Below are positions 1-64,000 of a stretch of 64,000 nt of DNA, piece by piece. Within the stretch, counting starts at the first letter, position 1, and each line of letters starts with the position of its first letter. This DNA is from Dipteris shenzhenensis (taxonomy: Eukaryota). The notes beneath the pieces were generated by a model that was given only the letters and a program-made list of their open reading frames with translations, did no database searches and was not told the DNA's origin. The translations under genes were made by a program, and so were the position numbers. Location: assembly GCA_047967505.1 (NCBI GenBank), contig CM106538.1; one strand, given 5' to 3'.

Positions 1-599
1 CCAACTGTGCGCTCCTGTGAAAGAAGCTTCGATGGCATGCTGGAAACAGTAGAAGACGGAGGCTGGATGTTAAGGAATCAGGGTTGCTGTAGCCAGTGAT
101 GAAATGGGCTTCACGGGCTTGCTCTTATATAGCCACCAATCATAGTCGGTTAGGCTCAATTGGGTGATCGACCTAGTCCGCCCAAAACGGTCGACTGGGG
201 GTCAAAATAGGCCACCGACCATACAATAGAACCGGTGCGCAAAATAGAGCAACTAACCTACGGTTACTGTTCGGCCTAGAGCCAATCTGGGATCTCATCT
301 GAGGCTCCAAACGGGCCCCACAACCCGAGAGTGGGCTGCCCCGAGAAATGCTCCGTCTACCCTCAGTGCGGTCAGTCAAGGGATGCCTTCCCGCACTTGG
401 ATGTAGCCTAGTTAGCGGTGTGCCAACTCTATCTGAAGCTGTCTAGCCATCAGGCCACACATGGCCCCCATCTGGTGTCCAAACCAAGACCTACCGGATA
501 ACCGAGCTCCTCAAATGCCTTCTCCTCATATGGGGGCTTACAAGTAGAGTTAGCTGGTTCCCGCGTAGTTACACGAGAGTGGAGCATTGATATCTAACA
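1..599 (-). repeat. 3' LTR of copia A (partial)
   Basis: Aligns with 4720-5323; begins TGTTAGATATC on the minus strand directly after the purine tract TTGAGGGGGGGG. Confidence 0.93.
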
Positions 600-639
600 C
601 CCCCCCTCAATGTCCACCCGCAAGTGAACTTACTTTTCC

Positions 640-3600
640 AGCCCAATGCCAAGTCAATGAAGATGCCTCTCCAGTAAGTCTCTTCCAAGAGCCCTACACC
701 AAGTCGACCTCTCCATCCATGATCGCGTACAAAGTGATATTGAATCTCAATGTGTTTTGTGCGAGTGTGGAACACCGGGTTCTTTGCAATCGCCATGCAA
801 CTTTGATTGTCACATGATAACTGCGTAGGCTTGTTTTGCACTGCACCCATGTCCCGCAAAATCCTCCTCAACCATACTGCCTCGCAACAAGCAAAGCATG
901 CATATACTCAGCCTCGGTAGAAGAAAGAGCAACTATGGGTTGCTTCTTGCTAACCCATGACACAGCTCCAAATCCAAGTGAGAAACAGTAAGGTGTCACT
1001 GATCTCTTGCTGTCCACGTCTCCTGCCCAATTCAAGTCACAGAATCCGGTCAAGATGTTGCCCTTGGTATAGGTGATGCCATAATCAAGTGTGCCTTTGA
1101 TGTATTTCAGCACCCGCATCCCTGCCCTCCAATGGTTCTCCCGGGCTCATTGGAAAACCTGCTTAGTACACCAGTCACACAACTGATGTCCGGCAGTGTG
1201 TTGCACAAGTAAATCAAGCTGCCCACAAGCCTTCTGTACTTGGCTTCATCCACCAGTGGTGATGAATCCTCGTTTGAGAGCTTCGCATCAACCTCCATAG
1301 GGGTACCAACTGTCTCGCACTCAGCCATGCCAAATGCCTTCAGTATCTCTCCAGCATACTTCAGCTATGAAATGAAGATCTGTTTCGGCTCCTGCCAAAC
1401 TTCAATCCCCAAACAGAAATGCATCAGTCCAAGGTCTGTCATTTCAAACTCTCTTCCTAGCAAATGCTTCATCTGCGAGATCTTCTCTTCATGGTTCCCT
1501 GTTATGACAAGGTCGTCCACATAAAGGACCATGATCGTACACCTGTCTCCTTCTTTGAAAATATACAAATTTGCATCAGATGGGCTCCTCCTGAACCCAT
1601 TTCACAGAAGTAGGCATCAATTCACTGGTACCACGCTTGTGGAGCCTGTTTCAGCCTGTAAAGTGCCTTCTTCAGTTTGTAGACTTTACCTTCTGAACCG
1701 GGGATCTCAAAACCTGGTGGTTGTTCCATGTATACCTCCTCCTTCACATCTCCATTCAAAAAGGCGGATTTCACATCCATCTGAAACACGGGCCAACTTC
1801 TATGAATTGTGGTTAGTCGAGCTGTGGGAGCAAAAGTATCTTGATAATCAAAACCATGTACCTATGCAAATCCTTTTGCCACGAGCCGAGCCTTGTACTT
1901 ATCCAACGTGCCGTCGGACTTGTACTTGGTCTTGTACACCCACTTGGTTCCTATTACCTTGTGTTTTGGTGGTCGATCCACAAGGTCCCAAGTGTTGTTC
2001 TTCATTATGGAGCCATACTTTGACTGCATAGCCTCCATCCACCTATCATTGCCCTATGCCTCTTCAAGACACTTGGGTTTATCAGCACGGATGACTTCTG
2101 TCATCAAAGCATAGTTGACCAAGTGTTCCTATGCCCTTCTTTGCTCCTCTAATCTCTTGGACCGCCGGCAGTGTTCGGATGGTTCCTTCTCAATGGCTGG
2201 AGGTTCTCTGCCATCCAAAGGCTGCTTTACCCACTTCGGGAATGGCCATTGCCATTGTGGTTATGCAGACTCTTCTTCATCTTCTTTGTCTTGAATCCTC
2301 CCAAGCACCGTTGGGGGAGTTTGGTCTGCTGTTGGTGGCAGTACTGGATGGATATCCTGGTCCTAGTTGTCTGGGAAGGAAGCATCCTCCTCCAATTGAT
2401 GCAGCTGTTCTGAGAAGACCACATCGCGACTTACAATTACCTTCTTGGTAATAGGGTTATAGAGACGGTAACCCTTCGCCTCTTCACTAAAGCCCAAGAA
2501 AATACACTTCCGGCTCTTCGGTTCCCATTTGGTCCTGGTAGCATCAGGGACATGCACAAACAGTCACATCCAAAAACTCTGAAATGTGCAGCTAAAGGTT
2601 TCTTACCAGAAAAGGCTTGCAGTGGAGTCATCTCGTTCACAGCCTTCGTGTAGCTACGATCTAGGATGTAAACTGCATTGTTATATGCTTTAGCCCAGAA
2701 AGTCTTTGGCAAATCTTTCCCTTTCATCATACTCCGGCCCATCTTGTGTTCTGCTACTCCATTTTGCTATGATGTATGTGGCGGGGGTTTCTGCCTCTTG
2801 ATTCCGTGACTTTTGCAGTAACTTTCGAATTCAGTCGATGTCAACTCTCCACCTCTGTCTGATCTCAACTTCTTCACCTTCCTCCCCGATTCTTTCTCGA
2901 CCATTACATGCCATTCCTTGAACCTACTGAAAGCCTCGTCTTTTGTCTTCAGGAAGTATATCCATATCCTTCTACTGTAGTCGTCGATCAGCATCATGAA
3001 GTAGTAGGAACCACCCAAAGCTTCCGTCTCCATCTTTCCGCAGAGGTCCGTGTGAATGAGCTCTAGAGGAGCCTTTGCCCTGCTGGCCTCTTTAGGAAAG
3101 GGATGCCGATGCTGCTTGCCCATCATGCAAGCTTCACATACATCGGGCAGATCTGAAATTTCTGGTAGGTCTGCAATCATTCCACTTTTATGAAGGTTTA
3201 GATGACCAAACCTCTCATGCCACAGCTTAGTGTTCTTCACATCCGCTCGAGCACTGAAAGCTGAGAGTTCGTAAATGTTGTTGCACTGTGTACTTTTACC
3301 AACGAGCTTTCCTTGAAGATCCAGAATCTCTGCATCATTCTTATCGAATTGAACTTTGAGGTCCCGATCCGTGATCGCGGAAACGGACAACAAGTTCCTC
3401 TTGATATCTGGCACATAAAGAACATCGGACAACTGTTTTACAACTCCATCTGACTTGAGAGCAATCGTACCTTTTCCTTTTGCTAGACATTTCGCATCAT
3501 TGTCGACTACTACCAGGATGTCATTCCCTGCCGGCTGTAGAGAGGTATACCAATCCTTACGACTGGTCATGTGGCGCGATGCACCACTGTCAATGATCCA

Positions 3601-4542
3601 TGGTTCATCCACAGGTATATGAACTGTCTCCGTGCAAATCTCCTCAATTGCGACGAACAGCTCTACTGGTACTGCCTGCGCGCTGTTGCTGGACTCTTTC
3701 TTTACTCTATTCTTCTCATCTGCAATCTTCTTTCGGCACTCATTCTGCTTGTGCCCTGCCTTGTTGCAATAGAAGCACTTGATCTTCTTCTTTCTCTTTT
3801 TATCATCAGAAGAAGATGGGTTACTAGAGTCCTTACCCTTACCTTTCTTTGATCCGGTCCAAAAAGCCGAATCTTCTCCAATCCTTGTCTTTTGACGCAT
3901 CTCCTCCTCCAGAAGCATCGCGCTGAAATCCTCAAAGTTGAGGGGCGGATTTTTGTTTTGCGTATTCAGCGCCGTAACAATACCGTCATACTTTGGTGGG
4001 AGAATCTATATACACCTTTGTGCTAGATTCTCGCTGGTGATGGTGATGCCAACCGCAGTCATCTGATCGCGCAGATTCTTCACCTTGGTGATGAACTTCT
4101 CTACTGCTTCAGACTCAGACACCTTCTCGTTCGCGAGTTGAGTCTCCAGATTCTGAATCTACATCTGATTCATGGTCTCGTACTGATTCTTCAAGACCGT
4201 CCATGCCTCCTCCACTGTGGTGACATGTTGAATTAACCCCATGACGGAATCACTAACACTGCAGACAATAGAACACAACGCATCTGCATTTCTTCTTGTC
4301 CACTCGAGAATCTCATCTGCAGTTGGTACTATCTGTTGTCCTGCATTGGCTGGATCCGGTCTCACAATCGGCCTCACGTCCACCCCAGTAGTAGTGTCCC
4401 AAAGCTCGTATGCGCTTAGGATGGTCTTCATCTTGAACTTCCAGAGTGGATAGTTAGAGCCATCCAACTTTCCGCTTTCGCCAAACGCGGTGGGATTCGC
4501 AGTCTTGCGGGCTGGGCCATCTCTCACAATCTGCTCGTACAT
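640..4542 (-). pseudogene. copia gag-pol with frameshifts and stops
   Basis: LDGSNYPLWKFK (gag), CFYCNKAGHKQNEC (zinc knuckle), WIIDSGAS (protease), LWHERFGH..CEAC, HTDLCG and LRSDRGGE (integrase), LYVDDL (RT), LSSTEAEY and CDNQS..TKHIEIQYHF (RNase H), split over many ORFs. Confidence 0.93.
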
Positions 4543-4578
4543 AGAAACACACTACCAAATCTTCTTGCTAGAGTCTAG

Positions 4579-4590
4579 GCTCTGATACCA
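4579..4590 (-). promoter_or_regulatory. primer binding site (tRNA-iMet) of copia A
   Basis: + strand GCTCTGATACCA reads TGGTATCAGAGC on the minus strand, immediately next to the LTR. Confidence 0.93.
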
Positions 4591-5323
4591 TGTAAGAAAA
4601 TAATAATACGTCTGTGCTCAACAGATAACAGGATCTCGTACGCAAGAGAGAAAACAAGATAGTATGGAGAATCAAAATTTTGATTACTGTAGAGCTGATA
4701 CAATAGATGGCGCTGCCTCCCAACCGTGCGCTCCTGTGAAAGAAGCTTCGATGGTGTGCTGGAAACAGTGGAAGACGGAGGCTAGATGCTAAGGAATCAG
4801 GGTTGCTGTAGCCCTTGATGAAATGGGCTTCACGGGCTTGCTCTTATATAGCCACCAGTCGTAGTCGGTTAGGCTCAATTGGGTGACCGACCTAGTCCAC
4901 CCAAAACGGTCGATTGGGGGTCGGTCCTGAAATAGGCCACCGACCATATGATAGAACCGGTGCGCAAAATAGAGCAACTGACCTACGGACACCATTCGGC
5001 CCAGAGCCATCTAGGATCATCTGAGGCTGCAAATCGGGCCCCGTTACCCGAGAGTGGGCTGCCCCGGGAAATGCTCCGTCTACCCTCAGTGCGGTCAGTT
5101 AAGGGATGCCTTCCCGCACTTGCATGTAGCCTAGTTGGCGGTGTGCCAACTCTATCTAAAGCCGTCCAACCATCAGGCCACACATGGCCCCCATCTGGTG
5201 TCCAAACCAGGACCTACCGGATAACTGAGCTACTCAAATGCCTTCTCCTCATATGGGGGGCTTACAAGTAGAGTTAGCTGGTTCCCGTGTAGTTACACGA
5301 GAGTGGAGCATTGATATCTAACA
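4591..5323 (-). repeat. 5' LTR of copia A (733 bp)
   Basis: TG...CA termini; adjacent to the PBS; near-identical to 1-599 and 35893-36616. Confidence 0.95.
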
Positions 5324-5724
5324 TAGGGTTTCTAAACTAGTTTTCTCTCCTATTATCCAAGCTGTAATTGTTCACATATTCTAATATGTCAAATCAAGCC
5401 GTCTTGACATACTCAATGATGTAATCCAATGGGATCTTTGCCATCTTTGAAGACCTGTGTACCAATAGATTCCCCACACATTACATTGATTAATATGATA
5501 GGTTAGTTGTATGATAGTTATGGCTAGAGGAGGTAGGCATTGGCAAGGAAATGCATTTTGGTTGGTTTAGGATTGACTGCAACCCCCACAAAATATAACC
5601 TTTAGTAAATACGAAACAACCACCGCGCTTGTTTCAGTAAATCCCAATCAATAAATCCCAAACAAGGGAAAATGTAAATCCCAAATAGTATAGTAATCCC
5701 AAACAACCACCGAGCTTGTTTTAG

Positions 5725-6195
5725 TGACAATGACTATGCATGAGGGACCATCTAATTCATAGGTTCAAATTAGCATTTAGTTGGAATCAGACCGTAAGAA
5801 AAATGGTTGTGCATGAGGGACCATCTAATTCACAGGCTCAAATTAGCATTGAGCCGGCGCAGACTATAATAACAATGACTTTGCATGGGGAACCATCTAG
5901 TTCACAAGCTTAGATTAGCATTCAGTTGGTTCATCAGGCTGTAATAATAATAGTTCTCATTCTTATGACCGAGAACTATTGTTATTACAATCTGATGAAC
6001 CGACTCAATGCGAATCTGATGTCCTATTTTGATCTTGCCTTTCTTTAGTCGAATGTCATAACAATGACTTTGCATGAGGGGCCATCTAGTCACAGGCTCA
6101 GATTAGCATTTAGTCAGAATCAGACTATAATAACAATGACTTTTCATGAAGGACCATCTAATTCGCACGCTCAGATTAGCATTAAGATAGACTAT
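5725..6195. repeat. degenerate ~72-bp tandem repeat, about 5 copies, interrupted
   Basis: ACAATGACTTTGCATGAGGGACCATCTAATTCACAGGCTCAAATTAGCATT recurs near 5727, 5800, 5871, 6061 and 6133. Confidence 0.8.
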
Positions 6196-9100
6196 AAGAA
6201 CATATCAGACTATTATAATTTTTTGATTACCGAGAAATTCTCCCATGGCAACCATCTAATCGCATGCCATGGCTAGACGACTGCGTTGTTGATGATGATA
6301 AGATTGTGTCTCATTATTACGCCAATGTGGCAATCATGGTGTCGAAAAAACTTTCGATGAGAGTGCGGGTCCGCACAAAATTCAAAATCTCACCCACCAA
6401 CGCATCGCATCGCGGTCCCAAAATGGCCCCGAAAATTGTTTTGCAATTGGCTACACCCAAGCAAATGTTGACCCTCTATCTAGTCAACGGTTTGAGTATT
6501 GTCGTGTATTGATGCATTGGATAGTACGCTCATTGGTTGTTCTCCCTTAAAGCCACATTAGCCTTTAAGTGGGTGGTTGTGGGGTTAAAGGCCCATGTGC
6601 CTAGGTAACCCCGGTTATACAGATGTCCATATATTCAAACATATAAATAAGATCATACAGATGATTAGGGTGATCTTGTACCCACCAAACCACTAGCTCT
6701 TGTTTTGCTCCTTCTCTCCCTTCCTGTAGGTTTTCGTTGTGCGCTCATGCAAAGTTTCCTTCTTCTTCCTTGTCATTTGTCTTGTGATTGCCCCTACTCC
6801 CTTGCTCCCATGCCCTTTCCTCATGCTCTCTCCTCCCTTCCTTCTCCCTCTCCCCTCTCTCTCCCCTTCCCCATGGAGTCACTTGCACATAATTTGGTAG
6901 ACGCTTGGGTGACAAAAGTGGGTGGTTTGTGCATATGGAGCTCCCACAAGGAGTTGTTCAAGAGTAGAGGCTTCAATAGCATCCCTCAAGATCCCCATGA
7001 CATGTGAGTCAGTGCCAGAGACTACACAGATTGCCTTTGCTTTAGCTTGCTTAGGAGCATAATCAGTTGCAACAATCACATATTTATTTTGATTTATAGT
7101 TGTTTTGAAAGGACCAATGAAGTTTTGGCCCCATCTGCATATGATCTAGTGGAAGCATCCTTCTTGTACACTGGCAAGCATTACACTGAACTAATAAAGG
7201 CATGGGCATCTCAAAATAGTGTACTCCACCATAGTCCTGCCTGCAAAACTTTTCAAGCTCTGAGGTCTCTTGCAAAACAACCTCCAATAAGGCCTTTAGG
7301 AGCCTCAGCAAGCACCATGGGTCGCTCGTGGGGACTCAACACTTTCAGTGTGTCACTCCCCAGCAGAATCGCCAAATGTTAATGGCTTTTAGTCCTGTTT
7401 TCAAGTTAACTAGCTATCACTCTTGACCAAGTTCCTGAGCACACAAGCATACAACGAAGATGCTCACTCTTGCAATCTGCAGGTTGTTGTGCAAGGCTGA
7501 AAGTCATCATGGAAACAAGAGAAATAGATGTCAAAAACTTACAAAGGGGCAACACATCGAGCATGCAAACTGTATGAAATGGAAAGAGACAGACAATTGT
7601 AGAAACCCAGTATCAATTATATCATGAAAAAATCCTTTGATACAATAGCTCGTACCTGCTCAGTCACAACAGTTCCACTCAATAGTCACTCGGACTCACT
7701 CGCCCTAGGCGTCGATCGTCTTAGAAGCTCTATGAGCCCTTACACAATAGCCTATCTCTCTGAAATCTCCCACTAACTACTTACTACCTACTTTCTATTA
7801 CAATTGAATACTTTATCTAAAGGAAAGCTTGCATACTTCCTAAGGCGAGTTCACTGCCTTCTAAACTACCATAGCTAATTTGATGAACCACATTCTGACA
7901 TTGGCTGGCCTTGCTGGAATCTTGCCTCACACTGAATCTTTGGAGCTTGCACTCGTCAACACCGCCGGCATCTTGGTTGCTTCGACATCGCCTACCACCT
8001 CAGCTTGGTAGTCTCAGTTCTACATGATTTCACCAAACCTGAGCTGCCTGTTAACTAGGGGTTAACAATGACTAACTGTACACTACTTGAATGAAACTTA
8101 ATTACATATATTCCAACCCTTAGGGTTTGTGTAAGCGGTATCCCTTGTGAATACTCTCCCTCCTATTGAGATTGCCAAATGGGTGGCTACAAAGGGCTTA
8201 TTTTTCTCGGGAGAGGGGTGTTATGTGTTGCTTATGGTTTCATTGCACGAGTGTGAATTCTTCTTTGGCCTCTATGCATTTGAATTCTCTTTGGTTCTAC
8301 GCAAGATTAGACACAAGCTCACCTTTGTAGGAGGTGGGAAAGTGCATGCAAGTGAATCATTTCGGTGGTCTCCCACTATCACATGCTAGCTCCTTCTCTC
8401 CCAAAGTAAACTTAATTCATTCGACACCTCCCCCTCTCCCGTCTCCCCCTCTCCCCTCTCCCTCTCTCCCCCTCTCCCCTCAAGCTACCCCTGTACCCCC
8501 GTGACCTCTGAGGCATGCTAGAGATTGAAGCCCTTCCTGTCCCCCCAAGTTTTATCTCCCTATTCACTTTCTCCCCATCTCCTCGCTTTGGAGGGCCTTC
8601 CTCTTGCTATGGCTATTAATGTACCTCACTCCATAATGACGGGCTTGTGTGGTGATGCCCCCCAAGCTACCCAATCTCCACTATTGCACTCTTCAAGCAC
8701 TCTTAGTGAAGTGATGAGGGCTTTGAATATTTCATTTTAGCAGGATACCTTAATTGAGTGATAGTTTATCCACAAGAGTGGATCCGAGCCATCTATGTAG
8801 CTTGCGTGGCCACCTATGTGTCTAAATTCCTTTGTTCCATAACCTAATTATTCCTCTACGTGCTTTCCTTTGGCATTCGAATGGCTATCTGCTTGGATCA
8901 TTTGGTGTTTTTCTTATCACTTCTGCACATTGGATAGCGTTTCTTCACAAAAGATTCTAGGCCCATTAAGGTGACTCAATTGCTTGGCTTAAATTTCTAA
9001 TTATTTCTAAGGGTAATAGTTAATTGCAAGGCATTTTCTTTCGTGTAGGAGATTTGGAGTCTTGTAGTTCCTTGAATTAGCTCTCACTAGCAGCTCGTTG

Positions 9101-10356
9101 AGTGTTTTAATAAAGAAAGGGGATTATAGACTTAGTTGTTAATATTTGTAATAGGCCATTTGGGTATTTGCTACAATGTTATGCTTGTGGGATTGGTCTT
9201 TTTCCCTAACACATAAGAGTGTCCTTTGTTTCTATTTGTGCATCACGAGTATAAAGTTTGTCCCTTGAAGGCCTTGGGCATATCACTCCATATGTAACTA
9301 GAAACCAACATAGTGTTTAGAGAAACCCTCTTGGCTCTCATCGGAGCTTGAATGCTACAAACAAGCCCCAAGAGGGGTGAAATAAAGTGTGCCTTTGCTT
9401 GGTGTAGCTCATGGCCTTGGTCCCTACAAGGTCACGTCATATCCTTCCCTACATGGGGATGGCATTGAATGCCGGGCCGTCCCCATAGAAAACTTGCACC
9501 ATGTACTCCTTTTTCAAACATTTTTGCTCTCAACAGTATCCTAGACCACTTGCATTGCACCTTTACTTATGTGGGAGATTCTCAACATTATCCTAGACCA
9601 CTTGCCTTGCACCTTTGCATATGTGGACCATTGGACTTCACTCGCGCCATCTGCAAGCTTCAATTCTTCCAGCTACAGTTCAAGTTTTTATATTTTTTGT
9701 TGGATTTTATTGGCTAAAAGCAAGTCTACGAGCACAAGGGGCTAGCACCCTGAGAGTCATCTGCCGGTCCTCATTGGAAGCTGAGGTAGGGGGCCTATAC
9801 TTCCCTTAGACTAGCTTCACAAGGGAGTTTTGCATTTAACGGGGCAGTCCCCATAGCATTCTTCATTAGCCCTGCACAAAAGACAATTTGGGGGGTGCCT
9901 GGAGGTCCTACATTAGATTCATATGGGTTGGGGCCAATTTTGAAAAGGGAGTAGAAGGTTAGTGAGTGCGGGTAGAGGGGTTGTAATAGTACGTTCCCAC
10001 GCTTGGGAAACCCAACAAAAATGTTGGAAATGCCTGAGCTGTGAACCCTTCCCCTTGTATGGCCCAGGAATTTAGGAACGCCTACAATGCTGCGGTGGAG
10101 ACTGGGAAAATTCCTTTGCACTTGAGCATTACGGGGTTAGCTTAAAAAAAAACGATGCATGGGAGCTCATATACAGCTCCAAAGTAACAACAATAGCAAG
10201 CCGAAGGCAAATTTTACTCCATGGCTCTCGAGGAAATGCATGCTAGGCCATGTGGCATATTTGAGAACGGTGGGAAAGCCCCCTAAACTAGATAACTTGC
10301 CTATGGGGACACCTTGAGTCCATTGGACCATCATCTCGCGTCCATGTGACAGCACC

Positions 10357-11128
10357 TTGAAAAGATGGGCTATGGGGACGACCTCTATAATAAGAGCAAG
10401 TTCACATGGCTATGCAAGTGCTCATGAGGCACTAGCGATGGGGCTGTCGGGTTGTATGTTGGTTTTGTTGCACACTTTGGAGCAGCAGAGCGCGTATCAC
10501 CTGCTGGCTTCGAGGAGGCTGACGAACAAACAATTCTATCTTGACCTCCATCAAACAGTATCTTCTCTCCATCCGTCAAAGAATAGCCTTGGTTTTCATT
10601 AGCTGGAGCAGCGAATCTTAACCATTTGGATTATCATACATCGTTGATGGCAGTAACAGCTTGGATCAATGATTCACTCACTTGTTCTTCCCGCTACGGA
10701 CGCAGGTCTACACTCTCGAATTTCTAGAGAGGTATATTGCTGCCGCTGCCTGCACGCTTCCGTAAACCTTTTGCAGACGGCCGCATTTAATAATACTCAA
10801 AAGCTGGAGCTCGTCGAAATCGGGATGCGCTCCCACATCATCAATGAAGAAAAAGGTTGATACGCGGACCGGAGTTTAAACCAAGGTCCATGACCTTATT
10901 GACGAGTCAAAAAAGCGCATAACACACCCTAAATAGTAAACCCCAGGGCTTCCTCAAATTTTTGCAATTTTACATTCGTTGCGAGGAAAAGGCACTTGGG
11001 CCGCGGGCGGCTGCCGCCACGTCTGTTGAGAAGAGGATCGTGGTGCCCCTGCGGATTTGAGACAAGGTTCATTTACGGAACCACGACTTCCAAGGAGTTG
11101 GGCAGCAGCAGCGGCAATCAAGATTCAT
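10357..11128 (-). other. possible spliced exons of a small unknown gene or pseudogene
   Basis: Phase-compatible GT-AG exons at ~10972-11128, 10681-10749, 10502-10603 and possibly ~10357-10385; one in-frame TGA at 11069-11071; no recognisable domain. Confidence 0.25.
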
Positions 11129-11704
11129 CAAGAGAGAACATGGAGTGATGGTAAAGTCGGAACAACCCAAATGAGCGAGTAGTGACAAGATGTCCGAGAG
11201 GAGGGAATGAAGAGCAGAGACGTGGAGATGCGAAGGGCGAGCGACGCATCATAAAAATCATCAAGCAAGGGAGCTGGTGCAGGAATTGAGTTCAGCAAAG
11301 GCAGAATTTGAGAGGGTAAAGGGGTTAGCAGAAATTTCACCAAGGAAGCATTTTTCACCGCTAGGTTAGGGGGAAGGGGTAAAAGTAGAGGAGCTGATGG
11401 CGGCAGGGCACGTTGGGTGGTACAGTCATTGACCAAGAAAGCGGTGGAGGGTTGCCAAATTCAGCAGAGCTTTTGTCGATTGTGTGTTTGGGTGCCCGTC
11501 TTGTTGTGTGCATGGGAGAGTCCCCCATGCAATGCACCTCGCCTCCCTCTCTTCTGCGTCGCCTCATCCAACTTAGTAGCATCCCCATCGCCCTCTTTCT
11601 TCCTTCTTGCTCCTCGTTTCTATCTTGTTTTCCAGCCAGATCTTCCCCATTGACCATCCTTGCTTCCTCGCCGCTTTCCCACATCAGTGGATCGTTCATC
11701 AAAC

Positions 11705-13047
11705 ATGGGAACTAGTTGTTGTGGCTTCCCGGTTTGCCTCTCCGGCATCCAGATTTTGCCTCAGGTGCTTCCTAATCATCCTGACTCGTTGCCATCTGTC
11801 CTGTGTTTTGCAGTTGCGCTCTCCACTCTTGCGATCAGTCCTTGCTTCAACCTGCCGTTCTTTCTTTTCTTGCGATCTTGAGATCGCTCTGTACTTTTGT
11901 GCTAAATCATCTTTCTGCTCTTCAATGTTTCCCTTCCGTGTCGATTTACTTTGTGTGCCCTGGAGTTTTCCGACTCCGTTGACTTTATCTGAACGGATTT
12001 AATGGTCATGTTTCTTCTGCAGGCACGCCCACCTCATCAGCAAGTGCGCTCCTCGTCCGGGCTAGGCATCAGAGTGCGCGCTTCCAGGCATGGAGCCTCG
12101 ACCTTCTCAGATGCCCCAAATTTGGCTTCAGATAGCCATGTTTCACGCAGTTTGAGCAGCCCATTGGCTCACCAGGCAGGCACAAACCAAAGGCAAGCTG
12201 TTGGCCTTCTCCTTACGATGAGATGTTTTATTTGTCTTGACCGTCATTGTTTCTTATGTGTTTGTAAATGTATTACAGAGACGATGAACGCACAACGGAG
12301 ACTGAAGGGAAAAGTACTACGGATGTTGGGGATTCTGGATACTCTTTGAATAGAGGGGAGATGAAAGTACGTACCACGGACGTTGGGAGGTGTGGATACT
12401 CTTTGAGTTGCAAAGGGGAGATCAAAGCACGGTGGCCTAGACTTGCTGTTGCCAAGGAGTAAGTAAACGCTTTTCTTCAACTCTTTCGTGTTGAATTGTG
12501 AACATTCTCTCCAAGCGAACGGCATTGTTCTAATAGTCAGTTTCGTGATCTGGGGCTATCTTTATTTACTTTGCCACTTTTGTATTTATGAATCATAGTG
12601 CATAGCGTGTATTGCTCAATTCTGTGCTGGTTTTGCCTGTTAACACTTGCTCAGCCTATCCAAATTCCTCCCGATTCATGACAGCTGAGACACATTGTTT
12701 TTTGCCTTTGTAGAATGGCTGATATAGATCGAAGGCGGGAGGCTATAAAGAAACAGCGCCACCTCCAAAACGTTATACACCTGATGGAGGAATACCGGCT
12801 TGTTTGCGAACAGAATAGGTTAATTTTAGCATGCTTTGAAAGGCAAACCAATCTAAACAATAATTTCTGTGCGAAAGCAGCATGAATTCAGCATGAATAT
12901 AAAACTGCTTGCTTTGTGATCGTATGCCTGAACTGTCAGTTCAAGCAGCCCGGCCCAATGCAGGCCATTATGCACCTTTGGTGCTGTGTTTGTAGGGGTA
13001 TCAACTTCTCTGTGACAAGATGTACAAATGGGAATTCAAAAGCTTAG
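11705..13047 (+). CDS. putative 5-exon orphan gene (~188 aa) starting MGTSCC
   Basis: Exons 11705-11764, 12023-12192, 12279-12458, 12714-12818 and 12996-13047 splice into one open frame; intron 2 uses an AAG|GCAAG GC donor; no homolog recognised. Confidence 0.45.
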
Positions 13048-14054
13048 ACCTAAGATTTCAGTTTGTCAGGGGACTACTGCCCATTTTGCGCCATCGCAAG
13101 TTTGTATTTGCCTCTGAGGCTTAACTGCACCCATGATTAATATTGCCAGAATTCTGCATTTGACATTTTTCTTTCTTGTAACTACACGTTGGATCTCAGC
13201 CTTAACTAGGTTTTACCCTCGTGGCTCTTATAACTACACGTTGGATCTCAGCCTTATTTGGGATTGACTCTTGAACATTTACTGAAGGAACTGTTTTTAC
13301 TATTTTCAATTTGTCTCTAAACTATCTGAGCTCATGCTCAACTTACAGCTGCTCAATCCTCAAACGCATGTTGATAAAAAAGGGACGAGCTTTAGTCACT
13401 TGTATTAATACTTGAAAGGGCTTCCGTTGAGCCCTCACGTATATCTATTGCAGAGTTTTTGTTGAAGAAGTAAATAATCTATAAGCGAACCAAGGTATTT
13501 GTTGCTTTGCCCTAGTACTGCTTATATGGAGAGGCTTTTTAATTCGCGCTTGAAGCTTAAAATTAAAGATCATGGAATTGTCGAAGCTAGTAGCATTCCA
13601 GGGTGCATCATTTTCCGATTCCTTGAGCTTTACATTCAATACTACTTGGAAAGAGTTGTTCCCTGGGATGATCATGCACCGTTAGAAACCTGGGAGACTC
13701 TTCTTGGTTGAAGGTCATGTTTTCATATGTGAGGTGGATAGACTTTGTAGTGCTTGTCTATGCTTGGCAGAAGGTCAACGTATTTTAAGACTTTGTGCAG
13801 TCTTTAAAGAAATCAGAAGTTTTACTTGCTATGCAATGTTGTGTCTGTTGTCTAGTTGAAGTGATGATAAGGCTGTTTTTTTGTTTGCTTTTAAACGTGG
13901 TGCATAAAATCATGTCGACCCAGGTGATGTGTGCAAATAGACGTGAAGAAGGTGCCCCTTTTACAGCTCAACTGGGAGGCTGTCTCAAATGTCAGTCTAG
14001 AATCTTCAGAATTCATTTCTCTCAGGTGTCAATGTTGGTGGGGTCTCGGAGGTG

Positions 14055-14104
14055 GGATCTAGGTACCCAAGTGAAGATGCGAGGGCACTTGGGTACCTAG
14101 ATCC
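14055..14104. repeat. perfect 19-bp inverted repeat with 12-nt loop
   Basis: GGATCTAGGTACCCAAGTG...CACTTGGGTACCTAGATCC. Confidence 0.85.
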
Positions 14105-16509
14105 AAAATGTTGGCCAAGTCTAGACTCTTTAGAATCTTTTTAAAGGAGCAAGGTACCCTTTACAACAGGGGCTCCTACACCTTCCAAGTTCTATAATGG
14201 AGCTGAAGGGTTGAAATCTGAAATGCTTTCGTCTGTGCAGCATGATAAAGTCTGTATTGCGGGTTCAAGCACATTCGAAGGATGAAGAAGCCGCCTTGAC
14301 TGACATTGAGGATTCTCTTAGGAGTAAGGAATCTGTAAGAATCTTGATTGGTTGACTGAAATGAAAGCTTGTTGAGACTTAGAAATGATGGTGAGCTCTT
14401 CAACGAGCACGTTTTCCCACCTAGTTTGGTCGTAGAAAGGGCGCTTCTTGTATGACTTCTAGGTTCATGGGTTGTGGCGTTCAAGACCAAGTTCTTTATA
14501 CTACCAATAGTTGCTGCCAATTTAGCCGGAGTTCTAAATTGACAGTGCTAATTGCTTAGTTGGTCATATATACAGGGTGCTTGTATGACTTTCAGGTTCA
14601 TGGGCTGTGGCCATTAAATATATATGGGGACCAAATTCACTTGCGCTGCTGACTTACCCAACTTCAACGTAATTGGGTTCCAAATCGATAGTTGAGGCCC
14701 ACCTCATTCGGTCATAGAGTGCCTATGCATTTTTCGCTAAGGATGCTCATTTGGGAGAGACTAAAATGAAACTATATAACTCTTCACGATCAGATGTAGC
14801 TTGAATGAAGAGGAATCTGGACTACTTTTTTATTAACCTTCAATGCTAGCCTTTGTCACGGTTGACCCTACCCTTCACCTCTAGAGTGTTGATAGATACT
14901 CCCTATGAATATCATAGTATAAATGGATGCTCAAGTATGTGTCGGCGTGTGGATATGTATTGTGTGAGAGCATATGTTTATATCATTGGCTACACCCACA
15001 ACCTAGGTCAATAGTGTAGGGCTCAATGGATAAAGTGGCTTTCCCATACCACGATGAGACCCATTGTGGGTATACCAAGGATCCCAAAGTGACTCCAATT
15101 GGTTAGAAATCGCCCATGTCCCTAGGATTCTAAAACCCACTATAGAGTTTAAAGTTTCAAATGCAGGTAGGAATTAAACATCAATTTAGAACAGAGTGTT
15201 TGCAAATTTTGCAACTAGTATTGGTGAATTTGGTCCCCACATGCCCAAACTCATCTTTTGAAAACATAACACATTGCAATTTCAATCTCATGAGAATCAC
15301 ACTTAGGTTGAAAACCATAATCTCCATCACGCATAGCAAGGACTAGCTATTATGAAATCCCAAGGGATGTCATTAGTGTCCATGAACAATGATATACTCA
15401 CAAAATGTGATGATAGTATTGGGTGTTGTGGCTTGTAGGTTTATGTGATGGGCCTTGGACCTTGAGATTAGATGTGGCTTAGATGTAGTACCTACCCCTA
15501 CGGTTGTCATTGATCAATTCTGCAATGCTCAAGTTGCAAAATTGCAGCTTTGACTAAAGGGTGATGACTTGATACGAGGATTCTACGGTGGGAGCTAAGT
15601 TTGATGCTCATCCCTATGGTGTTCTAAGCAAGGTGATTTCTTAGTACAGAGTGACTTAGGTAGTTGTAGTATACTAATGATGTTAAGCGCTTCTTATAGA
15701 CAAGTTGTACTAAACATGTTAAGTTCTCGTTGTGTATGCACTTAGGCGGCCTTATTAATGCCTTCTTTCCTCTCTTATGATTGTTGTGTATCATCTTAAA
15801 TCCATGTAGCCTCTATTACATATTGGTCTTATGGTCTCAATTCATCATTCATCTTGTAACTTTGAAAACTATTCAAAAACCCATCATCTTTCCCTTTATA
15901 GCACTAATTTTGTCGGAGATGACAGAGAATGAGAGCAAGGCTTATGCGGTTTTATCATATGCGAGTAGGACTTATGTGATGAGAGCACGACTCATGGGTT
16001 TTATCTTAATGCCCCAAGGAGTGGCAACGCTTGCTTTGTTCGAAACACGGTAGTAAGAGAGACACACAAGATGACTAGTAAAATCTGATAATGTAAAAAA
16101 AAACTATATATATGCATCTTCCCAATTATTAGGGTTACAGTTAGATTTTGTTCCATCAATTTTCTATGGATAGGTACAATTTATGGTGTCCTTGAATTTA
16201 CTCCCTCTTAACTTGCACCTGATAAAAGGGTAATTAATAAAGATTTTCATATTTTAACACCATATTAGTAATTTTGGGATCATGTTCAATTGCAACATGA
16301 TTACACAAGGCACCTACAATAACTCACCTTAAATTATTTAGTATTTGATAATGAAAACTTGAAAAACATTCCAATGCATAATGAAAACCTCAAATTTAAC
16401 ACTGCAATGCCATACAAGAGAGTTAACTTTGTTGAATTATCAACACATTTATATAATAGTTGGTGTCAAGATATAAATGCCATTTGTTTAAAGCAATGAC
16501 CAAAGTAAA

Positions 16510-16980
16510 GCTAAGCTTGTTATCATCATCATGACATTGTCAATGGTAATTGTTATGCATTCAACCAATAGGAAGATAATGAGCTGAAGCTAAGCTTGTT
16601 ATAATCATCATGGCATTGTCAATGGTAATTGTTACTCATTCAACCAATAGGAAGTCAATGAGCTGAACTACTCAATACAAGCCCTTATTTAAAGAAAACA
16701 AAACCTTAAGACCATTGAGTATTAGCTCAAGGCCAACTTCCAAGAATTGAACACGTGAAATTGCTCAACCAATAGGAAGACAATGAGCTGAACTACTCAA
16801 TACAAGCCCTTATTTAAAGAAAACAAAACCTTAAGAACATAGAGTATTAGCTCAGGGCCAACTTCCAAGAATTGAACACATGAAAGTGCTCAACCAATAG
16901 GAAGACAATGAGCTGAACTACTCAATACAAGCCATTATTTAAACAAAACAAAACCTTAAGACCATTGAGTATTAGCTCAA
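16510..16980. repeat. compound tandem repeat: 79 bp x2, then 125 bp x~2.5
   Basis: Units start at 16510 and 16589, then 16668, 16793 and 16918; they share TCAACCAATAGGAAGACAATGAGCTGAA; array abuts the transposase stop codon. Confidence 0.9.
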
Positions 16981-19480
16981 TCTGCACTCTTGTCGTTTAC
17001 TTGATCAACCCCTTCTAGGCTTGCTTCTGCTTTCTCACGCACGGTAGGTGGAATTTTGATCTTCTTGGGCTTCTTCACTCCTTTCGGTGTCCAACTCCAT
17101 ACTATTGAGTTTGCTTGCTCCCAACGTGTAGGATCTTTGTCATTGCACATCCAAAATTTCTCCCAACAATTTACATACACTTCTTCCTCGCTTGCATTCT
17201 TCTTATGGGAACATGGTGCCCAATACTGTATCAATACCATGTTGTATTCTTTAGAGGAAGCATTGGATTGAATGTCTGACTTGGCTTCACCCAACCAAAT
17301 TGGATATATATTGTCGCTTGGCCTCACAAGAACAAAGTCACCCTTTTTTACATCTATAAGAGGTTGGAATGCATCTTTTGGCTTGTTACGTTGTGGACCA
17401 TAGTAGTGGTCTTCCAATGCCTTTAAACCCATGAAACCTTCATTTTCGGTGCTGGTGTTATGCTCTGTTGCATGTGTTGTCTTTGGCCAAAAGCCTGAAC
17501 ATATATCTTGAATTTGCATAGTTGATGCAGATTCTGACAATGCATTGATCATGTTTTCCCAATACTGTATCACTGGTGTAATGTATATAGAATAAGGATC
17601 CAGTGAGCCTTTGTCAATGCGATGCTTGTTCCAATATTTTATATAGTCCTTTATGCCATTCACCACTTGAGCACTATCTTTTAAGTACTCACACATTGGA
17701 AGTACTGGTGGTTCCCCAATTGGCAACAAAGATTTTCCAAGAGTATCTATTTTCCACAACTCTATGCCACCACCCTTTGGCATCCAATGATCTTGCGTGT
17801 GATTCATTTTGTAATGCATTACTGAAATGTCATCTTGCATGAAAAAACGAAAATGCAATGCTTTGAATGTCCAATAAGTTTATCCTGGCCTTCACATAAG
17901 TAACCATCAATAAACCCTTTAAAGTCTAGAACCTATCCTAAAAGGGGCAAGCCTTGAGCTTGTGCACTTGTTGAAGGTTTTCATAAGATGTGCTAGAGTG
18001 AGAGAATGACTTGTCCTCAACTGCTTTGAAAAACGACTAAACAATGCATCAATATCTTCATGGGTATGACCAACCATTAAGAAACCCATCTCTATCATTA
18101 AGAAAACCTGCCTAGCCACCAACAAAGATAGGCATGCAAAAACATATATGTTTTTGTTCTTCGATCTACAATTGTCTAATTGCAACAAGAGGCAAGGTGG
18201 AAGAGTTTTGAAAGATGTAGTGGATGTGTTATATGTGCTTGCAAGCACTTGTTGAGCATAAGGATTTGACTTCCCATCCATTGATAGATGAATATCCATG
18301 GCTGTCCTTGAGGTCACACAATTTAGGAGCTGGCTTGAAGTATTTAAAGAGCTATGTACAAGATCACCATACTGATACTTATCTTCTCTTTCCAAGTCAC
18401 GAAAACACAATGCTAATGATCCCACGGTAAAGTTTGGGTGTGCGGGCCAAAGACCAAGTGAAAAATGTCCATATGCTTCTTGTCCATGTCCATGTGTTAG
18501 CATTCCAGTCAATGATATTGGCAACTTATCGATATCTTTTGCTCTAACTTTGAGCCTCGGTATGGCTATCTTCTATTGATCCATCTTATCATGTATGATG
18601 CATAAGACTTGTTGAGGGTCCTTCTCTGATTTGTAACGCCATGAATAATATACATGCCGACAACTCATTTGTTGTTTCATATGCCCCATCCTCTCCACAA
18701 AGAGCTTTTCACATTCTGTTGGTATCTTAGTAGCACCCAATTTCGACTTGATTGCACTACAAAGGCTACGTGACTTTGAGAATGTGCTTGTATGAGAAAC
18801 CGAGACATGCTTGAAGTCTGTGTTCCAAATTCTATTGAAGGTCAACTTTGGAACCTCCTTGTACCCTAGCTCTTTCATGGTCAGATTGATCTCATGCATT
18901 ATGTCCACTTGTTTGTACATATCTAGAATGACAAGTTGTGTTTCTCTCATGCCATCTATTGTTGTTTGAGCTTTATGCGGCATCCTTTCAGCATTGTTAT
19001 TCACAAAGTCACATAATACAGCTCTTGCCATCCCCACATGATCCCACCCTTTTCTAATTTTGTTTCCATGCATGGCATTTGTGCATCCAACATTATGTTG
19101 CTCCTTGTACCTATAGTATGAAGTTTTAGAAATTGCGTACAATTCATACCATGTCGTGCAACATATTTCCCTCCCATCAAAGCTAAACAGGTCATGTGAC
19201 ACAACACCTTTTGAATCAATCCGCATAGCATAAGTGAAGCTATTGAAGATATAGGTCATTCGATTCTCCAAGTTCATGCTCCAAAATTCCACTCTCATTT
19301 GCAAAACCAAATTACGATCTGCAATCTAGCAACACTTCAACTCACAACAACCTATAAGTGCCACATCTTCATACGTGCACTTCTTCATCAGATGGCATTC
19401 AATTTCCTTTCTAGGCTTGCGATTGACCATATGATATTTTCTTTTTGTGCGAAGTGGTTTGACATTTAGGCGCTAATTGG
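16977..19480 (-). pseudogene. Sola-like (DUF7869-type) DDD transposase, disrupted
   Basis: CCELKCC N-terminal cluster, CIIHDKMDQ, LLLQLDNCRSKNKN and FLMVGHTHEDIDALFS catalytic-type motifs; ORFs 18573-19310, 17919-18524 and 16977-17858. Confidence 0.78.
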
Positions 19481-19492
19481 GAGCCAAAAGTA

Positions 19493-20765
19493 CAAGATTG
19501 GTTTGAAAGCCGACCTTTGTCTCTCGTGCCCGATGGAGGATGAAAGTTCAATATCGGTTTTAAAACCGATCTGAACTGTCATGCATGGTGGATGATAAAA
19601 GTTCAAGATCGGTTTAAAAACCGATCTTAATCTCTCATGCCTCATGAAGGATGGAGGTTTAATGGTGGTTTCAAAATTGATCTTTGTCTTCCATTCCCAA
19701 TTTAGGATGAGAGTTTAAGATCGGTTTTAAAACCAATCTTGATCTCTTATGCATGATGAATGACAAGAGTTCAAGATCGGTTTCAAAACCAATCTTCGTC
19801 TCGAACTTCATCCCTCATGCCCGATCGAGGATGAAAGTTTAAGATAATTTCCAAGACCAATCTTGGTCTCTCTTGTCCTATGGATCATGAGCTATCAAGA
19901 ACGGTTTTGAAACTAATCTGGTATAGAATGCCTGTTAAGGATTAAAGTAGAAGATCACATTTAAAATAGATCGTGGTCACTCACGCACAATGGAGGTTGA
20001 ATTTTTAAAACCGATCTGGATCTTGATCTCTCATGGCCGGATCGATTTCAAAACCGATCTCAAACTTGACCATGTCATATGAAGGATGAAACCAAGATTG
20101 GTTTTAAAACGATCATGTTCTCTCTTCATGGAAAAGATTAAACTTTTGTTAAAACCGATCTTGGACTCTTAGGTGAATTGGAGGATCATTGATCAAGATC
20201 GATTTTGAAACCGGTCTTCATGTCAGAAGCCGAATGGAGGAAGAGAATTTGAGTTTGTTTTTAAAACTGATCATGGTCTCCATCATATCATGTGAAGGTT
20301 CAAGCCAAGATTAGTTTTAAAACCGATCTTCGTCTCTCAACCATGGTAAAGTTTAACATCAATCATGGAGTCTTATGCGTGGTGGAGGATAAAAGTTCAA
20401 GGTCGCATGAAGGATGAAAGTTCGAGATCGGTTTTAAAACCGATCTTAATCTCTCATGCTAGATGAAGGATGAAAATTTGAGATCAGTTTTAAAACCGAT
20501 CATGGCCTTCAACATGTCATGTGGAGGATGGAACCAACATTAATTTTAAGGACGATCTTTGTTTCCATCATGGTGGAAAACTTCAAGATCGATTTTAAAA
20601 CCGATCTTGGACTCTCATGCATGTCGTGGACGGTGAAAGTTTGAGATCGATTTTAAAACTGATATGGTATCCATCACGTCTTGTGGAGAATGAATCTTAA
20701 AACCGATCTACATCTCTCATCATGGGACAGTTTAACATTGGTTTTGAAACTCGTCTTGGACTCTC
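19493..20765. repeat. array of ~22 degenerate ~56-bp units, each with a 24-bp palindromic core
   Basis: AAGATCGGTTTTAAAACCGATCTT variants at about 19493, 19549, 19604, 19660, 19716, 19772 ... 20423, 20479, 20584, 20642 and 20733. Confidence 0.92.
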
Positions 20766-20779
20766 ATGCGTGGTGTGGA

Positions 20780-21937
20780 CTAAAATATATTTAAATGTTT
20801 TATTATGGTGTTCTAAAGATATTTTAATTAAAGTGTACTAAAATACATAGTACAAACGTAATAAAATAACTTACATTAATACTTTGAACCTTAAAATTTA
20901 TCCAGAACCTAAACAAAAAATGATTAATTTTAACTAACTCCCTAAATAACGTTTTGTTTAAATTCCCTATCTACTATTTTATTTTAATTCCCTAGCTAAT
21001 GTTTTATTTATCCTAACAAACATTTAATTTAAATTCCCTAACAAATGTTTTATTTATCCCTAAATAAAATATAATTACATGCTTTATTATGGGTTTTTAA
21101 ATATATCTGACATATTTCTCCTTATCCAAAAATATTTTTTTGATTAAAGTGTACTAAGATACATAGTCTAAACTATTCCAAATATACTTTTATTTATTCC
21201 AAATATGTTTTACTAAATAAAATATTAATAGAATACAAAAACATATTTTAAATCTCTTCCATATTATATCCATTATTAATTAAATTATTTTATATTCATA
21301 CATTTAATTAAAATATTTTAAAAATATATATATTACTTAAGTTTTAATAAATAAACCCTATAGAATATAAAATATGTATATGGAATAAACATAATATATT
21401 AAATAGTAGGCAACTCTTTCACTAAATCCCTAACTAACATTCTAACGAACTTCCTAACTAATGTTTGATTTAAATTAACTACTAATATGACTTATTAGGC
21501 TAAAGTTTAAACCTTAAAATTTATCCTAATCCTAGGCTAAAAATGATTAATTTTAACTAACTCCCTAACTAACGTTTTATTTAAATTTCCTAACTCCCTA
21601 ACTAATGTTTAAATGTTAATATGACTAATTCATGTTTAAACCTAAACTAACGTTTAATCCTAAACCTAAAATAACGTTTAATCCTAAACTTGAACTAACA
21701 TTTAACCTTAATATGACTAACTAACGTTTAACCATAAACTAACATTTAAACCTAAACTAATTTGTCTAATTAGCCTACTAACTATCCTAAACCTAAATTA
21801 AACCTAAACTAACTAACCTTAAATAATTAGCCTAGACTAAGTCACTAACGTTTAACCTTAACTAATTAGCCTAAACTAATTTAACTAATTAGCCTAGACT
21901 AAGTCACTAGCGTAAACCTAAACCTAAAGGCCTAACC
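20780..21937. repeat. very AT-rich low-complexity tract grading into CCTAAA/CTAAC repeats
   Basis: Repeated AAACCTAAACTAAC and CCCTAACTAAC motifs at 21420-21937. Confidence 0.7.
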
Positions 21938-22336
21938 TATTGGAGAGGCTTACTGTGAGCTATAGCGCCACCATCACCATCGCCCTCACGCAGTCTGACT
22001 CTGCCATCACCATCGCCCTCACGATCAGAGTCTGCACACAGACCGAGTCCTCCATCACCATCACCCTCACGCTCTCTCGGAGTCTGCATCAAGTACTGTC
22101 TCGAGGTCTACCTCGCCCTCACGCTCTCTCTCGGAGTCCTACCCACACTTCTCAATGCCATCTCCCTCGGTGTCTGCATGAACGTCTTCATCATGCACAG
22201 GGACATGTTGGACGATCTTCATCTATTGCTTGTTCTTGGACTTTGTTGGAGTTGTTGTCTGCATCAAGATTTTGGAGGTCGTCTGCAACACTCGCTCCAT
22301 CGCCATGAGATAGTGTCATCTTGGAGAGGAGGTGGG

Positions 22337-22659
22337 CTCTCTCTCTCACACTCTCTCACAGCCGCTCTCTCTCTCACGCTCTCTTAGAGTCTTTCACTCT
22401 CTCTCACACTCTGTCTCTCTCTCTCTCTCACGGTCTCTCTCTCTCTCTCTCGTTGACGCTCTCTCTCTCTCTCACGGTCGCTCTCAAGCTCTCTCTCTCT
22501 CACGGTCGCTCTCTCTTTCTCTCACGATCGCTCTATCTCTCTCTTTCACGCTCTCTGTCTCTCTCTCTCATGCTCTCTCTCTCTCTGACACACACTCATG
22601 CTATCTCTCTCTCTCTCATGGTCACTCTCAAGCTCTCTCTCTCTCTGATATCACTCACG

Positions 22660-22737
<78 letters not shown>

Positions 22738-22890
22738 CTCTCTCTCTCTCTCTCTCTCTCATGCTCTCTCTCTCTCTCGGTCTCTCTGATATCACTCACG
22801 CTCTCTCTCTCAAACTGTCTCTTTCAAGTCTCTCTCTCTCTCTCACTGTCAAAGTCCTCTCTTTCACCCATGCCCTCTCTCTCTCTCTCT
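22337..22890. repeat. compound (CT)n/(CA)n microsatellite
   Basis: Long interrupted CT runs with CA runs near 22680-22733. Confidence 0.95.
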
Positions 22891-23258
22891 CAGGATACTA
22901 GATATAGCAGTATGAGCTCTTTTAACCCTCAAGAATTCAAACAAATTTTGAAAATTTCCCTTAAGACTAATTCCAAAATTTACACCAAGATCGGTTTTAA
23001 AACCGATCTCGATGGAGGATAGGAAAAAAAAGTTAAGTAATTGGTCCATAATTCAAATTTTGAAAAAATTCGAATTAGTTTTTTGAAATTCCTCGTCTTA
23101 AAGCTTTTTGTACAAGCTAAAGTTTCAAATATTATGTCACGTAAATTTGGGGATGCTAGCATTTATATTGTACCTAAGTTTGGGGTTACATATTTGTCTA
23201 ATTTACTTCACTAGAATGGAATCTTTCGTTAAGCTTAACTTCGAATAGAGGATGGGGC

Positions 23259-23368
23259 TAAAGGTGAAGGTGAAACCCTTTGCCCTTCATCCCCTTAACC
23301 AAGATCGGTTTTGAAACCGATCTTTGGTTGAGGGAACGAAGGGCAAAGGGTTTTACCCTCATCCTTTA
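23259..23368. repeat. ~110-nt imperfect hairpin centred on the 24-bp palindrome
   Basis: AAACCCTTTGCCCTTC...CCAAGATCGGTTTTGAAACCGATCTTTGG...GAAGGGCAAAGGGTTT. Confidence 0.85.
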
Positions 23369-23660
23369 ATTCTTTATCTTGGAATTTCGTACAAGCACAG
23401 TCATATAGATATAATATGGTGATTGATCAAGGCATCTTTTCCTCAATATTTCATTGATTTGTCATGGTCAGGACACCCATGCATGCACGTGAAAAACTTG
23501 TAGTGAAAGGGCTTGCATACATGCTACCATAACTTCAAATTACTGGCTTAAGGCTTTGCTCTTAATCTTCCCATCAAAGATTGGTTTTAAAACTGGTCTT
23601 GGTTGGGGGATCAAAGGGAGGAAAGTGAAAGCATTTGTCCTCCATTGAAATCAATCTTCT

Positions 23661-23790
23661 TCGGATTTGAAGGACCATGACTTTGCTCTTATTCTTCCCA
23701 TCAAAGATCGGTTTTAAAACCGGTCTTGGTTTCAAAACTGATGTTTGATAGGAAGATTAAGAGAAAAGCCATATTGTTTTTCAAATCCAA
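23661..23790. repeat. ~130-nt imperfect hairpin containing the palindrome
   Basis: GGATTTGAA...CTCTTATTCTTCCCATCAAAGATCGGTTTT pairs with AAAACTGATGTTTGATAGGAAGATTAAGAG...TTCAAATCC. Confidence 0.8.
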
Positions 23791-24124
23791 GGTCACCCCT
23801 AAATTTAAGTTTTCATTCACCGAGATCGGTTTTAAAACCGGTCTTCATTAGTGGATGAAAGACCTAGCCTTTTTCTATTATCCTTCCCTACCTTCCTTTC
23901 TTCTGTTATCTCTCCATCCCCAAGAAGATCAATGGCAAGGCCTTTTAGGTCACCAAAGTTCGGTTTTAAAACTGACCTTGGAATTGAGCTCAAATGCTAA
24001 TGTTCAAATTTGGCATTCAAATTTGATACGTGCTTACAATCTTAGTCATTCTAAAGGTGGTAGTGTTTGGGATTTTATTTGTGTTTTGTTTTTGTTGATT
24101 TGACATTGTGTTGTGAAATAGGAC

Positions 24125-26783
24125 ATGGCATGTAAGAGTACCGAATTGTCGACTAAGAAGTCAAAAGGAAGGAGAGTAAGTGGAAAGACTAGTGATAGTA
24201 GTGCAACCAACAAGAAGAGCAAGCCCTCCCACAATGTTTTTAATGGTTGTAATGATCCACAGTGGGGATTGTATGTGGACACATATAGTGAAAGTGGAAA
24301 ACCTTTCAAGAAGGTCCACTTGTTTGTTAAAAGAAATGATTCTTCGGAATTCGAAGATGTGGGGCATGTAACATGAGTAAATAAGGGTATAGTGGGTCAA
24401 GAAGGTGATGAGGCCATCTTCATCCAAGTCAGCTTAAAAGTCTACTACCTATCACCAGCACATTATGATGAATCAAAACATAAGAAGAACAAGAAAGATT
24501 CCATGCAGAAAATGGGTTGGAATATTGTGATCGATGAAAACACAACTCCGGACATGATTGTTGACAATATCAACATAATTGGTCAGATGATTAAAATGCC
24601 AAGAAAAATAGGTGAGGGTAATGTAAAACAAGCAAATGCTGAGGAGAAACATGAAAGAGCCTTGGTGACTATCATTGAAGCAGAGCCATTGAGGATAGCA
24701 CCATCAGAAGAGGACATTATTGGTTGGAAGGAGAAAGGAGAGGGGATACACAATTTTCAACAGTACTATCCTTTTGGTCTAGATGGGTTCTCAATCCTTG
24801 TTTTAAATTGTACACAAGCACCAACTAATTACGTGTATAGGCCCCTAGTGGAACAATACGTTTGCAATTTGGTCAAAGAATTCTGCATGAATCCAAGAGA
24901 TTGCTTCACAAAAGCAGATGTGATGCCTTATGATCCAAACACTAATTTGCCACTAACCAATGTGACGTTTAAAGACATACACACCTATGCTTATTGGGTG
25001 CTATCAAGCCAGCACTCAATTGAAGCAGCTAAAATTTTGCAAATGAGTGATTTTCTAGTAGTTAAAGAAATCAAAGGTGTTTATGCAAGGAGAACCGCAA
25101 GAATAGTATTGAATTGTCCAAAGCATATGTGTCGGCTAATTTCGCGAAAGGCGAATGAGGAACTTCAAAAGAACATGAAGGATGCACCTTATGCAGAGCA
25201 ACTGAAGCAGCTACGAAGTTAGTGGGTTGCATTTGGGAGACCAGAGAAGCCTAAAGTTGGAGCCACCAAAGGACACCAATCACGAAAAGAATGGGATGTA
25301 AGCATTTCTTCTAAAATTTTGTTTTTAAAAGTTGCTATCTTTGTGATATTATTTATTAACTATACAAGATTGGTTTTAAAACCGATCTCAAGAGAAGTAT
25401 GTGATTCCATGTTGTTTTTGCTTTCTCTTCCTTGTATAAGCTTAGTTTTAAAACCGATCTTGAGAGCAGTATGTCATATATGCTATATTGATGTTGTTAT
25501 ATGCAGGATTTTATTGATACTGTGCATTTGTCTTTTGGAAAGAGTTTCAACCAAAAAGATGTTCATGTGATTATATGTCCAAATGATCTCTTCCAAGGAT
25601 GGATGGACATCATGCATAGATATGTTAAGGGAAATTTGCCAAATCAAAAGGGTCAAGTATCGGTCCAAGAGATGAGCACAACACAAATTCCTACTTTTGG
25701 TAAAGTGGGAGAAATCAATCAAGCAAAGGGCACTAAAAGACTAGGATTGACAATGTTTCGCTGTTTGTTGGGCATGGAGGACTCTATGATATCCACTTTG
25801 CAGCATGAAATCTTAGAGAAAAATGTGATTTTATCTAGTTCCAAGGCATCAAGCATCAAAACCATGGATGAAAGGTGTTGGGAAATGAAAAGTGACAAAG
25901 TCCTTCACCTAGAGATTGCTACTTTCCTCAAGGCAAAGTCACAAGACAATGTAGGTAAGAGTTGGGAGGAGATGAAACTATTTTATGACATCACTGATGA
26001 TAGGTATCATACTATATTTAGATATTACAACGAGTGGTTTAAAGACTGCTTAAATCCCAGCAGCAAGATGACAAATGCAATGCTACCTCAGACTGCTTTG
26101 ACATTCCTTACTTGGATTCATAACTCTAAATTTGGTACCTCCAGTCAAAGTGTGAAAGAAATCCATGGAAGACCATAAATGTGGGAGGCAAGTTAGAGGG
26201 ACTAGAGAGTGTGAACAAATACACAGAAGAACAACGAATTGGAGTAGTTGTTCTTGATACACAAGAATCGCTAGAGCAAGAGTGGAACGTGTCTTTCTTT
26301 GAAAGATTCTTTGAAATGCTAAATGAAATAACACATGAAGCACCTAAATACGGATTACTTGCCTTTGTTTCAGTAAAAAATGTATCACATTTGTTGGAAG
26401 CAATCAAAGGCTTACAATTGCAATTCAAGTATCAAGTGGGTGCGTATGACACAGAGTCTTCCCAAGATTCTTTGTCTAAAGATGCTCTTGGAGATTTGGT
26501 TGTTTCGAGTATGGTTTACAAAGAATCTTGTGATGCAATAATAAATCAATTAAAGAAGAATTCGACCAAGGCATCTGTATGTTTTGGATTATATGACCAG
26601 GATTCCAAGAACGGTGAAGATACTGATGAGGAGGAATCCCCCAAGCATTTGCAAAATGCAAACTTTATCTCTTCTTTCATTGAGTACTTCTATCGGCCAG
26701 ATCAATGTGTTATTGATGCCTTCACAGAGGGAATTGCCACCTTAGAGTCATTGAAGAAGAAGGACACTTGCATTTGTAGCTAG
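24125..26783 (+). pseudogene. cargo gene: ParB/Srx-like domain plus degenerate beta-class N4/N6 DNA methyltransferase-like domain
   Basis: Same frame from 24125 to 25297 with stops at 24374 and 25220; GT-AG intron 25298-25506; frameshift near 26178. Motifs YVYRPLVEQYVCNLV and YWVLSSQHSIEAAK (ParB-like); IGVVVLDTQE and FIEYFYRPDQCVIDAFTEG (MTase-like). Confidence 0.55.
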
Positions 26784-27638
26784 GAATCAAGATGAGATTG
26801 AAGTGAATGGCAGGTGCTCAGATCTAATCTCCGCATCTAAAGAGTTAACAGTATGGGCAAACCTAGACTCTGAGGATGAAACTATAGAAAACCAAGAGGA
26901 ATCGCATAGTGCAGACATGCAGACTTCAACTCAGTAACAATTGGCAAGACCGACGGATGTACAAGAAAGACCAATAAACCCTTGAGGATATTGACGAAAT
27001 GGCCAAGCAAATATTCGCATCCAAAAAAGCAGGTCAAAAGTCATAAATCTTCAAGGATTTCAGAGGCATTTATGTAAATATCTTTGAAACTGATAATGCT
27101 TCCAAAATTGAATTGTTCATGTAGATTTTGTAATTGCTATATTATTAGGTCAATAAGAACGATTATTGAACTTAGTCTGTCATCCTTTAACAACAATGAC
27201 AGGATATGATCAGTTTTAATTCCGATCTTGGCTTTCAGCATGAAAGGCTAAGAACGGTTTAAAAACCGATCTTATGAACTCCCACACAAAGAGCATGAGA
27301 GTAAGATGAAAGACTAATATCGATTTTATAATCGATCTTAACATCTCCCACTTGGTGGACTATGAGATGTTGAGATCGGTTGTAAAGCCAATCTGTTGTT
27401 CGGAAATATAACATACAATTCACTTTTGATTTGTGTATGGAAATGTAATGTCAGATTTGCATTTGAATTATGATCAATGCTTTTTTAACTTAGTAAATAC
27501 AAATTGTATCCTCTAATGTGATGAGACTCTTATGAGAATTGGAGATATAATCTAATACACCAAAATACTTAGGTTACCATTGTCAATGTAAATGAGAGAA
27601 TATAATGTAGATTTAAGCTCACATTTTTAAATGTAAGC

Positions 27639-29461
27639 ATGGAAAAAATTCATTGAATCTTGACCTCACACCTTGATACTTTTGCATGCCATGATATAAA
27701 TGGAAATCCCCTGCATATAGAAATACCACACAGGGAAAAATCAGATGAGTCAATGGAACATATTCAATGTTCTCCATCTATGACAACAAAGAAATTACTT
27801 GTACTTGACCTGAATGGAATTTTGCTCCTCAAGTCCAATAAACCTTCTGATAAACACAAAAGCATACAAATTTATAAGACAACATGGATTGTGCTTCGAA
27901 ATGGATGTGTTCAATTCTTGGATAGATTGTTTGAGCACTTTCATGTGTGCCTATGGTCAACTGTGATAATCAAGAATGTGAATTACATGGTTCATTTGAT
28001 GGAGAAGCTTGCAGCGAAATGATTTCCGTTCTACAAAATTATGGGGCAAGATCAATGCTACAAATCACTTACAGAGATATTAAAGAGACCGGACAAGCCA
28101 GGCGTTCAATGCATGTTTAAGCCCTTGCTTGCCATTTGGACAAATGATAAAGAGTTAAATCCTAGTAACACCTTGCTTATTGATGATTGTCCGTTTAAGG
28201 GCTGTGTAAACCCAGAAGAAAATGGTATATATCCAGATACTTTTGACATAGGTGAGACTGATGACATATTGAATGTTGAACTTCCCCCTTATCTCCTCCG
28301 ATTGAGAGATGTATCAAATATAAGAAATATTAGCAAGCTTGACCGTTATGGAAATGACCCAATACAATACAAATCATCATCAATATATGTATTTCAAAGA
28401 AGTGATTTTGGAAGGGGAGTTCACTACAAAGTACATAAAACACTTCTTGGAGGAATCTGCTCCAAGCCAAAAGATTAGTTTGACCAACTCAAGTCATTTT
28501 GAGATCGTCCAACATAGTAATCGAATGAGAGATGCTTGTGAGCCAGATAAGGAACAATCATCAAAATCCCAAGAACAAGAGCTCAAAACATGCCCAGCTA
28601 CCTTGGATTCTTCTAAACTAGATCTGTTGAAGAGGATAAAGCAGCTAAATTCTTTGAATGAGATGCAAGCTTGTTTGTATGCCTTGAAATTGGGTTACGA
28701 TCAATCATATATTACTGGAACTTCTGCCAAAGTGTATATAACAAGACTACAAGCTTCACTTGCATTAAACATGCAATAAATCTTTGAGAATGGTAATTAC
28801 TCATATTATTTGCTTATTTGTGATGCATCATTTTTGTAAATTTCCTTCTCATTATTTATGTGTAACTATTTAATAACTCATTATTTTTTTCTTTTACACA
28901 CAAGGTTCAAAGACATGCTGAAAGAATTGAAGAATAAAGTAATTCTTCACTTTGATTCTAAGTTGAATGGCGTGTGGGATCAAGATCTACCAAACCAATT
29001 GCTTCTATATTCAAGCTCTCAATGGTGTTGAATTTAAAGTGAAGACATCATCGATTGTAGGAGAAAGTTATGGCTTGCTTGTACATATGAATGTAAAAGC
29101 AAAGAAAGACCTTTTGATATTCAATGGCCCAAAGTATGATTACTAGAGTTGGATTACTCTTTGCTCTTACCTTCCAAGGTTTAGGACCTATGGCCTCCTC
29201 GAAGATTCAAAAGTTACACCAAAGGAGGACACACAATACATCGTAGGAGATGTGTTGTATGGTAATGTAGCTGGATACATCAATAGCTCTATTCATTGTA
29301 AGGGTAGAATAAATGTTATGTATGTATATGACTCTAGAGTACCACCTTGGATCGAAGACAAATGGGATGTTTTACCTACTGATATGTTAGGATTTATTGT
29401 TGTCTACTCTCTTAGAGATATCCATGCAGGAGAGGAGTTGTTTTGTGAGTATGATTTTTAA
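27639..29461 (+). pseudogene. cargo gene: FCP1/SCP (NIF) HAD phosphatase domain followed by a SET domain
   Basis: KKLLVLDLNGILL, LRNGCVQFLDRLFEHFHVCLWS, NTLLIDDCPFKGCVNPEEN (FCP1); probable intron ~28793-28904; VKTSSIVGESYGL, GNVAGYINSS, LRDIHAGEELFCEYDF (SET); several stops and frameshifts. Confidence 0.75.
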
Positions 29462-30640
29462 GATGTAAAACCTTTGTCATGATGTTGGTGTACTCCCATT
29501 TTAATTTAATATGTTGGTGCTTAATACCATCTTTTTCTTGAGAAAATTCACATTGTTTGGATTCACAATGATGGCAATTATATGAGCATGTTTGGAATAT
29601 TTCAATGGAATGATATAATATTTAGCCATATAAAAACTCAAAATCATATTCAAATACATGATTGTTTCTATTAATTTCCTCCACATCAAACCAAACACCT
29701 TTTATATTTAAAGATAATGATATAGTGTTGTCTATTAATATTTCAATGGAATGATATAATATTTAGCCAAATTAAAACTCAAATAGATCTTCGAATATAT
29801 GAATTTATCTAAAAATTTCCTTCCAAAACAACCAAAACGCCTTTGATTTTTGGGATTTAAAAAAAAATGGGAGTAGGGATTTTCCCAAAATTACTAATAT
29901 AGTGTTTTTTTCTAGATAGAATGTTGCATCATAGCAACAACAATGATAAAGAACAAAGGGTGCTTTATAGAAGTTATTTTTGGATTTTTCTAAAATAAAA
30001 GGTTGCATCATGGCAACAAAATTGATAAAGAAGACAAAAGTGATAAAGAAGGAAAATTAGAATTATTGCATATATTGCATAAACTACAACAAAAAAAATG
30101 TACAAAGTATACAATTAAGCCTTCACACTTCCTCATCTTAACTGTAGCTAGTCTTTGCAAATACCAAGTTCATAATAGAAACTATTTGATTTGTAGAGGG
30201 AAAGTGGGTGGGTGGAGATATCAACAATTGATGAAGCTTAAATTACTTAAATGAAACAACACAATAAATTGTGGATAATAAACAATGAGGCTAGGAATTG
30301 TATAGGTTGAGCAATAATAAATCCTTGTATGGATTTAAAGATGATTATTGGTCTTATCCTCTTGGATTTGCATTTGATTGAGAAAACGCAGTGGTTGATT
30401 TCTTTGGAAGTTGGTCAAATTAGAATGAATATCATACTAGAATATGATTATGCATCCATGAATGGTTTGAAGACTTGGTTGAACTCGTCATATAACACTA
30501 ATATTAGCACAAAAGTACACTATCGATTGTTTACAAACATTGCTTTGAAACATGATAGTTGCAAAATATATCATGTCTACTTGAAAATCTTCTTATATAT
30601 AAAAAAGACTATTCTTGACTTTAGATACAAAGTGACGTAA

Positions 30641-31252
30641 ATTTATATTTTTGCAAAACATGGCCAGCTTGTATTAAAGAGGGGGGTGGGGGGGTTAGAC
30701 CCTAAAAAAACCTCAAGTTCAAAATTTGTCAAAACTAAGGGGTAGAACTGCAAGGCCTATGCTAAAAGCAAGTGTGGACTCCCAAAAGGGTAGTATTTTA
30801 AACGACCAAAGCAGCAGCCACCTCAGCCAAAGCATGGCCAACCAAAGATTCTAGCTTCCCCACCACCATAGATAAGTTAGACAAAGAATATATTGCCATC
30901 CTTACCAGCACAGTTTCCATAAACCCCCCAACTATCGATCCATGAAACGCCTTTTGGTCTAGATAGACCAACAAATAGCCACTCTGATATATGGCGAGCA
31001 GGATGACAATGTAGACAGGAGCCCTACTAGAACCCCTAACATTTCCAGCTTCCAATATAGAATTTAGACATCAAACCCACAACCCATATTGCAACTTCCA
31101 CTTTCATCCACACATTTTGAGATGTCAGACAACACCAAACTAGATGCTACCCAAACTCAATCGCTCTCCCACATAGAGGAAAACATGGATTCAATTGAAA
31201 CCTCTTGGCCAGCATGACCCAAATCGGTAACCATTGATGCACTACTTTTCAA
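30641..31252 (-). mobile_element. 3' part of an L1-type LINE (zf-RVT region and tail)
   Basis: Minus strand reads *KVVHQWLPIWVMLAKRFQLNPCFPLCGRAIEFG*HLVWCCLTSQNVW, a CCHC zf-RVT pattern; A-rich tail near 30641-30655. Confidence 0.7.
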
Positions 31253-31941
31253 TGTTAGATATGCTCAATGCCCCACCCTCTTGGTAACCACTAGTGGTCC
31301 AAGATGCTCAAGTTGTAAGGCCCCCATATGAGGAGAAGCCATGTGTGAGCTTGGGACACTGGATGGATCGCATGTCAGATGAGACCGTTGAAGGTAGAAA
31401 GGAAATCTATGTGAGTCTAGCCTATGGGCTAGGCAGGGTAGGTAAGCTAGTAGCACAACGAGGCACATTGTCTTGATTGTGTGGGAGCCCCTTACTCTTG
31501 CTGGGGCTTGGGGGCCAGCTGGCCGAGGTCCCAGGGGGCCAACGAGTCCCTTGGTGGGGGTTCAGGAGCGAGAGCCTGAGGCAACAATATAAGGAATATT
31601 CCTAAATATTCCATGGATGACTAGTTGGTTCCACTGACTAGGTTGACTAGTCGGTTCCACCGACTACGTTGATCCGACTATTGCCCTCATGGCTATAAAG
31701 AGGCGACCTTCCTAGTCCATTGTACCAGATCAGATCTTCCAGCAGAGCTCTTCTAGTTAGTAGCTCTTCACCTAGTATCTGTTTAGATCACCATCTAAGC
31801 TCCACTGTGGGAGCGCACAAGTGGACGGAGCCATCATCTGTACTACATTAGTATTGAAGGAAAATTTTGTTCATCTCTAGTTTGCTGTGTACTCTCTATT
31901 CTTTGTTCAGTTTTTGTTCCACCGCGCCGTGTAATTTAACA
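31253..31941 (+). repeat. 5' LTR of copia B (689 bp)
   Basis: TG...CA termini followed by the PBS; its start is repeated at 35872-35892. Confidence 0.9.
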
Positions 31942-34900
31942 TGGTATCAGAGCCCAAGTGGCTCTAAGGATCAAAGAGTAGAAGAGAGGCGAGGGCTTCA
32001 ATAGCATACGGAGTGATGGCAATAGGAAGCGGTTCGAGTTCAGCAGTTGCAGCTGCATCAACTGCACCAACAACCCAAGAGTTGAAGATTCGGCCACCAG
32101 CCTTCCAATATGTTCCAGGCCATAGTTGCCTTAGATGTAGGCTAAATTAAGGTCAAAACACTATTAGTAGTACTTGTAACCAAGGCACATAGAGCATCTA
32201 TGTTCCTACGTTTCCAAGCTCGTAGAAGGTCGGCATTAGGAGGTATCGTACTCCCCAGATTTGTTGGGTCAAGGGTTCCTTGTGGTTCTAGGTCAGTCCC
32301 CAGTACTGTCTCCAAAAGCTCATATGAATCCAGAATAGCAGTAATTTTAAACTTCCACAGAGTGTAGTTTGTACCATTAGTCAGTATGAGACGCGGAATC
32401 AAACAAGGATCCAGAACCAAGAGAATCAGTTGGCAGTTGAGAAGTTTAATGAAGGAGAGACAGTGGAGGCATTCATAACCCGAATCAAAAATCTGCATGA
32501 CCAGATGGCTGGTGCTGGGATACAAAAGACTAGCGAAGAGCTAGCTCGGTGGTGTCTTCGGATATGTCCACCAAGGTTTGATGGATTGGTAATAGTGTTG
32601 AACACTCAGGTGAGTCCCCAACCATTGTCATTTGAGGAGTTTTGTGCTTTACTTATGGAGGAGGAATTGAGGCTTAAAGCTCAAGATGGAGGCGGCAATG
32701 GGGATGCTGCGTTCTCTGCCACTGCGAAAGGCAAAGGTGGTTCCTCCACCAAAGGTGAGTCCTCTACTAGTGGTGACAAAAGGAAGAAGGGTGGCAAGAA
32801 GAAGTTTCAGGGAGAATGCTTCTACTGAAAGAAGAAGGGCCATGTGATTGCAGATTGTCAGGTCAAGAAAGCAGATGAAAAGAATGGTACCCTGAAGAAG
32901 ATAGATAAGGGAAAAGAGATAGCTAACACAGTGAAAGCAGAGTTGGATCTATTTTTAGCCATTGAGGAAGAGTGTTCCTCAGTTCAAGAAGCTTCAACCA
33001 CTGATTCATGGGTGTTAATATGTAGTGCCTCCCATCACATGACTTGCAAGAAGGGTCTATATTGTTCCATGCATCCTCTACAGGAACCCATCACCATGAT
33101 GGTTGGAAATAACACAAAATGCCATGTTGAGGGTACAGGTATGGTTTCATTTGTTTCTATAAATGAAGATGTTAAGAAACTATCTAATGTGCTGTATGTT
33201 CCACAAATCAAGAGAAATTTGCTATCAGTTGCTTCCATAACTGACCTTGACCATGAGGTGAGGTTCAACAAGACAAGAGAAAAAATTCTAGATAGTGCAG
33301 GTAATCTTGTTGGCACAAGAGTAAGGAGGAGCAACCTGTCTGAACTAAGTGCTCTTACAACCTCCGCTGGAGTGGGCACAAGCAGACTTTGGCATGAAAT
33401 ATTCAACCACATTGGATTTGCAGTGCTAAAGGAGATGCAGAAGCAAGGTATGGTTGCTCACTTACCTGCAGTTGCAGAAATCAATGAACCATGTGAAGCT
33501 TGCATGATGGGCAAGCAACAGAGAAAGGCATTCCCACAAGAAAGCAAGAATAGAGCAAATGCTCCTCTAGAGTTGGTGCGTGTTGACTTGTGTAGTAAGA
33601 TGCCTACACAGGCCTTGGGGGGATCTTCCTATTTTTTATTGATTGTCGATGACTATAGTAAGAAGATGTGGGTGTACTTTCTTTGTGAAAAGGCTCAAGA
33701 TTTCGGTAAATTGAAAGAATGGCTATAGCTTGTTGAAAATGAAATAGGGAGAAAAGTGAAGAAAATCAGATCAGATGGTGGTGGTGAGTCTATTTCTATA
33801 GAGTTTGGAGGCTTTTGCAAGAGCAAAGGGATCAAGCGACAAACGACAACATCACATAGCCTCAACAAAATTCGGTTGTTGAATGCCGAATGCGGACCAC
33901 CATGGAGATGGGGAGGTGTATGTTGAAAGGTGCTGGACTGCCAAACCACTTTTGGGCTGAGGCTGTCAATACTGCAGTTTACATCCTTAATCGCAGCTAT
34001 ACAAAGGCACTCAAAGGTAAAACACCACATGAGGCTTACAACGGTAAGAAGCCATCTATCTCCCACTTCAGAACGTTTGGGTGTGAATGCTATGCGCATG
34101 TACCAGACAAAGAGAGAAACAAGCTACAACCAAAAAGCACCAAATGTATCTTCTTAGGCTATTGTGATGAGAAGAAAGCCTATAAGTTGTATGACTGATA
34201 GGCAAAGAAGATCTCAGATGCCTATGTCTATTGAGCAGCATGCAAATGGACCAAGGCAGTCTTAGAGAATCGAGGAGCAAAGGAGGGCTTCTGCTCACAT
34301 AATCAATATGGCCTTGATGGCTGAGATTATTGCAAAAGTAAAGGAGCCTGCAAGTTTGGAGGAAGCACTTGCAGACCGAGATTGGAAAAACACTATGCAA
34401 GTAGAATATGACAGCATCATGAAGAATGAAACTTGGGAACTAGTAGATCGACCACCTAACAAAAGGGTTATTGGCACCAAGTGGGTTTGGAAGGTAAAGT
34501 ACAAGGTCGATGGGACTTTGGAAAAGTACAAAGCTAGTTGGTTGCACAAGGATTTTTGCAGATTGAAGGGTTTGATTTTCAGGAATCTTTCACTCCGACT
34601 ACCAGAATGACCACTATTCAAACAGTACTATTGGTGGCTACTCATAAAATGTGGCCAATTTATCAAATGGATGTTAAATCAACATTCTTGAATGGTGACC
34701 TCAAGGAGGAGGTGTACATGGCTCAGCCACCTAGGTTTGAGGCTCCCCATTCTGAGAACAAGGTATGTAAGCTGAAGAAGGCTCTGTACACGGGCTGAAA
34801 TAGGCCCCAAGAGCATGGTACCAACGAATAGACAAATTCTTTCATAAATTAAACTTCAAAAGATGTGCCTCAGATGCTAACTTGTATGTGTATAGGAAAG

Positions 34901-35892
34901 GTGGAAAATCTGCTATTATTGTTCTATATGTGGATGATCTCCTTATTACAAGTGACTATGAAGACATGATCCAATAGACTAGAAAGCCGTTGAGCACAGA
35001 GTTTGAGATGACAGACTTAGGCTTGATGCACTACTGTTTGGGGATTGAAGTCTAGCAAGAGCCAGGCAAGATCTTCATCTTTCAACAAAAAATATGCAAG
35101 GAAGATCTTGAAGGCATTTGGTATGTCCAAGTGCAAGGAGATAGCTACACCTATGGAGGTAAATGCGAGGCTATCTATGGAGGATGCCTCACCACCAACA
35201 AACATCGAGAGGTAAAGAAGTTGGTTGGCAGTCTCATCTATCTGTGCAACACTAGACCAGACATCAGTTTTGCTATTGGTGTTTTGAGTAGGTTCTCCAA
35301 TGAGCCTCGCGAGAATCATTGGAATGCAGGGATGCGGGTGCTTAGGTACTTATGGTATGGGCACTTCCTTGGCTGGTCATTGTGACTCAGATTGGGCTGG
35401 AGATTTTGATTCTAGGAAATCAGTTTCTGGATATTTTTTCTCTTTAGGTTCAAGTATCTTCTCTTGGATCAGTAAGAAACAACCAATAGTGGCATTGTCT
35501 TCTACTGAGGCTAGCATGTTTTGCTGCTTGTGAAGCAGTGTGGCTGAGGAGGATCTTATGGCACATGGGAGTGCAAGAGGATGAGGCAACTATGCTAAGG
35601 TGCAACAATCAAAGTTGCATGGCCATTGCTAGAAGTCTAGTGTTTCATGCGTGCACAAAACATACTCATGCGCGCACAAAACATATAGAGATTCAATATC
35701 ACTATGTGCATGATTTAACGGGATAGTGGAATTGGTCTACTATCCAATAGAGCAAAATGGAGCAGATATCTTCACCAAGGCACTCGGGAAGGATCAGCTT
35801 CAGGGTCATCTTCAAAGACTTGGCATTGGGTCGAGAAGGTAATTCACCTACGGGTGGACATTGAGGAGGGGTGTTAGATATGCTCAATGCCC
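31253..35892 (+). mobile_element. Ty1/copia element B, degenerate; 3' LTR interrupted after 21 bp
   Basis: 5' LTR 31253-31941, PBS TGGTATCAGAGC 31942-31953, gag/INT/RT/RH fragments (LWHEIFNH, VDLCSK, LYVDDL, LSSTEA), PPT TTGAGGAGGGG, then TGTTAGATATGCTCAATGCCC at 35872. Confidence 0.93.
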
Positions 35893-36616
35893 TGTAAGAA
35901 AACAATACGTCTGTGCTCAACAGATAATAGGATCTCGTATGCAAGAGAGAAAAGAAGATAGTATGGAGAATCAAAAATTTGATTACTGTAAAATTGATAC
36001 AATAGATGGCGCTGCCTCCCAGCCATGCGCTCCTGTGTGAGAAGCTTCGATGGCATGCTGGAAACAGTAGAGGACGGAGGCTGGATGCTAAGGAATCAGG
36101 GTTGTTGTAGCCAGTGATGATAATGGGCTTCACGAGCTTGCTCTTATATAGCCACCACTCATAGTCGGTTAGACCCAATTGGGTGACTGACCCAATCCGC
36201 CCAAAATGGCCGACTGGGAGTGAAATAGGCCACCGACCACACGATAGAACTGTGGCACAAAATAGAGCAACTGACCTATGGTTACCGTTCGGCCCACAGC
36301 CATCCGGGATCATTTGGGGCTCCAAACAAGCCTCTCAACCTAAGAGTGGGGCTACCCCAGGAAATGCTCTGTCTACCCTTAGTGCGGTCAGTCATGGGAT
36401 GCCTTCCCACACTTGCATGTAGCCTACTTAGCAGTGTGCCAACTCTATCTGAAGCCGTCCAGCCATCAGGACACACATGGCCCCCATTTGGTGTCCAAAC
36501 TAGGACCTACTGGATAACCGAGCTACTCAAATGCCTTCTCCTCATATGGGGGGCTTACAAGTAGAGTTAGCTGGTTCTCGCGTACTCACACAAGAGTGGA
36601 GCATTGATATCTAACA
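35893..36616 (-). repeat. 3' LTR of copia C
   Basis: TGTAAGAAAA...TATCTAACA, colinear with 4591-5323. Confidence 0.93.
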
Positions 36617-39555
36617 CCCCCCCTTAATGTCCACCTGCAAGTGAACTTACTTTTTCGGCCCAATGCCAAGTCGATGAAGATGCCTCTCCAGCAAGTCTCT
36701 TCCAAGAGCCTTCGTGAAGATGTCCGCAGCATTCTTTGTAGTCGGACAGTAAACCAAGTCAACCTCTCCATCCATAATGAGCTCGTGTACAAAGTGATAT
36801 TGAACCTCAATGTGTTTTGTGCGAGCGTGGAACACAGGGTTCTTTGCCATTGCCATGCAACTCTGATTGTCACATGATAACTGCGTAGGCTTGTTCTGCA
36901 CTACACCCATGTCCCTAAAATCCTCCTCAACGACACTGCCTCATAAGAAGTAAAACATGCTGATTTGTACTCAGCCTCGGTAGAAGAAAGAGCAACTGTT
37001 GGCAGATCTAAGTGAGAAACAGTAACCTATCACTGATCTCCTGCTGTCCATGTCTCCTGCCTAATCCGAGTCACAGAATCGGTCAAGATGTTGCCCTCGG
37101 TATAGGTGATGCCATAATCAAGTGTGCCTTTGATGTATTTCAGCACCCGCATCCCTACCCTCCAATGGTTCTCCCGGGGCTTATTGGAAAACCTGCTTAG
37201 TACACCAGTCGCAAAGCTGATGCTCAGCTGCATGTTGTACAAGTAAATCAAACTGCCCACAAGCCTTCTATACTTTGCTTTTCATCCACTAGTGGTGATG
37301 AATCCTTGTTTGAGAGCTTCACATCAACCTCCATAGGGGTGCCAACTGTCTTGCACTCAGCCATGCCAAATGCCTTCAATATCTCTCCAACATACTTTAG
37401 CTATGAAATGAAGATCTGTTTTGGCTCTTGCCAAACTTCAATCCCCAAACAGAAATGCATTAGTCCGAGGTTTGTTGTCATTTCAAACTCTCTTCCTAGC
37501 AAATGCTTTGTTTGCAAGATCTTCTCTTCATGGTTCCCTATTATGACAAGGTCATCCACATAAAGGACCACGATCATACACTTGCCTCCTTCTCTGAAGA
37601 TATACAAATTTGCATCATATGGGCACCTCTTGAACCCGTTTTGTAGAAAGTAGTCATCAATCCACTGGTACCATGCTCGTGGGGCCTGTTTCAATCCATA
37701 AAGTGCCTTCTTCAGTTTACAGACTTTACCTTCTGAACCGAGGATCACAAAACCTGGTGGTTGTTCCAATTACACCTCCTCCTTGAGATCTCCATTCAGA
37801 AAGGCAGATTCTACATCCATCTGAAACACGAGCCAACTTCCCTGGGCTACTAAAGCCGAAACACTGTGAATTGTGGTTAGTCGAGCTGTGGGAGCAAAAG
37901 TATCCTGATAATCAAAACCATGTACCTGTACGAATCCTTTTGCCATGAGTCAAGCATTGTACTTATCTAACGTGCCGTCGGACTTGTACTTGGTCTTGTA
38001 CACCCACTTGGTGCCGATTACCTTGCGTTTTGGTGGTCGATCCACAAGGTCCCAAGTGTTGTTCTTCATTATGGAGCCATACTTTGACTGCATAGCCTCC
38101 ATCCACCTATCATCACCATGTGCCTCTTCAAGACACTTGGGTTCTTCAGCACGGATCACCTTTGTCATCAAAGCGTAGTTGACCAAGTGTTCCTGCGCCC
38201 TTCTTTGCTCCTCTAATCTCTTGGACCGGCAGTGTTCCGATGGTTCCTCCTCAATGGCTGGAGGTTCTCTACTATCCAAAAGCTGCTTTACCCACTTCGG
38301 GAATGGCCGTTGCCATTGTGGTTTCACAGGCTCTTCTTCCTCTTCTTTATCTTGAATCTCCCAAGCACCATTAGGGGAGTTTGGTCTACTATTGGTGGTT
38401 GTACTGGATGGATATCCTGGTCCTGGTTGTCTGGGAAGGAAGCATCCTCCTCCAATTGATGTGGCTGTTCTGAGAAGACCACATCGTGACTTACTATTAC
38501 CTTCTTGGTAACAGGGTTATAGAGACGGTAAACCTTTGGCTCTTCACTATAGCCCAAGAAAATACACTTCTAGCTCTTTGGTTCCCATTTGGTCCTGAGG
38601 GCATTAGGAACATGCACAAAACAGTCACATCCAAAAACTCTAAAAGGTGCAGCTGAGGGTTTCTTACCAGAAAAGGCAGGTATACCAATCCTTCTAACTG
38701 GTCATGTGGTGCAATGCACCACTATCAATAATCCAAGGTTCTTTTGCAGGTACATGAACTGCCTCCGTGCAAATCTCCTCAATTGCTACAAATAGCTCTA
38801 CTGGTACTGCCTGTGCACTATTGCTGGACTCTTTCTTTACTCCGTTCTTCTCATCTACAATCTTCTTTTGGCACTCATTCTGCTTGTGCCCTGCCTTATT
38901 GCAATAGAAGCACTTGACCTTCTTCTTTCTCTTTTTATCATTAGAAGAAGATGGGTTACCAGAGTCCTTACCCTTACCTTTCTTTGATCCAACCGAGAAA
39001 GCCGAATCCTCATCTTTTGATGCATCTCCTCCAGAAGCATTGCGTTGAAATCCTCAAAGTTGAGGGGTGGATTTCTGTTCTGCGGATTCAGTGCCGTAAC
39101 AAAAGCTTCGTACTTTGGTGGGAGAATCCATATGCACCTTCGTGCTAGATTCTCGCTGGTGATGGTGATGCCAATTGCAGTCATCTAGTCGTGTAGATTC
39201 TTCACCTTGGTGATGAACTTCTCTGCTGCTTCAGACTTAGATAGTTTCTCGTTCGTGAGTTGAGTCTCCAGATTCTAAATCCGCATCTGATTCGTGGTCT
39301 CGTACTGATTTTTCAAGACCGTCCATGCCCCCTCTGATGTGGTGACATGTTGAATTAATGCCATGATGGAATCACTTACACTGCAGACAATAGAACACAG
39401 CGCATCTGCATTTCTTCTTGTCCACACGAGAATCTCATCCGTAGTTGGTAATATCTGTTGTTCTACATTGGCTGGATCCGGTCTTGCAACCGGCTTCACG
39501 TCCACCCCAATAGCAATATCCCAAAGCTCATATGCGCTTAGGATGGTCTTCATCT
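35893..39555 (-). mobile_element. Ty1/copia element C (same family as A), 5'-truncated and internally deleted
   Basis: 3' LTR 35893-36616 matches the LTR of A; PPT at 36617; RH/RT/gag align with A; ends within gag at 39555. Confidence 0.93.
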
Positions 39556-42500
39556 GATGTCTCATGCATTGTCAAAGTACACCAGTCTCCCTTTGAGGTT
39601 CTGAAATTTGGAACCAATACACCAGAACCTTCTTGAATATACAATGGTCCATTGATAAGTTCAACACATGCATTCCCAAGGTTGGCATCACCTTTCAAAC
39701 CCACCATCTCTTTCCAAGAAAGTTTATCAATAGCCATCTTCCATGCAGAGACAAGCCCGGCTACCAAGTCTGATGCCTTCACCCTCAATGGAAAATTTGA
39801 TATCAATTAACTATTGGACTACTTTCATTGCTCCTCAGCTTGTCTCAATAACTTCATTGGACTACTTCCACCCATGAATAGCTCTCCCCAAATATCCAAG
39901 GGAGCCACTTCACAATCAGAGGAGCATTGAGTTCAACGTGGATCCCTAGCCCACCCTGTTGCTTTGGAGCCTTGAGAGGATCCCATGGAATATAGTGCAT
40001 ATGCCTCTTGTCCTCTTCTTCTACCCATATGAAAGCCCAAAAGCATCTTTGTATCTCCATCCAGTTGACTATGTTGAAACCTCTACACAATTGCAACATA
40101 GGTCGTGGTGGCCCACAATACATGATCACCACTAATGCACTAGCACTCCAACCAAGAGACAGCCATACCAACCTGTTAGCTTAGCCTTAATGCAATCTTT
40201 AAACCAACTAAATCTCTGCTTAATTGTCACCCAGCGGGCCACCCAGATGTCTTACCACCTCACCACAAGGTAACCACTGCACCAGCATTACACCCACCTA
40301 AACAAGCAAGAGATCCAATGAAGATCTAAGGGCATCAGACTTTGACCAACTTCAAACCGACCCCGATGCATGGTAGTATACTAATACTATCTCCTTTAGG
40401 TTATACAGGCAAGATGAGCTTTCCTTGTAGAATGTCATAAGATCATTAGCAAACATTTGCGAGCTAAATTGTTTCCTTGAAGATAATTTTGCTGCTTCTA
40501 GCCATCTCAAGGGGTAAGGGATTGCTTAATCAAATGAAGCAATGGATGTGAACTAATAGCAAGCATGAGGGGTGCGATGGGGCAACCTTGATGGATGGAC
40601 CTAGTGAGAGAGCATAGCCACCATCTTTGTGAACTGCTCACCAAAAGCCAACTTCCTCAGAACTGCAAGAACAAAATCCCAACGTTTCCTATCGTATGCC
40701 TTGTCCAAATCAAGTCCAAACAAAAAACATTTTTGCCTAGATGAGCAAGCATAATCCAAAGTTGAGATGATGTTGAGGACGTTATCAAAAATATTCCTAC
40801 CTTTCACATACCCACACTGCTCTTTATCCACCACCTGTGAACAAATCTCCCTAATCCTCAAAGCCACTATTTATAAGAGGTATTCAAAGCCACATCCTTA
40901 GCCACATTTTATAAGAGGTCTCCCCAATCCTCAAAGCCATAGCCTTAGACACAATTTATAGAGGCATTCAGCACTGCGAGTGGCCTCCAATCCCCAACAT
41001 TAAGCCTATTCTCCCTTTTAGGAAATAGTTTGATCAAACCTATGCTCTTGAGATATGGTCCCTTTGATTACTAAGTCATTTGCCATCGTGACCAAGTCCT
41101 CACCCATCACATCCCAGAATCCAAACTAAAACCCCAAGGTAAGGCCATCCGAACTTTGCCCGTCTCTATCTTTCTTCATCTTCACATCAATGGCTCCCAT
41201 AGCTCAGCCAAATTAAAAGGACAAGATAGCTATAGAATCTTAGCCTCAAACACCCTCCTTGACAATCTTGAGAAGACCTCCGACGTATCCCTTTCCCAAT
41301 CTTCATTTGGAATAACACGAGAACCCACCAAGCCACTCAAGGGTGATTTGAAGATATCTGCAATATGCCAAAATTCAATTTCTATCTTGCCTACTACATC
41401 ATGTACCCTATCAATAGTCTCCCTTTACTGCTTTTTCTTCACAACTTGGAAGAAAATTTCATCGCGTAGTCCCCCAATTCAAGCCACATTTGTCTACTTT
41501 GAATTCTAGCACAATCTGCTTCCTCTAGCTCTTTGGTCTACATCTTCTACTCTAGTTCTATAAGCAAGGTCACTGTAATTAGATCCCCTTAGACAAGTCT
41601 AGGGCACTTTGTCACATTAGTCGATTCTACTAGACTCCATTGGAGACCCGATCTCTCTTGTCCCATCCTCTAGCTTTCGCCCCGATGGCCAAATCGCACC
41701 TGGCAAAGGGATCATCACTAAGGGTCCTAGCCTAGACAAGCCTCCCTAATGTGACTGCAAAAACATTTGGAGCACAAAAACTTCTTGTTGAACTTGAATG
41801 GTATGTCCATAGACCTACCCACCATTATCACAGCAGACTAAACCGCCATATTAAGAGAACATGATCTGATAAGCTAGTTTTCACAAGATAGTCCCCTTTC
41901 ATTAGGGAACACAACCACCATCCTTCCTCAGATACATACATCTTATCTAGCCTCCTAGCCCTGAACTCATCACCTGTCTTTCTATTTTTCTATAATAAAA
42001 GCCCTCCAGACCATCAGGGTCCAACTCCACATAGCCAATAAGGCCAAAATCGCACATACTATCCCAAGCCTCAAGTTCTAATGTTGACATTGCTCTAGCA
42101 GGATGAGATTGGTCCTCAAAGCCCGCTATTTTTGTGAAGTTCCAATCCCCTCCTAGCAGCCAATAATCATTCGATAAGACATACCTTAATGTGATGAACA
42201 ACATGCATAGCACTCCCCGAGACTATTGGGTGCATACACACTAAGCACATTAACTTGAACCCATCCACCAACATAGAGGTAGCTAGAAACCATCCTTTTT
42301 GGGTGATGGGAAATCTCTCTTATACCCAAGGATGCCTTTTTTTTCTAGAATTTTTAATCCTCCCTCCCCCCTTGCAAGGTAGTTTGCCAACACCTTAAAA
42401 TTGAGCATACTAATAGTGAACCACAGTGAATCATTTTCCCTCTTGTAGAGTAACATATTGTAAGCATCAACCCTATGCAACATAGACACATAGCCTTTCT

Positions 42501-43880
42501 GCTTCACAAGACTACAACAACCCCTTAGATTCCATGAAATAATGAGTATAGACTTTATTCCCACACTACCACTTTAAGACAATGACCTACTAGCTTGCAT
42601 GTGCCCAGTACGTGTGTTTAAAGATGTTAAATCTATTCTCCTTACCTTGGCTTGCATTATGAGCCACCTCTGATCCTTTTGGGAATCGATCTAGTAGAGG
42701 GAAATCGGACATGCTGAGAGTTTGATGCAAGCACTTTTTTCTCTGCAAGTTGCTCTTCCAACATCTTTTTTCGATGGTGCGCCTCTAGTGGGCTTCTAAT
42801 GGACATCATCCTAATGCAGCATCTTCTATGATGAGCTTTCACTTTGATCCTTAGCTTTATCATCATAATCCAAGCAAGTCTGCTACACAGAATCCACACA
42901 TGCACACCTAGATACACCCGAAATGTCATCATGCAACACCTCCTTGGATTTTTCTTGCTTCCGCACGATGTGCCACAAATCATCCTTTGGATGGCTTGAC
43001 CAAGGCTTTTGACCAATGCTTCTCCTTAGAACCCTCCCATTTCTTGGGAGTGCCTTGCATATTTTCAAACAACAGCTCCTCATCTCCATCATTCATTTGC
43101 TTTTGATTACCCTCTTGTGGTTGAGACGACATACCATCATATTTTTCACCCATATCCAACTTTATATTGGATGGTCTTTGAGGGCAATTCTTTACAAAGT
43201 GTGACGTAGCTCACCAGATGAAACATGTGTTAGGAAACACCCCAAACCAAACCTGTTAGGTCATGGCCATACCATTTGGCAACTCCACATCCACAAAGTC
43301 AGGCGTGTCTTGGCTCCTATCCCCTAGTATCCAGGCCCTCCTGAGATTTGCTGAAGATTTAGTCGGAGGGGGTACCAAAAGAACTCGTTCCAACAATGAA
43401 GCCATCCGCTCATCTAATTCACCCAGGATTGCTTGGAAGATTGGGAAAATCTATCCATACTAGACATGGAATAAAAACTCTTCAATACTAAAGCTTGGAC
43501 TCCAAGGGATGACTGAGCTTGTAGCTCCCAAAAACATGAATCAGTTCACCCTGGAGCTGCTCAGACACCAACCGAAACCCTTCCCCCAAAATCGAGCCAT
43601 GTATCTAATTTGAGGAATGTCACATTTGAACAAAAGAAATTCTTACAACTCGACCATCAATGGCTCTTGGTCAGTAACTGCGTGACCTCTAGAACAACTT
43701 TGGGATTTGAATGCGAATGATCCAGTACCGGTATCCTCACACCAACTGCGGTAGTTTCTTCCCGAAATGAATCTAGCGTATCCCTTATCCCACAAAGGTA
43801 TGCCCCCTTTGCTTTGTCGTCTACACTTGGCGGGTTCCTATTTGTTAAAACTTTTGCTCTCCCTACACATGTCCCAAGCA
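39556..43880 (-). mobile_element. L1-type LINE, ORF1 and ORF2 (APE endonuclease, RT), decayed; 5' end approximate
   Basis: ILIISWNLRG and WLLGGDWNF (APE endonuclease); EQCGYVKGRNIFDN, LDLDKAYDR and QGCPIAP (RT); VIPWSPSFS...WIDFP (ORF1-like) near 43450-43520. Confidence 0.88.
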
Positions 43881-44395
43881 TAGGTTAGTATGCCAATGAG
43901 GTTTTCAATAATCCAGAGCAGTACAGACAGGCCATCAAAGAGGGTATCGAGGCATTGCGTACCTCCAAATAAGCCTTCGTCATTCTATAACAATGTGTGG
44001 CTTAGACCACACATGGTATTTACAAGCATCGAGTGGAATAGACCCGCCAACCATAGATTCAAGGGGACATGAGCAAATGGTACAAAGAGAGTTACGACAT
44101 TACCGTGAGCTACTAAAGTCCAGTCAAAAGGCAGCAAAAGAAGAAAACAAGCTACATGTTTATCGCAAAGAGTCATTATGGGGAAGTATACGACAACACA
44201 ACACCATGTCACCCTAATAGAACCTATGAAAGAGAAAATGAAATCGTAAAATGGTATCATCGTCATCATGTAGAGGGTCATGGAAGAGAAAGAGATGTGT
44301 ATGTTCCAACAATAAAAGCCACAATCCAAGTGCATAAAAAAGACATAGAAGAGCACTTGCTAGATCTGATTTGCTAGATCTGATATGACAATGTC

Positions 44396-45310
44396 TCTTA
44401 ACATCCACAGAGTACAGTCACCAAATGTAGGGTAATCAATGAGATTACAGGTGATTAGGCTTCATGATTTACTTCAACGGTTATAGCCATGGAAGGAGTA
44501 CATTACAAGCTCAGGGAGTTTGAGCCCCAAATACCCCAAGGCCAAAGATTGCAAGCAAAGTGCATAGATTGTATGTTCTAGCTACTACAAGCTGTAGTTA
44601 AGTGTCTCGCGGGAGTTAAGCCTCGCCACTCTAGGTTTTGGGCCTCATGCATGGGGTTTGAGCCACAAATGGCTTAAGGCTTGAGGGCACTCAGGGAGTT
44701 TGAGCCCCAAATAGCCTAAGCCTTGGAGGCACGAGGCTAACACAAGCGCTATTTGGGAGCCAATTAGGAACACCCCCTACTGCCAGGTTTGTCGCAAGCG
44801 CTTTTATATGGTTAACACAAGCGCTATTTCTACTAGTAGGGAGAGATGGAAATAGTAGAAATATGCCTCGGCACATATGGGCCCAAGAGCCTGGAGAGTG
44901 CTAAAAGGAAAAGGGTTGGCCCTCCCTTCAAAAGGTGACATGTATAAAAGGCCAAAGGGTTGACTTTGGTTTTCATTGTTGTTCGCACAAGTTTGAATAC
45001 AAGCTCCCTCTTCTCTTCCAAGAGTGTTTTGGGTGTTCTCTTGTTTCTATTGTAGTGCCCTATTGTTTGCCACTCCATCCCCCTTCACTCTCCTCCTCCC
45101 TTCTCCTTCTTCCTTCCTTCTCCCCTCTCTTCTCCCCTCTCCCCCTTCCCTCTTTCTCTCGTGGAAACACATTGCAACAATCCAAAGGCTGCTTGAGTGA
45201 CCATGTGGATGGCTCGTGCCTTGCATTGCGCTCACAAGGAGTAGTTTGGAGTGGAGGCCCCATCGGCATCTCATCCGCACGACATGTGAGACACTATCGA
45301 GGCCTACACA
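44396..45310 (+). repeat. 5' LTR of the gypsy element
   Basis: Starts TCTTAACATCC (TG changed to TC) and ends CCTACACA; aligns with 55509-56416. Confidence 0.9.
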
Positions 45311-45314
45311 TTTT

Positions 45315-45332
45315 TGGCGCTGTTGCTGAGGA
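45315..45332 (+). promoter_or_regulatory. PBS complementary to tRNA-Asp (degenerate)
   Basis: TGGCGCTGTTGCTGAGGA versus TGGCGCCGTTGCCGGGGA. Confidence 0.75.
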
Positions 45333-45879
45333 ATGGAGGTATGCATTTGCATTGTACTAGTCTTCTTCCGTTATCTACCCATTGTAGAAGGCTTTCAAGC
45401 TTAACTTGGAGCTTTGTTAAGTGGAGTTGTAGGAGAAGAAAGAGTGAAGAAGTGAGAGTTTTGGATGGAAAAGTTAGGAAAGTTGTCATTTTCTATTGGA
45501 AAGTCATTTGGGATCATTTGAAGTTTGTTTTTTATGCTTTTTATTGTTTTGAGTTGATAGGAACTTAGTTTGTAAGATTGCTAAGGAGTGTATGATGTCC
45601 AAACACACAAAAAACAATAAAAAATGATGATTCTTGCTAAATTTCGAAGTGGTTTTGTGTGGTAGAACTCACCCCTCAAGAAATCTTGCATTTTGGCTTG
45701 CAAAAGTTGTTTTTCTTTCAAGTTTTTTTTAATTGAGTAGGTAGACTACGTAGTGCAGCACCCCCCTAGCATAAAAAACCCAAACGGAAACTCAAAGTCT
45801 CCAAAAAATTCACAAAAATCAATCAGTGATGTAGTGACGTAGTGTTTCACAAAAATCAATCAGTGACGTAGTGTTTCAC

Positions 45880-46620
45880 TATCCCCATGGGTTGGCATGT
45901 TAGAGCTATCCCATTGATCGGTGCATTAGTCATATCCCATCAGTCAAACCTCATTGACCGGTGCATTAGCCGTATCCCGTTGACCTAGCTTATGATGATC
46001 ATAGTCTAACCCACCTCCTTGATTAAATGCATGTCAGAGTTAATTATCTCGCTGACCTGACAGCCATTGACTCGTGGCCATAGAGCTATCCCCATGACTA
46101 TTGCTATATTGTTATTTTGCTGATCAATGCAGTAAGCCCACCCCCACATCCGTACCGTATGTGTATCCCTCTGATCTAATTATTTTGTGGACCGGCGCGG
46201 TAAGCTCATCCCCGCACCCAACGTTGTATTGCTATCTTATTGCTCGTTGCGTTATGCCTATCCCACCGCCTGGTGCAATAACCTACCCCATGCCTGTTGC
46301 CATAATTATTCTGCTGACTGGCACGTTGATTAGTATCCTGTTAACCCCATTATCCCTCTGACCATTGTCTTAAACTTATCCCTACGTCCGTGGGGATACC
46401 ATCTGCATTTGATCCTGCCGAACACGTTGCAAGATCTATTCTGCCAATCGGTGCATTACGCCTATCCCACTCTCCAGTGCGATAACCTACCCCCATGCCT
46501 ATTTCCATAATTATTCTACCATCCAATGCGTTAGCCTATCCTGTCACCCATCTCTTTGTTGGTCTCGTCGCCCAGTGTGTTACCCTATCCCTACGCTCGT
46601 AGCCATAAAGGTATCCCTAT
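45880..46620 (+). repeat. degenerate short repeats in the gypsy leader
   Basis: Recurrent GGTGCATTAG..TATCCC / CTATCCC motifs. Confidence 0.6.
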
Positions 46621-47369
46621 GACCATTGGGATACCTCTGGGGTAGTCCAGAATATAAAAATTCCAGAACTCCAGTTCAGTTTGAGTGTTCCTAGTTAGAG
46701 GTCTCATACATGCACTTGAGGTTCGGGAGAATTTTGTCAAAGGATCCCGTGCCGGAAGATAGTGCTTCGAGTTACACTCAGCCCACCTTTTGCCCTAGTT
46801 GGGGATCCGAAAGCTCAATTCCTAGCTCCCACTCGGTAATAGGCCCTCGACAGGAAGATCTGTCTAGCTTCGACAAGACGGAGAGCTTGGATGAGGTAAT
46901 GCATGACCCCTCGCTTCCGAAGCCCCATTCATTAGTGTGGCTTCTCCCAACTCTCCCGGACCTTCGGTTGCATCTAGGCTAAGAGGTAGGTTCTCCAACA
47001 TGTTCAGACGTTTAGGCTGAATAGAGTCGGCAAACATGGAGAACCCCTTTGCCAGCATGTCTGTAGGAAGGGAAGGCCACAATAACATCCAGCTTCCGAA
47101 CCACAGACTGGGATGGAAACCACCTTCGCAAACCCAAGACCCTCCTCCTTTGCAAGACCTCCCCAATGGGAACACATGGATGATGAAGATCCATGGATGA
47201 GGGAATTTTGAGGGCAAGATCCCAACTGAGGGGATGTGAGAGGCTTCCAAGGAGGGGTGCCTTATGAACCCCCAACAGGCCATGTGCCGCCAACTTTCAT
47301 CAACTATGGGGCTCCACAGTTTTCACCTTATAACCATTGCATGGAACCACCGTTCCCATGCCCCATGAT

Positions 47370-48538
47370 GAGTAAGTCAAAACATCGAGTATCTACATTT
47401 GAGCGAGCCCAGAGTTCGAGCAATGCTTGTGAGGAACTTTGTCTTAACCTATAGTAGCAATAATTTTTTACTAAAAATGGTTGAATCTACATGTAACTAT
47501 TAGATTTTTTTAAACTTATTTTTACAAAGATAAAACTTACTATTGGATAACTCATAAATCCATGCAAGTCAGCAATCATTCAATGAATACCAAAGGGAAA
47601 ATTCTTGGCAACACACAAAGAGAAAACCTATAATTCAATAAATAATAAATCCATACAAGCTAGCAATCATTCAATGGATGCAAAAGGGGAAATGTTGCAA
47701 TGTCTACACCTTGAGGCGATCACTCAAAATTATGTAAGGTAGCACATGAGTTGAAGGGGTTTCTTTATTTTGTGGAGTTACATACAAGCAACAATAGTCC
47801 CACCCATGATATAGAAACTCCTCCTAGCAAAACCCATCATAAATAGCTATTTGTAGGATTTTTATGCTACCCATATGATTTGATTCATTTTGTGGACTAT
47901 GGAACTAATAAATTATTGATCACCTTATGATCATGATGCTAACTAAATATAAATCACCTTCATATGTACATGATCATGTATACACCTTTGGGATGGAGAA
48001 AGGAAACCAAGGACCCAAACTCTATATGAGAAAAAGCCATGGCCATAAGAAAAAATAGAGTTTGATAAGGTCTAGCTCTAATGAAACAAAGATAAGTACA
48101 AAATATCTAAATCTCTAGAATTTTGACACTTTAGCATGATAAATGGATTCATTCATATCTTTCCGATTATTGTGACTACAAACATGACCATATTTGGAGT
48201 CTAATTGACCAAGTTATGGCCCAAATAAAATTGGCAGGAGGAGCTTGGCCGTGATATCACAACCTCCTTGGAGGCTCCTCCTCCAATTATTTTTTTCCTT
48301 GAAAATGGAAATTGCACAATAAAAGCGCATACTTTGACCCCTTTCTTCCACCCTCCTTCTTCCTTGACCCTTGCAAAAACATAGCCAAAGCTTTTTGGAA
48401 ATTGTTGTTTGTACATAAGACAATTGATTACTCACAATATCATGGGTAGGACAACAACCGTAAAAGTGGGCAATGCATGATACTTTTTGAACATAAATCA
48501 TCACACTAGAATGTCAAAATTTATGAAAGTCTTCACTC
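47370..48538. other. unclassified AT-rich insertion inside the gypsy element
   Basis: Abrupt composition change within a GC-rich, Pro-rich pre-gag region; boundaries read GAGT...ACTC. Confidence 0.55.
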
Positions 48539-48849
48539 AAACCCCCACCTCGCTTGAACGCGGTCGCTCGAAGACCCACCTCCTTTGAGAGTACATCCGT
48601 TTCTATCCGTACCTGTTGCATCGATGAATGCAAGCCTTGGCACATCTGCTCTAATGCCGATACCGAAAACTATGTGGGTACCACCACTAGGGCCAGGCTT
48701 AAGGCCAACCCTGCATCCCGTCAGGCCCACAGCAACACCGCCCCCACCAACGGCTCACACAGTGTTAACTGATGAGGCAATGCACATCTTGGTGGATGCC
48801 CTAGGAAGGGGGGCCACACCACCTCCACCCGCCCCAATTTTTCTCGTAG

Positions 48850-51800
48850 GGGTTGCGAATCCCTCGAGGAGCTGACCCATAGCTATCTCCAAGTTAATGA
48901 CCAAATTCTTTGGAGAAGGAGACCTAGACTCCCACATGGAGTGATTTGAGCAAATTTGTGAAGCTTTTGGTGCTCTCGGGGACCTAGAAATGGCCAATGT
49001 GTTGGTCTCAGCTTGGATGGCAAAGCAGGCCAATGGTATAGGGCTCTCACCCCAGAAGAGAAAGTCAAGTGGGAGATATTGAGAAAGGCCTTCATTGTGG
49101 GGTTCACCCCCAGCGGCCATAAATGGAGCCCAATTAACCAATTGCATGAGGTAAAGTTGAACAACAAGGAATCTCTTAGGGATTACATTGCCAGGATCAA
49201 GCACCTCAATGCTTGCTGTGAACCATACGAGCGGATGAGCGACCAATGATTGTTACCCCACTTCCTCATTAGATTGGCAGACCCGAAGTTGCATGACCAC
49301 CTAATGGTGATGAATCCTACCTCCTTCGAACTATGCAGCAAGGTGGCCATCCATATAAGTGACAACATGATGGACAAGTTGAATGTGGATAAAACCTTGA
49401 ATCCCTCAGAAATAGCTCCATCAATTAGGTCTTCGAGTGTAGAAACGATCAAGAAGGAGACCAACGAGGCCAAGGGCTTGGATATGAGTGAGCTGGCCTC
49501 CAATCTGCTGAATCAGCTAGGCCAGTAGTGGAGGGTAGGCACCAAGAAAGACGTCGTCTAGCGTGGGGTATGCAATGGCAACATCCATCTAATGAGTGTC
49601 TACGCGGGCTTTCTATTGCACACACTGCCATAGTGAGACCCCCATTAGCCCTAACAGCTCCGCCTAGCCCTCTGAACATACAAGGTGGTCCTTTGGCTAG
49701 TTCTAGCCAGTATATTGCTCAGCCAGCTCCGTTACCAACACCCATATTACGCTCACAGCCTCCACTACCGTGTATAGCTCCGATCAATCAAGTGTTGGCA
49801 GAGGAAGTGCCCAATGACTAGGAGGAGACAGATCCAGATCACGGACCTCACGACTACTACCCCTACGAGGAAGGAAGTGGCACCCTAAGCCACTACCTCT
49901 TGCCAGAGGATCAGCAGGTCCCTGTGTTCTAGAGGATCAGCAGGTCCTTGTGTTCCAGACCACCGCTCCCATGAACTCAAGGGTAAGAGACCTCAACTCA
50001 GTTGCCCGAAGGCCCCCCGTTCCAATGTTACACCTGCTAGGGCCCCCATAGAGAAAGTGAATGCCCCTATCGAGGTACTTCGAACCCTCCAGTGTCCTGA
50101 TTCAAGTGCCAGGGGCCACATTTTGTTTAGAATTGTCCCTATAGGGATTATACCCATGCCGCTCCACCCACGACCAACCCCACACCCTTGTGTGTGGGGT
50201 GTGGGATCGAGCATCTGTTCAAGGACTGTCCCATGAGAAGACCAACAACCTCGATCACCCCACCAAAGAGCACCAACCTTAACCTGCTTAGCATTGAACA
50301 AGGCCATGTGGCCGCCGCAATGCCCCTAAAAGTCATCACAAGGATGAAAGCCTAGGCATTAGGAAAGGCAATGAGGAAATTGGCAAGGAAGGATAAAGGG
50401 TCCCTACCGCTAGGCCCTGAGATCCCTCAACATCCCCTGACTCGGTCCAAGAAGGCCATAAGGGTAGGTGATGGGTCTGACCAGGTGCTTATCCAAGATG
50501 GTTTCGATGAGGAGACAACCACTCTCGCCACCTCCTCTGCTTCCGAACGTGCTTCCACCTAGGGTGACCTTGAGGTACCTTCGAGTCCAGAGGTAAATAA
50601 GCTAGTGCAAGCCCAAGGACTAGCACCCTCGCTCTCCTATAAGGATACCTATCCTGACCCACTCCTAGAAAAAAACTTGGTACAGGATTGCCAAGAGAAG
50701 TTTGGGCATCGACTCAAAGCAAGCAGAGGTCAGATACTATCCATCCAGCCCACCTAATGGGCCGACGAGGGGCGAAATCGTTCAAGGTGTCAAAAAAGGT
50801 GGAGGAAGCAGAACATTTCAACTTCGATCAGTCAGAAGCTCCGAATCTGATGCAGAAAATGTTCCAAGAAGACTGGTTATCCATGGAAGGAGAGTTGTCA
50901 TCACAAGAACCCTGCAATAGTGTCGGGTTGGCTTCCTTCCTATTGACAGAGGTAAAAATGCTGATCACCTCCTTGCTAAGAGGAAATCCAATCCTATGGC
51001 GCGATCTATCCAATTGGATGAACAGACTGCTCTTGTCCCCAGGCCCTGCCAGCCCTAAGCCCAATCAATCATCACTGGAAAAGGGGCAGAACCTACCCAA
51101 GGTTCCCATCAACAAGCTAGGCCAATACTTTGAGGGTGATGACACGAACGCCGCTATCCCCATAATCTATCAACACCAAAAGGTTGATGCCATCCTAGAT
51201 GGGGGAGCGGGAGTGAGTGTCTATACCAAGGAATGCTAGGTAAAGTGGGGATAGCCCACACTCGAGCAAACCCATCTAGTAGTAAAGTTGGTTGATGCAG
51301 AACTATAGAGCCTTTGGGAGTGCTTACTGGCATAGACATTAAGGTATTTGAAATCACATATCTTGTTAGGTTCGTAGTCATGGACTTCACTCGGCAGCAG
51401 GGATATGAAGCTATCCTAGGTAGGCCCTTACTACGAATGTTCGAGTGGCTCATACACGATTGGCGTACTAATAACATCTACTTGTAGCATGAGAAACAAA
51501 TAATGTGAGTGGACTTGCACACCTACAAGGCCCACCCAATGTCAGGACACCTTTTCACCACCACAGAATCTGACACCACTGCTCGAACCACATCCGTGAA
51601 GCTATTCCAACCCTGTGACAAAAGGACCACTCCTTTTGCTGAAATAAAGGGGGAGGCTTAAAAAAAGGAGGACCTACGACAGGTACCAACCCATTACAAG
51701 GCCTACACGATTGAGGATCACAAGACCTTATACCAATAGGTCAAGAGATCTCGGGAAGATGGGTGCTCCCAAGGGTACGATGGGCCAGCCTCGGTCAAGG

Positions 51801-52890
51801 AGGTAAACAGCCCAGGAAGGGTAGGACCCCAAACCTGTATTCATTGCCGATGATCTCACCCCCAACAAGGAGAACACTTTAATAGCTCTCCTACGAGAGT
51901 ACAAAGATTGCATGGCCTGGAAGTCAACCGACATGAAAGGGGTGCCTCCCGAAGTAGTGTAGCACACACGATCCCCATGCTAGATAAGGCCAGTTCATCA
52001 ACGCCCCTACCCTATGAATCCCAAATACGCACTCATAGTGAGGGAGGAAATCCAGAAACTCATAGATGCAGGATTCATCTATGAGATTGAGCATACGGAT
52101 TGGGTATCACCCATCATGATAGTCCTAAAGAAAAATGGAAAAATTAGAGTATGAGTGCATTTGAAAAAGGTTAACGTTGCCACTAGACGTGACCACTACC
52201 CTAGGCCTTCCCTTAAGATGATGATTCTCGGGAATCGAAGAAGGACTGAGCATTACATTCCTATCATTGTATTTTGTAACTTTAATTGTTGTTGGCATTA
52301 ATATTTTCATTCACTATTATGTTCAAAAGCATGCGAATTCATGGAACATGTTTTGGAAAGGGTAGCTAGAAAGAAAGCCTATAGCTTCCTAGATGGGTTT
52401 TCAGGTTACAACCAAGTTTTTATCGCCCTGCAAGACCAACATAAAACGGCCTTTGCGACAATGACTGAGTGGGGTGTGTATGTGGCTAGGGTGATGATAT
52501 TCAGATTAACCAATGCCCCTGCCACCTTCCAATGGATGATGATCACGGTATTCAAAGAATATCTGAGAGACTTTGTGGAAGTCTTCTTGGATGACATTTG
52601 TGTGAACTCGACGTGGGATGACCACCTGAAATACCTTAGGCTCGTCCTCTAGAAGTGCTGCTTATACCACATATCCCTGAACCCTCTTAAGTGTCACTCT
52701 TGGCCACATCGTATCCCGGAATGGAATCTTTATGGACCATAATAAAATCAAACTCATCTTGGAGTTACCACCCCCCACCAACACCTAGGGACTCCAATGA
52801 TTTACTGGCCACATGGGCTATTACAGGAGGTTTATGTTGTTCTATGCGAACATAGCCCGTCTATTATACAAATTGCTAGTATCCTTTGAG
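48850..52890 (+). pseudogene. gypsy gag-protease-RT remnant (RNase H and integrase missing)
   Basis: LDGKAGQWY..WEILRKAF (gag), AILDGGAGVSV (protease), EEIQKLIDAGFIYEIEHTDWVSP, FLDGFSGYNQ, LTNAPATFQ and VFLDDI (RT). Confidence 0.88.
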
Positions 52891-53277
52891 ACCAGGTGAC
52901 GAAACGGTCACCATTGGCCTCCACCTAGGAGTCAAAGCCACACCAGTAACTCCCGGTGTGCCCTATGTCTTGATCTCAGTGAGATAGCCCAAGAGACCAC
53001 ATCCTTTGTCACCGGCACCTCCTCTTGTCCATGGGCGGGCCTAGAAGAGGCGTTATAATTTTGCAGTGCACCCCAATATCGGGCACCTCGTGGCTATAGC
53101 CACATGTCAGCCAAGAAGCTCTCTCATGCAGACCTGATGGAACAAAACCTATTCGAAGCCATGGCACAACTTCCATAGTTTGCACAAACAATTCTGCAAA
53201 GGAGGCAAGAACAAGCCTCACAGCTCTCAGTAAATCTCCTCCAAGCACATCTCTCCACACACGACAACCACACAATC

Positions 53278-55450
53278 ATGGTTGCCGCCCAAGCTACACG
53301 GCAAGCAGCTGTAGGTAGAGCAGAGGAGTACCACGCAAAAGCTGAAGAGCTCAGGCTAGCACTTACAAGGCTCAAGGACGAGCTTGCCACAAGTGAATCC
53401 CTGGTCCAAACTCTCATGGACCAAGCCAACAAGGTGGAGTCTGGCCTTCGAACAACATTAGAGCAAAAGGTGCAGGCAAAGGCACAGCATGCTAGGACAC
53501 AGGAGAACTAGGAGCACCAGATTTAATCACTACAGGATCTCCTGGCACAAGAACAGGCACTAACAGTGTCCCTTCAAGAAGAGAACGAACGACAACGTGC
53601 CCCCGATCAATCAGAAGACTCGGGCTTGGAAGATCGAGAGCAACAGGAGTTTAGGATGTACAGTAAGGTCTCCGCACAGCTCGCCACTTACACACTCGCA
53701 CCACACACCATCCCCCAAACACTACAAATGCACTTCGACGCACTCCGCGCACAAAACATCATCTTCCACCTAGACCTCACAGCTCCACTCCCTCCTAACG
53801 CCCTCCAAACAATCCTCCACCGTAACTCCGACCATTGCTGCCGCCCCATCCTAGCCGTGTCATATTTTTCTTTAGATCTCCAACCCACTTGTCTCTCTCT
53901 CCTCCGCCCCTCAGACCTCCACACTCTAGCCGCCCATCCTATCGTTCTGAATTTCCAAGCCTCATGCCACATCATCACGGAGTCCACTAATTCTCTAATG
54001 GACGATGAAGTGATGCAAATCACAAAGCCCGAGGAACTTAGCCCATGGGTCTACACCGGCGAAAATCTACAAGCAGACATTGATTGGATGCAAACCTACG
54101 GTCGAGCCTCCGCAATCCAATCTCAAGGGCATCTTGTGGCATTCCAGTCCACTAGTTACAACCCCCTCGGCATAATAATCCTCTTTAACCGGGTGCTACA
54201 AGCTCTCCAAGACTCATCGAGTCCTTGGTGAGCAGCAATTTTGAAACAATACCTGTAGCATACCCCGAGGAATTCGCTGAGGAAGAAGGCCAAGAAGCCA
54301 TTGCCATACTTAATTCTACCGCCCCACCTGCCGAAATTCCACCACCACCTCCTCTAGATCCCGCCCAACCCAACCAGCAAGCCACCCAACCTCCCCTCCC
54401 TCGGACAACACTGTCCGAGTATTCTTCCAACGCCTCTAACATCAGCACCGCACAGCACGGGACATCCCCGTCCATCTCCTCTACAACTTCGGTCGACCTT
54501 CCTGACGAGGCCTTCAACATGTTGCTCAAAGCAACCAATTTGGTCCAGGCAGCCAAAGAGACAATGCCAATAGGCACAGCAGAGCCGGAACCCATGCCCA
54601 TTGCAGATGATGAGGCTCCGCTTGCTTTCTCCCTGCCAAAAAATGTCCAGTGGCGCCCCAACTTGCATTCATTTCAAGAGTTGCCGGATAGTGCGCTTAT
54701 GCACCATTGGAAGCACCAAGTCGAGGGCTCCCACCTCCATCTATACGAAATCTTAGAGGTGCGCCCCCTCACACAATTCATCACCCAGTCCTTTGATGAC
54801 TGGCGACGCGTGCATCCAAAGTGCACAAGAGGAGGATACAACCTCGCTCTCGATGCTCCAGTCCCAACGACGATGCAGATGCTGATCTACAGCTACACTG
54901 GCGTCTTCCCTTCTTAAAGCTGGAGAAGTTTTGGTGCTACTACCGCAGTGCCCACGTCGATCGCCGAATTCACCCCCTGTATATGCCAATGGAACGGCGA
55001 TGGACTTCGGCAGAATTTAGAGAGCTCCAGTAAAAGGATCCCAATATGTTAACTTTGCAAAGTACAACTTCCCCAACGAGATGACTCAGAGGGATTTTGC
55101 TTCCGCCTCCAGTCATTTAACGACACGTACGACTCGGTACTCGTTCCCGTTGTAGCAGCAACGGTCCACTTCAACCGCCTCCTCCTCTTACTCCTTTGCG
55201 ATCTCCCCGCCCACAGTTGCCCCATCGACGATCGCCTGCACAATCTGACACAACTTGTCTTCAATCCCGACATCGGTCCTACGCAATTTCAGGACCTCTG
55301 CCTCTACCTCCGCGTCCGCAATCTCCACGGACACCACATCCGCATGTACGAGGATATGCATGCCACCCAGTTTTGGAAGTATTGCTCGTACCTCACTCGG
55401 CTCACTCCATGATAGCTGGACCGCTATAAAGTCCTACAGACAATCCTCAC
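53278..55450 (+). pseudogene. extra ORF of the gypsy element (coiled-coil, Pro-rich, unknown function)
   Basis: Near-continuous ORFs 53278-53511, 53566-54231 and 54225-54917 between the truncated pol and the PPT. Confidence 0.55.
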
Positions 55451-55508
55451 AACACACCTCCTCCAGCGCGGCTGACTCGAGGGCGGATCAGCAACAGGAA
55501 GGGGGGCA

Positions 55509-56416
55509 TGTTAACATCCATAGAGTACAGTCGTCGAATGTAGGGTAATCCGTGATTGGAGGTGATTAGGCTTCATGATTTACTTCAACGGTTACAGCCA
55601 TGGAAGGAGTATAGTACAAGCTCAGTGAGTTTGAGCCCCAAATACCCCAAGGCCAAAGATTGCAGGCAACATGCACAGATTGTATGTTCCAACTGCAAAC
55701 TGTGGTTAAGTGTCTCGCTGGAGTTAAGCCTCACCACTCCAGGTTTCGAGCCTCATGCATGGGGTTTGAACCACAAATGGCTTAAGGCTTAAGGGCGCTC
55801 AGGGAGTTTGAGCCTCAAATAGCCTAAGCCTTGGAGGCGCGAGCCTAACACAAGCGCTATTTGGGAGCCCGTTAGGAACACCCTCTAATGCCAGGTTTGT
55901 CCCAAGCGCTCTTATATGGTTGACACAAGCGCTATTTCCACTAGTAGGGAGAGATGGAAGAATAGTAATATGCCTTGGCACCCCATGGGCCCAAGAGCCT
56001 TTTATTTGTAAAGAGAGGGAGAGTGCTAAAAGGAAAAGGGTTGGCCGCCCTCCCTTCAAAAGATGACATGTATAAAAGACCAAAGGGTTGACTTTGGTCT
56101 TCATTGTTGTTTGCACAAGTTTGAATACAAGCTCCCTCTTCTCTTCCAAGAGTGTTTTGCTTGTTCTCTTGTTTCCATTGTAGTGCCCTTGTGCTTGCTA
56201 CTCCATCCCCCTTCACTCTCCTCCTCCCTTCTCCCCTCTCCCCCTTTCCTCTTTCTCTCGTGGAAACACATTGCAACAATCTGGAGGCCGCTTGAGTGAC
56301 ACATGCGGATGGCTCGTGCCTTGCATTGCTCTCACAAGGAGTAGCTTGGAGTGGAGGCTCCATCAGCATCTCTTCAACATCCCCACGACACGTGAGTCAC
56401 CGTCAAGACCTACACA
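55509..56416 (+). repeat. 3' LTR of the gypsy element
   Basis: TGTTAACATCC...CCTACACA, after the PPT and before the TSD. Confidence 0.92.
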
Positions 56417-56994
56417 ATGTCCAAGGACATTCTTTCAATATATCACAAGTACTCGCTTTTCAAACGCAAGATCAAGACTAAACACCCTGACTTCCGGACG
56501 TAGGAGCAAAAGTCGAAGCTCACAATGGAAGCCACAACCTAACAAAGCTCATGGCATCCTGTGGGATATTTTCTTTCCGATAAGGCATGAAAAGCCACTT
56601 GGACCATTTGGAAACTTGCCTACTTTGACGACCTTCTAGGATCTACAACCATAGTTGCTAAATTGAGCTTGCATGTCGAACCTCATGGTCACAATACAGT
56701 TTCGATACTCAGATTGGCCAATAGAAGAACGACAATTGAAAACTCCTATACGCATACCATCAAACGTCGAGCACCATCATGAAGGATCGATCCACATCAC
56801 TTCCAAGAGTTAAAGATCTTTCTTGAACTAGCTACACCACAACCAACCACACAAGCCTGCCTTGTAATGATGCATAGGCAAGCCACCCCCATCAGAGCCA
56901 AGCCTTAGAGTCGCCGAACAAGGCACAAGAGGACAAGCCTTAGAGTCGCCGAACAACGGGGGAAAGGGTGGCCCTAAACTTCAGGGCAACTTAA

Positions 56995-57370
56995 GTACCT
57001 AAACTAACAGTTAAGCAGTAGCCCCAAACACCCCAATTGACCTACCACACTAACATGGTCAACATGACCAATTTCAAACGACAAACACGAAGGCCCAAAT
57101 TGGCCAAACATTACCTAAACTAACAGTTAAGCAGTAGCCCCAAACACCCCAACTGACAACTAACCTACCACACTAACACGGTCAACATGACCAATTTCAA
57201 ACGACAAACACGAAGGCCCAAATCGGCCAAAAATTACCCATACCTTCGAGTAGTTGGCCAAAAATTTGCTAACGGGCATCCATGGTCAATGGGGCTATGC
57301 AACAACCACTTTGGGCCTAGACCAACCGATTTGAAATGACAACACGAAGGCCCAAATTGGCCAAAAATTA
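56995..57370. repeat. tandem duplication (~117-125 bp x2 plus a partial copy) upstream of MCM4
   Basis: TACCTAAACTAACAGTTAAGCAGTAGCCCCAAACACCCCAA occurs twice; ACACGAAGGCCCAAAT(T/C)GGCCAAA occurs three times. Confidence 0.8.
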
Positions 57371-57486
57371 CGCCGGAGTTACCGGTAAGAGATGAGGCCG
57401 TTAAGAGATTGTGGCATTCAGGCTGATGTGGCGCTGAGCTGCGAAACGATCCTACGTGGACCTAAGAGAGGTTCTAAGGGGCGGGT

Positions 57487-57511
57487 TTTCCCGCGAGAAT
57501 CATTTTCCCGC
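57487..57511 (+). promoter_or_regulatory. two E2F/DP sites
   Basis: TTTCCCGC at 57487-57494 and 57504-57511, about 100-130 bp upstream of the MCM4 ATG. Confidence 0.8.
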
Positions 57512-57614
57512 CAAAAACAGAAGCAAGGTCGTCTTCCTCTTCTCAGATCAACGCATTTGTCTCATCGCCATAGCCAAACCTTCATCGCCATAGTCAACCT
57601 TGATCGCCATAGCC

Positions 57615-60600
57615 ATGCCTCGCTCCCGTTCCTCCTCCTCCCCCGCCCGCCCAGCTCCTCCCCCTGCCCCCTCTCATGCCGCCCCAGCTAACGGCGCCGC
57701 AGCTAACCCAGGTACCTCCAAATGAACGCATCACAGAGCTCTCTCTCATTCAATCTTGTTTGCTTTCACGCTCAACGAATTCTTCAAGCACTAGCTTTGG
57801 CCTCACCATCTAGCTCATCCTTCCTGATGGATTCCGTCCCTCATCAGCTATGGCCGTCTCTGAGTTCTTTGCACCGTTTCTCCAGGTTTCTCTTCCCCCG
57901 ATTCTAGCCCCCTCCGTGCCTCGCAGCAGTCCTCCGATGGCCCCCGCCGTGACCGCCAGCGAGCAGGCCCCTCCCAACGACGCCGCCGATCGCGCAGCTC
58001 TGGCCCTTCCTCCTCCGGCTACAGCTCCCCCCTCGACCTTGGCACCCCGGCTTCTTCGCAATTCGCTCGTGGAACGTATCCTTGTGCATTGCGATCTTCA
58101 CTTTGCTCTCTGTATTATCGGTATGCGTTTGATACCATTTGCTATTCTGGTGGATCAAGAACGCGCATTTGGTTTTCCTTCATCCATTATCAAGACCTTC
58201 CTACCAGCGCAACGACGCCAGCGTTCCATCTTCGGGGCCCCGGCAGAACAGGCAGCCTGCTACTCCGAGTAGCTTCAGTGACCCTCAAGAAGTACATCCA
58301 AATTAACTCGCATGATTTGCAAGGCTGACTTCTAAGGCTAGCTTTCAAGTTCCCATGTCCGAATTTTAGAACTCTGAATTCGAAAATCTCTTGATCCAGG
58401 GTCGCCCATCTTCAGAGGGAGATTTGGATGCACCTCCACCGACGCTAGTTTGGGGGACCAATATCAGCGTCCAAGATGTAAACCAAGCAGTGCAGCGTTT
58501 CCTGAGGAACTACCGAGACAGCCCAACAGACTTCGAGGCAAAATATCTTCAACTTCTGGAGCAGGTAGTACTTTGCCTTGTTTGGTTTCCTGTGAGCATG
58601 GTCAAGCACAGGACGTACTGAAGACGGTATGTGCAGGTGCTCCTAGACTCTGTGCTGCCTTTAATGCTTGCTGCATTTGTTTCTTGTCAGGTTATGGAAG
58701 TCGAAGGAGATTCTTTAAACATCAACGCAAGAAATATACTAGATTACGACGAAGATCTGTACGTCAAAATGGTTAGATATCCGTTAGAAGTCCTTGCGAT
58801 TTTCGACATTGTTCTAATGGATATGGCAGTGCGCCTCAAACCCCTCTGGGAAAAGCACATTCAGGTAACCTCGAGATTACTTTGCTGCAAGGCCTTGCAC
58901 ATTCTTGCCTCTTGCACGTTGTTAATTGGGTGGTATGGTGCTACAGTAATTGATACACTCTCTTCATTCCGCAACGTCCAGTGCTCAAAAGGAAGAGTGG
59001 AAACCCCAGTAGCCCAAAGCCATCCACAAGGCATCTTCTAGGCAGGCTGGCTGCTCTATTTGAGTCACCAAGGTGATCCTTTGCTACAAAGTAAGAAACC
59101 GGCCTTAGACTGTTCGCTACATATGCAAACTTTCCGGACAGCCAGTGAACTGGGTTGTTCACCTTTTCATGGTTGCTTTTCATTGTCCTCCCAGCCAATC
59201 TTGGTTTCGCTATCCCTCAGCTGTGGATTTCAAGCAGAGCCGGTCTCTTTTAGCTAGTTTCATTCCTGACAATTATATGGACATCATGGCTTTGAAGGAG
59301 ATATGAAAGGAGTGTTCCTTGTAAGACTTGACGGAACTTTAGAATTTTGAGCCCAGATCTCTAGTTCTCAGCATGATGCTTACTAATGGCATTTGGAAAG
59401 GTTTGAAGAGTAACCAATGAGCATCAATTCTTATACATTTGCTATCATATTTTAGAGGCTTTTAAAGCTGTTTATTATCCTTGTTTAAAATGTCCTGAAC
59501 CTGCCAGGAATTTATGGTCTTACTATGTTGTCCTTGTCCGGATGCTGTAGTGTATCAGTTCTTGGCTATCAAATTTCTGAGTACATGGTTAAAGTTTGTT
59601 GCTTCCAACTTTAAGGGGTCCGACAGTGCTCAATAAGCTTCTTTGGTTGTGCTATTTCAGGCCAGAATCTTTAATTTGAGGGACTCTGTAAACATGCGAG
59701 ACCTGAATCCATCTGGTGAGTCTCGTCAAGGATCCTTCTATTGCATAAAAAGAACTGTCCTTCTATTCCATAATAAGAACTGTCCGAGTGGCTAATGCTG
59801 TAGCATGGGATGAAGTTGGTTGCAACTCCATGTAATCAAACCTCTGATTTTGGATTTTTGATTTTAGTGGGTAGGGCTGTGTGGTCAACCTCTTCTGTAT
59901 TTTTCTGTTTTTGTCACAGATATTGAGAAGATGGTTTCAGTGAAAGGCATGATTATTCGATGCAGTTCTATCATTCCAGAGATCAAGGAGTCATTTTTCC
60001 GGTGCCTTGTTTGTGGCTATTCACCTCCCCCATCAGGCGTTGACAGAGGTAGTGCCATGCCTCGTAGATCTACAAAATCATGTGTATCATCACTCTGAAA
60101 CTGTGTTGTATTAGTCTAAAAAATGTTCTAGGGCTCCAATCCCTTGGACTTGCTGCATTAAAACATCTTTCACACTTTCAAAATAGAGAATGAAGATGAG
60201 GTCGAAAGCATGCGAAACTGATTATGCCTGCACTGGTTATGACAATGTCATTTCCTAGGTCGAGTAGAGGAGCCTAACCGCTGTGGAAGACCAGAGTGTG
60301 CTGCTTTAAATTCTATGGCTCTCATCCACAACAGATGTAGGTGAGTACTCTGAACAATGTCGTGCGTCACATTGCTTGCACAAATCTATATTTCGTATAG
60401 TCTGAATTAATGTTTCCCTAACTAAAGCAAGCAAATTTCATGGTTGGCCATGTGCTGCAGGTTTGCTGACAAACAAATAGTGCGTCTGCAAGAGACACCT
60501 GATGCTATTCCTGAAGGTGAAACGCCTCACACTGTAAGCTTGCTTATGCATGACAAACTCGTGGATGCTGCTAAACCTGGTGATCGTGTGGAGGTGTGAT

Positions 60601-63600
60601 GCAGCCCCCTTGATTCTGTTTGAGTTAGAAATGATTAATTTTTTGTAAGTGGATCTCCTTGCAATGTTAGCTTAGACTTGGCTGTCAGTCCTTTTCAAAC
60701 CCATCCGATATACTCGTTCATCAGGTGACTGGAGTATTCAGGGCAATGTCCGTTCGGGTGGGACCCACTCAAAGGACATTAAGGTCTCTTTTTAAGGTAT
60801 CCGTTCTCAACAATGTCCGTTCTCTATGTTATCAAGTAGTGATCCCTTCAAGTCAGTTCCTTGATCTAGTATGTATGGATGCCTGACAGACCTATATAGA
60901 CTGCCTTCACTTGAAGAAGGGAGACAAAGGGCGGCTGCAGTCTGAGGATCAGATGGAACGTGATGTGGAGAGTGAAAATTTTGCTTCCTTTTCAGAGGGT
61001 GATACCTCACCTTTGGAACACGAGGAGCAGGTAGACCTCGTTTCAATTTTTTCAATTGCAATTCAGAGGATAGAGATTGTGCCTTAACGATTGATCTGTT
61101 CTCTACCAATGCAGGTTCAGAAATTGAAGGAGCTATCTAGACTGCCAGACATATATGAAAGACTCACAAAGTCTCTAGCTCCTAGTATTTGGGAGCTTGA
61201 GGACATTAAAAAAGGACTTTTATGCCAGGTATGTTTCCCAACCAGACTTTCTCTGTTTTGACTGTTATTGTCCGCTATTTAAAAGCTGATAAGGGGCGCC
61301 ATCCTGTTGTGCTGTCACGATATGCAGCTTTTTGGGGGATCTATTAAGAAGCTGAATTCAGGTGCTTCCTTCAGGGGAGACATGAATGTACTTTTAGTTG
61401 GCGATCCTGGAACAAGCAAGTCTCAGTTGCTGCAGTATGTGCACAAACTTGCACCGAGAGGTATCTACACTAGTGGGAGAGGCTCTTCTGCAGTTGGTCT
61501 AACAGCTTATGTGACGAAAGACCCCGAAACCAAAGAAACGGTAATATCTCCACCTGATAACGCTGGAGGCTAAAAATTTATAAATCATAACAGCTACATA
61601 GCTTTGAATCGTGTTACAGCTTGCTCAATCGTTATTTCTGCATGAAATCATTAAACATCTCAGACACTGTGGCCACTTAAGGTAGTCTCTGTTCCTGATT
61701 TAATCAATTAAGCATCATGGTAGCTTGTGATTCTATAGCAGTTGGAATCAGTCGATTATTGCACAGGCAGGATTCAAATAGAATGAGATGACCTTTGCTT
61801 TCCAACATAGCATATCAAAAAATGAGAGGAATTTATCTGCCAAGCTCGTGTGTTATTTAAAGGAAATGTCCCCGAGACTACTCATTCATTGTTATTCCCT
61901 CAGGTTCTCGAAAGTGGGGCTTTGGTTTTGAGTGATCGTGGGATCTGCTGCATTGACGAGTTCGATAAAATGTCGGACAATGCTCGTAGCATGCTGCATG
62001 AGGTAACTATGAAGGAGATTGTCATTGCATCCTTGGTATGCGTTGTTACTCTTCATACGAAAGAGTTACTGCCTAGAGAAAATCCCATCTCGGACCAGCT
62101 TGTAAGTAGTTTACAGTCTCTCGTAAAGCCTGCTCGCGGTTATGCTCTGTTTCAGGTCATGGAGCAGCAAACGGTTTCAGTGGCTAAATCTGGCATCATT
62201 GCGACGCTTAATGCCCGAACATCCGTACTTGCTTGCGCTAATCCCAGTGGTTCACGTTACAACCCGCGAATGTCTGTCATCGACAATATCCAGCTGCCGC
62301 CAACTCTCCTGTCCAGGTACGCACACTGCTCGACGTCTTTGTCATCTTTGGACGAATTGCTTTGCGATTTTGACACCAACTGAAAGCTGTTTCCAGATTC
62401 GATTTAATATACCTGGTCCTTGACAAACCGGATGAGCAAACAGATCGGAGGCTGGCTAGGCATTTGGTTGCTCTTCATTACGAAGATCCGGAGGTGATAG
62501 TTTTCTGCCCAGAAGTCTTTCGATAGCTATATATAGGTTAATGTTTGTCTGGAGAAGACATTGGTACGTTTATGTGAAGTCCGATGGCAAATCAAGCCGG
62601 AGAACACGATTTCACCCGATTACTCTTGCCAATCTCCCGATTGTTGAGTTTAGACATTTTCTGATTGCAGGTTCACACTCAAGACGCATTAGATTTGTCC
62701 ACCCTCACTGCCTATATTACTTACGCTCGACAACATATTCACCCAAAGCTCTCTGATGAAGCTGCTGAAGATCTCATCAGTGGATATGTAGCCATGAGAA
62801 GGAAAGGGAACTTCCCAGGAAGCAGCAAGAAGGTTAGAAGCTAGGATGAGCATGAACTAGGACACGATTTGCTTTCTTATTTCTAATCTGTAGGGGCCGA
62901 TTGTTCTTGGGGGTTTGCGCAGGTGATAACTGCGACACCTCGTCAGCTCGAGTCTCTGATACGCATAAGCGAAGCATTGGCGCGCATCCGATATTCCGAA
63001 CTGGTATTTTAGTTGCAAGCTAAAGCTAAAAGTATGTTGAATCGTGCCTTATAGAACTGCAGCCACATCGTAACGGAGGGCGCGTTGCAGGTTGAAAGAT
63101 GTGATGCGGCTGAAGCATTGCGGCTGTTGGAGGTTGCCCTTCAGCAGTCTGCCACGGATCATTCCACCGGTTTGATTGCACTCTTCACCATGTCCCCGCA
63201 TATCCAAGAGCGATTTCAGCTCACGTGAGTCTTTGGAGATGCTCACCTGGTGGTTGTAACTGCGCGCAGGGACGATTGATATGGATCTTATAACAACGGG
63301 CGTCTCTGCCAGCGAGAGAATAAGGAGAGCAAGTCTAGTAGCCGCAGTCCGCAGTCTGATCGCCGACAAGATGCAAGCTGGAGGGGCGGCCATGAGAGTG
63401 ACACAGGTAATGTGTCGAATGGCACAAATCCAGCAGGGGCTATGCTTGACACAAACTGGTCAATTTCACTGAATGTTGCAATGGATTTTGCAGCTGCTTG
63501 AGGAGTTGCGCAAGGATAGCAGTGCAGAAGTGAACCTCCAAGACGTAAGCTGTGGAATTTTGTGTTGATTTGAAGGCAAGGATTGTCGAGGATTGTACAT

Positions 63601-63712
63601 ATTTGTAATCGCCAATCTGTTGTTTTCTTGCTTTCAGCTTCGAACTGCGCTTGGGAACCTTGCAAGCGAAGGATTTGTTAGCGTACACGGGGATAACATC
63701 AAGCGATTGTAA
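57615..63712 (+). CDS. MCM4: DNA replication licensing factor MCM4 (~22 exons)
   Basis: Ser/Pro-rich N-terminus, [49 protein letters not shown] (Walker A), CCIDEFDKM (Walker B), [30 protein letters not shown] exons traced to TAA at 63710-63712; first three exons less certain. Confidence 0.96.
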
Positions 63713-64000
63713 CATCTGACTAGCAAAATCTGCATCCTCTTCTCCTTCTTGTAAAATATACGATGCTTTTGAGGATTTGACCATCTATGAACATGGTCCC
63801 CAAACACAAATGGGCAGTTATAAAAAAAGCAAGTAGTGATTAGTATAGACTTTGTGCTTCTGGTGTTTTGGATCTTCAATTCACCAACCCGAGATTTGAC
63901 TTCCTCACATATCAAAGTGTCTCAGAAAAAAGGGAAGTTTTATGTTAAACACAAATGGGCAGTTTGTGGTGTTATCCAAAATGATTTGTACAAGTTTTAT

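Follow-up and report, generated by a model that had tools for sequence, protein, structure and literature searches.

Clustered palindromes as putative lineage-specific dyad sites in the non-coding parts of a decayed DNA transposon of Dipteris shenzhenensis

A 24-bp palindrome, AAGATCGGTTTTAAAACCGATCTT, recurs 34 to 36 times within what is probably a decayed DNA transposon of Dipteris shenzhenensis, and we give somewhat better than even chances, on sequence comparison, to the reading that its copies are clustered, lineage-specific dyad sites for a DNA-binding protein encoded by the element, most likely the DUF7869-type transposase. The scan covered the window, i.e., the whole stretch of 64,000 nucleotides analysed, with first-order Markov shuffles (n = 50) as background, and returned 25 sites at up to 5 mismatches (shuffle mean 0), 34 at up to 7 of 24 (0.26) and 36 at up to 8 (1.72), while 18 matches had at most 3 mismatches, against none in 100 shuffles. 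These counts agree with the “about 35” copies of an earlier note on this DNA, and the confinement to non-coding parts that it described is borne out: all sites at up to 8 mismatches fall within 19494–27395, with none in the remaining 56 kb of the window and none in the transposase-like frame (17013–19445) or the exons of the accessory gene. Six control chunks of 7 kb from this window contained no palindrome that recurred at least three times. The sites are laid out as follows:

19494..20757, no strand assigned, palindrome array of 22 units with a 56-bp period, directly adjoining the transposase frame at its truncated 5' end
20780..22900, no strand assigned, palindrome-free block that splits the palindrome-bearing region
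22987..23979, no strand assigned, six single palindromes starting at 22987, 23301, 23577, 23704, 23822 and 23956, from 1140 to 170 bp upstream of the ATG of the accessory gene, ORF2
25366–25389 and 25438–25461, two palindromes in the ORF2 intron, within a 72-bp duplication
27206..27395, no strand assigned, four palindromes starting at 27206, 27250, 27316 and 27372, between the ORF2 and NIF exons

The palindrome is the conserved unit among the window copies. In the array, where TRF reports a period of 56 at 19487–19796, positions of the palindrome carry 1.23 bits of information on average vs 0.45 for those of the flanks, and in the dispersed copies (n = 12) the means are 1.53 vs 0.32; the corresponding pairwise identities are 0.70 vs 0.37 and 0.80 vs 0.29, a contrast inflated by the picking of sites by palindrome match. 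The variants among copies represent one-sided decay and not compensatory changes, and 19 of 68 CpG positions have decayed to TG or CA. The flanks of the four palindromes at 27206..27395 resemble units of the 19.5-kb array. Insertion of MITEs or foldback elements was considered for the 12 dispersed copies and rejected, as these have no flanking direct repeats and several of their flanks extend the palindrome. The block that interrupts the series, with AT-rich repeats of CTAAAC/CCTAAA-like units at 20.8–21.93 kb and a CT microsatellite at 22337–22844, probably arose later, by insertion or expansion.

The sequence that surrounds the palindromes is probably a decayed DNA transposon of 13.7 kb (16256–29906), as suggested by a transposase pseudogene and a pair of candidate terminal inverted repeats:

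16256..16279, plus strand, candidate left terminal inverted repeat AACACCATATTAGTAATTTTGGGA, with TTTT before it, at the element end that lies 3' of the transposase gene
16508..16980, no strand assigned, tandem repeats of 79 bp (×2) and 125 bp (×2.7) found by TRF directly after the transposase stop codon
17013..19445, minus strand, DUF7869-type transposase pseudogene with six in-frame stops, without the ~240 N-terminal residues present in relatives of ~1055 aa
29883..29906, minus strand, candidate right terminal inverted repeat, with TTTT after it on the plus strand

The two repeats, 24 bp long and identical at 23 of 24 positions, are the only such pair in the window, and the pair rests on one copy of the element. 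The first 10 nt of the left repeat match the inward-read 3' end of a related element (locus L001), and its beginning, AACACC, recurs at ends or junctions of L001, L002, L007 and L010. Sola transposons produce a 4-bp target duplication, with which the TTTT flanks at both candidate ends are compatible in size, in DNA that is T-rich. The tandem repeats at 16508..16980 contain no AAGATCGGTTTTAAAACCGATCTT site at up to 9 mismatches. The transposase frame matches Pfam PF25273 at 17919–18572 on the minus strand (E 1.3e-37, 129.7 bits vs a cut-off of 26) and is 50.6% identical by tblastn to residues 238–1051 of P0004. The missing N-terminus, which would include the DNA-binding part of this transposase, was found nowhere in the window. 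PF25273 is matched by all 17 aligned transposase relatives; no Pfam match to Transposase_21 or Transposase_24 was found, and neither the transposase nor ORF2 shows a Pfam family of TnpA or VANC (see below) beyond sub-threshold PF03017 in 3 of the 17 relatives (best E 6.6e-4, 19.9 bits vs a cut-off of 21). The window copy of the transposon is dead, given the truncated transposase with its stops, the two stops and frame change of ORF2 and the CpG decay in the palindromes. An end-recognition role is unlikely for this copy, since none of its palindromes comes within 2.5 kb of either candidate end.

The palindromes were also compared with 80 related transposase loci, most of them short and mostly coding, for which reason an absence of palindromes from these is weakly informative. 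The window palindrome is absent from all 80, and other palindromes, of 20–26 bp, are clustered beside the transposase gene in related loci. Four of the six close loci examined have their own arrays 0.1–1.3 kb upstream of the transposase ATG; none was seen at L006, which has only 148 nt upstream, or at L010. The four are:

L001, palindrome ATTTGGCCATATGGCCAAAT, about 8 sites
L004, palindrome AAGGCTCAAACTTGGGTTTGAGCCTT, 4 sites
L002, palindrome AGGCTCAAACTTGAGTTCGAGCCT, 3 sites
L003, palindrome TTGCTCAAACTTAAGATTGAGCAT, 2 sites

An automatic scan for palindromes with at least three copies, which missed L002 and L003, was positive in 9 of the 80 loci vs 1 of 80 shuffled loci. The type of palindrome follows the relatedness of the transposases: L002 and L004 (76–79% identical) share one palindrome, L003 (54–56% identical to these two) has a diverged version of it, and the L001 and window palindromes are unrelated to this type. 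A further dyad, YTRGYGGCCRCYAR, has 53 occurrences, vs about 0.14 expected, spread over 20 loci, all of which belong to one clade with 100% support in a quick-search transposase tree, with no occurrence in loci outside it. On these sequences, no palindrome type is found in more than one transposase clade. When the upstream regions of L002 and L004 are compared by blastn, nothing but the 24-bp palindrome is similar, and the spacers are unalignable, a retention amid diverged surroundings seen in this one pair; sharing within a clade is not in itself proof of selection, as related elements share ancestry. Transposase-coding HSPs, which make up 17% of the bases, contain none of the 33 palindrome sites of 12 non-redundant loci. 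The motif is, as the earlier note had proposed, a family-specific dyad limited to the non-coding parts of one mobile element, and the co-variation of motif and protein across subfamilies that it had suggested looking for is seen among the related loci.

The strand opposite the transposase encodes the accessory gene and, after it, the NIF and SET regions:

24122..25297, plus strand, ORF2 exon 1, with in-frame stops at 24374–24376 and 25220–25222
about 24749–25186, plus strand, ParB/Srx-fold domain within ORF2 exon 1
25298..25506, plus strand, ORF2 intron with GT..AG ends
25507..26783, plus strand, ORF2 middle and C-terminal exons, in which the frame changes near 26130–26178, colinear with the fern proteins P0096 and P0083
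27657..28755, plus strand, NIF-type (CTD-phosphatase-like) coding region (Pfam PF03031, E 2.2e-7), colinear with residues 716–985 of P0083
29147..29461, plus strand, SET-domain ORF fragment (Pfam PF00856, E 2.8e-5) inside the candidate element

The intron, to which two motif copies had been assigned, is backed by its GT..AG ends, by the reading frame that its removal restores and by the homologue P0096, which jumps from 25120 or before to 25510. By contrast, the stretch 27207–27395, described as intergenic in the earlier note, is probably an intron or spacer inside a single ORF2–NIF gene, as P0083 is colinear with both parts. The description of ORF2 as ParB-like is sustained at the level of structure: in the AlphaFold model, with pLDDT >95 over residues 125–270, the fold matches are of the ParB/Srx type, and ORF2 so modelled holds a ParB/Srx-type fold, which the sequence-library searches did not detect. 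A phmmer search returned 43 ORF2 homologues, with the consensus YWI[IL][SD]GQHSIxAAK; the window copy reads SSQHSIEAAK. In ParB proteins the CTP box reads GERRxRA. The conserved [S/D]GQHSIxAAK, which has none of its arginines, would occupy the CTP-box position, a placement taken from the strand–helix position in the model and not from residue-level superposition.

Two readings do without an element-encoded binder. Palindromes may act through structure, as cruciforms or as hairpin transcripts that feed small-RNA silencing, or through a host transcription factor captured with promoter modules, and they are indeed promoter-proximal for both divergent genes. Four of five short single units form more stable hairpins than shuffles do (z −2.1 to −4.2), and a near-perfect foldback of 107 nt is centred on the palindrome at 23301 (23259–23368; −42.7 kcal/mol and z −10.9 for the fold of 23255–23370), but the fifth folds no better than shuffles (z −0.67) and no Rfam family matches 16000–30000. 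What is conserved among copies is the sequence itself and not merely its symmetry, as the one-sided decay indicates, and a motif wholly different between transposase clades is unexpected for a conserved host factor; we regard this reading as very unlikely. Nor does much speak for a functionless satellite or MITE-like repeat, spread by slippage and small insertions in a dead element: the array period is regular, the intron pair is a plain duplication and the whole element is decayed, but the dispersed copies keep the palindrome between unrelated flanks, and other lineages repeat the architecture independently with other palindromes, L002 and L004 keeping only the palindrome. This explanation is highly improbable.

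A more serious competitor, although still unlikely, is that ORF2, possibly as one polypeptide with the NIF phosphatase, loads at the palindromes like ParB, KorB or Noc and acts on the chromatin or transcription of the element. Twelve of the 34 palindromes lie upstream of ORF2, within its intron or just after it, and ORF2 has a weak PHROG match to a “ParB-like partition protein” (E 0.072). As in the bacterial ParB–parS, KorB–OB and Noc–NBS systems, multiple palindromic sites adjoin the gene for a protein whose N-terminal fold is ParB/Srx; the window differs in having dozens of 24-bp sites inside a eukaryotic transposon, no CTP-box arginines, no detected HTH and no ParA. Canonical ParB makes its site-specific contacts through an HTH domain that follows the ParB/Srx domain. 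In the later ORF2 exons, Pfam at E up to 10 gave no family and no HTH or other DNA-binding domain, and the search found no relatives of this part; no ParA-like gene was present among the 20 ORFs of at least 70 aa scanned at 16–38 kb. Palindrome clusters of the same style occur in relatives without a ParB-like gene: within up to 10 kb, tblastn detected homologues of ORF2, NIF or SET in 0 of 80 loci, as did an HMM built from the 43 relatives for ORF2, and the transposase is the only gene common to the 80. This is a strong argument only in the distant clade, where the flanks span 10 kb, since L001–L004 are 4–6-kb contigs beyond whose ends an ORF2-like gene may lie. As a general explanation, the parS/ParB reading of the earlier note is not supported by these results, and of the two proteins the transposase is, on sequence, the better supported putative binder.

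The best reading by analogy is that the palindromes work like the target clusters of En/Spm TnpA or VANDAL VANC and not like parS, a working likeness and not homology. In En/Spm (CACTA), TnpA binds dense family-specific motif clusters, and transposases are themselves sequence-specific regulators; as here, a short terminal motif common to the group is combined with dense family-specific motifs in non-coding DNA, and motif and lineage diversify together (bioRxiv 10.64898/2026.08.24.746577). The same account has the element-encoded protein binding the motifs and regulating methylation and transcription of the element, whereas binding here is putative (bioRxiv 10.64898/2026.08.24.746577). The two systems differ in their proteins, which are unrelated, in the site, a 10–12-bp motif in En/Spm vs one long perfect palindrome of 20–26 bp, and in the position of the clusters, restricted to the termini in En/Spm and internal in the window. 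In maize En/Spm the TnpA motifs occur as inverted pairs. As for VANDAL21, a Mutator-like element of Arabidopsis, the VANC21 motifs lie, as here, in introns, in intergenic stretches and upstream of the transposase gene, often as fast-evolving tandem repeats with quick turnover between related elements (PMC5735166). The VANC motif is the 9-bp asymmetric word YAGTATTAY, unlike the present palindrome; VANC has DUF1985 and DUF287 domains, while ORF2 has a ParB/Srx fold, and the transposase superfamilies differ.

If the transposase is the binder, it or an N-terminal DNA-binding form of it would recognise the element in two layers. The terminal motif AACACC… at both ends, common to the family, would be the first. 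The second would consist of the lineage-specific internal palindromes, dense upstream of the transposase gene and present elsewhere in non-coding DNA (the upstream region, intron and spacer of the accessory gene), bound probably by a dimer with one subunit per half-site. Clusters of this kind would let the protein find only the copies of its own lineage, and the bound protein may activate or de-silence the promoters of the element, help to assemble the transposition complex, or both, as En/Spm TnpA of maize and Arabidopsis and VANC of Arabidopsis VANDAL elements do at their own clusters. We infer the binding, the identity and dimeric state of the binder and the effect of binding.

In favour of ORF2 as the binder there is a parallel in Sola1-1_Ec32, a giant DNA transposon of the alga Ectocarpus, for which a ParB-like accessory gene is likewise reported opposite the transposase strand; its product has been suggested to bind the transposon that encodes it, and in this protein the ParB-like part is fused to a DNA methyltransferase (PMC12477816). 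The partners in the window are instead the NIF phosphatase and the SET domain, and no methyltransferase was found in the ORFs scanned. It is conceivable, if a long shot, that a protein with the ParB/Srx fold, either linked to the NIF phosphatase and the SET methyltransferase or accompanying them, forms a self-targeting chromatin module, which would load at the 24-bp palindromes of the element, much like ParB at parS, and rewrite transcription or histone marks across the transposon. Such a module, if real, would be a eukaryotic, transposon-borne counterpart of the bacterial ParB/KorB system, used for anti-silencing.

The 24-bp palindrome AAGATCGGTTTTAAAACCGATCTT, put at about 35 copies in the earlier note, recurs in the window far above chance: a window search returned 18 matches with up to three mismatches and none in 100 shuffles, while our own scan located 25, 34 and 36 sites at no more than 5, 7 and 8 mismatches of 24, the corresponding shuffle means being 0, 0.26 and 1.72. 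The claims that the copies are confined to the element and avoid its coding parts also held, all sites lying within 19494-27395, with none in the remaining 56 kb and 0 within coding sequence. The palindromes, the genes and the candidate ends of the element are arranged as follows.

Features of the palindrome-bearing element in the window
16256-16279 and 29906-29883: 24-bp inverted pair AACAC[C/T]ATATTAGTAATTTTGGGA, TTTT beside both copies
19445-17013, minus strand: transposase, one reading frame with 6 in-frame stops, DUF7869 match
19494-20757: tandem array of 22 palindromes, period 56 bp
22987-23979: 6 isolated palindromes
24122-26783, plus strand: ORF2, broken (2 stops, 1 intron, frame change)
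25298-25506: GT..AG intron of ORF2, with 2 palindromes carried by a 72-bp duplication
27206-27395: 4 palindromes
27657-28755: NIF-phosphatase exons, downstream of ORF2
29147-29461: SET-domain ORF, downstream of the NIF exons

The palindrome variants look like decay; across 34 copies the CpG positions (n = 68) have kept CG in 39 cases and read TG in 12 and CA in 7. The contrast in identity between palindromes and flanks is partly inherent in the procedure by which the sites were chosen. The palindrome core has no match in viral_contigs, and Rfam gave no family across 16000-30000 of the window. A near-perfect foldback of 107 nt, with one palindrome copy at its centre, lies within 23255-23370 (-42.7 kcal/mol, z -10.9, folded as single-stranded DNA), and a further inverted pair is formed by 23549-23593 with 23729-23773. 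The palindrome-bearing region is interrupted by a palindrome-free block (20780-22900), in which AT-rich repeats at 20.8-21.93 kb, whose CTAAAC/CCTAAA-like units look like degenerate telomere repeats, are followed by a CT microsatellite of ~250 units (22337-22844).

The transposase frame matches Pfam DUF7869 (E 1.3e-37) and aligns at ~50% identity with residues ~240-1051 of relatives of ~1055 aa; the N-terminal ~240 residues, or a missing N-terminal exon, were not found anywhere in the window, and the palindrome array starts 49 bp past the end of the transposase homology. Named DUF7869 relatives come from a liverwort and marine animals, and named relatives of the window genes from fern and liverwort. 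The content of the window is that of plant-like eukaryotic DNA. Searches with the transposase gave no PDB sequence relatives, no further Pfam families and nothing useful in PHROGs, and no mention of DUF7869 or PF25273 was found in the open-access full text searched; for one transposase relative, P0025, the Atlas look-alike is an unnamed mollusc cluster (score 0.83). Tandem repeats of 79 and 125 bp (16508-16980), with copies 92-94% identical and without the 24-bp palindrome, begin at the transposase stop.

The inverted pair is the sole one of its kind in the window, and at L001, one of the related transposase loci, the 3′ end of the element, read inward, begins AACACCATAT, its first 10 nt being identical to the window terminus. 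When two other insertions, L013 and L054, are compared, homology stops at ...GTGTTA. On the strength of the unique pair, its TTTT flanks and the matching ends in relatives, the element is read, with moderate confidence, as 16256-29906 (13,651 bp), so that the palindromes would be internal, at least 2.5 kb from both ends; the NIF exons and the SET ORF (27657-29461) lie inside this candidate element. Inverted ends were looked for in the short related loci and not found. An arrangement of two head-to-head elements, each with a subterminal array, was dropped, as the window has one terminal 24-mer pair only. Just 3′ of the transposase stop, a 16-bp palindrome GGTGTT-TATA-AACACC is present in L001 (5162-5189), L007 (2120-2147) and L010 (4021-4048), with TATT in L002 (4421-4448), in loci whose transposases are 37-49% identical between subfamilies (86% for L007 vs L010); its presence there also speaks for the window termini as true ends. 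It looks like a 3′ terminus joined through a 4-bp spacer to a 5′ terminus, and suggests either head-to-tail or circular junctions or a conserved internal site made of two terminal half-sites.

Beyond the element, copia-type retrotransposon domains are found at 32-38 kb of the window, where two fragments of copia-type polyprotein, oriented towards each other, form a large diverged inverted repeat (34393-38095; arms 71-80% complementary). Immediately upstream of the copia-type gag/pol fragments lies a 26-bp tandem repeat (31618-31672, 2.1 copies) with the dyad AGTCGGT-tcc-ACCGACT; the TCGGT/ACCGA core that it has in common with the element palindrome may be due to chance.

For comparison across the family, metagenome contigs were scanned with 17 transposase relatives, and the best 80 of 207 confirmed relatives (571 kb) were used. 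The window palindrome is absent from all 80 loci, its core having no match there at up to 4 mismatches in 20, and four of the six close loci carry arrays of their own, made of 20-26-bp palindromes 0.1-1.3 kb upstream of the transposase ATG; L006 and L010, also among these six, have no array. An automatic scan recovered palindromes with at least three copies in 9/80 loci vs 1/80 shuffled loci, and in none of six control chunks of the window. Two earlier, stricter scans had missed all imperfect arrays, returning L004 in both, L001 in the second, and one L065/L066 dyad.

Co-variation of motif and protein across subfamilies, an idea raised in the earlier note, was observed, in that motif type tracks the transposase tree (obtained by a quick search). 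The palindrome AGGCTCAAACTTGRGTTYGAGCCT is common to L002 and L004, whose transposases are 76-79% identical, and L003, whose transposase is 54-56% identical to theirs, has a diverged form; the palindromes of L001 and of the window are unrelated in sequence. Fifty-three copies of the dyad YTRGYGGCCRCYAR are spread over 20 loci, each of which belongs to one fully supported clade, with 0 occurrences outside it, and L075 and L080 add two more palindrome types. Upstream of the L002 and L004 transposases the palindrome is the sole blastn similarity, and the spacers are unalignable; the palindrome is kept as its surroundings diverge. Among 12 non-redundant loci of the large clade, transposase-coding similarity segments contain 0 of the 33 sites; eight near-identical duplicate contigs had been removed beforehand. 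The three-copy array of L013 and L054 stops ~90-100 bp short of the homology end and is thus subterminal in those loci. In several arrays the palindrome spacings gather near multiples of ~57 bp (56 in the window and L003, 114-120 in L002, 113-117 in L013, 168-173 in L080), while those of L001, L004 and L015 are off such multiples.

The accessory gene ORF2 has 43 relatives at E ≤0.001 in a library of 1.84 billion proteins. An AlphaFold model (43 sequences) reaches pLDDT >95 over residues 125-270, and its top Foldseek matches are all ParB/Srx, namely ParB 6sdk (E 0.063, prob 0.98), KorB, PadC, Noc and sulfiredoxin; a second search agreed on the fold. The “ParB-like” label previously attached to ORF2 therefore holds at the level of the modelled fold. 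Unlike canonical ParB, ORF2 has a conserved motif [S/D]GQHSIxAAK without the CTP-box arginines, and neither an HTH domain nor a ParA gene was detected. Family searches gave no Pfam (24 members) or NCBIfam (43 members) match, a profile search gave no PDB sequence relatives, and a word-index search of longer proteins returned nothing for the N-terminal domain or the middle exon; relatives were absent from genome_contigs and limited to two marginal 64-residue matches in viral_contigs. For the ORF2 relative P0085, the feature-based ESM-Atlas search places fungal DUF3723 clusters closest, at scores of 0.88-0.89 that fall under the 0.9 line of that search and are a lead only; P0085 has no Pfam match to PF12520 at E ≤1, and no paper treating DUF3723 together with ParB was found in the open-access full text searched. 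In fungi, DUF3723 occurs as an accessory gene on Starship elements.

In the fern Adiantum nelumboides, protein P0083 aligns colinearly with both ORF2 and the NIF region. The two therefore probably form a single gene or a conserved module, with an intron or spacer of it holding the four palindromes found at 27.2-27.4 kb. A fern protein combines the ParB/Srx and NIF domains in one chain. The ParB/Srx-NIF-SET set is a possible transposon-borne chromatin or transcription module.

We lean towards reading the pattern as target clusters of an element-encoded, sequence-specific DNA-binding protein, for which the transposase, alone among the genes in being present at every one of these loci, is the most economical predicted binder. 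The loci combine a long dyad, many dense copies, non-coding placement and clade-specific sequence with retention amid neighbour divergence and a separate family-wide terminal motif, a combination typical of such clusters. A live but less likely alternative for the window's own lineage is ORF2 as the binder: a third of the palindrome copies surround it, and the contigs of the close relatives are too short to exclude an ORF2-like gene. Palindrome-bearing relatives occur among the 80 loci, in which neither tblastn (ORF2, NIF or SET) nor a profile of the 43 ORF2 relatives, searched against every six-frame ORF (ORF2), found any relative. The clade-specific conservation of the sequence is a poor fit both to palindromes acting via structure alone or via a host factor, which is improbable, and to a functionless satellite, which is slightly more improbable.

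The closest working parallels to the palindrome clusters are flowering-plant En/Spm TnpA and VANDAL21 VANC21. TnpA is described as binding dense family-specific clusters, motif and lineage co-diversifying (bioRxiv 10.64898/2026.08.24.746577), and VANC21 as binding introns, intergenic and terminal non-coding regions; the tandem repeats built from its motifs, which lie in introns and 5′ of the transposase gene, change rapidly (PMC5735166). Unlike in these systems, the site of the window family is a long perfect palindrome, and the proteins of the window element are unrelated to both TnpA and VANC21. Like the Ectocarpus Sola1 element, in which a ParB-like accessory gene is reported opposite the transposase (PMC12477816), the window element carries such a gene opposite its own.

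Recognition of an element's own lineage via clustered protein-binding motifs is known in few flowering-plant families (En/Spm, VANDAL), and the same logic would here be extended, putatively, to a transposase family that is uncharacterised beyond its Pfam entry, DUF7869. The analysis also brings to notice a ParB/Srx-NIF-SET accessory gene set in a transposon. The unusually long perfect palindromes, varying from clade to clade, may provide natural putative protein/site pairs (the window, L001, L002/L004, L003 and the GTGGCCAC clade) for tests of the co-evolution of target specificity.

Follow-up and report, generated by a model that had tools for sequence, protein, structure and literature searches.

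Does the segment at 27.6-29.5 kb of the window, i.e. of the whole 64,000-nt stretch of Dipteris shenzhenensis DNA that was analysed, encode a single protein in which a phosphatase of the FCP1/SCP type is joined to a SET domain? Such a fusion, within one transposon gene, was the core of the original prediction. Our analysis points to a different arrangement, which we regard as the probable one: a transposon accessory unit in which the NIF (FCP1-homology) and SET modules would be alternative 3' ends, with a function in chromatin.

The segment would be the 3' part of a plus-strand accessory gene within a DNA transposon about 13.65 kb long, old and no longer active, with candidate ends at 16256 and 29906 and, on its minus strand, a DUF7869 transposase-like gene. 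Outside the accessory gene the putative element is marked by:

16256..16279, plus strand: candidate left terminal inverted repeat AACACCATATTAGTAATTTTGGGA, 23/24 identical, inverted, to 29883-29906
16508..16980, unstranded: subterminal tandem repeats with periods of 79 and 125 nt (Tandem Repeats Finder, 92-94% matches; self-blastn)
16977..19325, minus strand: decayed DUF7869 transposase-like gene (PF25273), in three stop-to-stop ORFs
19552..27393, unstranded: 20-bp palindrome GATCGGTTTTAAAACCGATC, 22 copies with at most 3 mismatches (pattern search; array visible in Tandem Repeats Finder)
29596..29851, unstranded: direct repeats just inside the right end (self-blastn, 29596-29709 versus 29737-29851, 82%)
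29883..29906, minus strand: candidate right terminal inverted repeat, partner of 16256-16279

The DUF7869 match (PF25273) reached 129.7 bits at 17919-18572 on the minus strand; the ORF 17919-18572 directly adjoins 18573-19325 in the same frame, which means that an in-frame stop lies between them. The terminal-repeat pattern matched the window exactly twice against none expected, and no clear target-site duplication was seen within the window at the candidate ends. The palindrome, with 22 matches against none expected, was found nowhere else in the window; its sites occupy the interval between the DUF7869 gene and the plus-strand gene, as well as the non-coding gaps within the latter. From this spread, and from the one inverted 24-mer pair that encloses both genes in the single copy in the window, we infer that a single element includes both. 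With no fewer than three in-frame stops and four frame changes, the window copy is a dead pseudogene.

A more intact copy of the plus-strand gene, about 55% diverged from that of the window, was found on a metagenome contig (L001). Its order, i.e. N-terminal ORFs without a family assignment, NIF, linker and SET, matches the window, and window positions 24914-29461 are collinear with L001 23-5576 through up1, up2, NIF, linker and SET (tblastn, tblastx); the NIF-SET order is thus known from two copies. The parts of the gene in the window are:

24377..25222, plus strand: ORF up1, collinear with L001 23-367 at 35-39% identity
25492..26783, plus strand: ORFs up2/up3, split by a frame change and represented in L001 by one 519-aa ORF
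27657..28478, plus strand: NIF/FCP1-homology exon, with the Pfam match at 27792-28325 and 45% identity to the L001 NIF ORF
28324..28779, plus strand: linker after the frame change (tblastx versus L001, where NIF and linker form one continuous 346-aa ORF)
28793..28904, plus strand: intron-like interval (GT, pyrimidine run, AG) downstream of a stop, from sequence signals
28905..29461, plus strand: SET exon (Pfam SET, phmmer relatives, alignment, fold of the L001 orthologue)

In L001 the NIF-linker ORF lies in frame 2 and the SET ORF (192 aa) in frame 0, both with 43-45% identity to the window. Up1 is closed in the window by an in-frame stop at 25220-25222, where L001 has Gln; L001 has in-frame stops of its own at 122-124 and 1878-1880. 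The contig ends before any transposase. The palindrome GATCGGTTTTAAAACCGATC was found in none of the 34 metagenome SET loci and therefore provides no tie between L001 and the element in the window.

The phosphatase-like domain had been placed correctly. When the in-frame TGA at 28020-28022 was read as X, the window NIF (27657-28475) scored 49 bits (E 6.8e-13, positions 1-160 of the 160-position profile; gathering cutoff of PF03031, 21.8 bits). Scored apart, its halves gave 31.1 and 16.9 bits in Pfam, and the L001 NIF gave 58.1 bits. The two motifs on which the call had been based, DLNGIL and LLIDD, stand at 27807-27824 and 28173-28187. The ORF is broken not only by the TGA but also by a frame change near 28365-28390, and the ATG at 27639, the first position of the segment originally described, is followed by a stop after five codons.

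Canonical NIF domains have DxDx(T/V) as motif I, which provides the nucleophile Asp and the acid/base Asp. Both copies depart from it (D-L-N-G-I-L in the window, D-L-N-G-V-L in L001), as the first Asp is kept and the second is Asn. The acidic pair of motif IV is present (LLIDD in the window, LLVDD in L001), with LLIDD, FLDD or LLIDN in plant relatives. Among four aligned plant NIF domains motif I read D-x-N-G in three and D-x-G-G in one. The closest NIF relatives are cellular plant proteins, and those of Bidens (P0003), Dorcoceras (P0004) and Tarenaya (P0005) belong to the same Pfam family and share with the window NIF both DxN(G) in place of DxDxT and the (L/F)(I/L/V)DD motif. They differ from it in being cellular genes with neither a SET domain nor a transposon context, at 29-31% identity.

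The SET call downstream of the NIF was also correct, so that searches for both Pfam families gave matches above cutoff in the window. The SET match, at 28967-29458, scored 24.9 bits (cutoff of PF00856, 22.4 bits) and covered profile positions 43-104, i.e. the C-terminal half only. GNVAGYINSS is encoded at 29261-29290 (GYINSS at 29273-29290) and GEELFCEY at 29429-29452, with the catalytic-type Tyr at 29450-29452; the end reads GEELFCEYDF, followed by the stop TAA at 29459-29461. This copy is damaged by a frame change near 29005-29017 and an in-frame TAG at 29144-29146, and its GxG site reads S-Y-G, with Ser for the first Gly.

A phmmer search with the SET module against 1.84 billion representatives returned 35 relatives. 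E was 1e-10 or lower for 17 of these and 1.2e-30 for the best, which is far beyond chance. The Pfam SET domain was listed in 14 of 18 database relatives (in 13 above cutoff). SET scores of relatives reached up to 44.3 bits, and L001 scored 37.2 bits over the full length. A profile search of the PDB gave 38 SET chains. The AF2 model of the L001 SET ORF, built from an alignment of 42 rows that was also used for the residue counts below, had a pLDDT of 83.4 and a pTM of 0.78. With this model Foldseek found 350 PDB matches at E<=0.001, with TM-scores normalised to the target of at most 0.65; SET7/9, SETD8 and MLL1 led the matches (probability 1.0, E about 1e-7). A closer tie to viral than to cellular SET domains was considered and rejected, the Foldseek E-values being similar in PDB and BFVD. 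A search of viral contigs with the SET alignment gave 47 pattern matches, none of them confirmed, and a word-index search for longer homologous proteins, a weak method, gave 94 candidates, none significant.

The canonical SET motif is N-H-S. In the family described here Ser occupies the His position in all 42 rows, while Asn is kept in 41 and Tyr in 40. G183 and E185 are present in 42/42 rows, the glycines of the GxG cofactor motif in 39/42 and 41/42, and the C-terminal motif ELxx(D)Y with the catalytic Tyr is found as well. The original prediction had remarked on the DxN and N-S-S variants; by the alignments these are family-wide signatures and not peculiarities of the window copy, and decay of that copy can be ruled out as their cause, since they are common to the family.

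The best PDB profile matches of the SET module were to LegAS4 of Legionella (5czy, 8sr6). LegAS4 and the giant-virus SET proteins matched in BFVD resemble the family in having a small core without pre-SET and post-SET Cys clusters. LegAS4 reads YINFS where the family has YINSS, and so it too lacks His at this position (Phe in 5czy). LegAS4 and viral SET proteins are active enzymes. Identity to them is 15-25%, and the family described here differs in ending 1-3 residues past the catalytic-type Tyr.

The SET family is, by its genomic neighbourhood, transposon-borne. A CACTA/EnSpm transposase was found on the SET strand in 22 of 34 metagenome loci, in 21 of them just downstream of SET, and the parts recognised were Transposase_21, DUF4218 and DUF4216. 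Where at least 1000 nt followed the SET module, parts of the CACTA transposase were present in 16 of 17 loci, or in 13/14 when four near-identical contigs were counted once. One named relative is from a liverwort. SET modules also occur in chimeric gene models beside reverse transcriptase (RT), integrase and P450 parts. Outside SET, the longer relatives had no match in the window with their N-terminal parts, except for the RT part of P0013 (52044-52884).

As both domains are real, lie on one strand of a transposon-like element and keep their order in L001, NIF and SET belong to one conserved accessory unit. To this extent the original prediction is supported; the idea of one fused protein is not, for reasons that lie in the interval between the modules.

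In tblastx the window followed a single L001 frame, in frame 0 up to 28364 and in frame 1 at 28708-28752. The latter interval encodes a 15-aa motif at the C-terminus of the linker that is 67% identical between the copies. The NIF-linker stops, TAA at 28777-28779 in the window and TGA at 4607-4609 in L001, stand at nearly the same place, 5-8 codons past this motif, and homology is lost beyond them. The window TAA is 14 nt upstream of the proposed donor. The intron predicted at about 28793-28904 does have the expected signals (GT at 28793-28794, AG at 28903-28904 after a pyrimidine run), and L001 has their counterparts in TGA AAG|GTAGAT and ttttcag|GA, but the donor-like GT stands 3' of the NIF-linker stop in window and L001 alike. 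No GT was found in the last 15 codons of the NIF-linker ORF in L001 or in the last 13 in the window.

As read from the splice signals, a canonical 3' splice site immediately precedes the SET module in L001 and in another metagenome locus, L002 (tcttttgcag|AT), and a similar site is present in the window. Seven proteins (P0008-P0013 and P0019) have the SET module from an identical residue onwards and unrelated N-termini. An upstream donor in L001, AAC G|GTGCTA, is of phase 1, as are the NIF and SET acceptors of that contig. In the window the SET acceptor is of phase 2, which we assume to result from decay. The protein P0022 matches L001 at 2661-3368 and then at 5010-5411, leaving out the NIF exon. 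P0022 is a gene prediction, chimeric with P450, and its locus may simply be without a NIF exon.

These observations are better explained by alternative 3' exons, or by two products from a single accessory unit, than by a fusion. The unit would run from the N-terminal ORFs through a linker of acidic character to a NIF/FCP1-homology HAD module of plant type with its own stop; beyond the intron-like gap, the last exon would encode a minimal SET-domain lysine methyltransferase. NIF and SET would then not be parts of one polypeptide but alternative 3' ends of one transcription unit: the phase-1 upstream donor could be joined to the phase-1 NIF acceptor or, with NIF skipped, to the phase-1 SET acceptor. 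Two proteins with a common N-terminal part would result. At its own copies the element may in this way modulate both transcription and chromatin, with the SET module methylating lysine on histone tails and the DxN NIF module acting as a slow phosphatase or as a binder of phospho-Ser, e.g. in the CTD of RNA polymerase II. The tnpA and tnpD proteins of En/Spm (CACTA) are made from one transcription unit by alternative splicing. They are a precedent for two products obtained by splicing, although the products in that case are a transposase and a DNA-binding protein and not chromatin enzymes.

The modules might instead belong to two independent neighbouring genes, a multi-exon gene ending in NIF and a stand-alone SET gene with its own promoter in the gap, which we consider rather unlikely. 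The stop after the NIF-linker ORF in both copies would suit two genes equally. Gene predictions give P0006, P0007, P0016, P0020 and the L012/L022/L024 group as separate proteins of 170-270 aa with a Met start. In the CACTA loci of that group the SET ORF has Met at residue 4 and stands by itself, upstream of the transposase. In the alignment the window ATG at 28915 falls on the first Met of P0007, and the feature matches in the Atlas are SET proteins of small size, with many giant-virus proteins among them. However, the L001 SET ORF has its first Met at residue 34 although conservation begins at the acceptor, canonical acceptors directly precede SET in L001 and L002, only 125 nt separate NIF from SET in the window, and gene models join the SET exon to upstream exons exactly at the acceptor boundary.

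A true NIF-SET fusion, produced by a stop-removing splice or by recoding, is very unlikely. The shared strand, the conserved order and the intron-like signals between the modules are what it could draw upon. It is unsupported because the NIF-linker ORF stops in both copies, ahead of the donor-like GT and with no earlier GT from which to splice (see above), and because SET is a separate 3' exon that in L001, the sole more intact copy, lies in a different frame. The original prediction named two separate genes in intact copies as its refutation, and by this test the fusion fails in L001. Nor does the pairing recur: a scan of 18 longer SET relatives found NIF in none, NIF was present at 1 of 34 SET loci, and SET in none of the three long NIF relatives.

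It is hardly credible that these are captured host-gene fragments without function, i.e. pack-type cargo decaying as pseudogenes, for while the at least seven lesions of the window copy, the cellular plant proteins nearest to NIF and the SET modules beside RT, integrase and P450 parts agree with such an origin, the order of five blocks is kept between window and L001, the catalytic-type SET residues are kept in 40-42 of 42 rows, the family consistently adjoins transposases, and L001 keeps its 346-aa and 192-aa ORFs open at 43-45% identity to the window, which is hard to obtain without purifying selection.

The reading with alternative 3' ends can be extended to a self-targeting chromatin toolkit in a land-plant DNA transposon lineage, but all the steps jointly seem doubtful. 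Alternative 3' exons would place the DxN NIF and the minimal SET as effectors on a shared N-terminal module, the NIF would bind or slowly dephosphorylate the phospho-CTD of RNA polymerase II, and the shared module would, like ParB, recognise the 22-copy array of the 20-bp palindrome. In this way the element would determine the state of its own transcription and chromatin. The motif YW(V/I)(L/I)S..HSI.AAK of the shared module resembles a ParB box. Searches with the upstream ORFs in Pfam, PHROGs, NCBIfam and PDB and by tblastn gave no PF01555 or ParB domain. No family was assigned to up1, up2, up3 or the 519-aa ORF of L001 in Pfam, PHROGs or NCBIfam, and none of these ORFs had a PDB match by sequence or profile or a match by tblastn against phages. 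The Atlas gave weak leads for them, with 0.90 to unnamed clusters and PF01555 at rank 13 with 0.86, and the AF2 model of an ORF of the up2/up3 type was unusable (pLDDT 37.7).

SET genes on transposons are already published. They are carried by HarbingerS and by Phytophthora MuDR families (Kojima and Jurka 2014, cited in PMC12730594). Compared by description only, and as far as the accessible text of that source goes, these resemble the window element in having a SET lysine methyltransferase accessory gene beside the transposase. The transposase here is of the DUF7869 type, with CACTA/EnSpm transposases in the wider SET family, the host is plant-like, and NIF accompanies SET.

In the Plavaka (EnSpm/CACTA) elements of the red alga Bostrychia, PAG2 combines an N6-adenine DNA methylase (PF01555) with SET, and PAG3, which adjoins inverted or tandem repeats, combines a ParB-like domain with a 2OG oxygenase (10.1101/2025.02.11.637652). 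Like PAG2 as described in the accessible part of this report, the window gene would be a multi-domain accessory gene of a large DNA transposon that ends in SET; internal repeat arrays are present in both elements, and the cassette moves between transposon superfamilies. The searches above gave no PF01555 or ParB match for the window element, in contrast to Plavaka, for which that same part of the report mentions no NIF, and the organisms are far apart. TET/JBP genes have been described in fungal elements (PMC12730594; 10.1101/2025.02.11.637652, as accessible). A search of 8.4 million papers gave no published case of a NIF/FCP1 partner module in a DNA transposon.

Chromatin enzymes carried by transposons are rare, and illustrate how mobile DNA can act on host silencing. 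The present findings add a SET family that adjoins CACTA/EnSpm transposases at 22 of 34 environmental loci, a branch of this family whose element is of another kind and has a DUF7869 transposase-like gene, and, as a conserved partner, a module of the NIF/CTD-phosphatase type. As the window copy is dead, its value is that of a family marker rather than of an active gene. If NIF and SET are alternative ends of one gene, the unit would represent a testable design in which two activities are aimed at one target. Should the self-targeting toolkit hold as well, SET would be the upstream ORF of many CACTA elements, its capture would therefore be widespread, and this capture would constitute an undescribed transposon strategy in early-diverging land plants.

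Both domains of the original prediction, an FCP1/SCP-like phosphatase fused to a SET domain at 27639..29461, were confirmed, and its motifs in the 27.6-29.5 kb region are present on the plus strand, as read from the sequence:

27807-27824, plus strand: DLNGIL, phosphatase (NIF) motif
28173-28187, plus strand: LLIDD, NIF motif
29261-29290, plus strand: GNVAGYINSS, SET motif
29429-29461, plus strand: GEELFCEYDF followed by a stop, SET C-terminus

Pfam matched the FCP1-type phosphatase domain (NIF, PF03031) as two separate halves (31.1 and 16.9 bits), and as a single match over profile positions 1-160 of 160 (49 bits; cutoff 21.8) when the in-frame TGA at 28020-28022 was read through. The SET domain reached 24.9 bits against a cutoff of 22.4. 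With phmmer, 35 relatives of the SET stretch were found among 1.84 billion representatives, 17 of them with E<=1e-10, the closest at E 1.2e-30 and 45% identity.

The SET alignment, used to scan metagenome contigs, yielded 34 loci, including a more intact, diverged second copy, L001 (5915 bp). L001 is collinear with window 24914-29461 over five blocks, i.e. the upstream ORFs up1 and up2, NIF, the end of the linker (the coding stretch between NIF and the stop of its ORF) and SET, at 35-45% identity. Its ORFs are mostly open: the up2/up3 region is one 519-aa ORF, NIF with the linker a 346-aa ORF (Pfam NIF, 58.1 bits), and SET a 192-aa ORF (Pfam SET, 37.2 bits, full length). Because of this collinearity and the mostly open ORFs, NIF and SET are taken to be part of one conserved unit. 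The NIF HMM, run on six-frame ORFs of the 34 loci, matched L001 alone. Twelve loci have 1500 nt or more of sequence 5' of SET, and just one of these contains NIF. So far the window and L001 are the only sequences to show the pairing.

The two copies do not support a single fused NIF-SET protein, as had been proposed. In both, a stop (TAA 28777-28779 in the window, TGA 4607-4609 in L001) ends the NIF-linker ORF after a C-terminal motif that the copies share (15 aa, 67% identical), with a donor-like GT located 3' of this stop (window TAA..ATG/GTAATT, L001 TGA AAG/GTAGAT) and no GT in the last 15 codons of the L001 ORF. No similarity between window and L001 was detected from this stop to SET, and the NIF-linker and SET ORFs of L001 lie in different frames. 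A scan of 18 longer SET relatives found no NIF: 14 of them list SET, and others have RVT, a Tf2 SH3 domain or P450. The three long NIF relatives found contain PF03031 alone.

Splicing would rather attach the SET module as a terminal exon. A pyrimidine run and AG (28903-28904) immediately precede the first conserved SET residue in the window, as do putative phase 1 acceptors in L001 (ttttcag/GA) and in a further locus, L002 (tcttttgcag/AT), and no Met occurs before residue 34 of the L001 SET ORF. Seven database proteins have the module in common from the same residue, their N-termini being unrelated. The predicted protein P0022, a relative of the window module, matches L001 at 2661-3368 and next at 5010-5411, omitting the NIF exon; the putative L001 donor matching this jump (AAC G/GTGCTA) is in phase 1, as are the putative NIF acceptor (tatgcag/AT) and the SET acceptor. 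From the acceptor sites, the late Met, the shared module start, the P0022 jump and the matching phases we infer that NIF and SET would be alternative 3' exons of one unit. A separate SET gene stays a real rival to such an exon, because several relatives are predicted as 170-270-aa proteins starting with Met, and an ATG is present in the window at 28915.

The window copy of the NIF/SET gene is broken. The start predicted at 27639 does not hold, as the ATG there meets a stop five codons on. In-frame stops occur at 25220-25222 (Gln in L001), 28020-28022 (Ile in L001) and 29144-29146 (Q, K or D in relatives), and the frame changes near 26130-26178, near 26755, between 28364 and 28708, and near 29005-29017; at every change L001 or relatives stay in one frame. 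An ORF upstream of NIF (window 24377-25222; L001 2-427) contains a conserved stretch, YW(V/I)(L/I)S..HSI.AAK(I/R)L, interrupted by an in-frame stop in L001. We take it to resemble a ParB/sulfiredoxin box; neither profile nor fold support was obtained for a ParB-like reading of this ORF.

A second gene, also interrupted, and a pair of candidate element ends were found in the window:

16977-19325, minus strand: DUF7869 (PF25273) transposase-like gene, 129.7 bits; three stop-to-stop ORFs, at least one in-frame stop
16256-16279 and 29883-29906: inverted 24-mer pair, candidate ends enclosing both genes

The inverted 24-mer has 2 matches in the window (0 expected) and repeats lie inside both ends, which make a candidate boundary only. 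The perfect 20-bp palindrome GATCGGTTTTAAAACCGATC occurs in 22 copies (up to 3 mismatches; 0 expected) at 19552-27393, nowhere else in the window and in none of the 34 metagenome loci. Its copies are concentrated in the region that separates the divergent gene pair and, within the plus-strand gene, in non-coding gaps that are probably introns (25368-25459, 27208-27393). They may serve the element for protein binding, or represent a nested MITE-like repeat. No Transposase_21 was detected in the window by tblastn, and no mention of DUF7869 was found in the papers searched.

The SET family is transposon-borne. Pfam analysis of 128 ORFs from 30 loci, together with tblastn, placed Transposase_21, DUF4218 or DUF4216 on the SET strand in 22 of the 34 loci, downstream of SET in 21 of these. 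With at least 1000 nt available downstream, 16 of 17 loci had same-strand transposase parts (13 of 14 with four near-identical contigs collapsed into one). L003 has a DUF4216 part upstream of SET instead.

In the following loci a SET ORF of about 200-300 aa lies roughly 140-1000 nt upstream of a CACTA/EnSpm transposase:

L004, L006, L007, L008, L010-L012, L014-L024, L027, L029, L030 (21 loci), same strand

A quick unrooted tree has a split (support 97) that separates all of the 11 CACTA-linked rows it includes from the window SET, which belongs to a 6-row clade with L001, P0007, P0014, P0008 and L002 (support 95). No land-plant SET with CACTA/EnSpm was found in the titles and abstracts listed, Repbase Reports being outside this scope. 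The only organism named among the SET relatives is the liverwort Calypogeia fissa (unnamed products). P0008-P0013, P0019 and P0022 have near-identical SET modules joined to unrelated Tf2 SH3, RT, P450 or unknown parts, a pattern resembling chimeric gene models built around an exon of a multi-copy transposon in some genome.

In the 42-row SET alignment, the GxG glycines are kept in 39 and 41 rows, the Asn of N-H-S in 41 and the catalytic-type Tyr in 40, the C-terminus following 1-3 residues past this Tyr. The His position is Ser in all 42 rows, thus NSS, judging from the alignment, is a family trait. The AF2 model (pLDDT 83.4) matches SET7/9, SETD8 and MLL1, and giant-virus SETs about as well; the top PDB profile matches are chains of Legionella LegAS4, an active enzyme with YINFS at the same place. 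By this analogy the NSS noted originally need not abolish activity. The closest NIF relatives are cellular plant proteins (29-31% identity), likewise with D-x-N-G. As catalysis is slower in HAD phosphatases that lack the second Asp, the NIF module may have weak phosphatase activity or bind phospho-peptides.

The window sequence has a eukaryotic, plant-like character. Putative copia-type gag/zinc-knuckle/integrase ORFs, identified by eye at 2767-4551 (minus) and 32142-33728 (plus), form two elements flanking the region; 31252-31354 is shortly similar to 502-599 and 5228-5324, which suggests shared LTR sequence. A reverse-transcriptase-like stretch (52044-52884) is matched by the RVT_1 part of P0013. 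Putative MCM-family helicase exons, also seen by eye (58622-62383, plus), probably belong to a host gene bordering the transposon-rich stretch. A long CT-rich simple repeat (21959-23022; TRF period 2, about 248 copies at 22337-22844) is the source of spurious plus-strand ORFs rich in Ser and Leu.

No case of FCP1 with a DNA transposon and transposase was found in the papers searched. SET genes are reported to have been acquired by HarbingerS and Phytophthora MuDR families (PMC12730594), and in Plavaka PAG2 is a DNA methylase plus SET and PAG3 a ParB-like protein plus oxygenase with adjoining repeats, both also found with Zisupton and Fanzor elements (bioRxiv 10.1101/2025.02.11.637652). The best reading of the 27.6-29.5 kb region is a decayed transposon accessory unit, in which NIF and SET are neighbouring, probably alternative, terminal modules.
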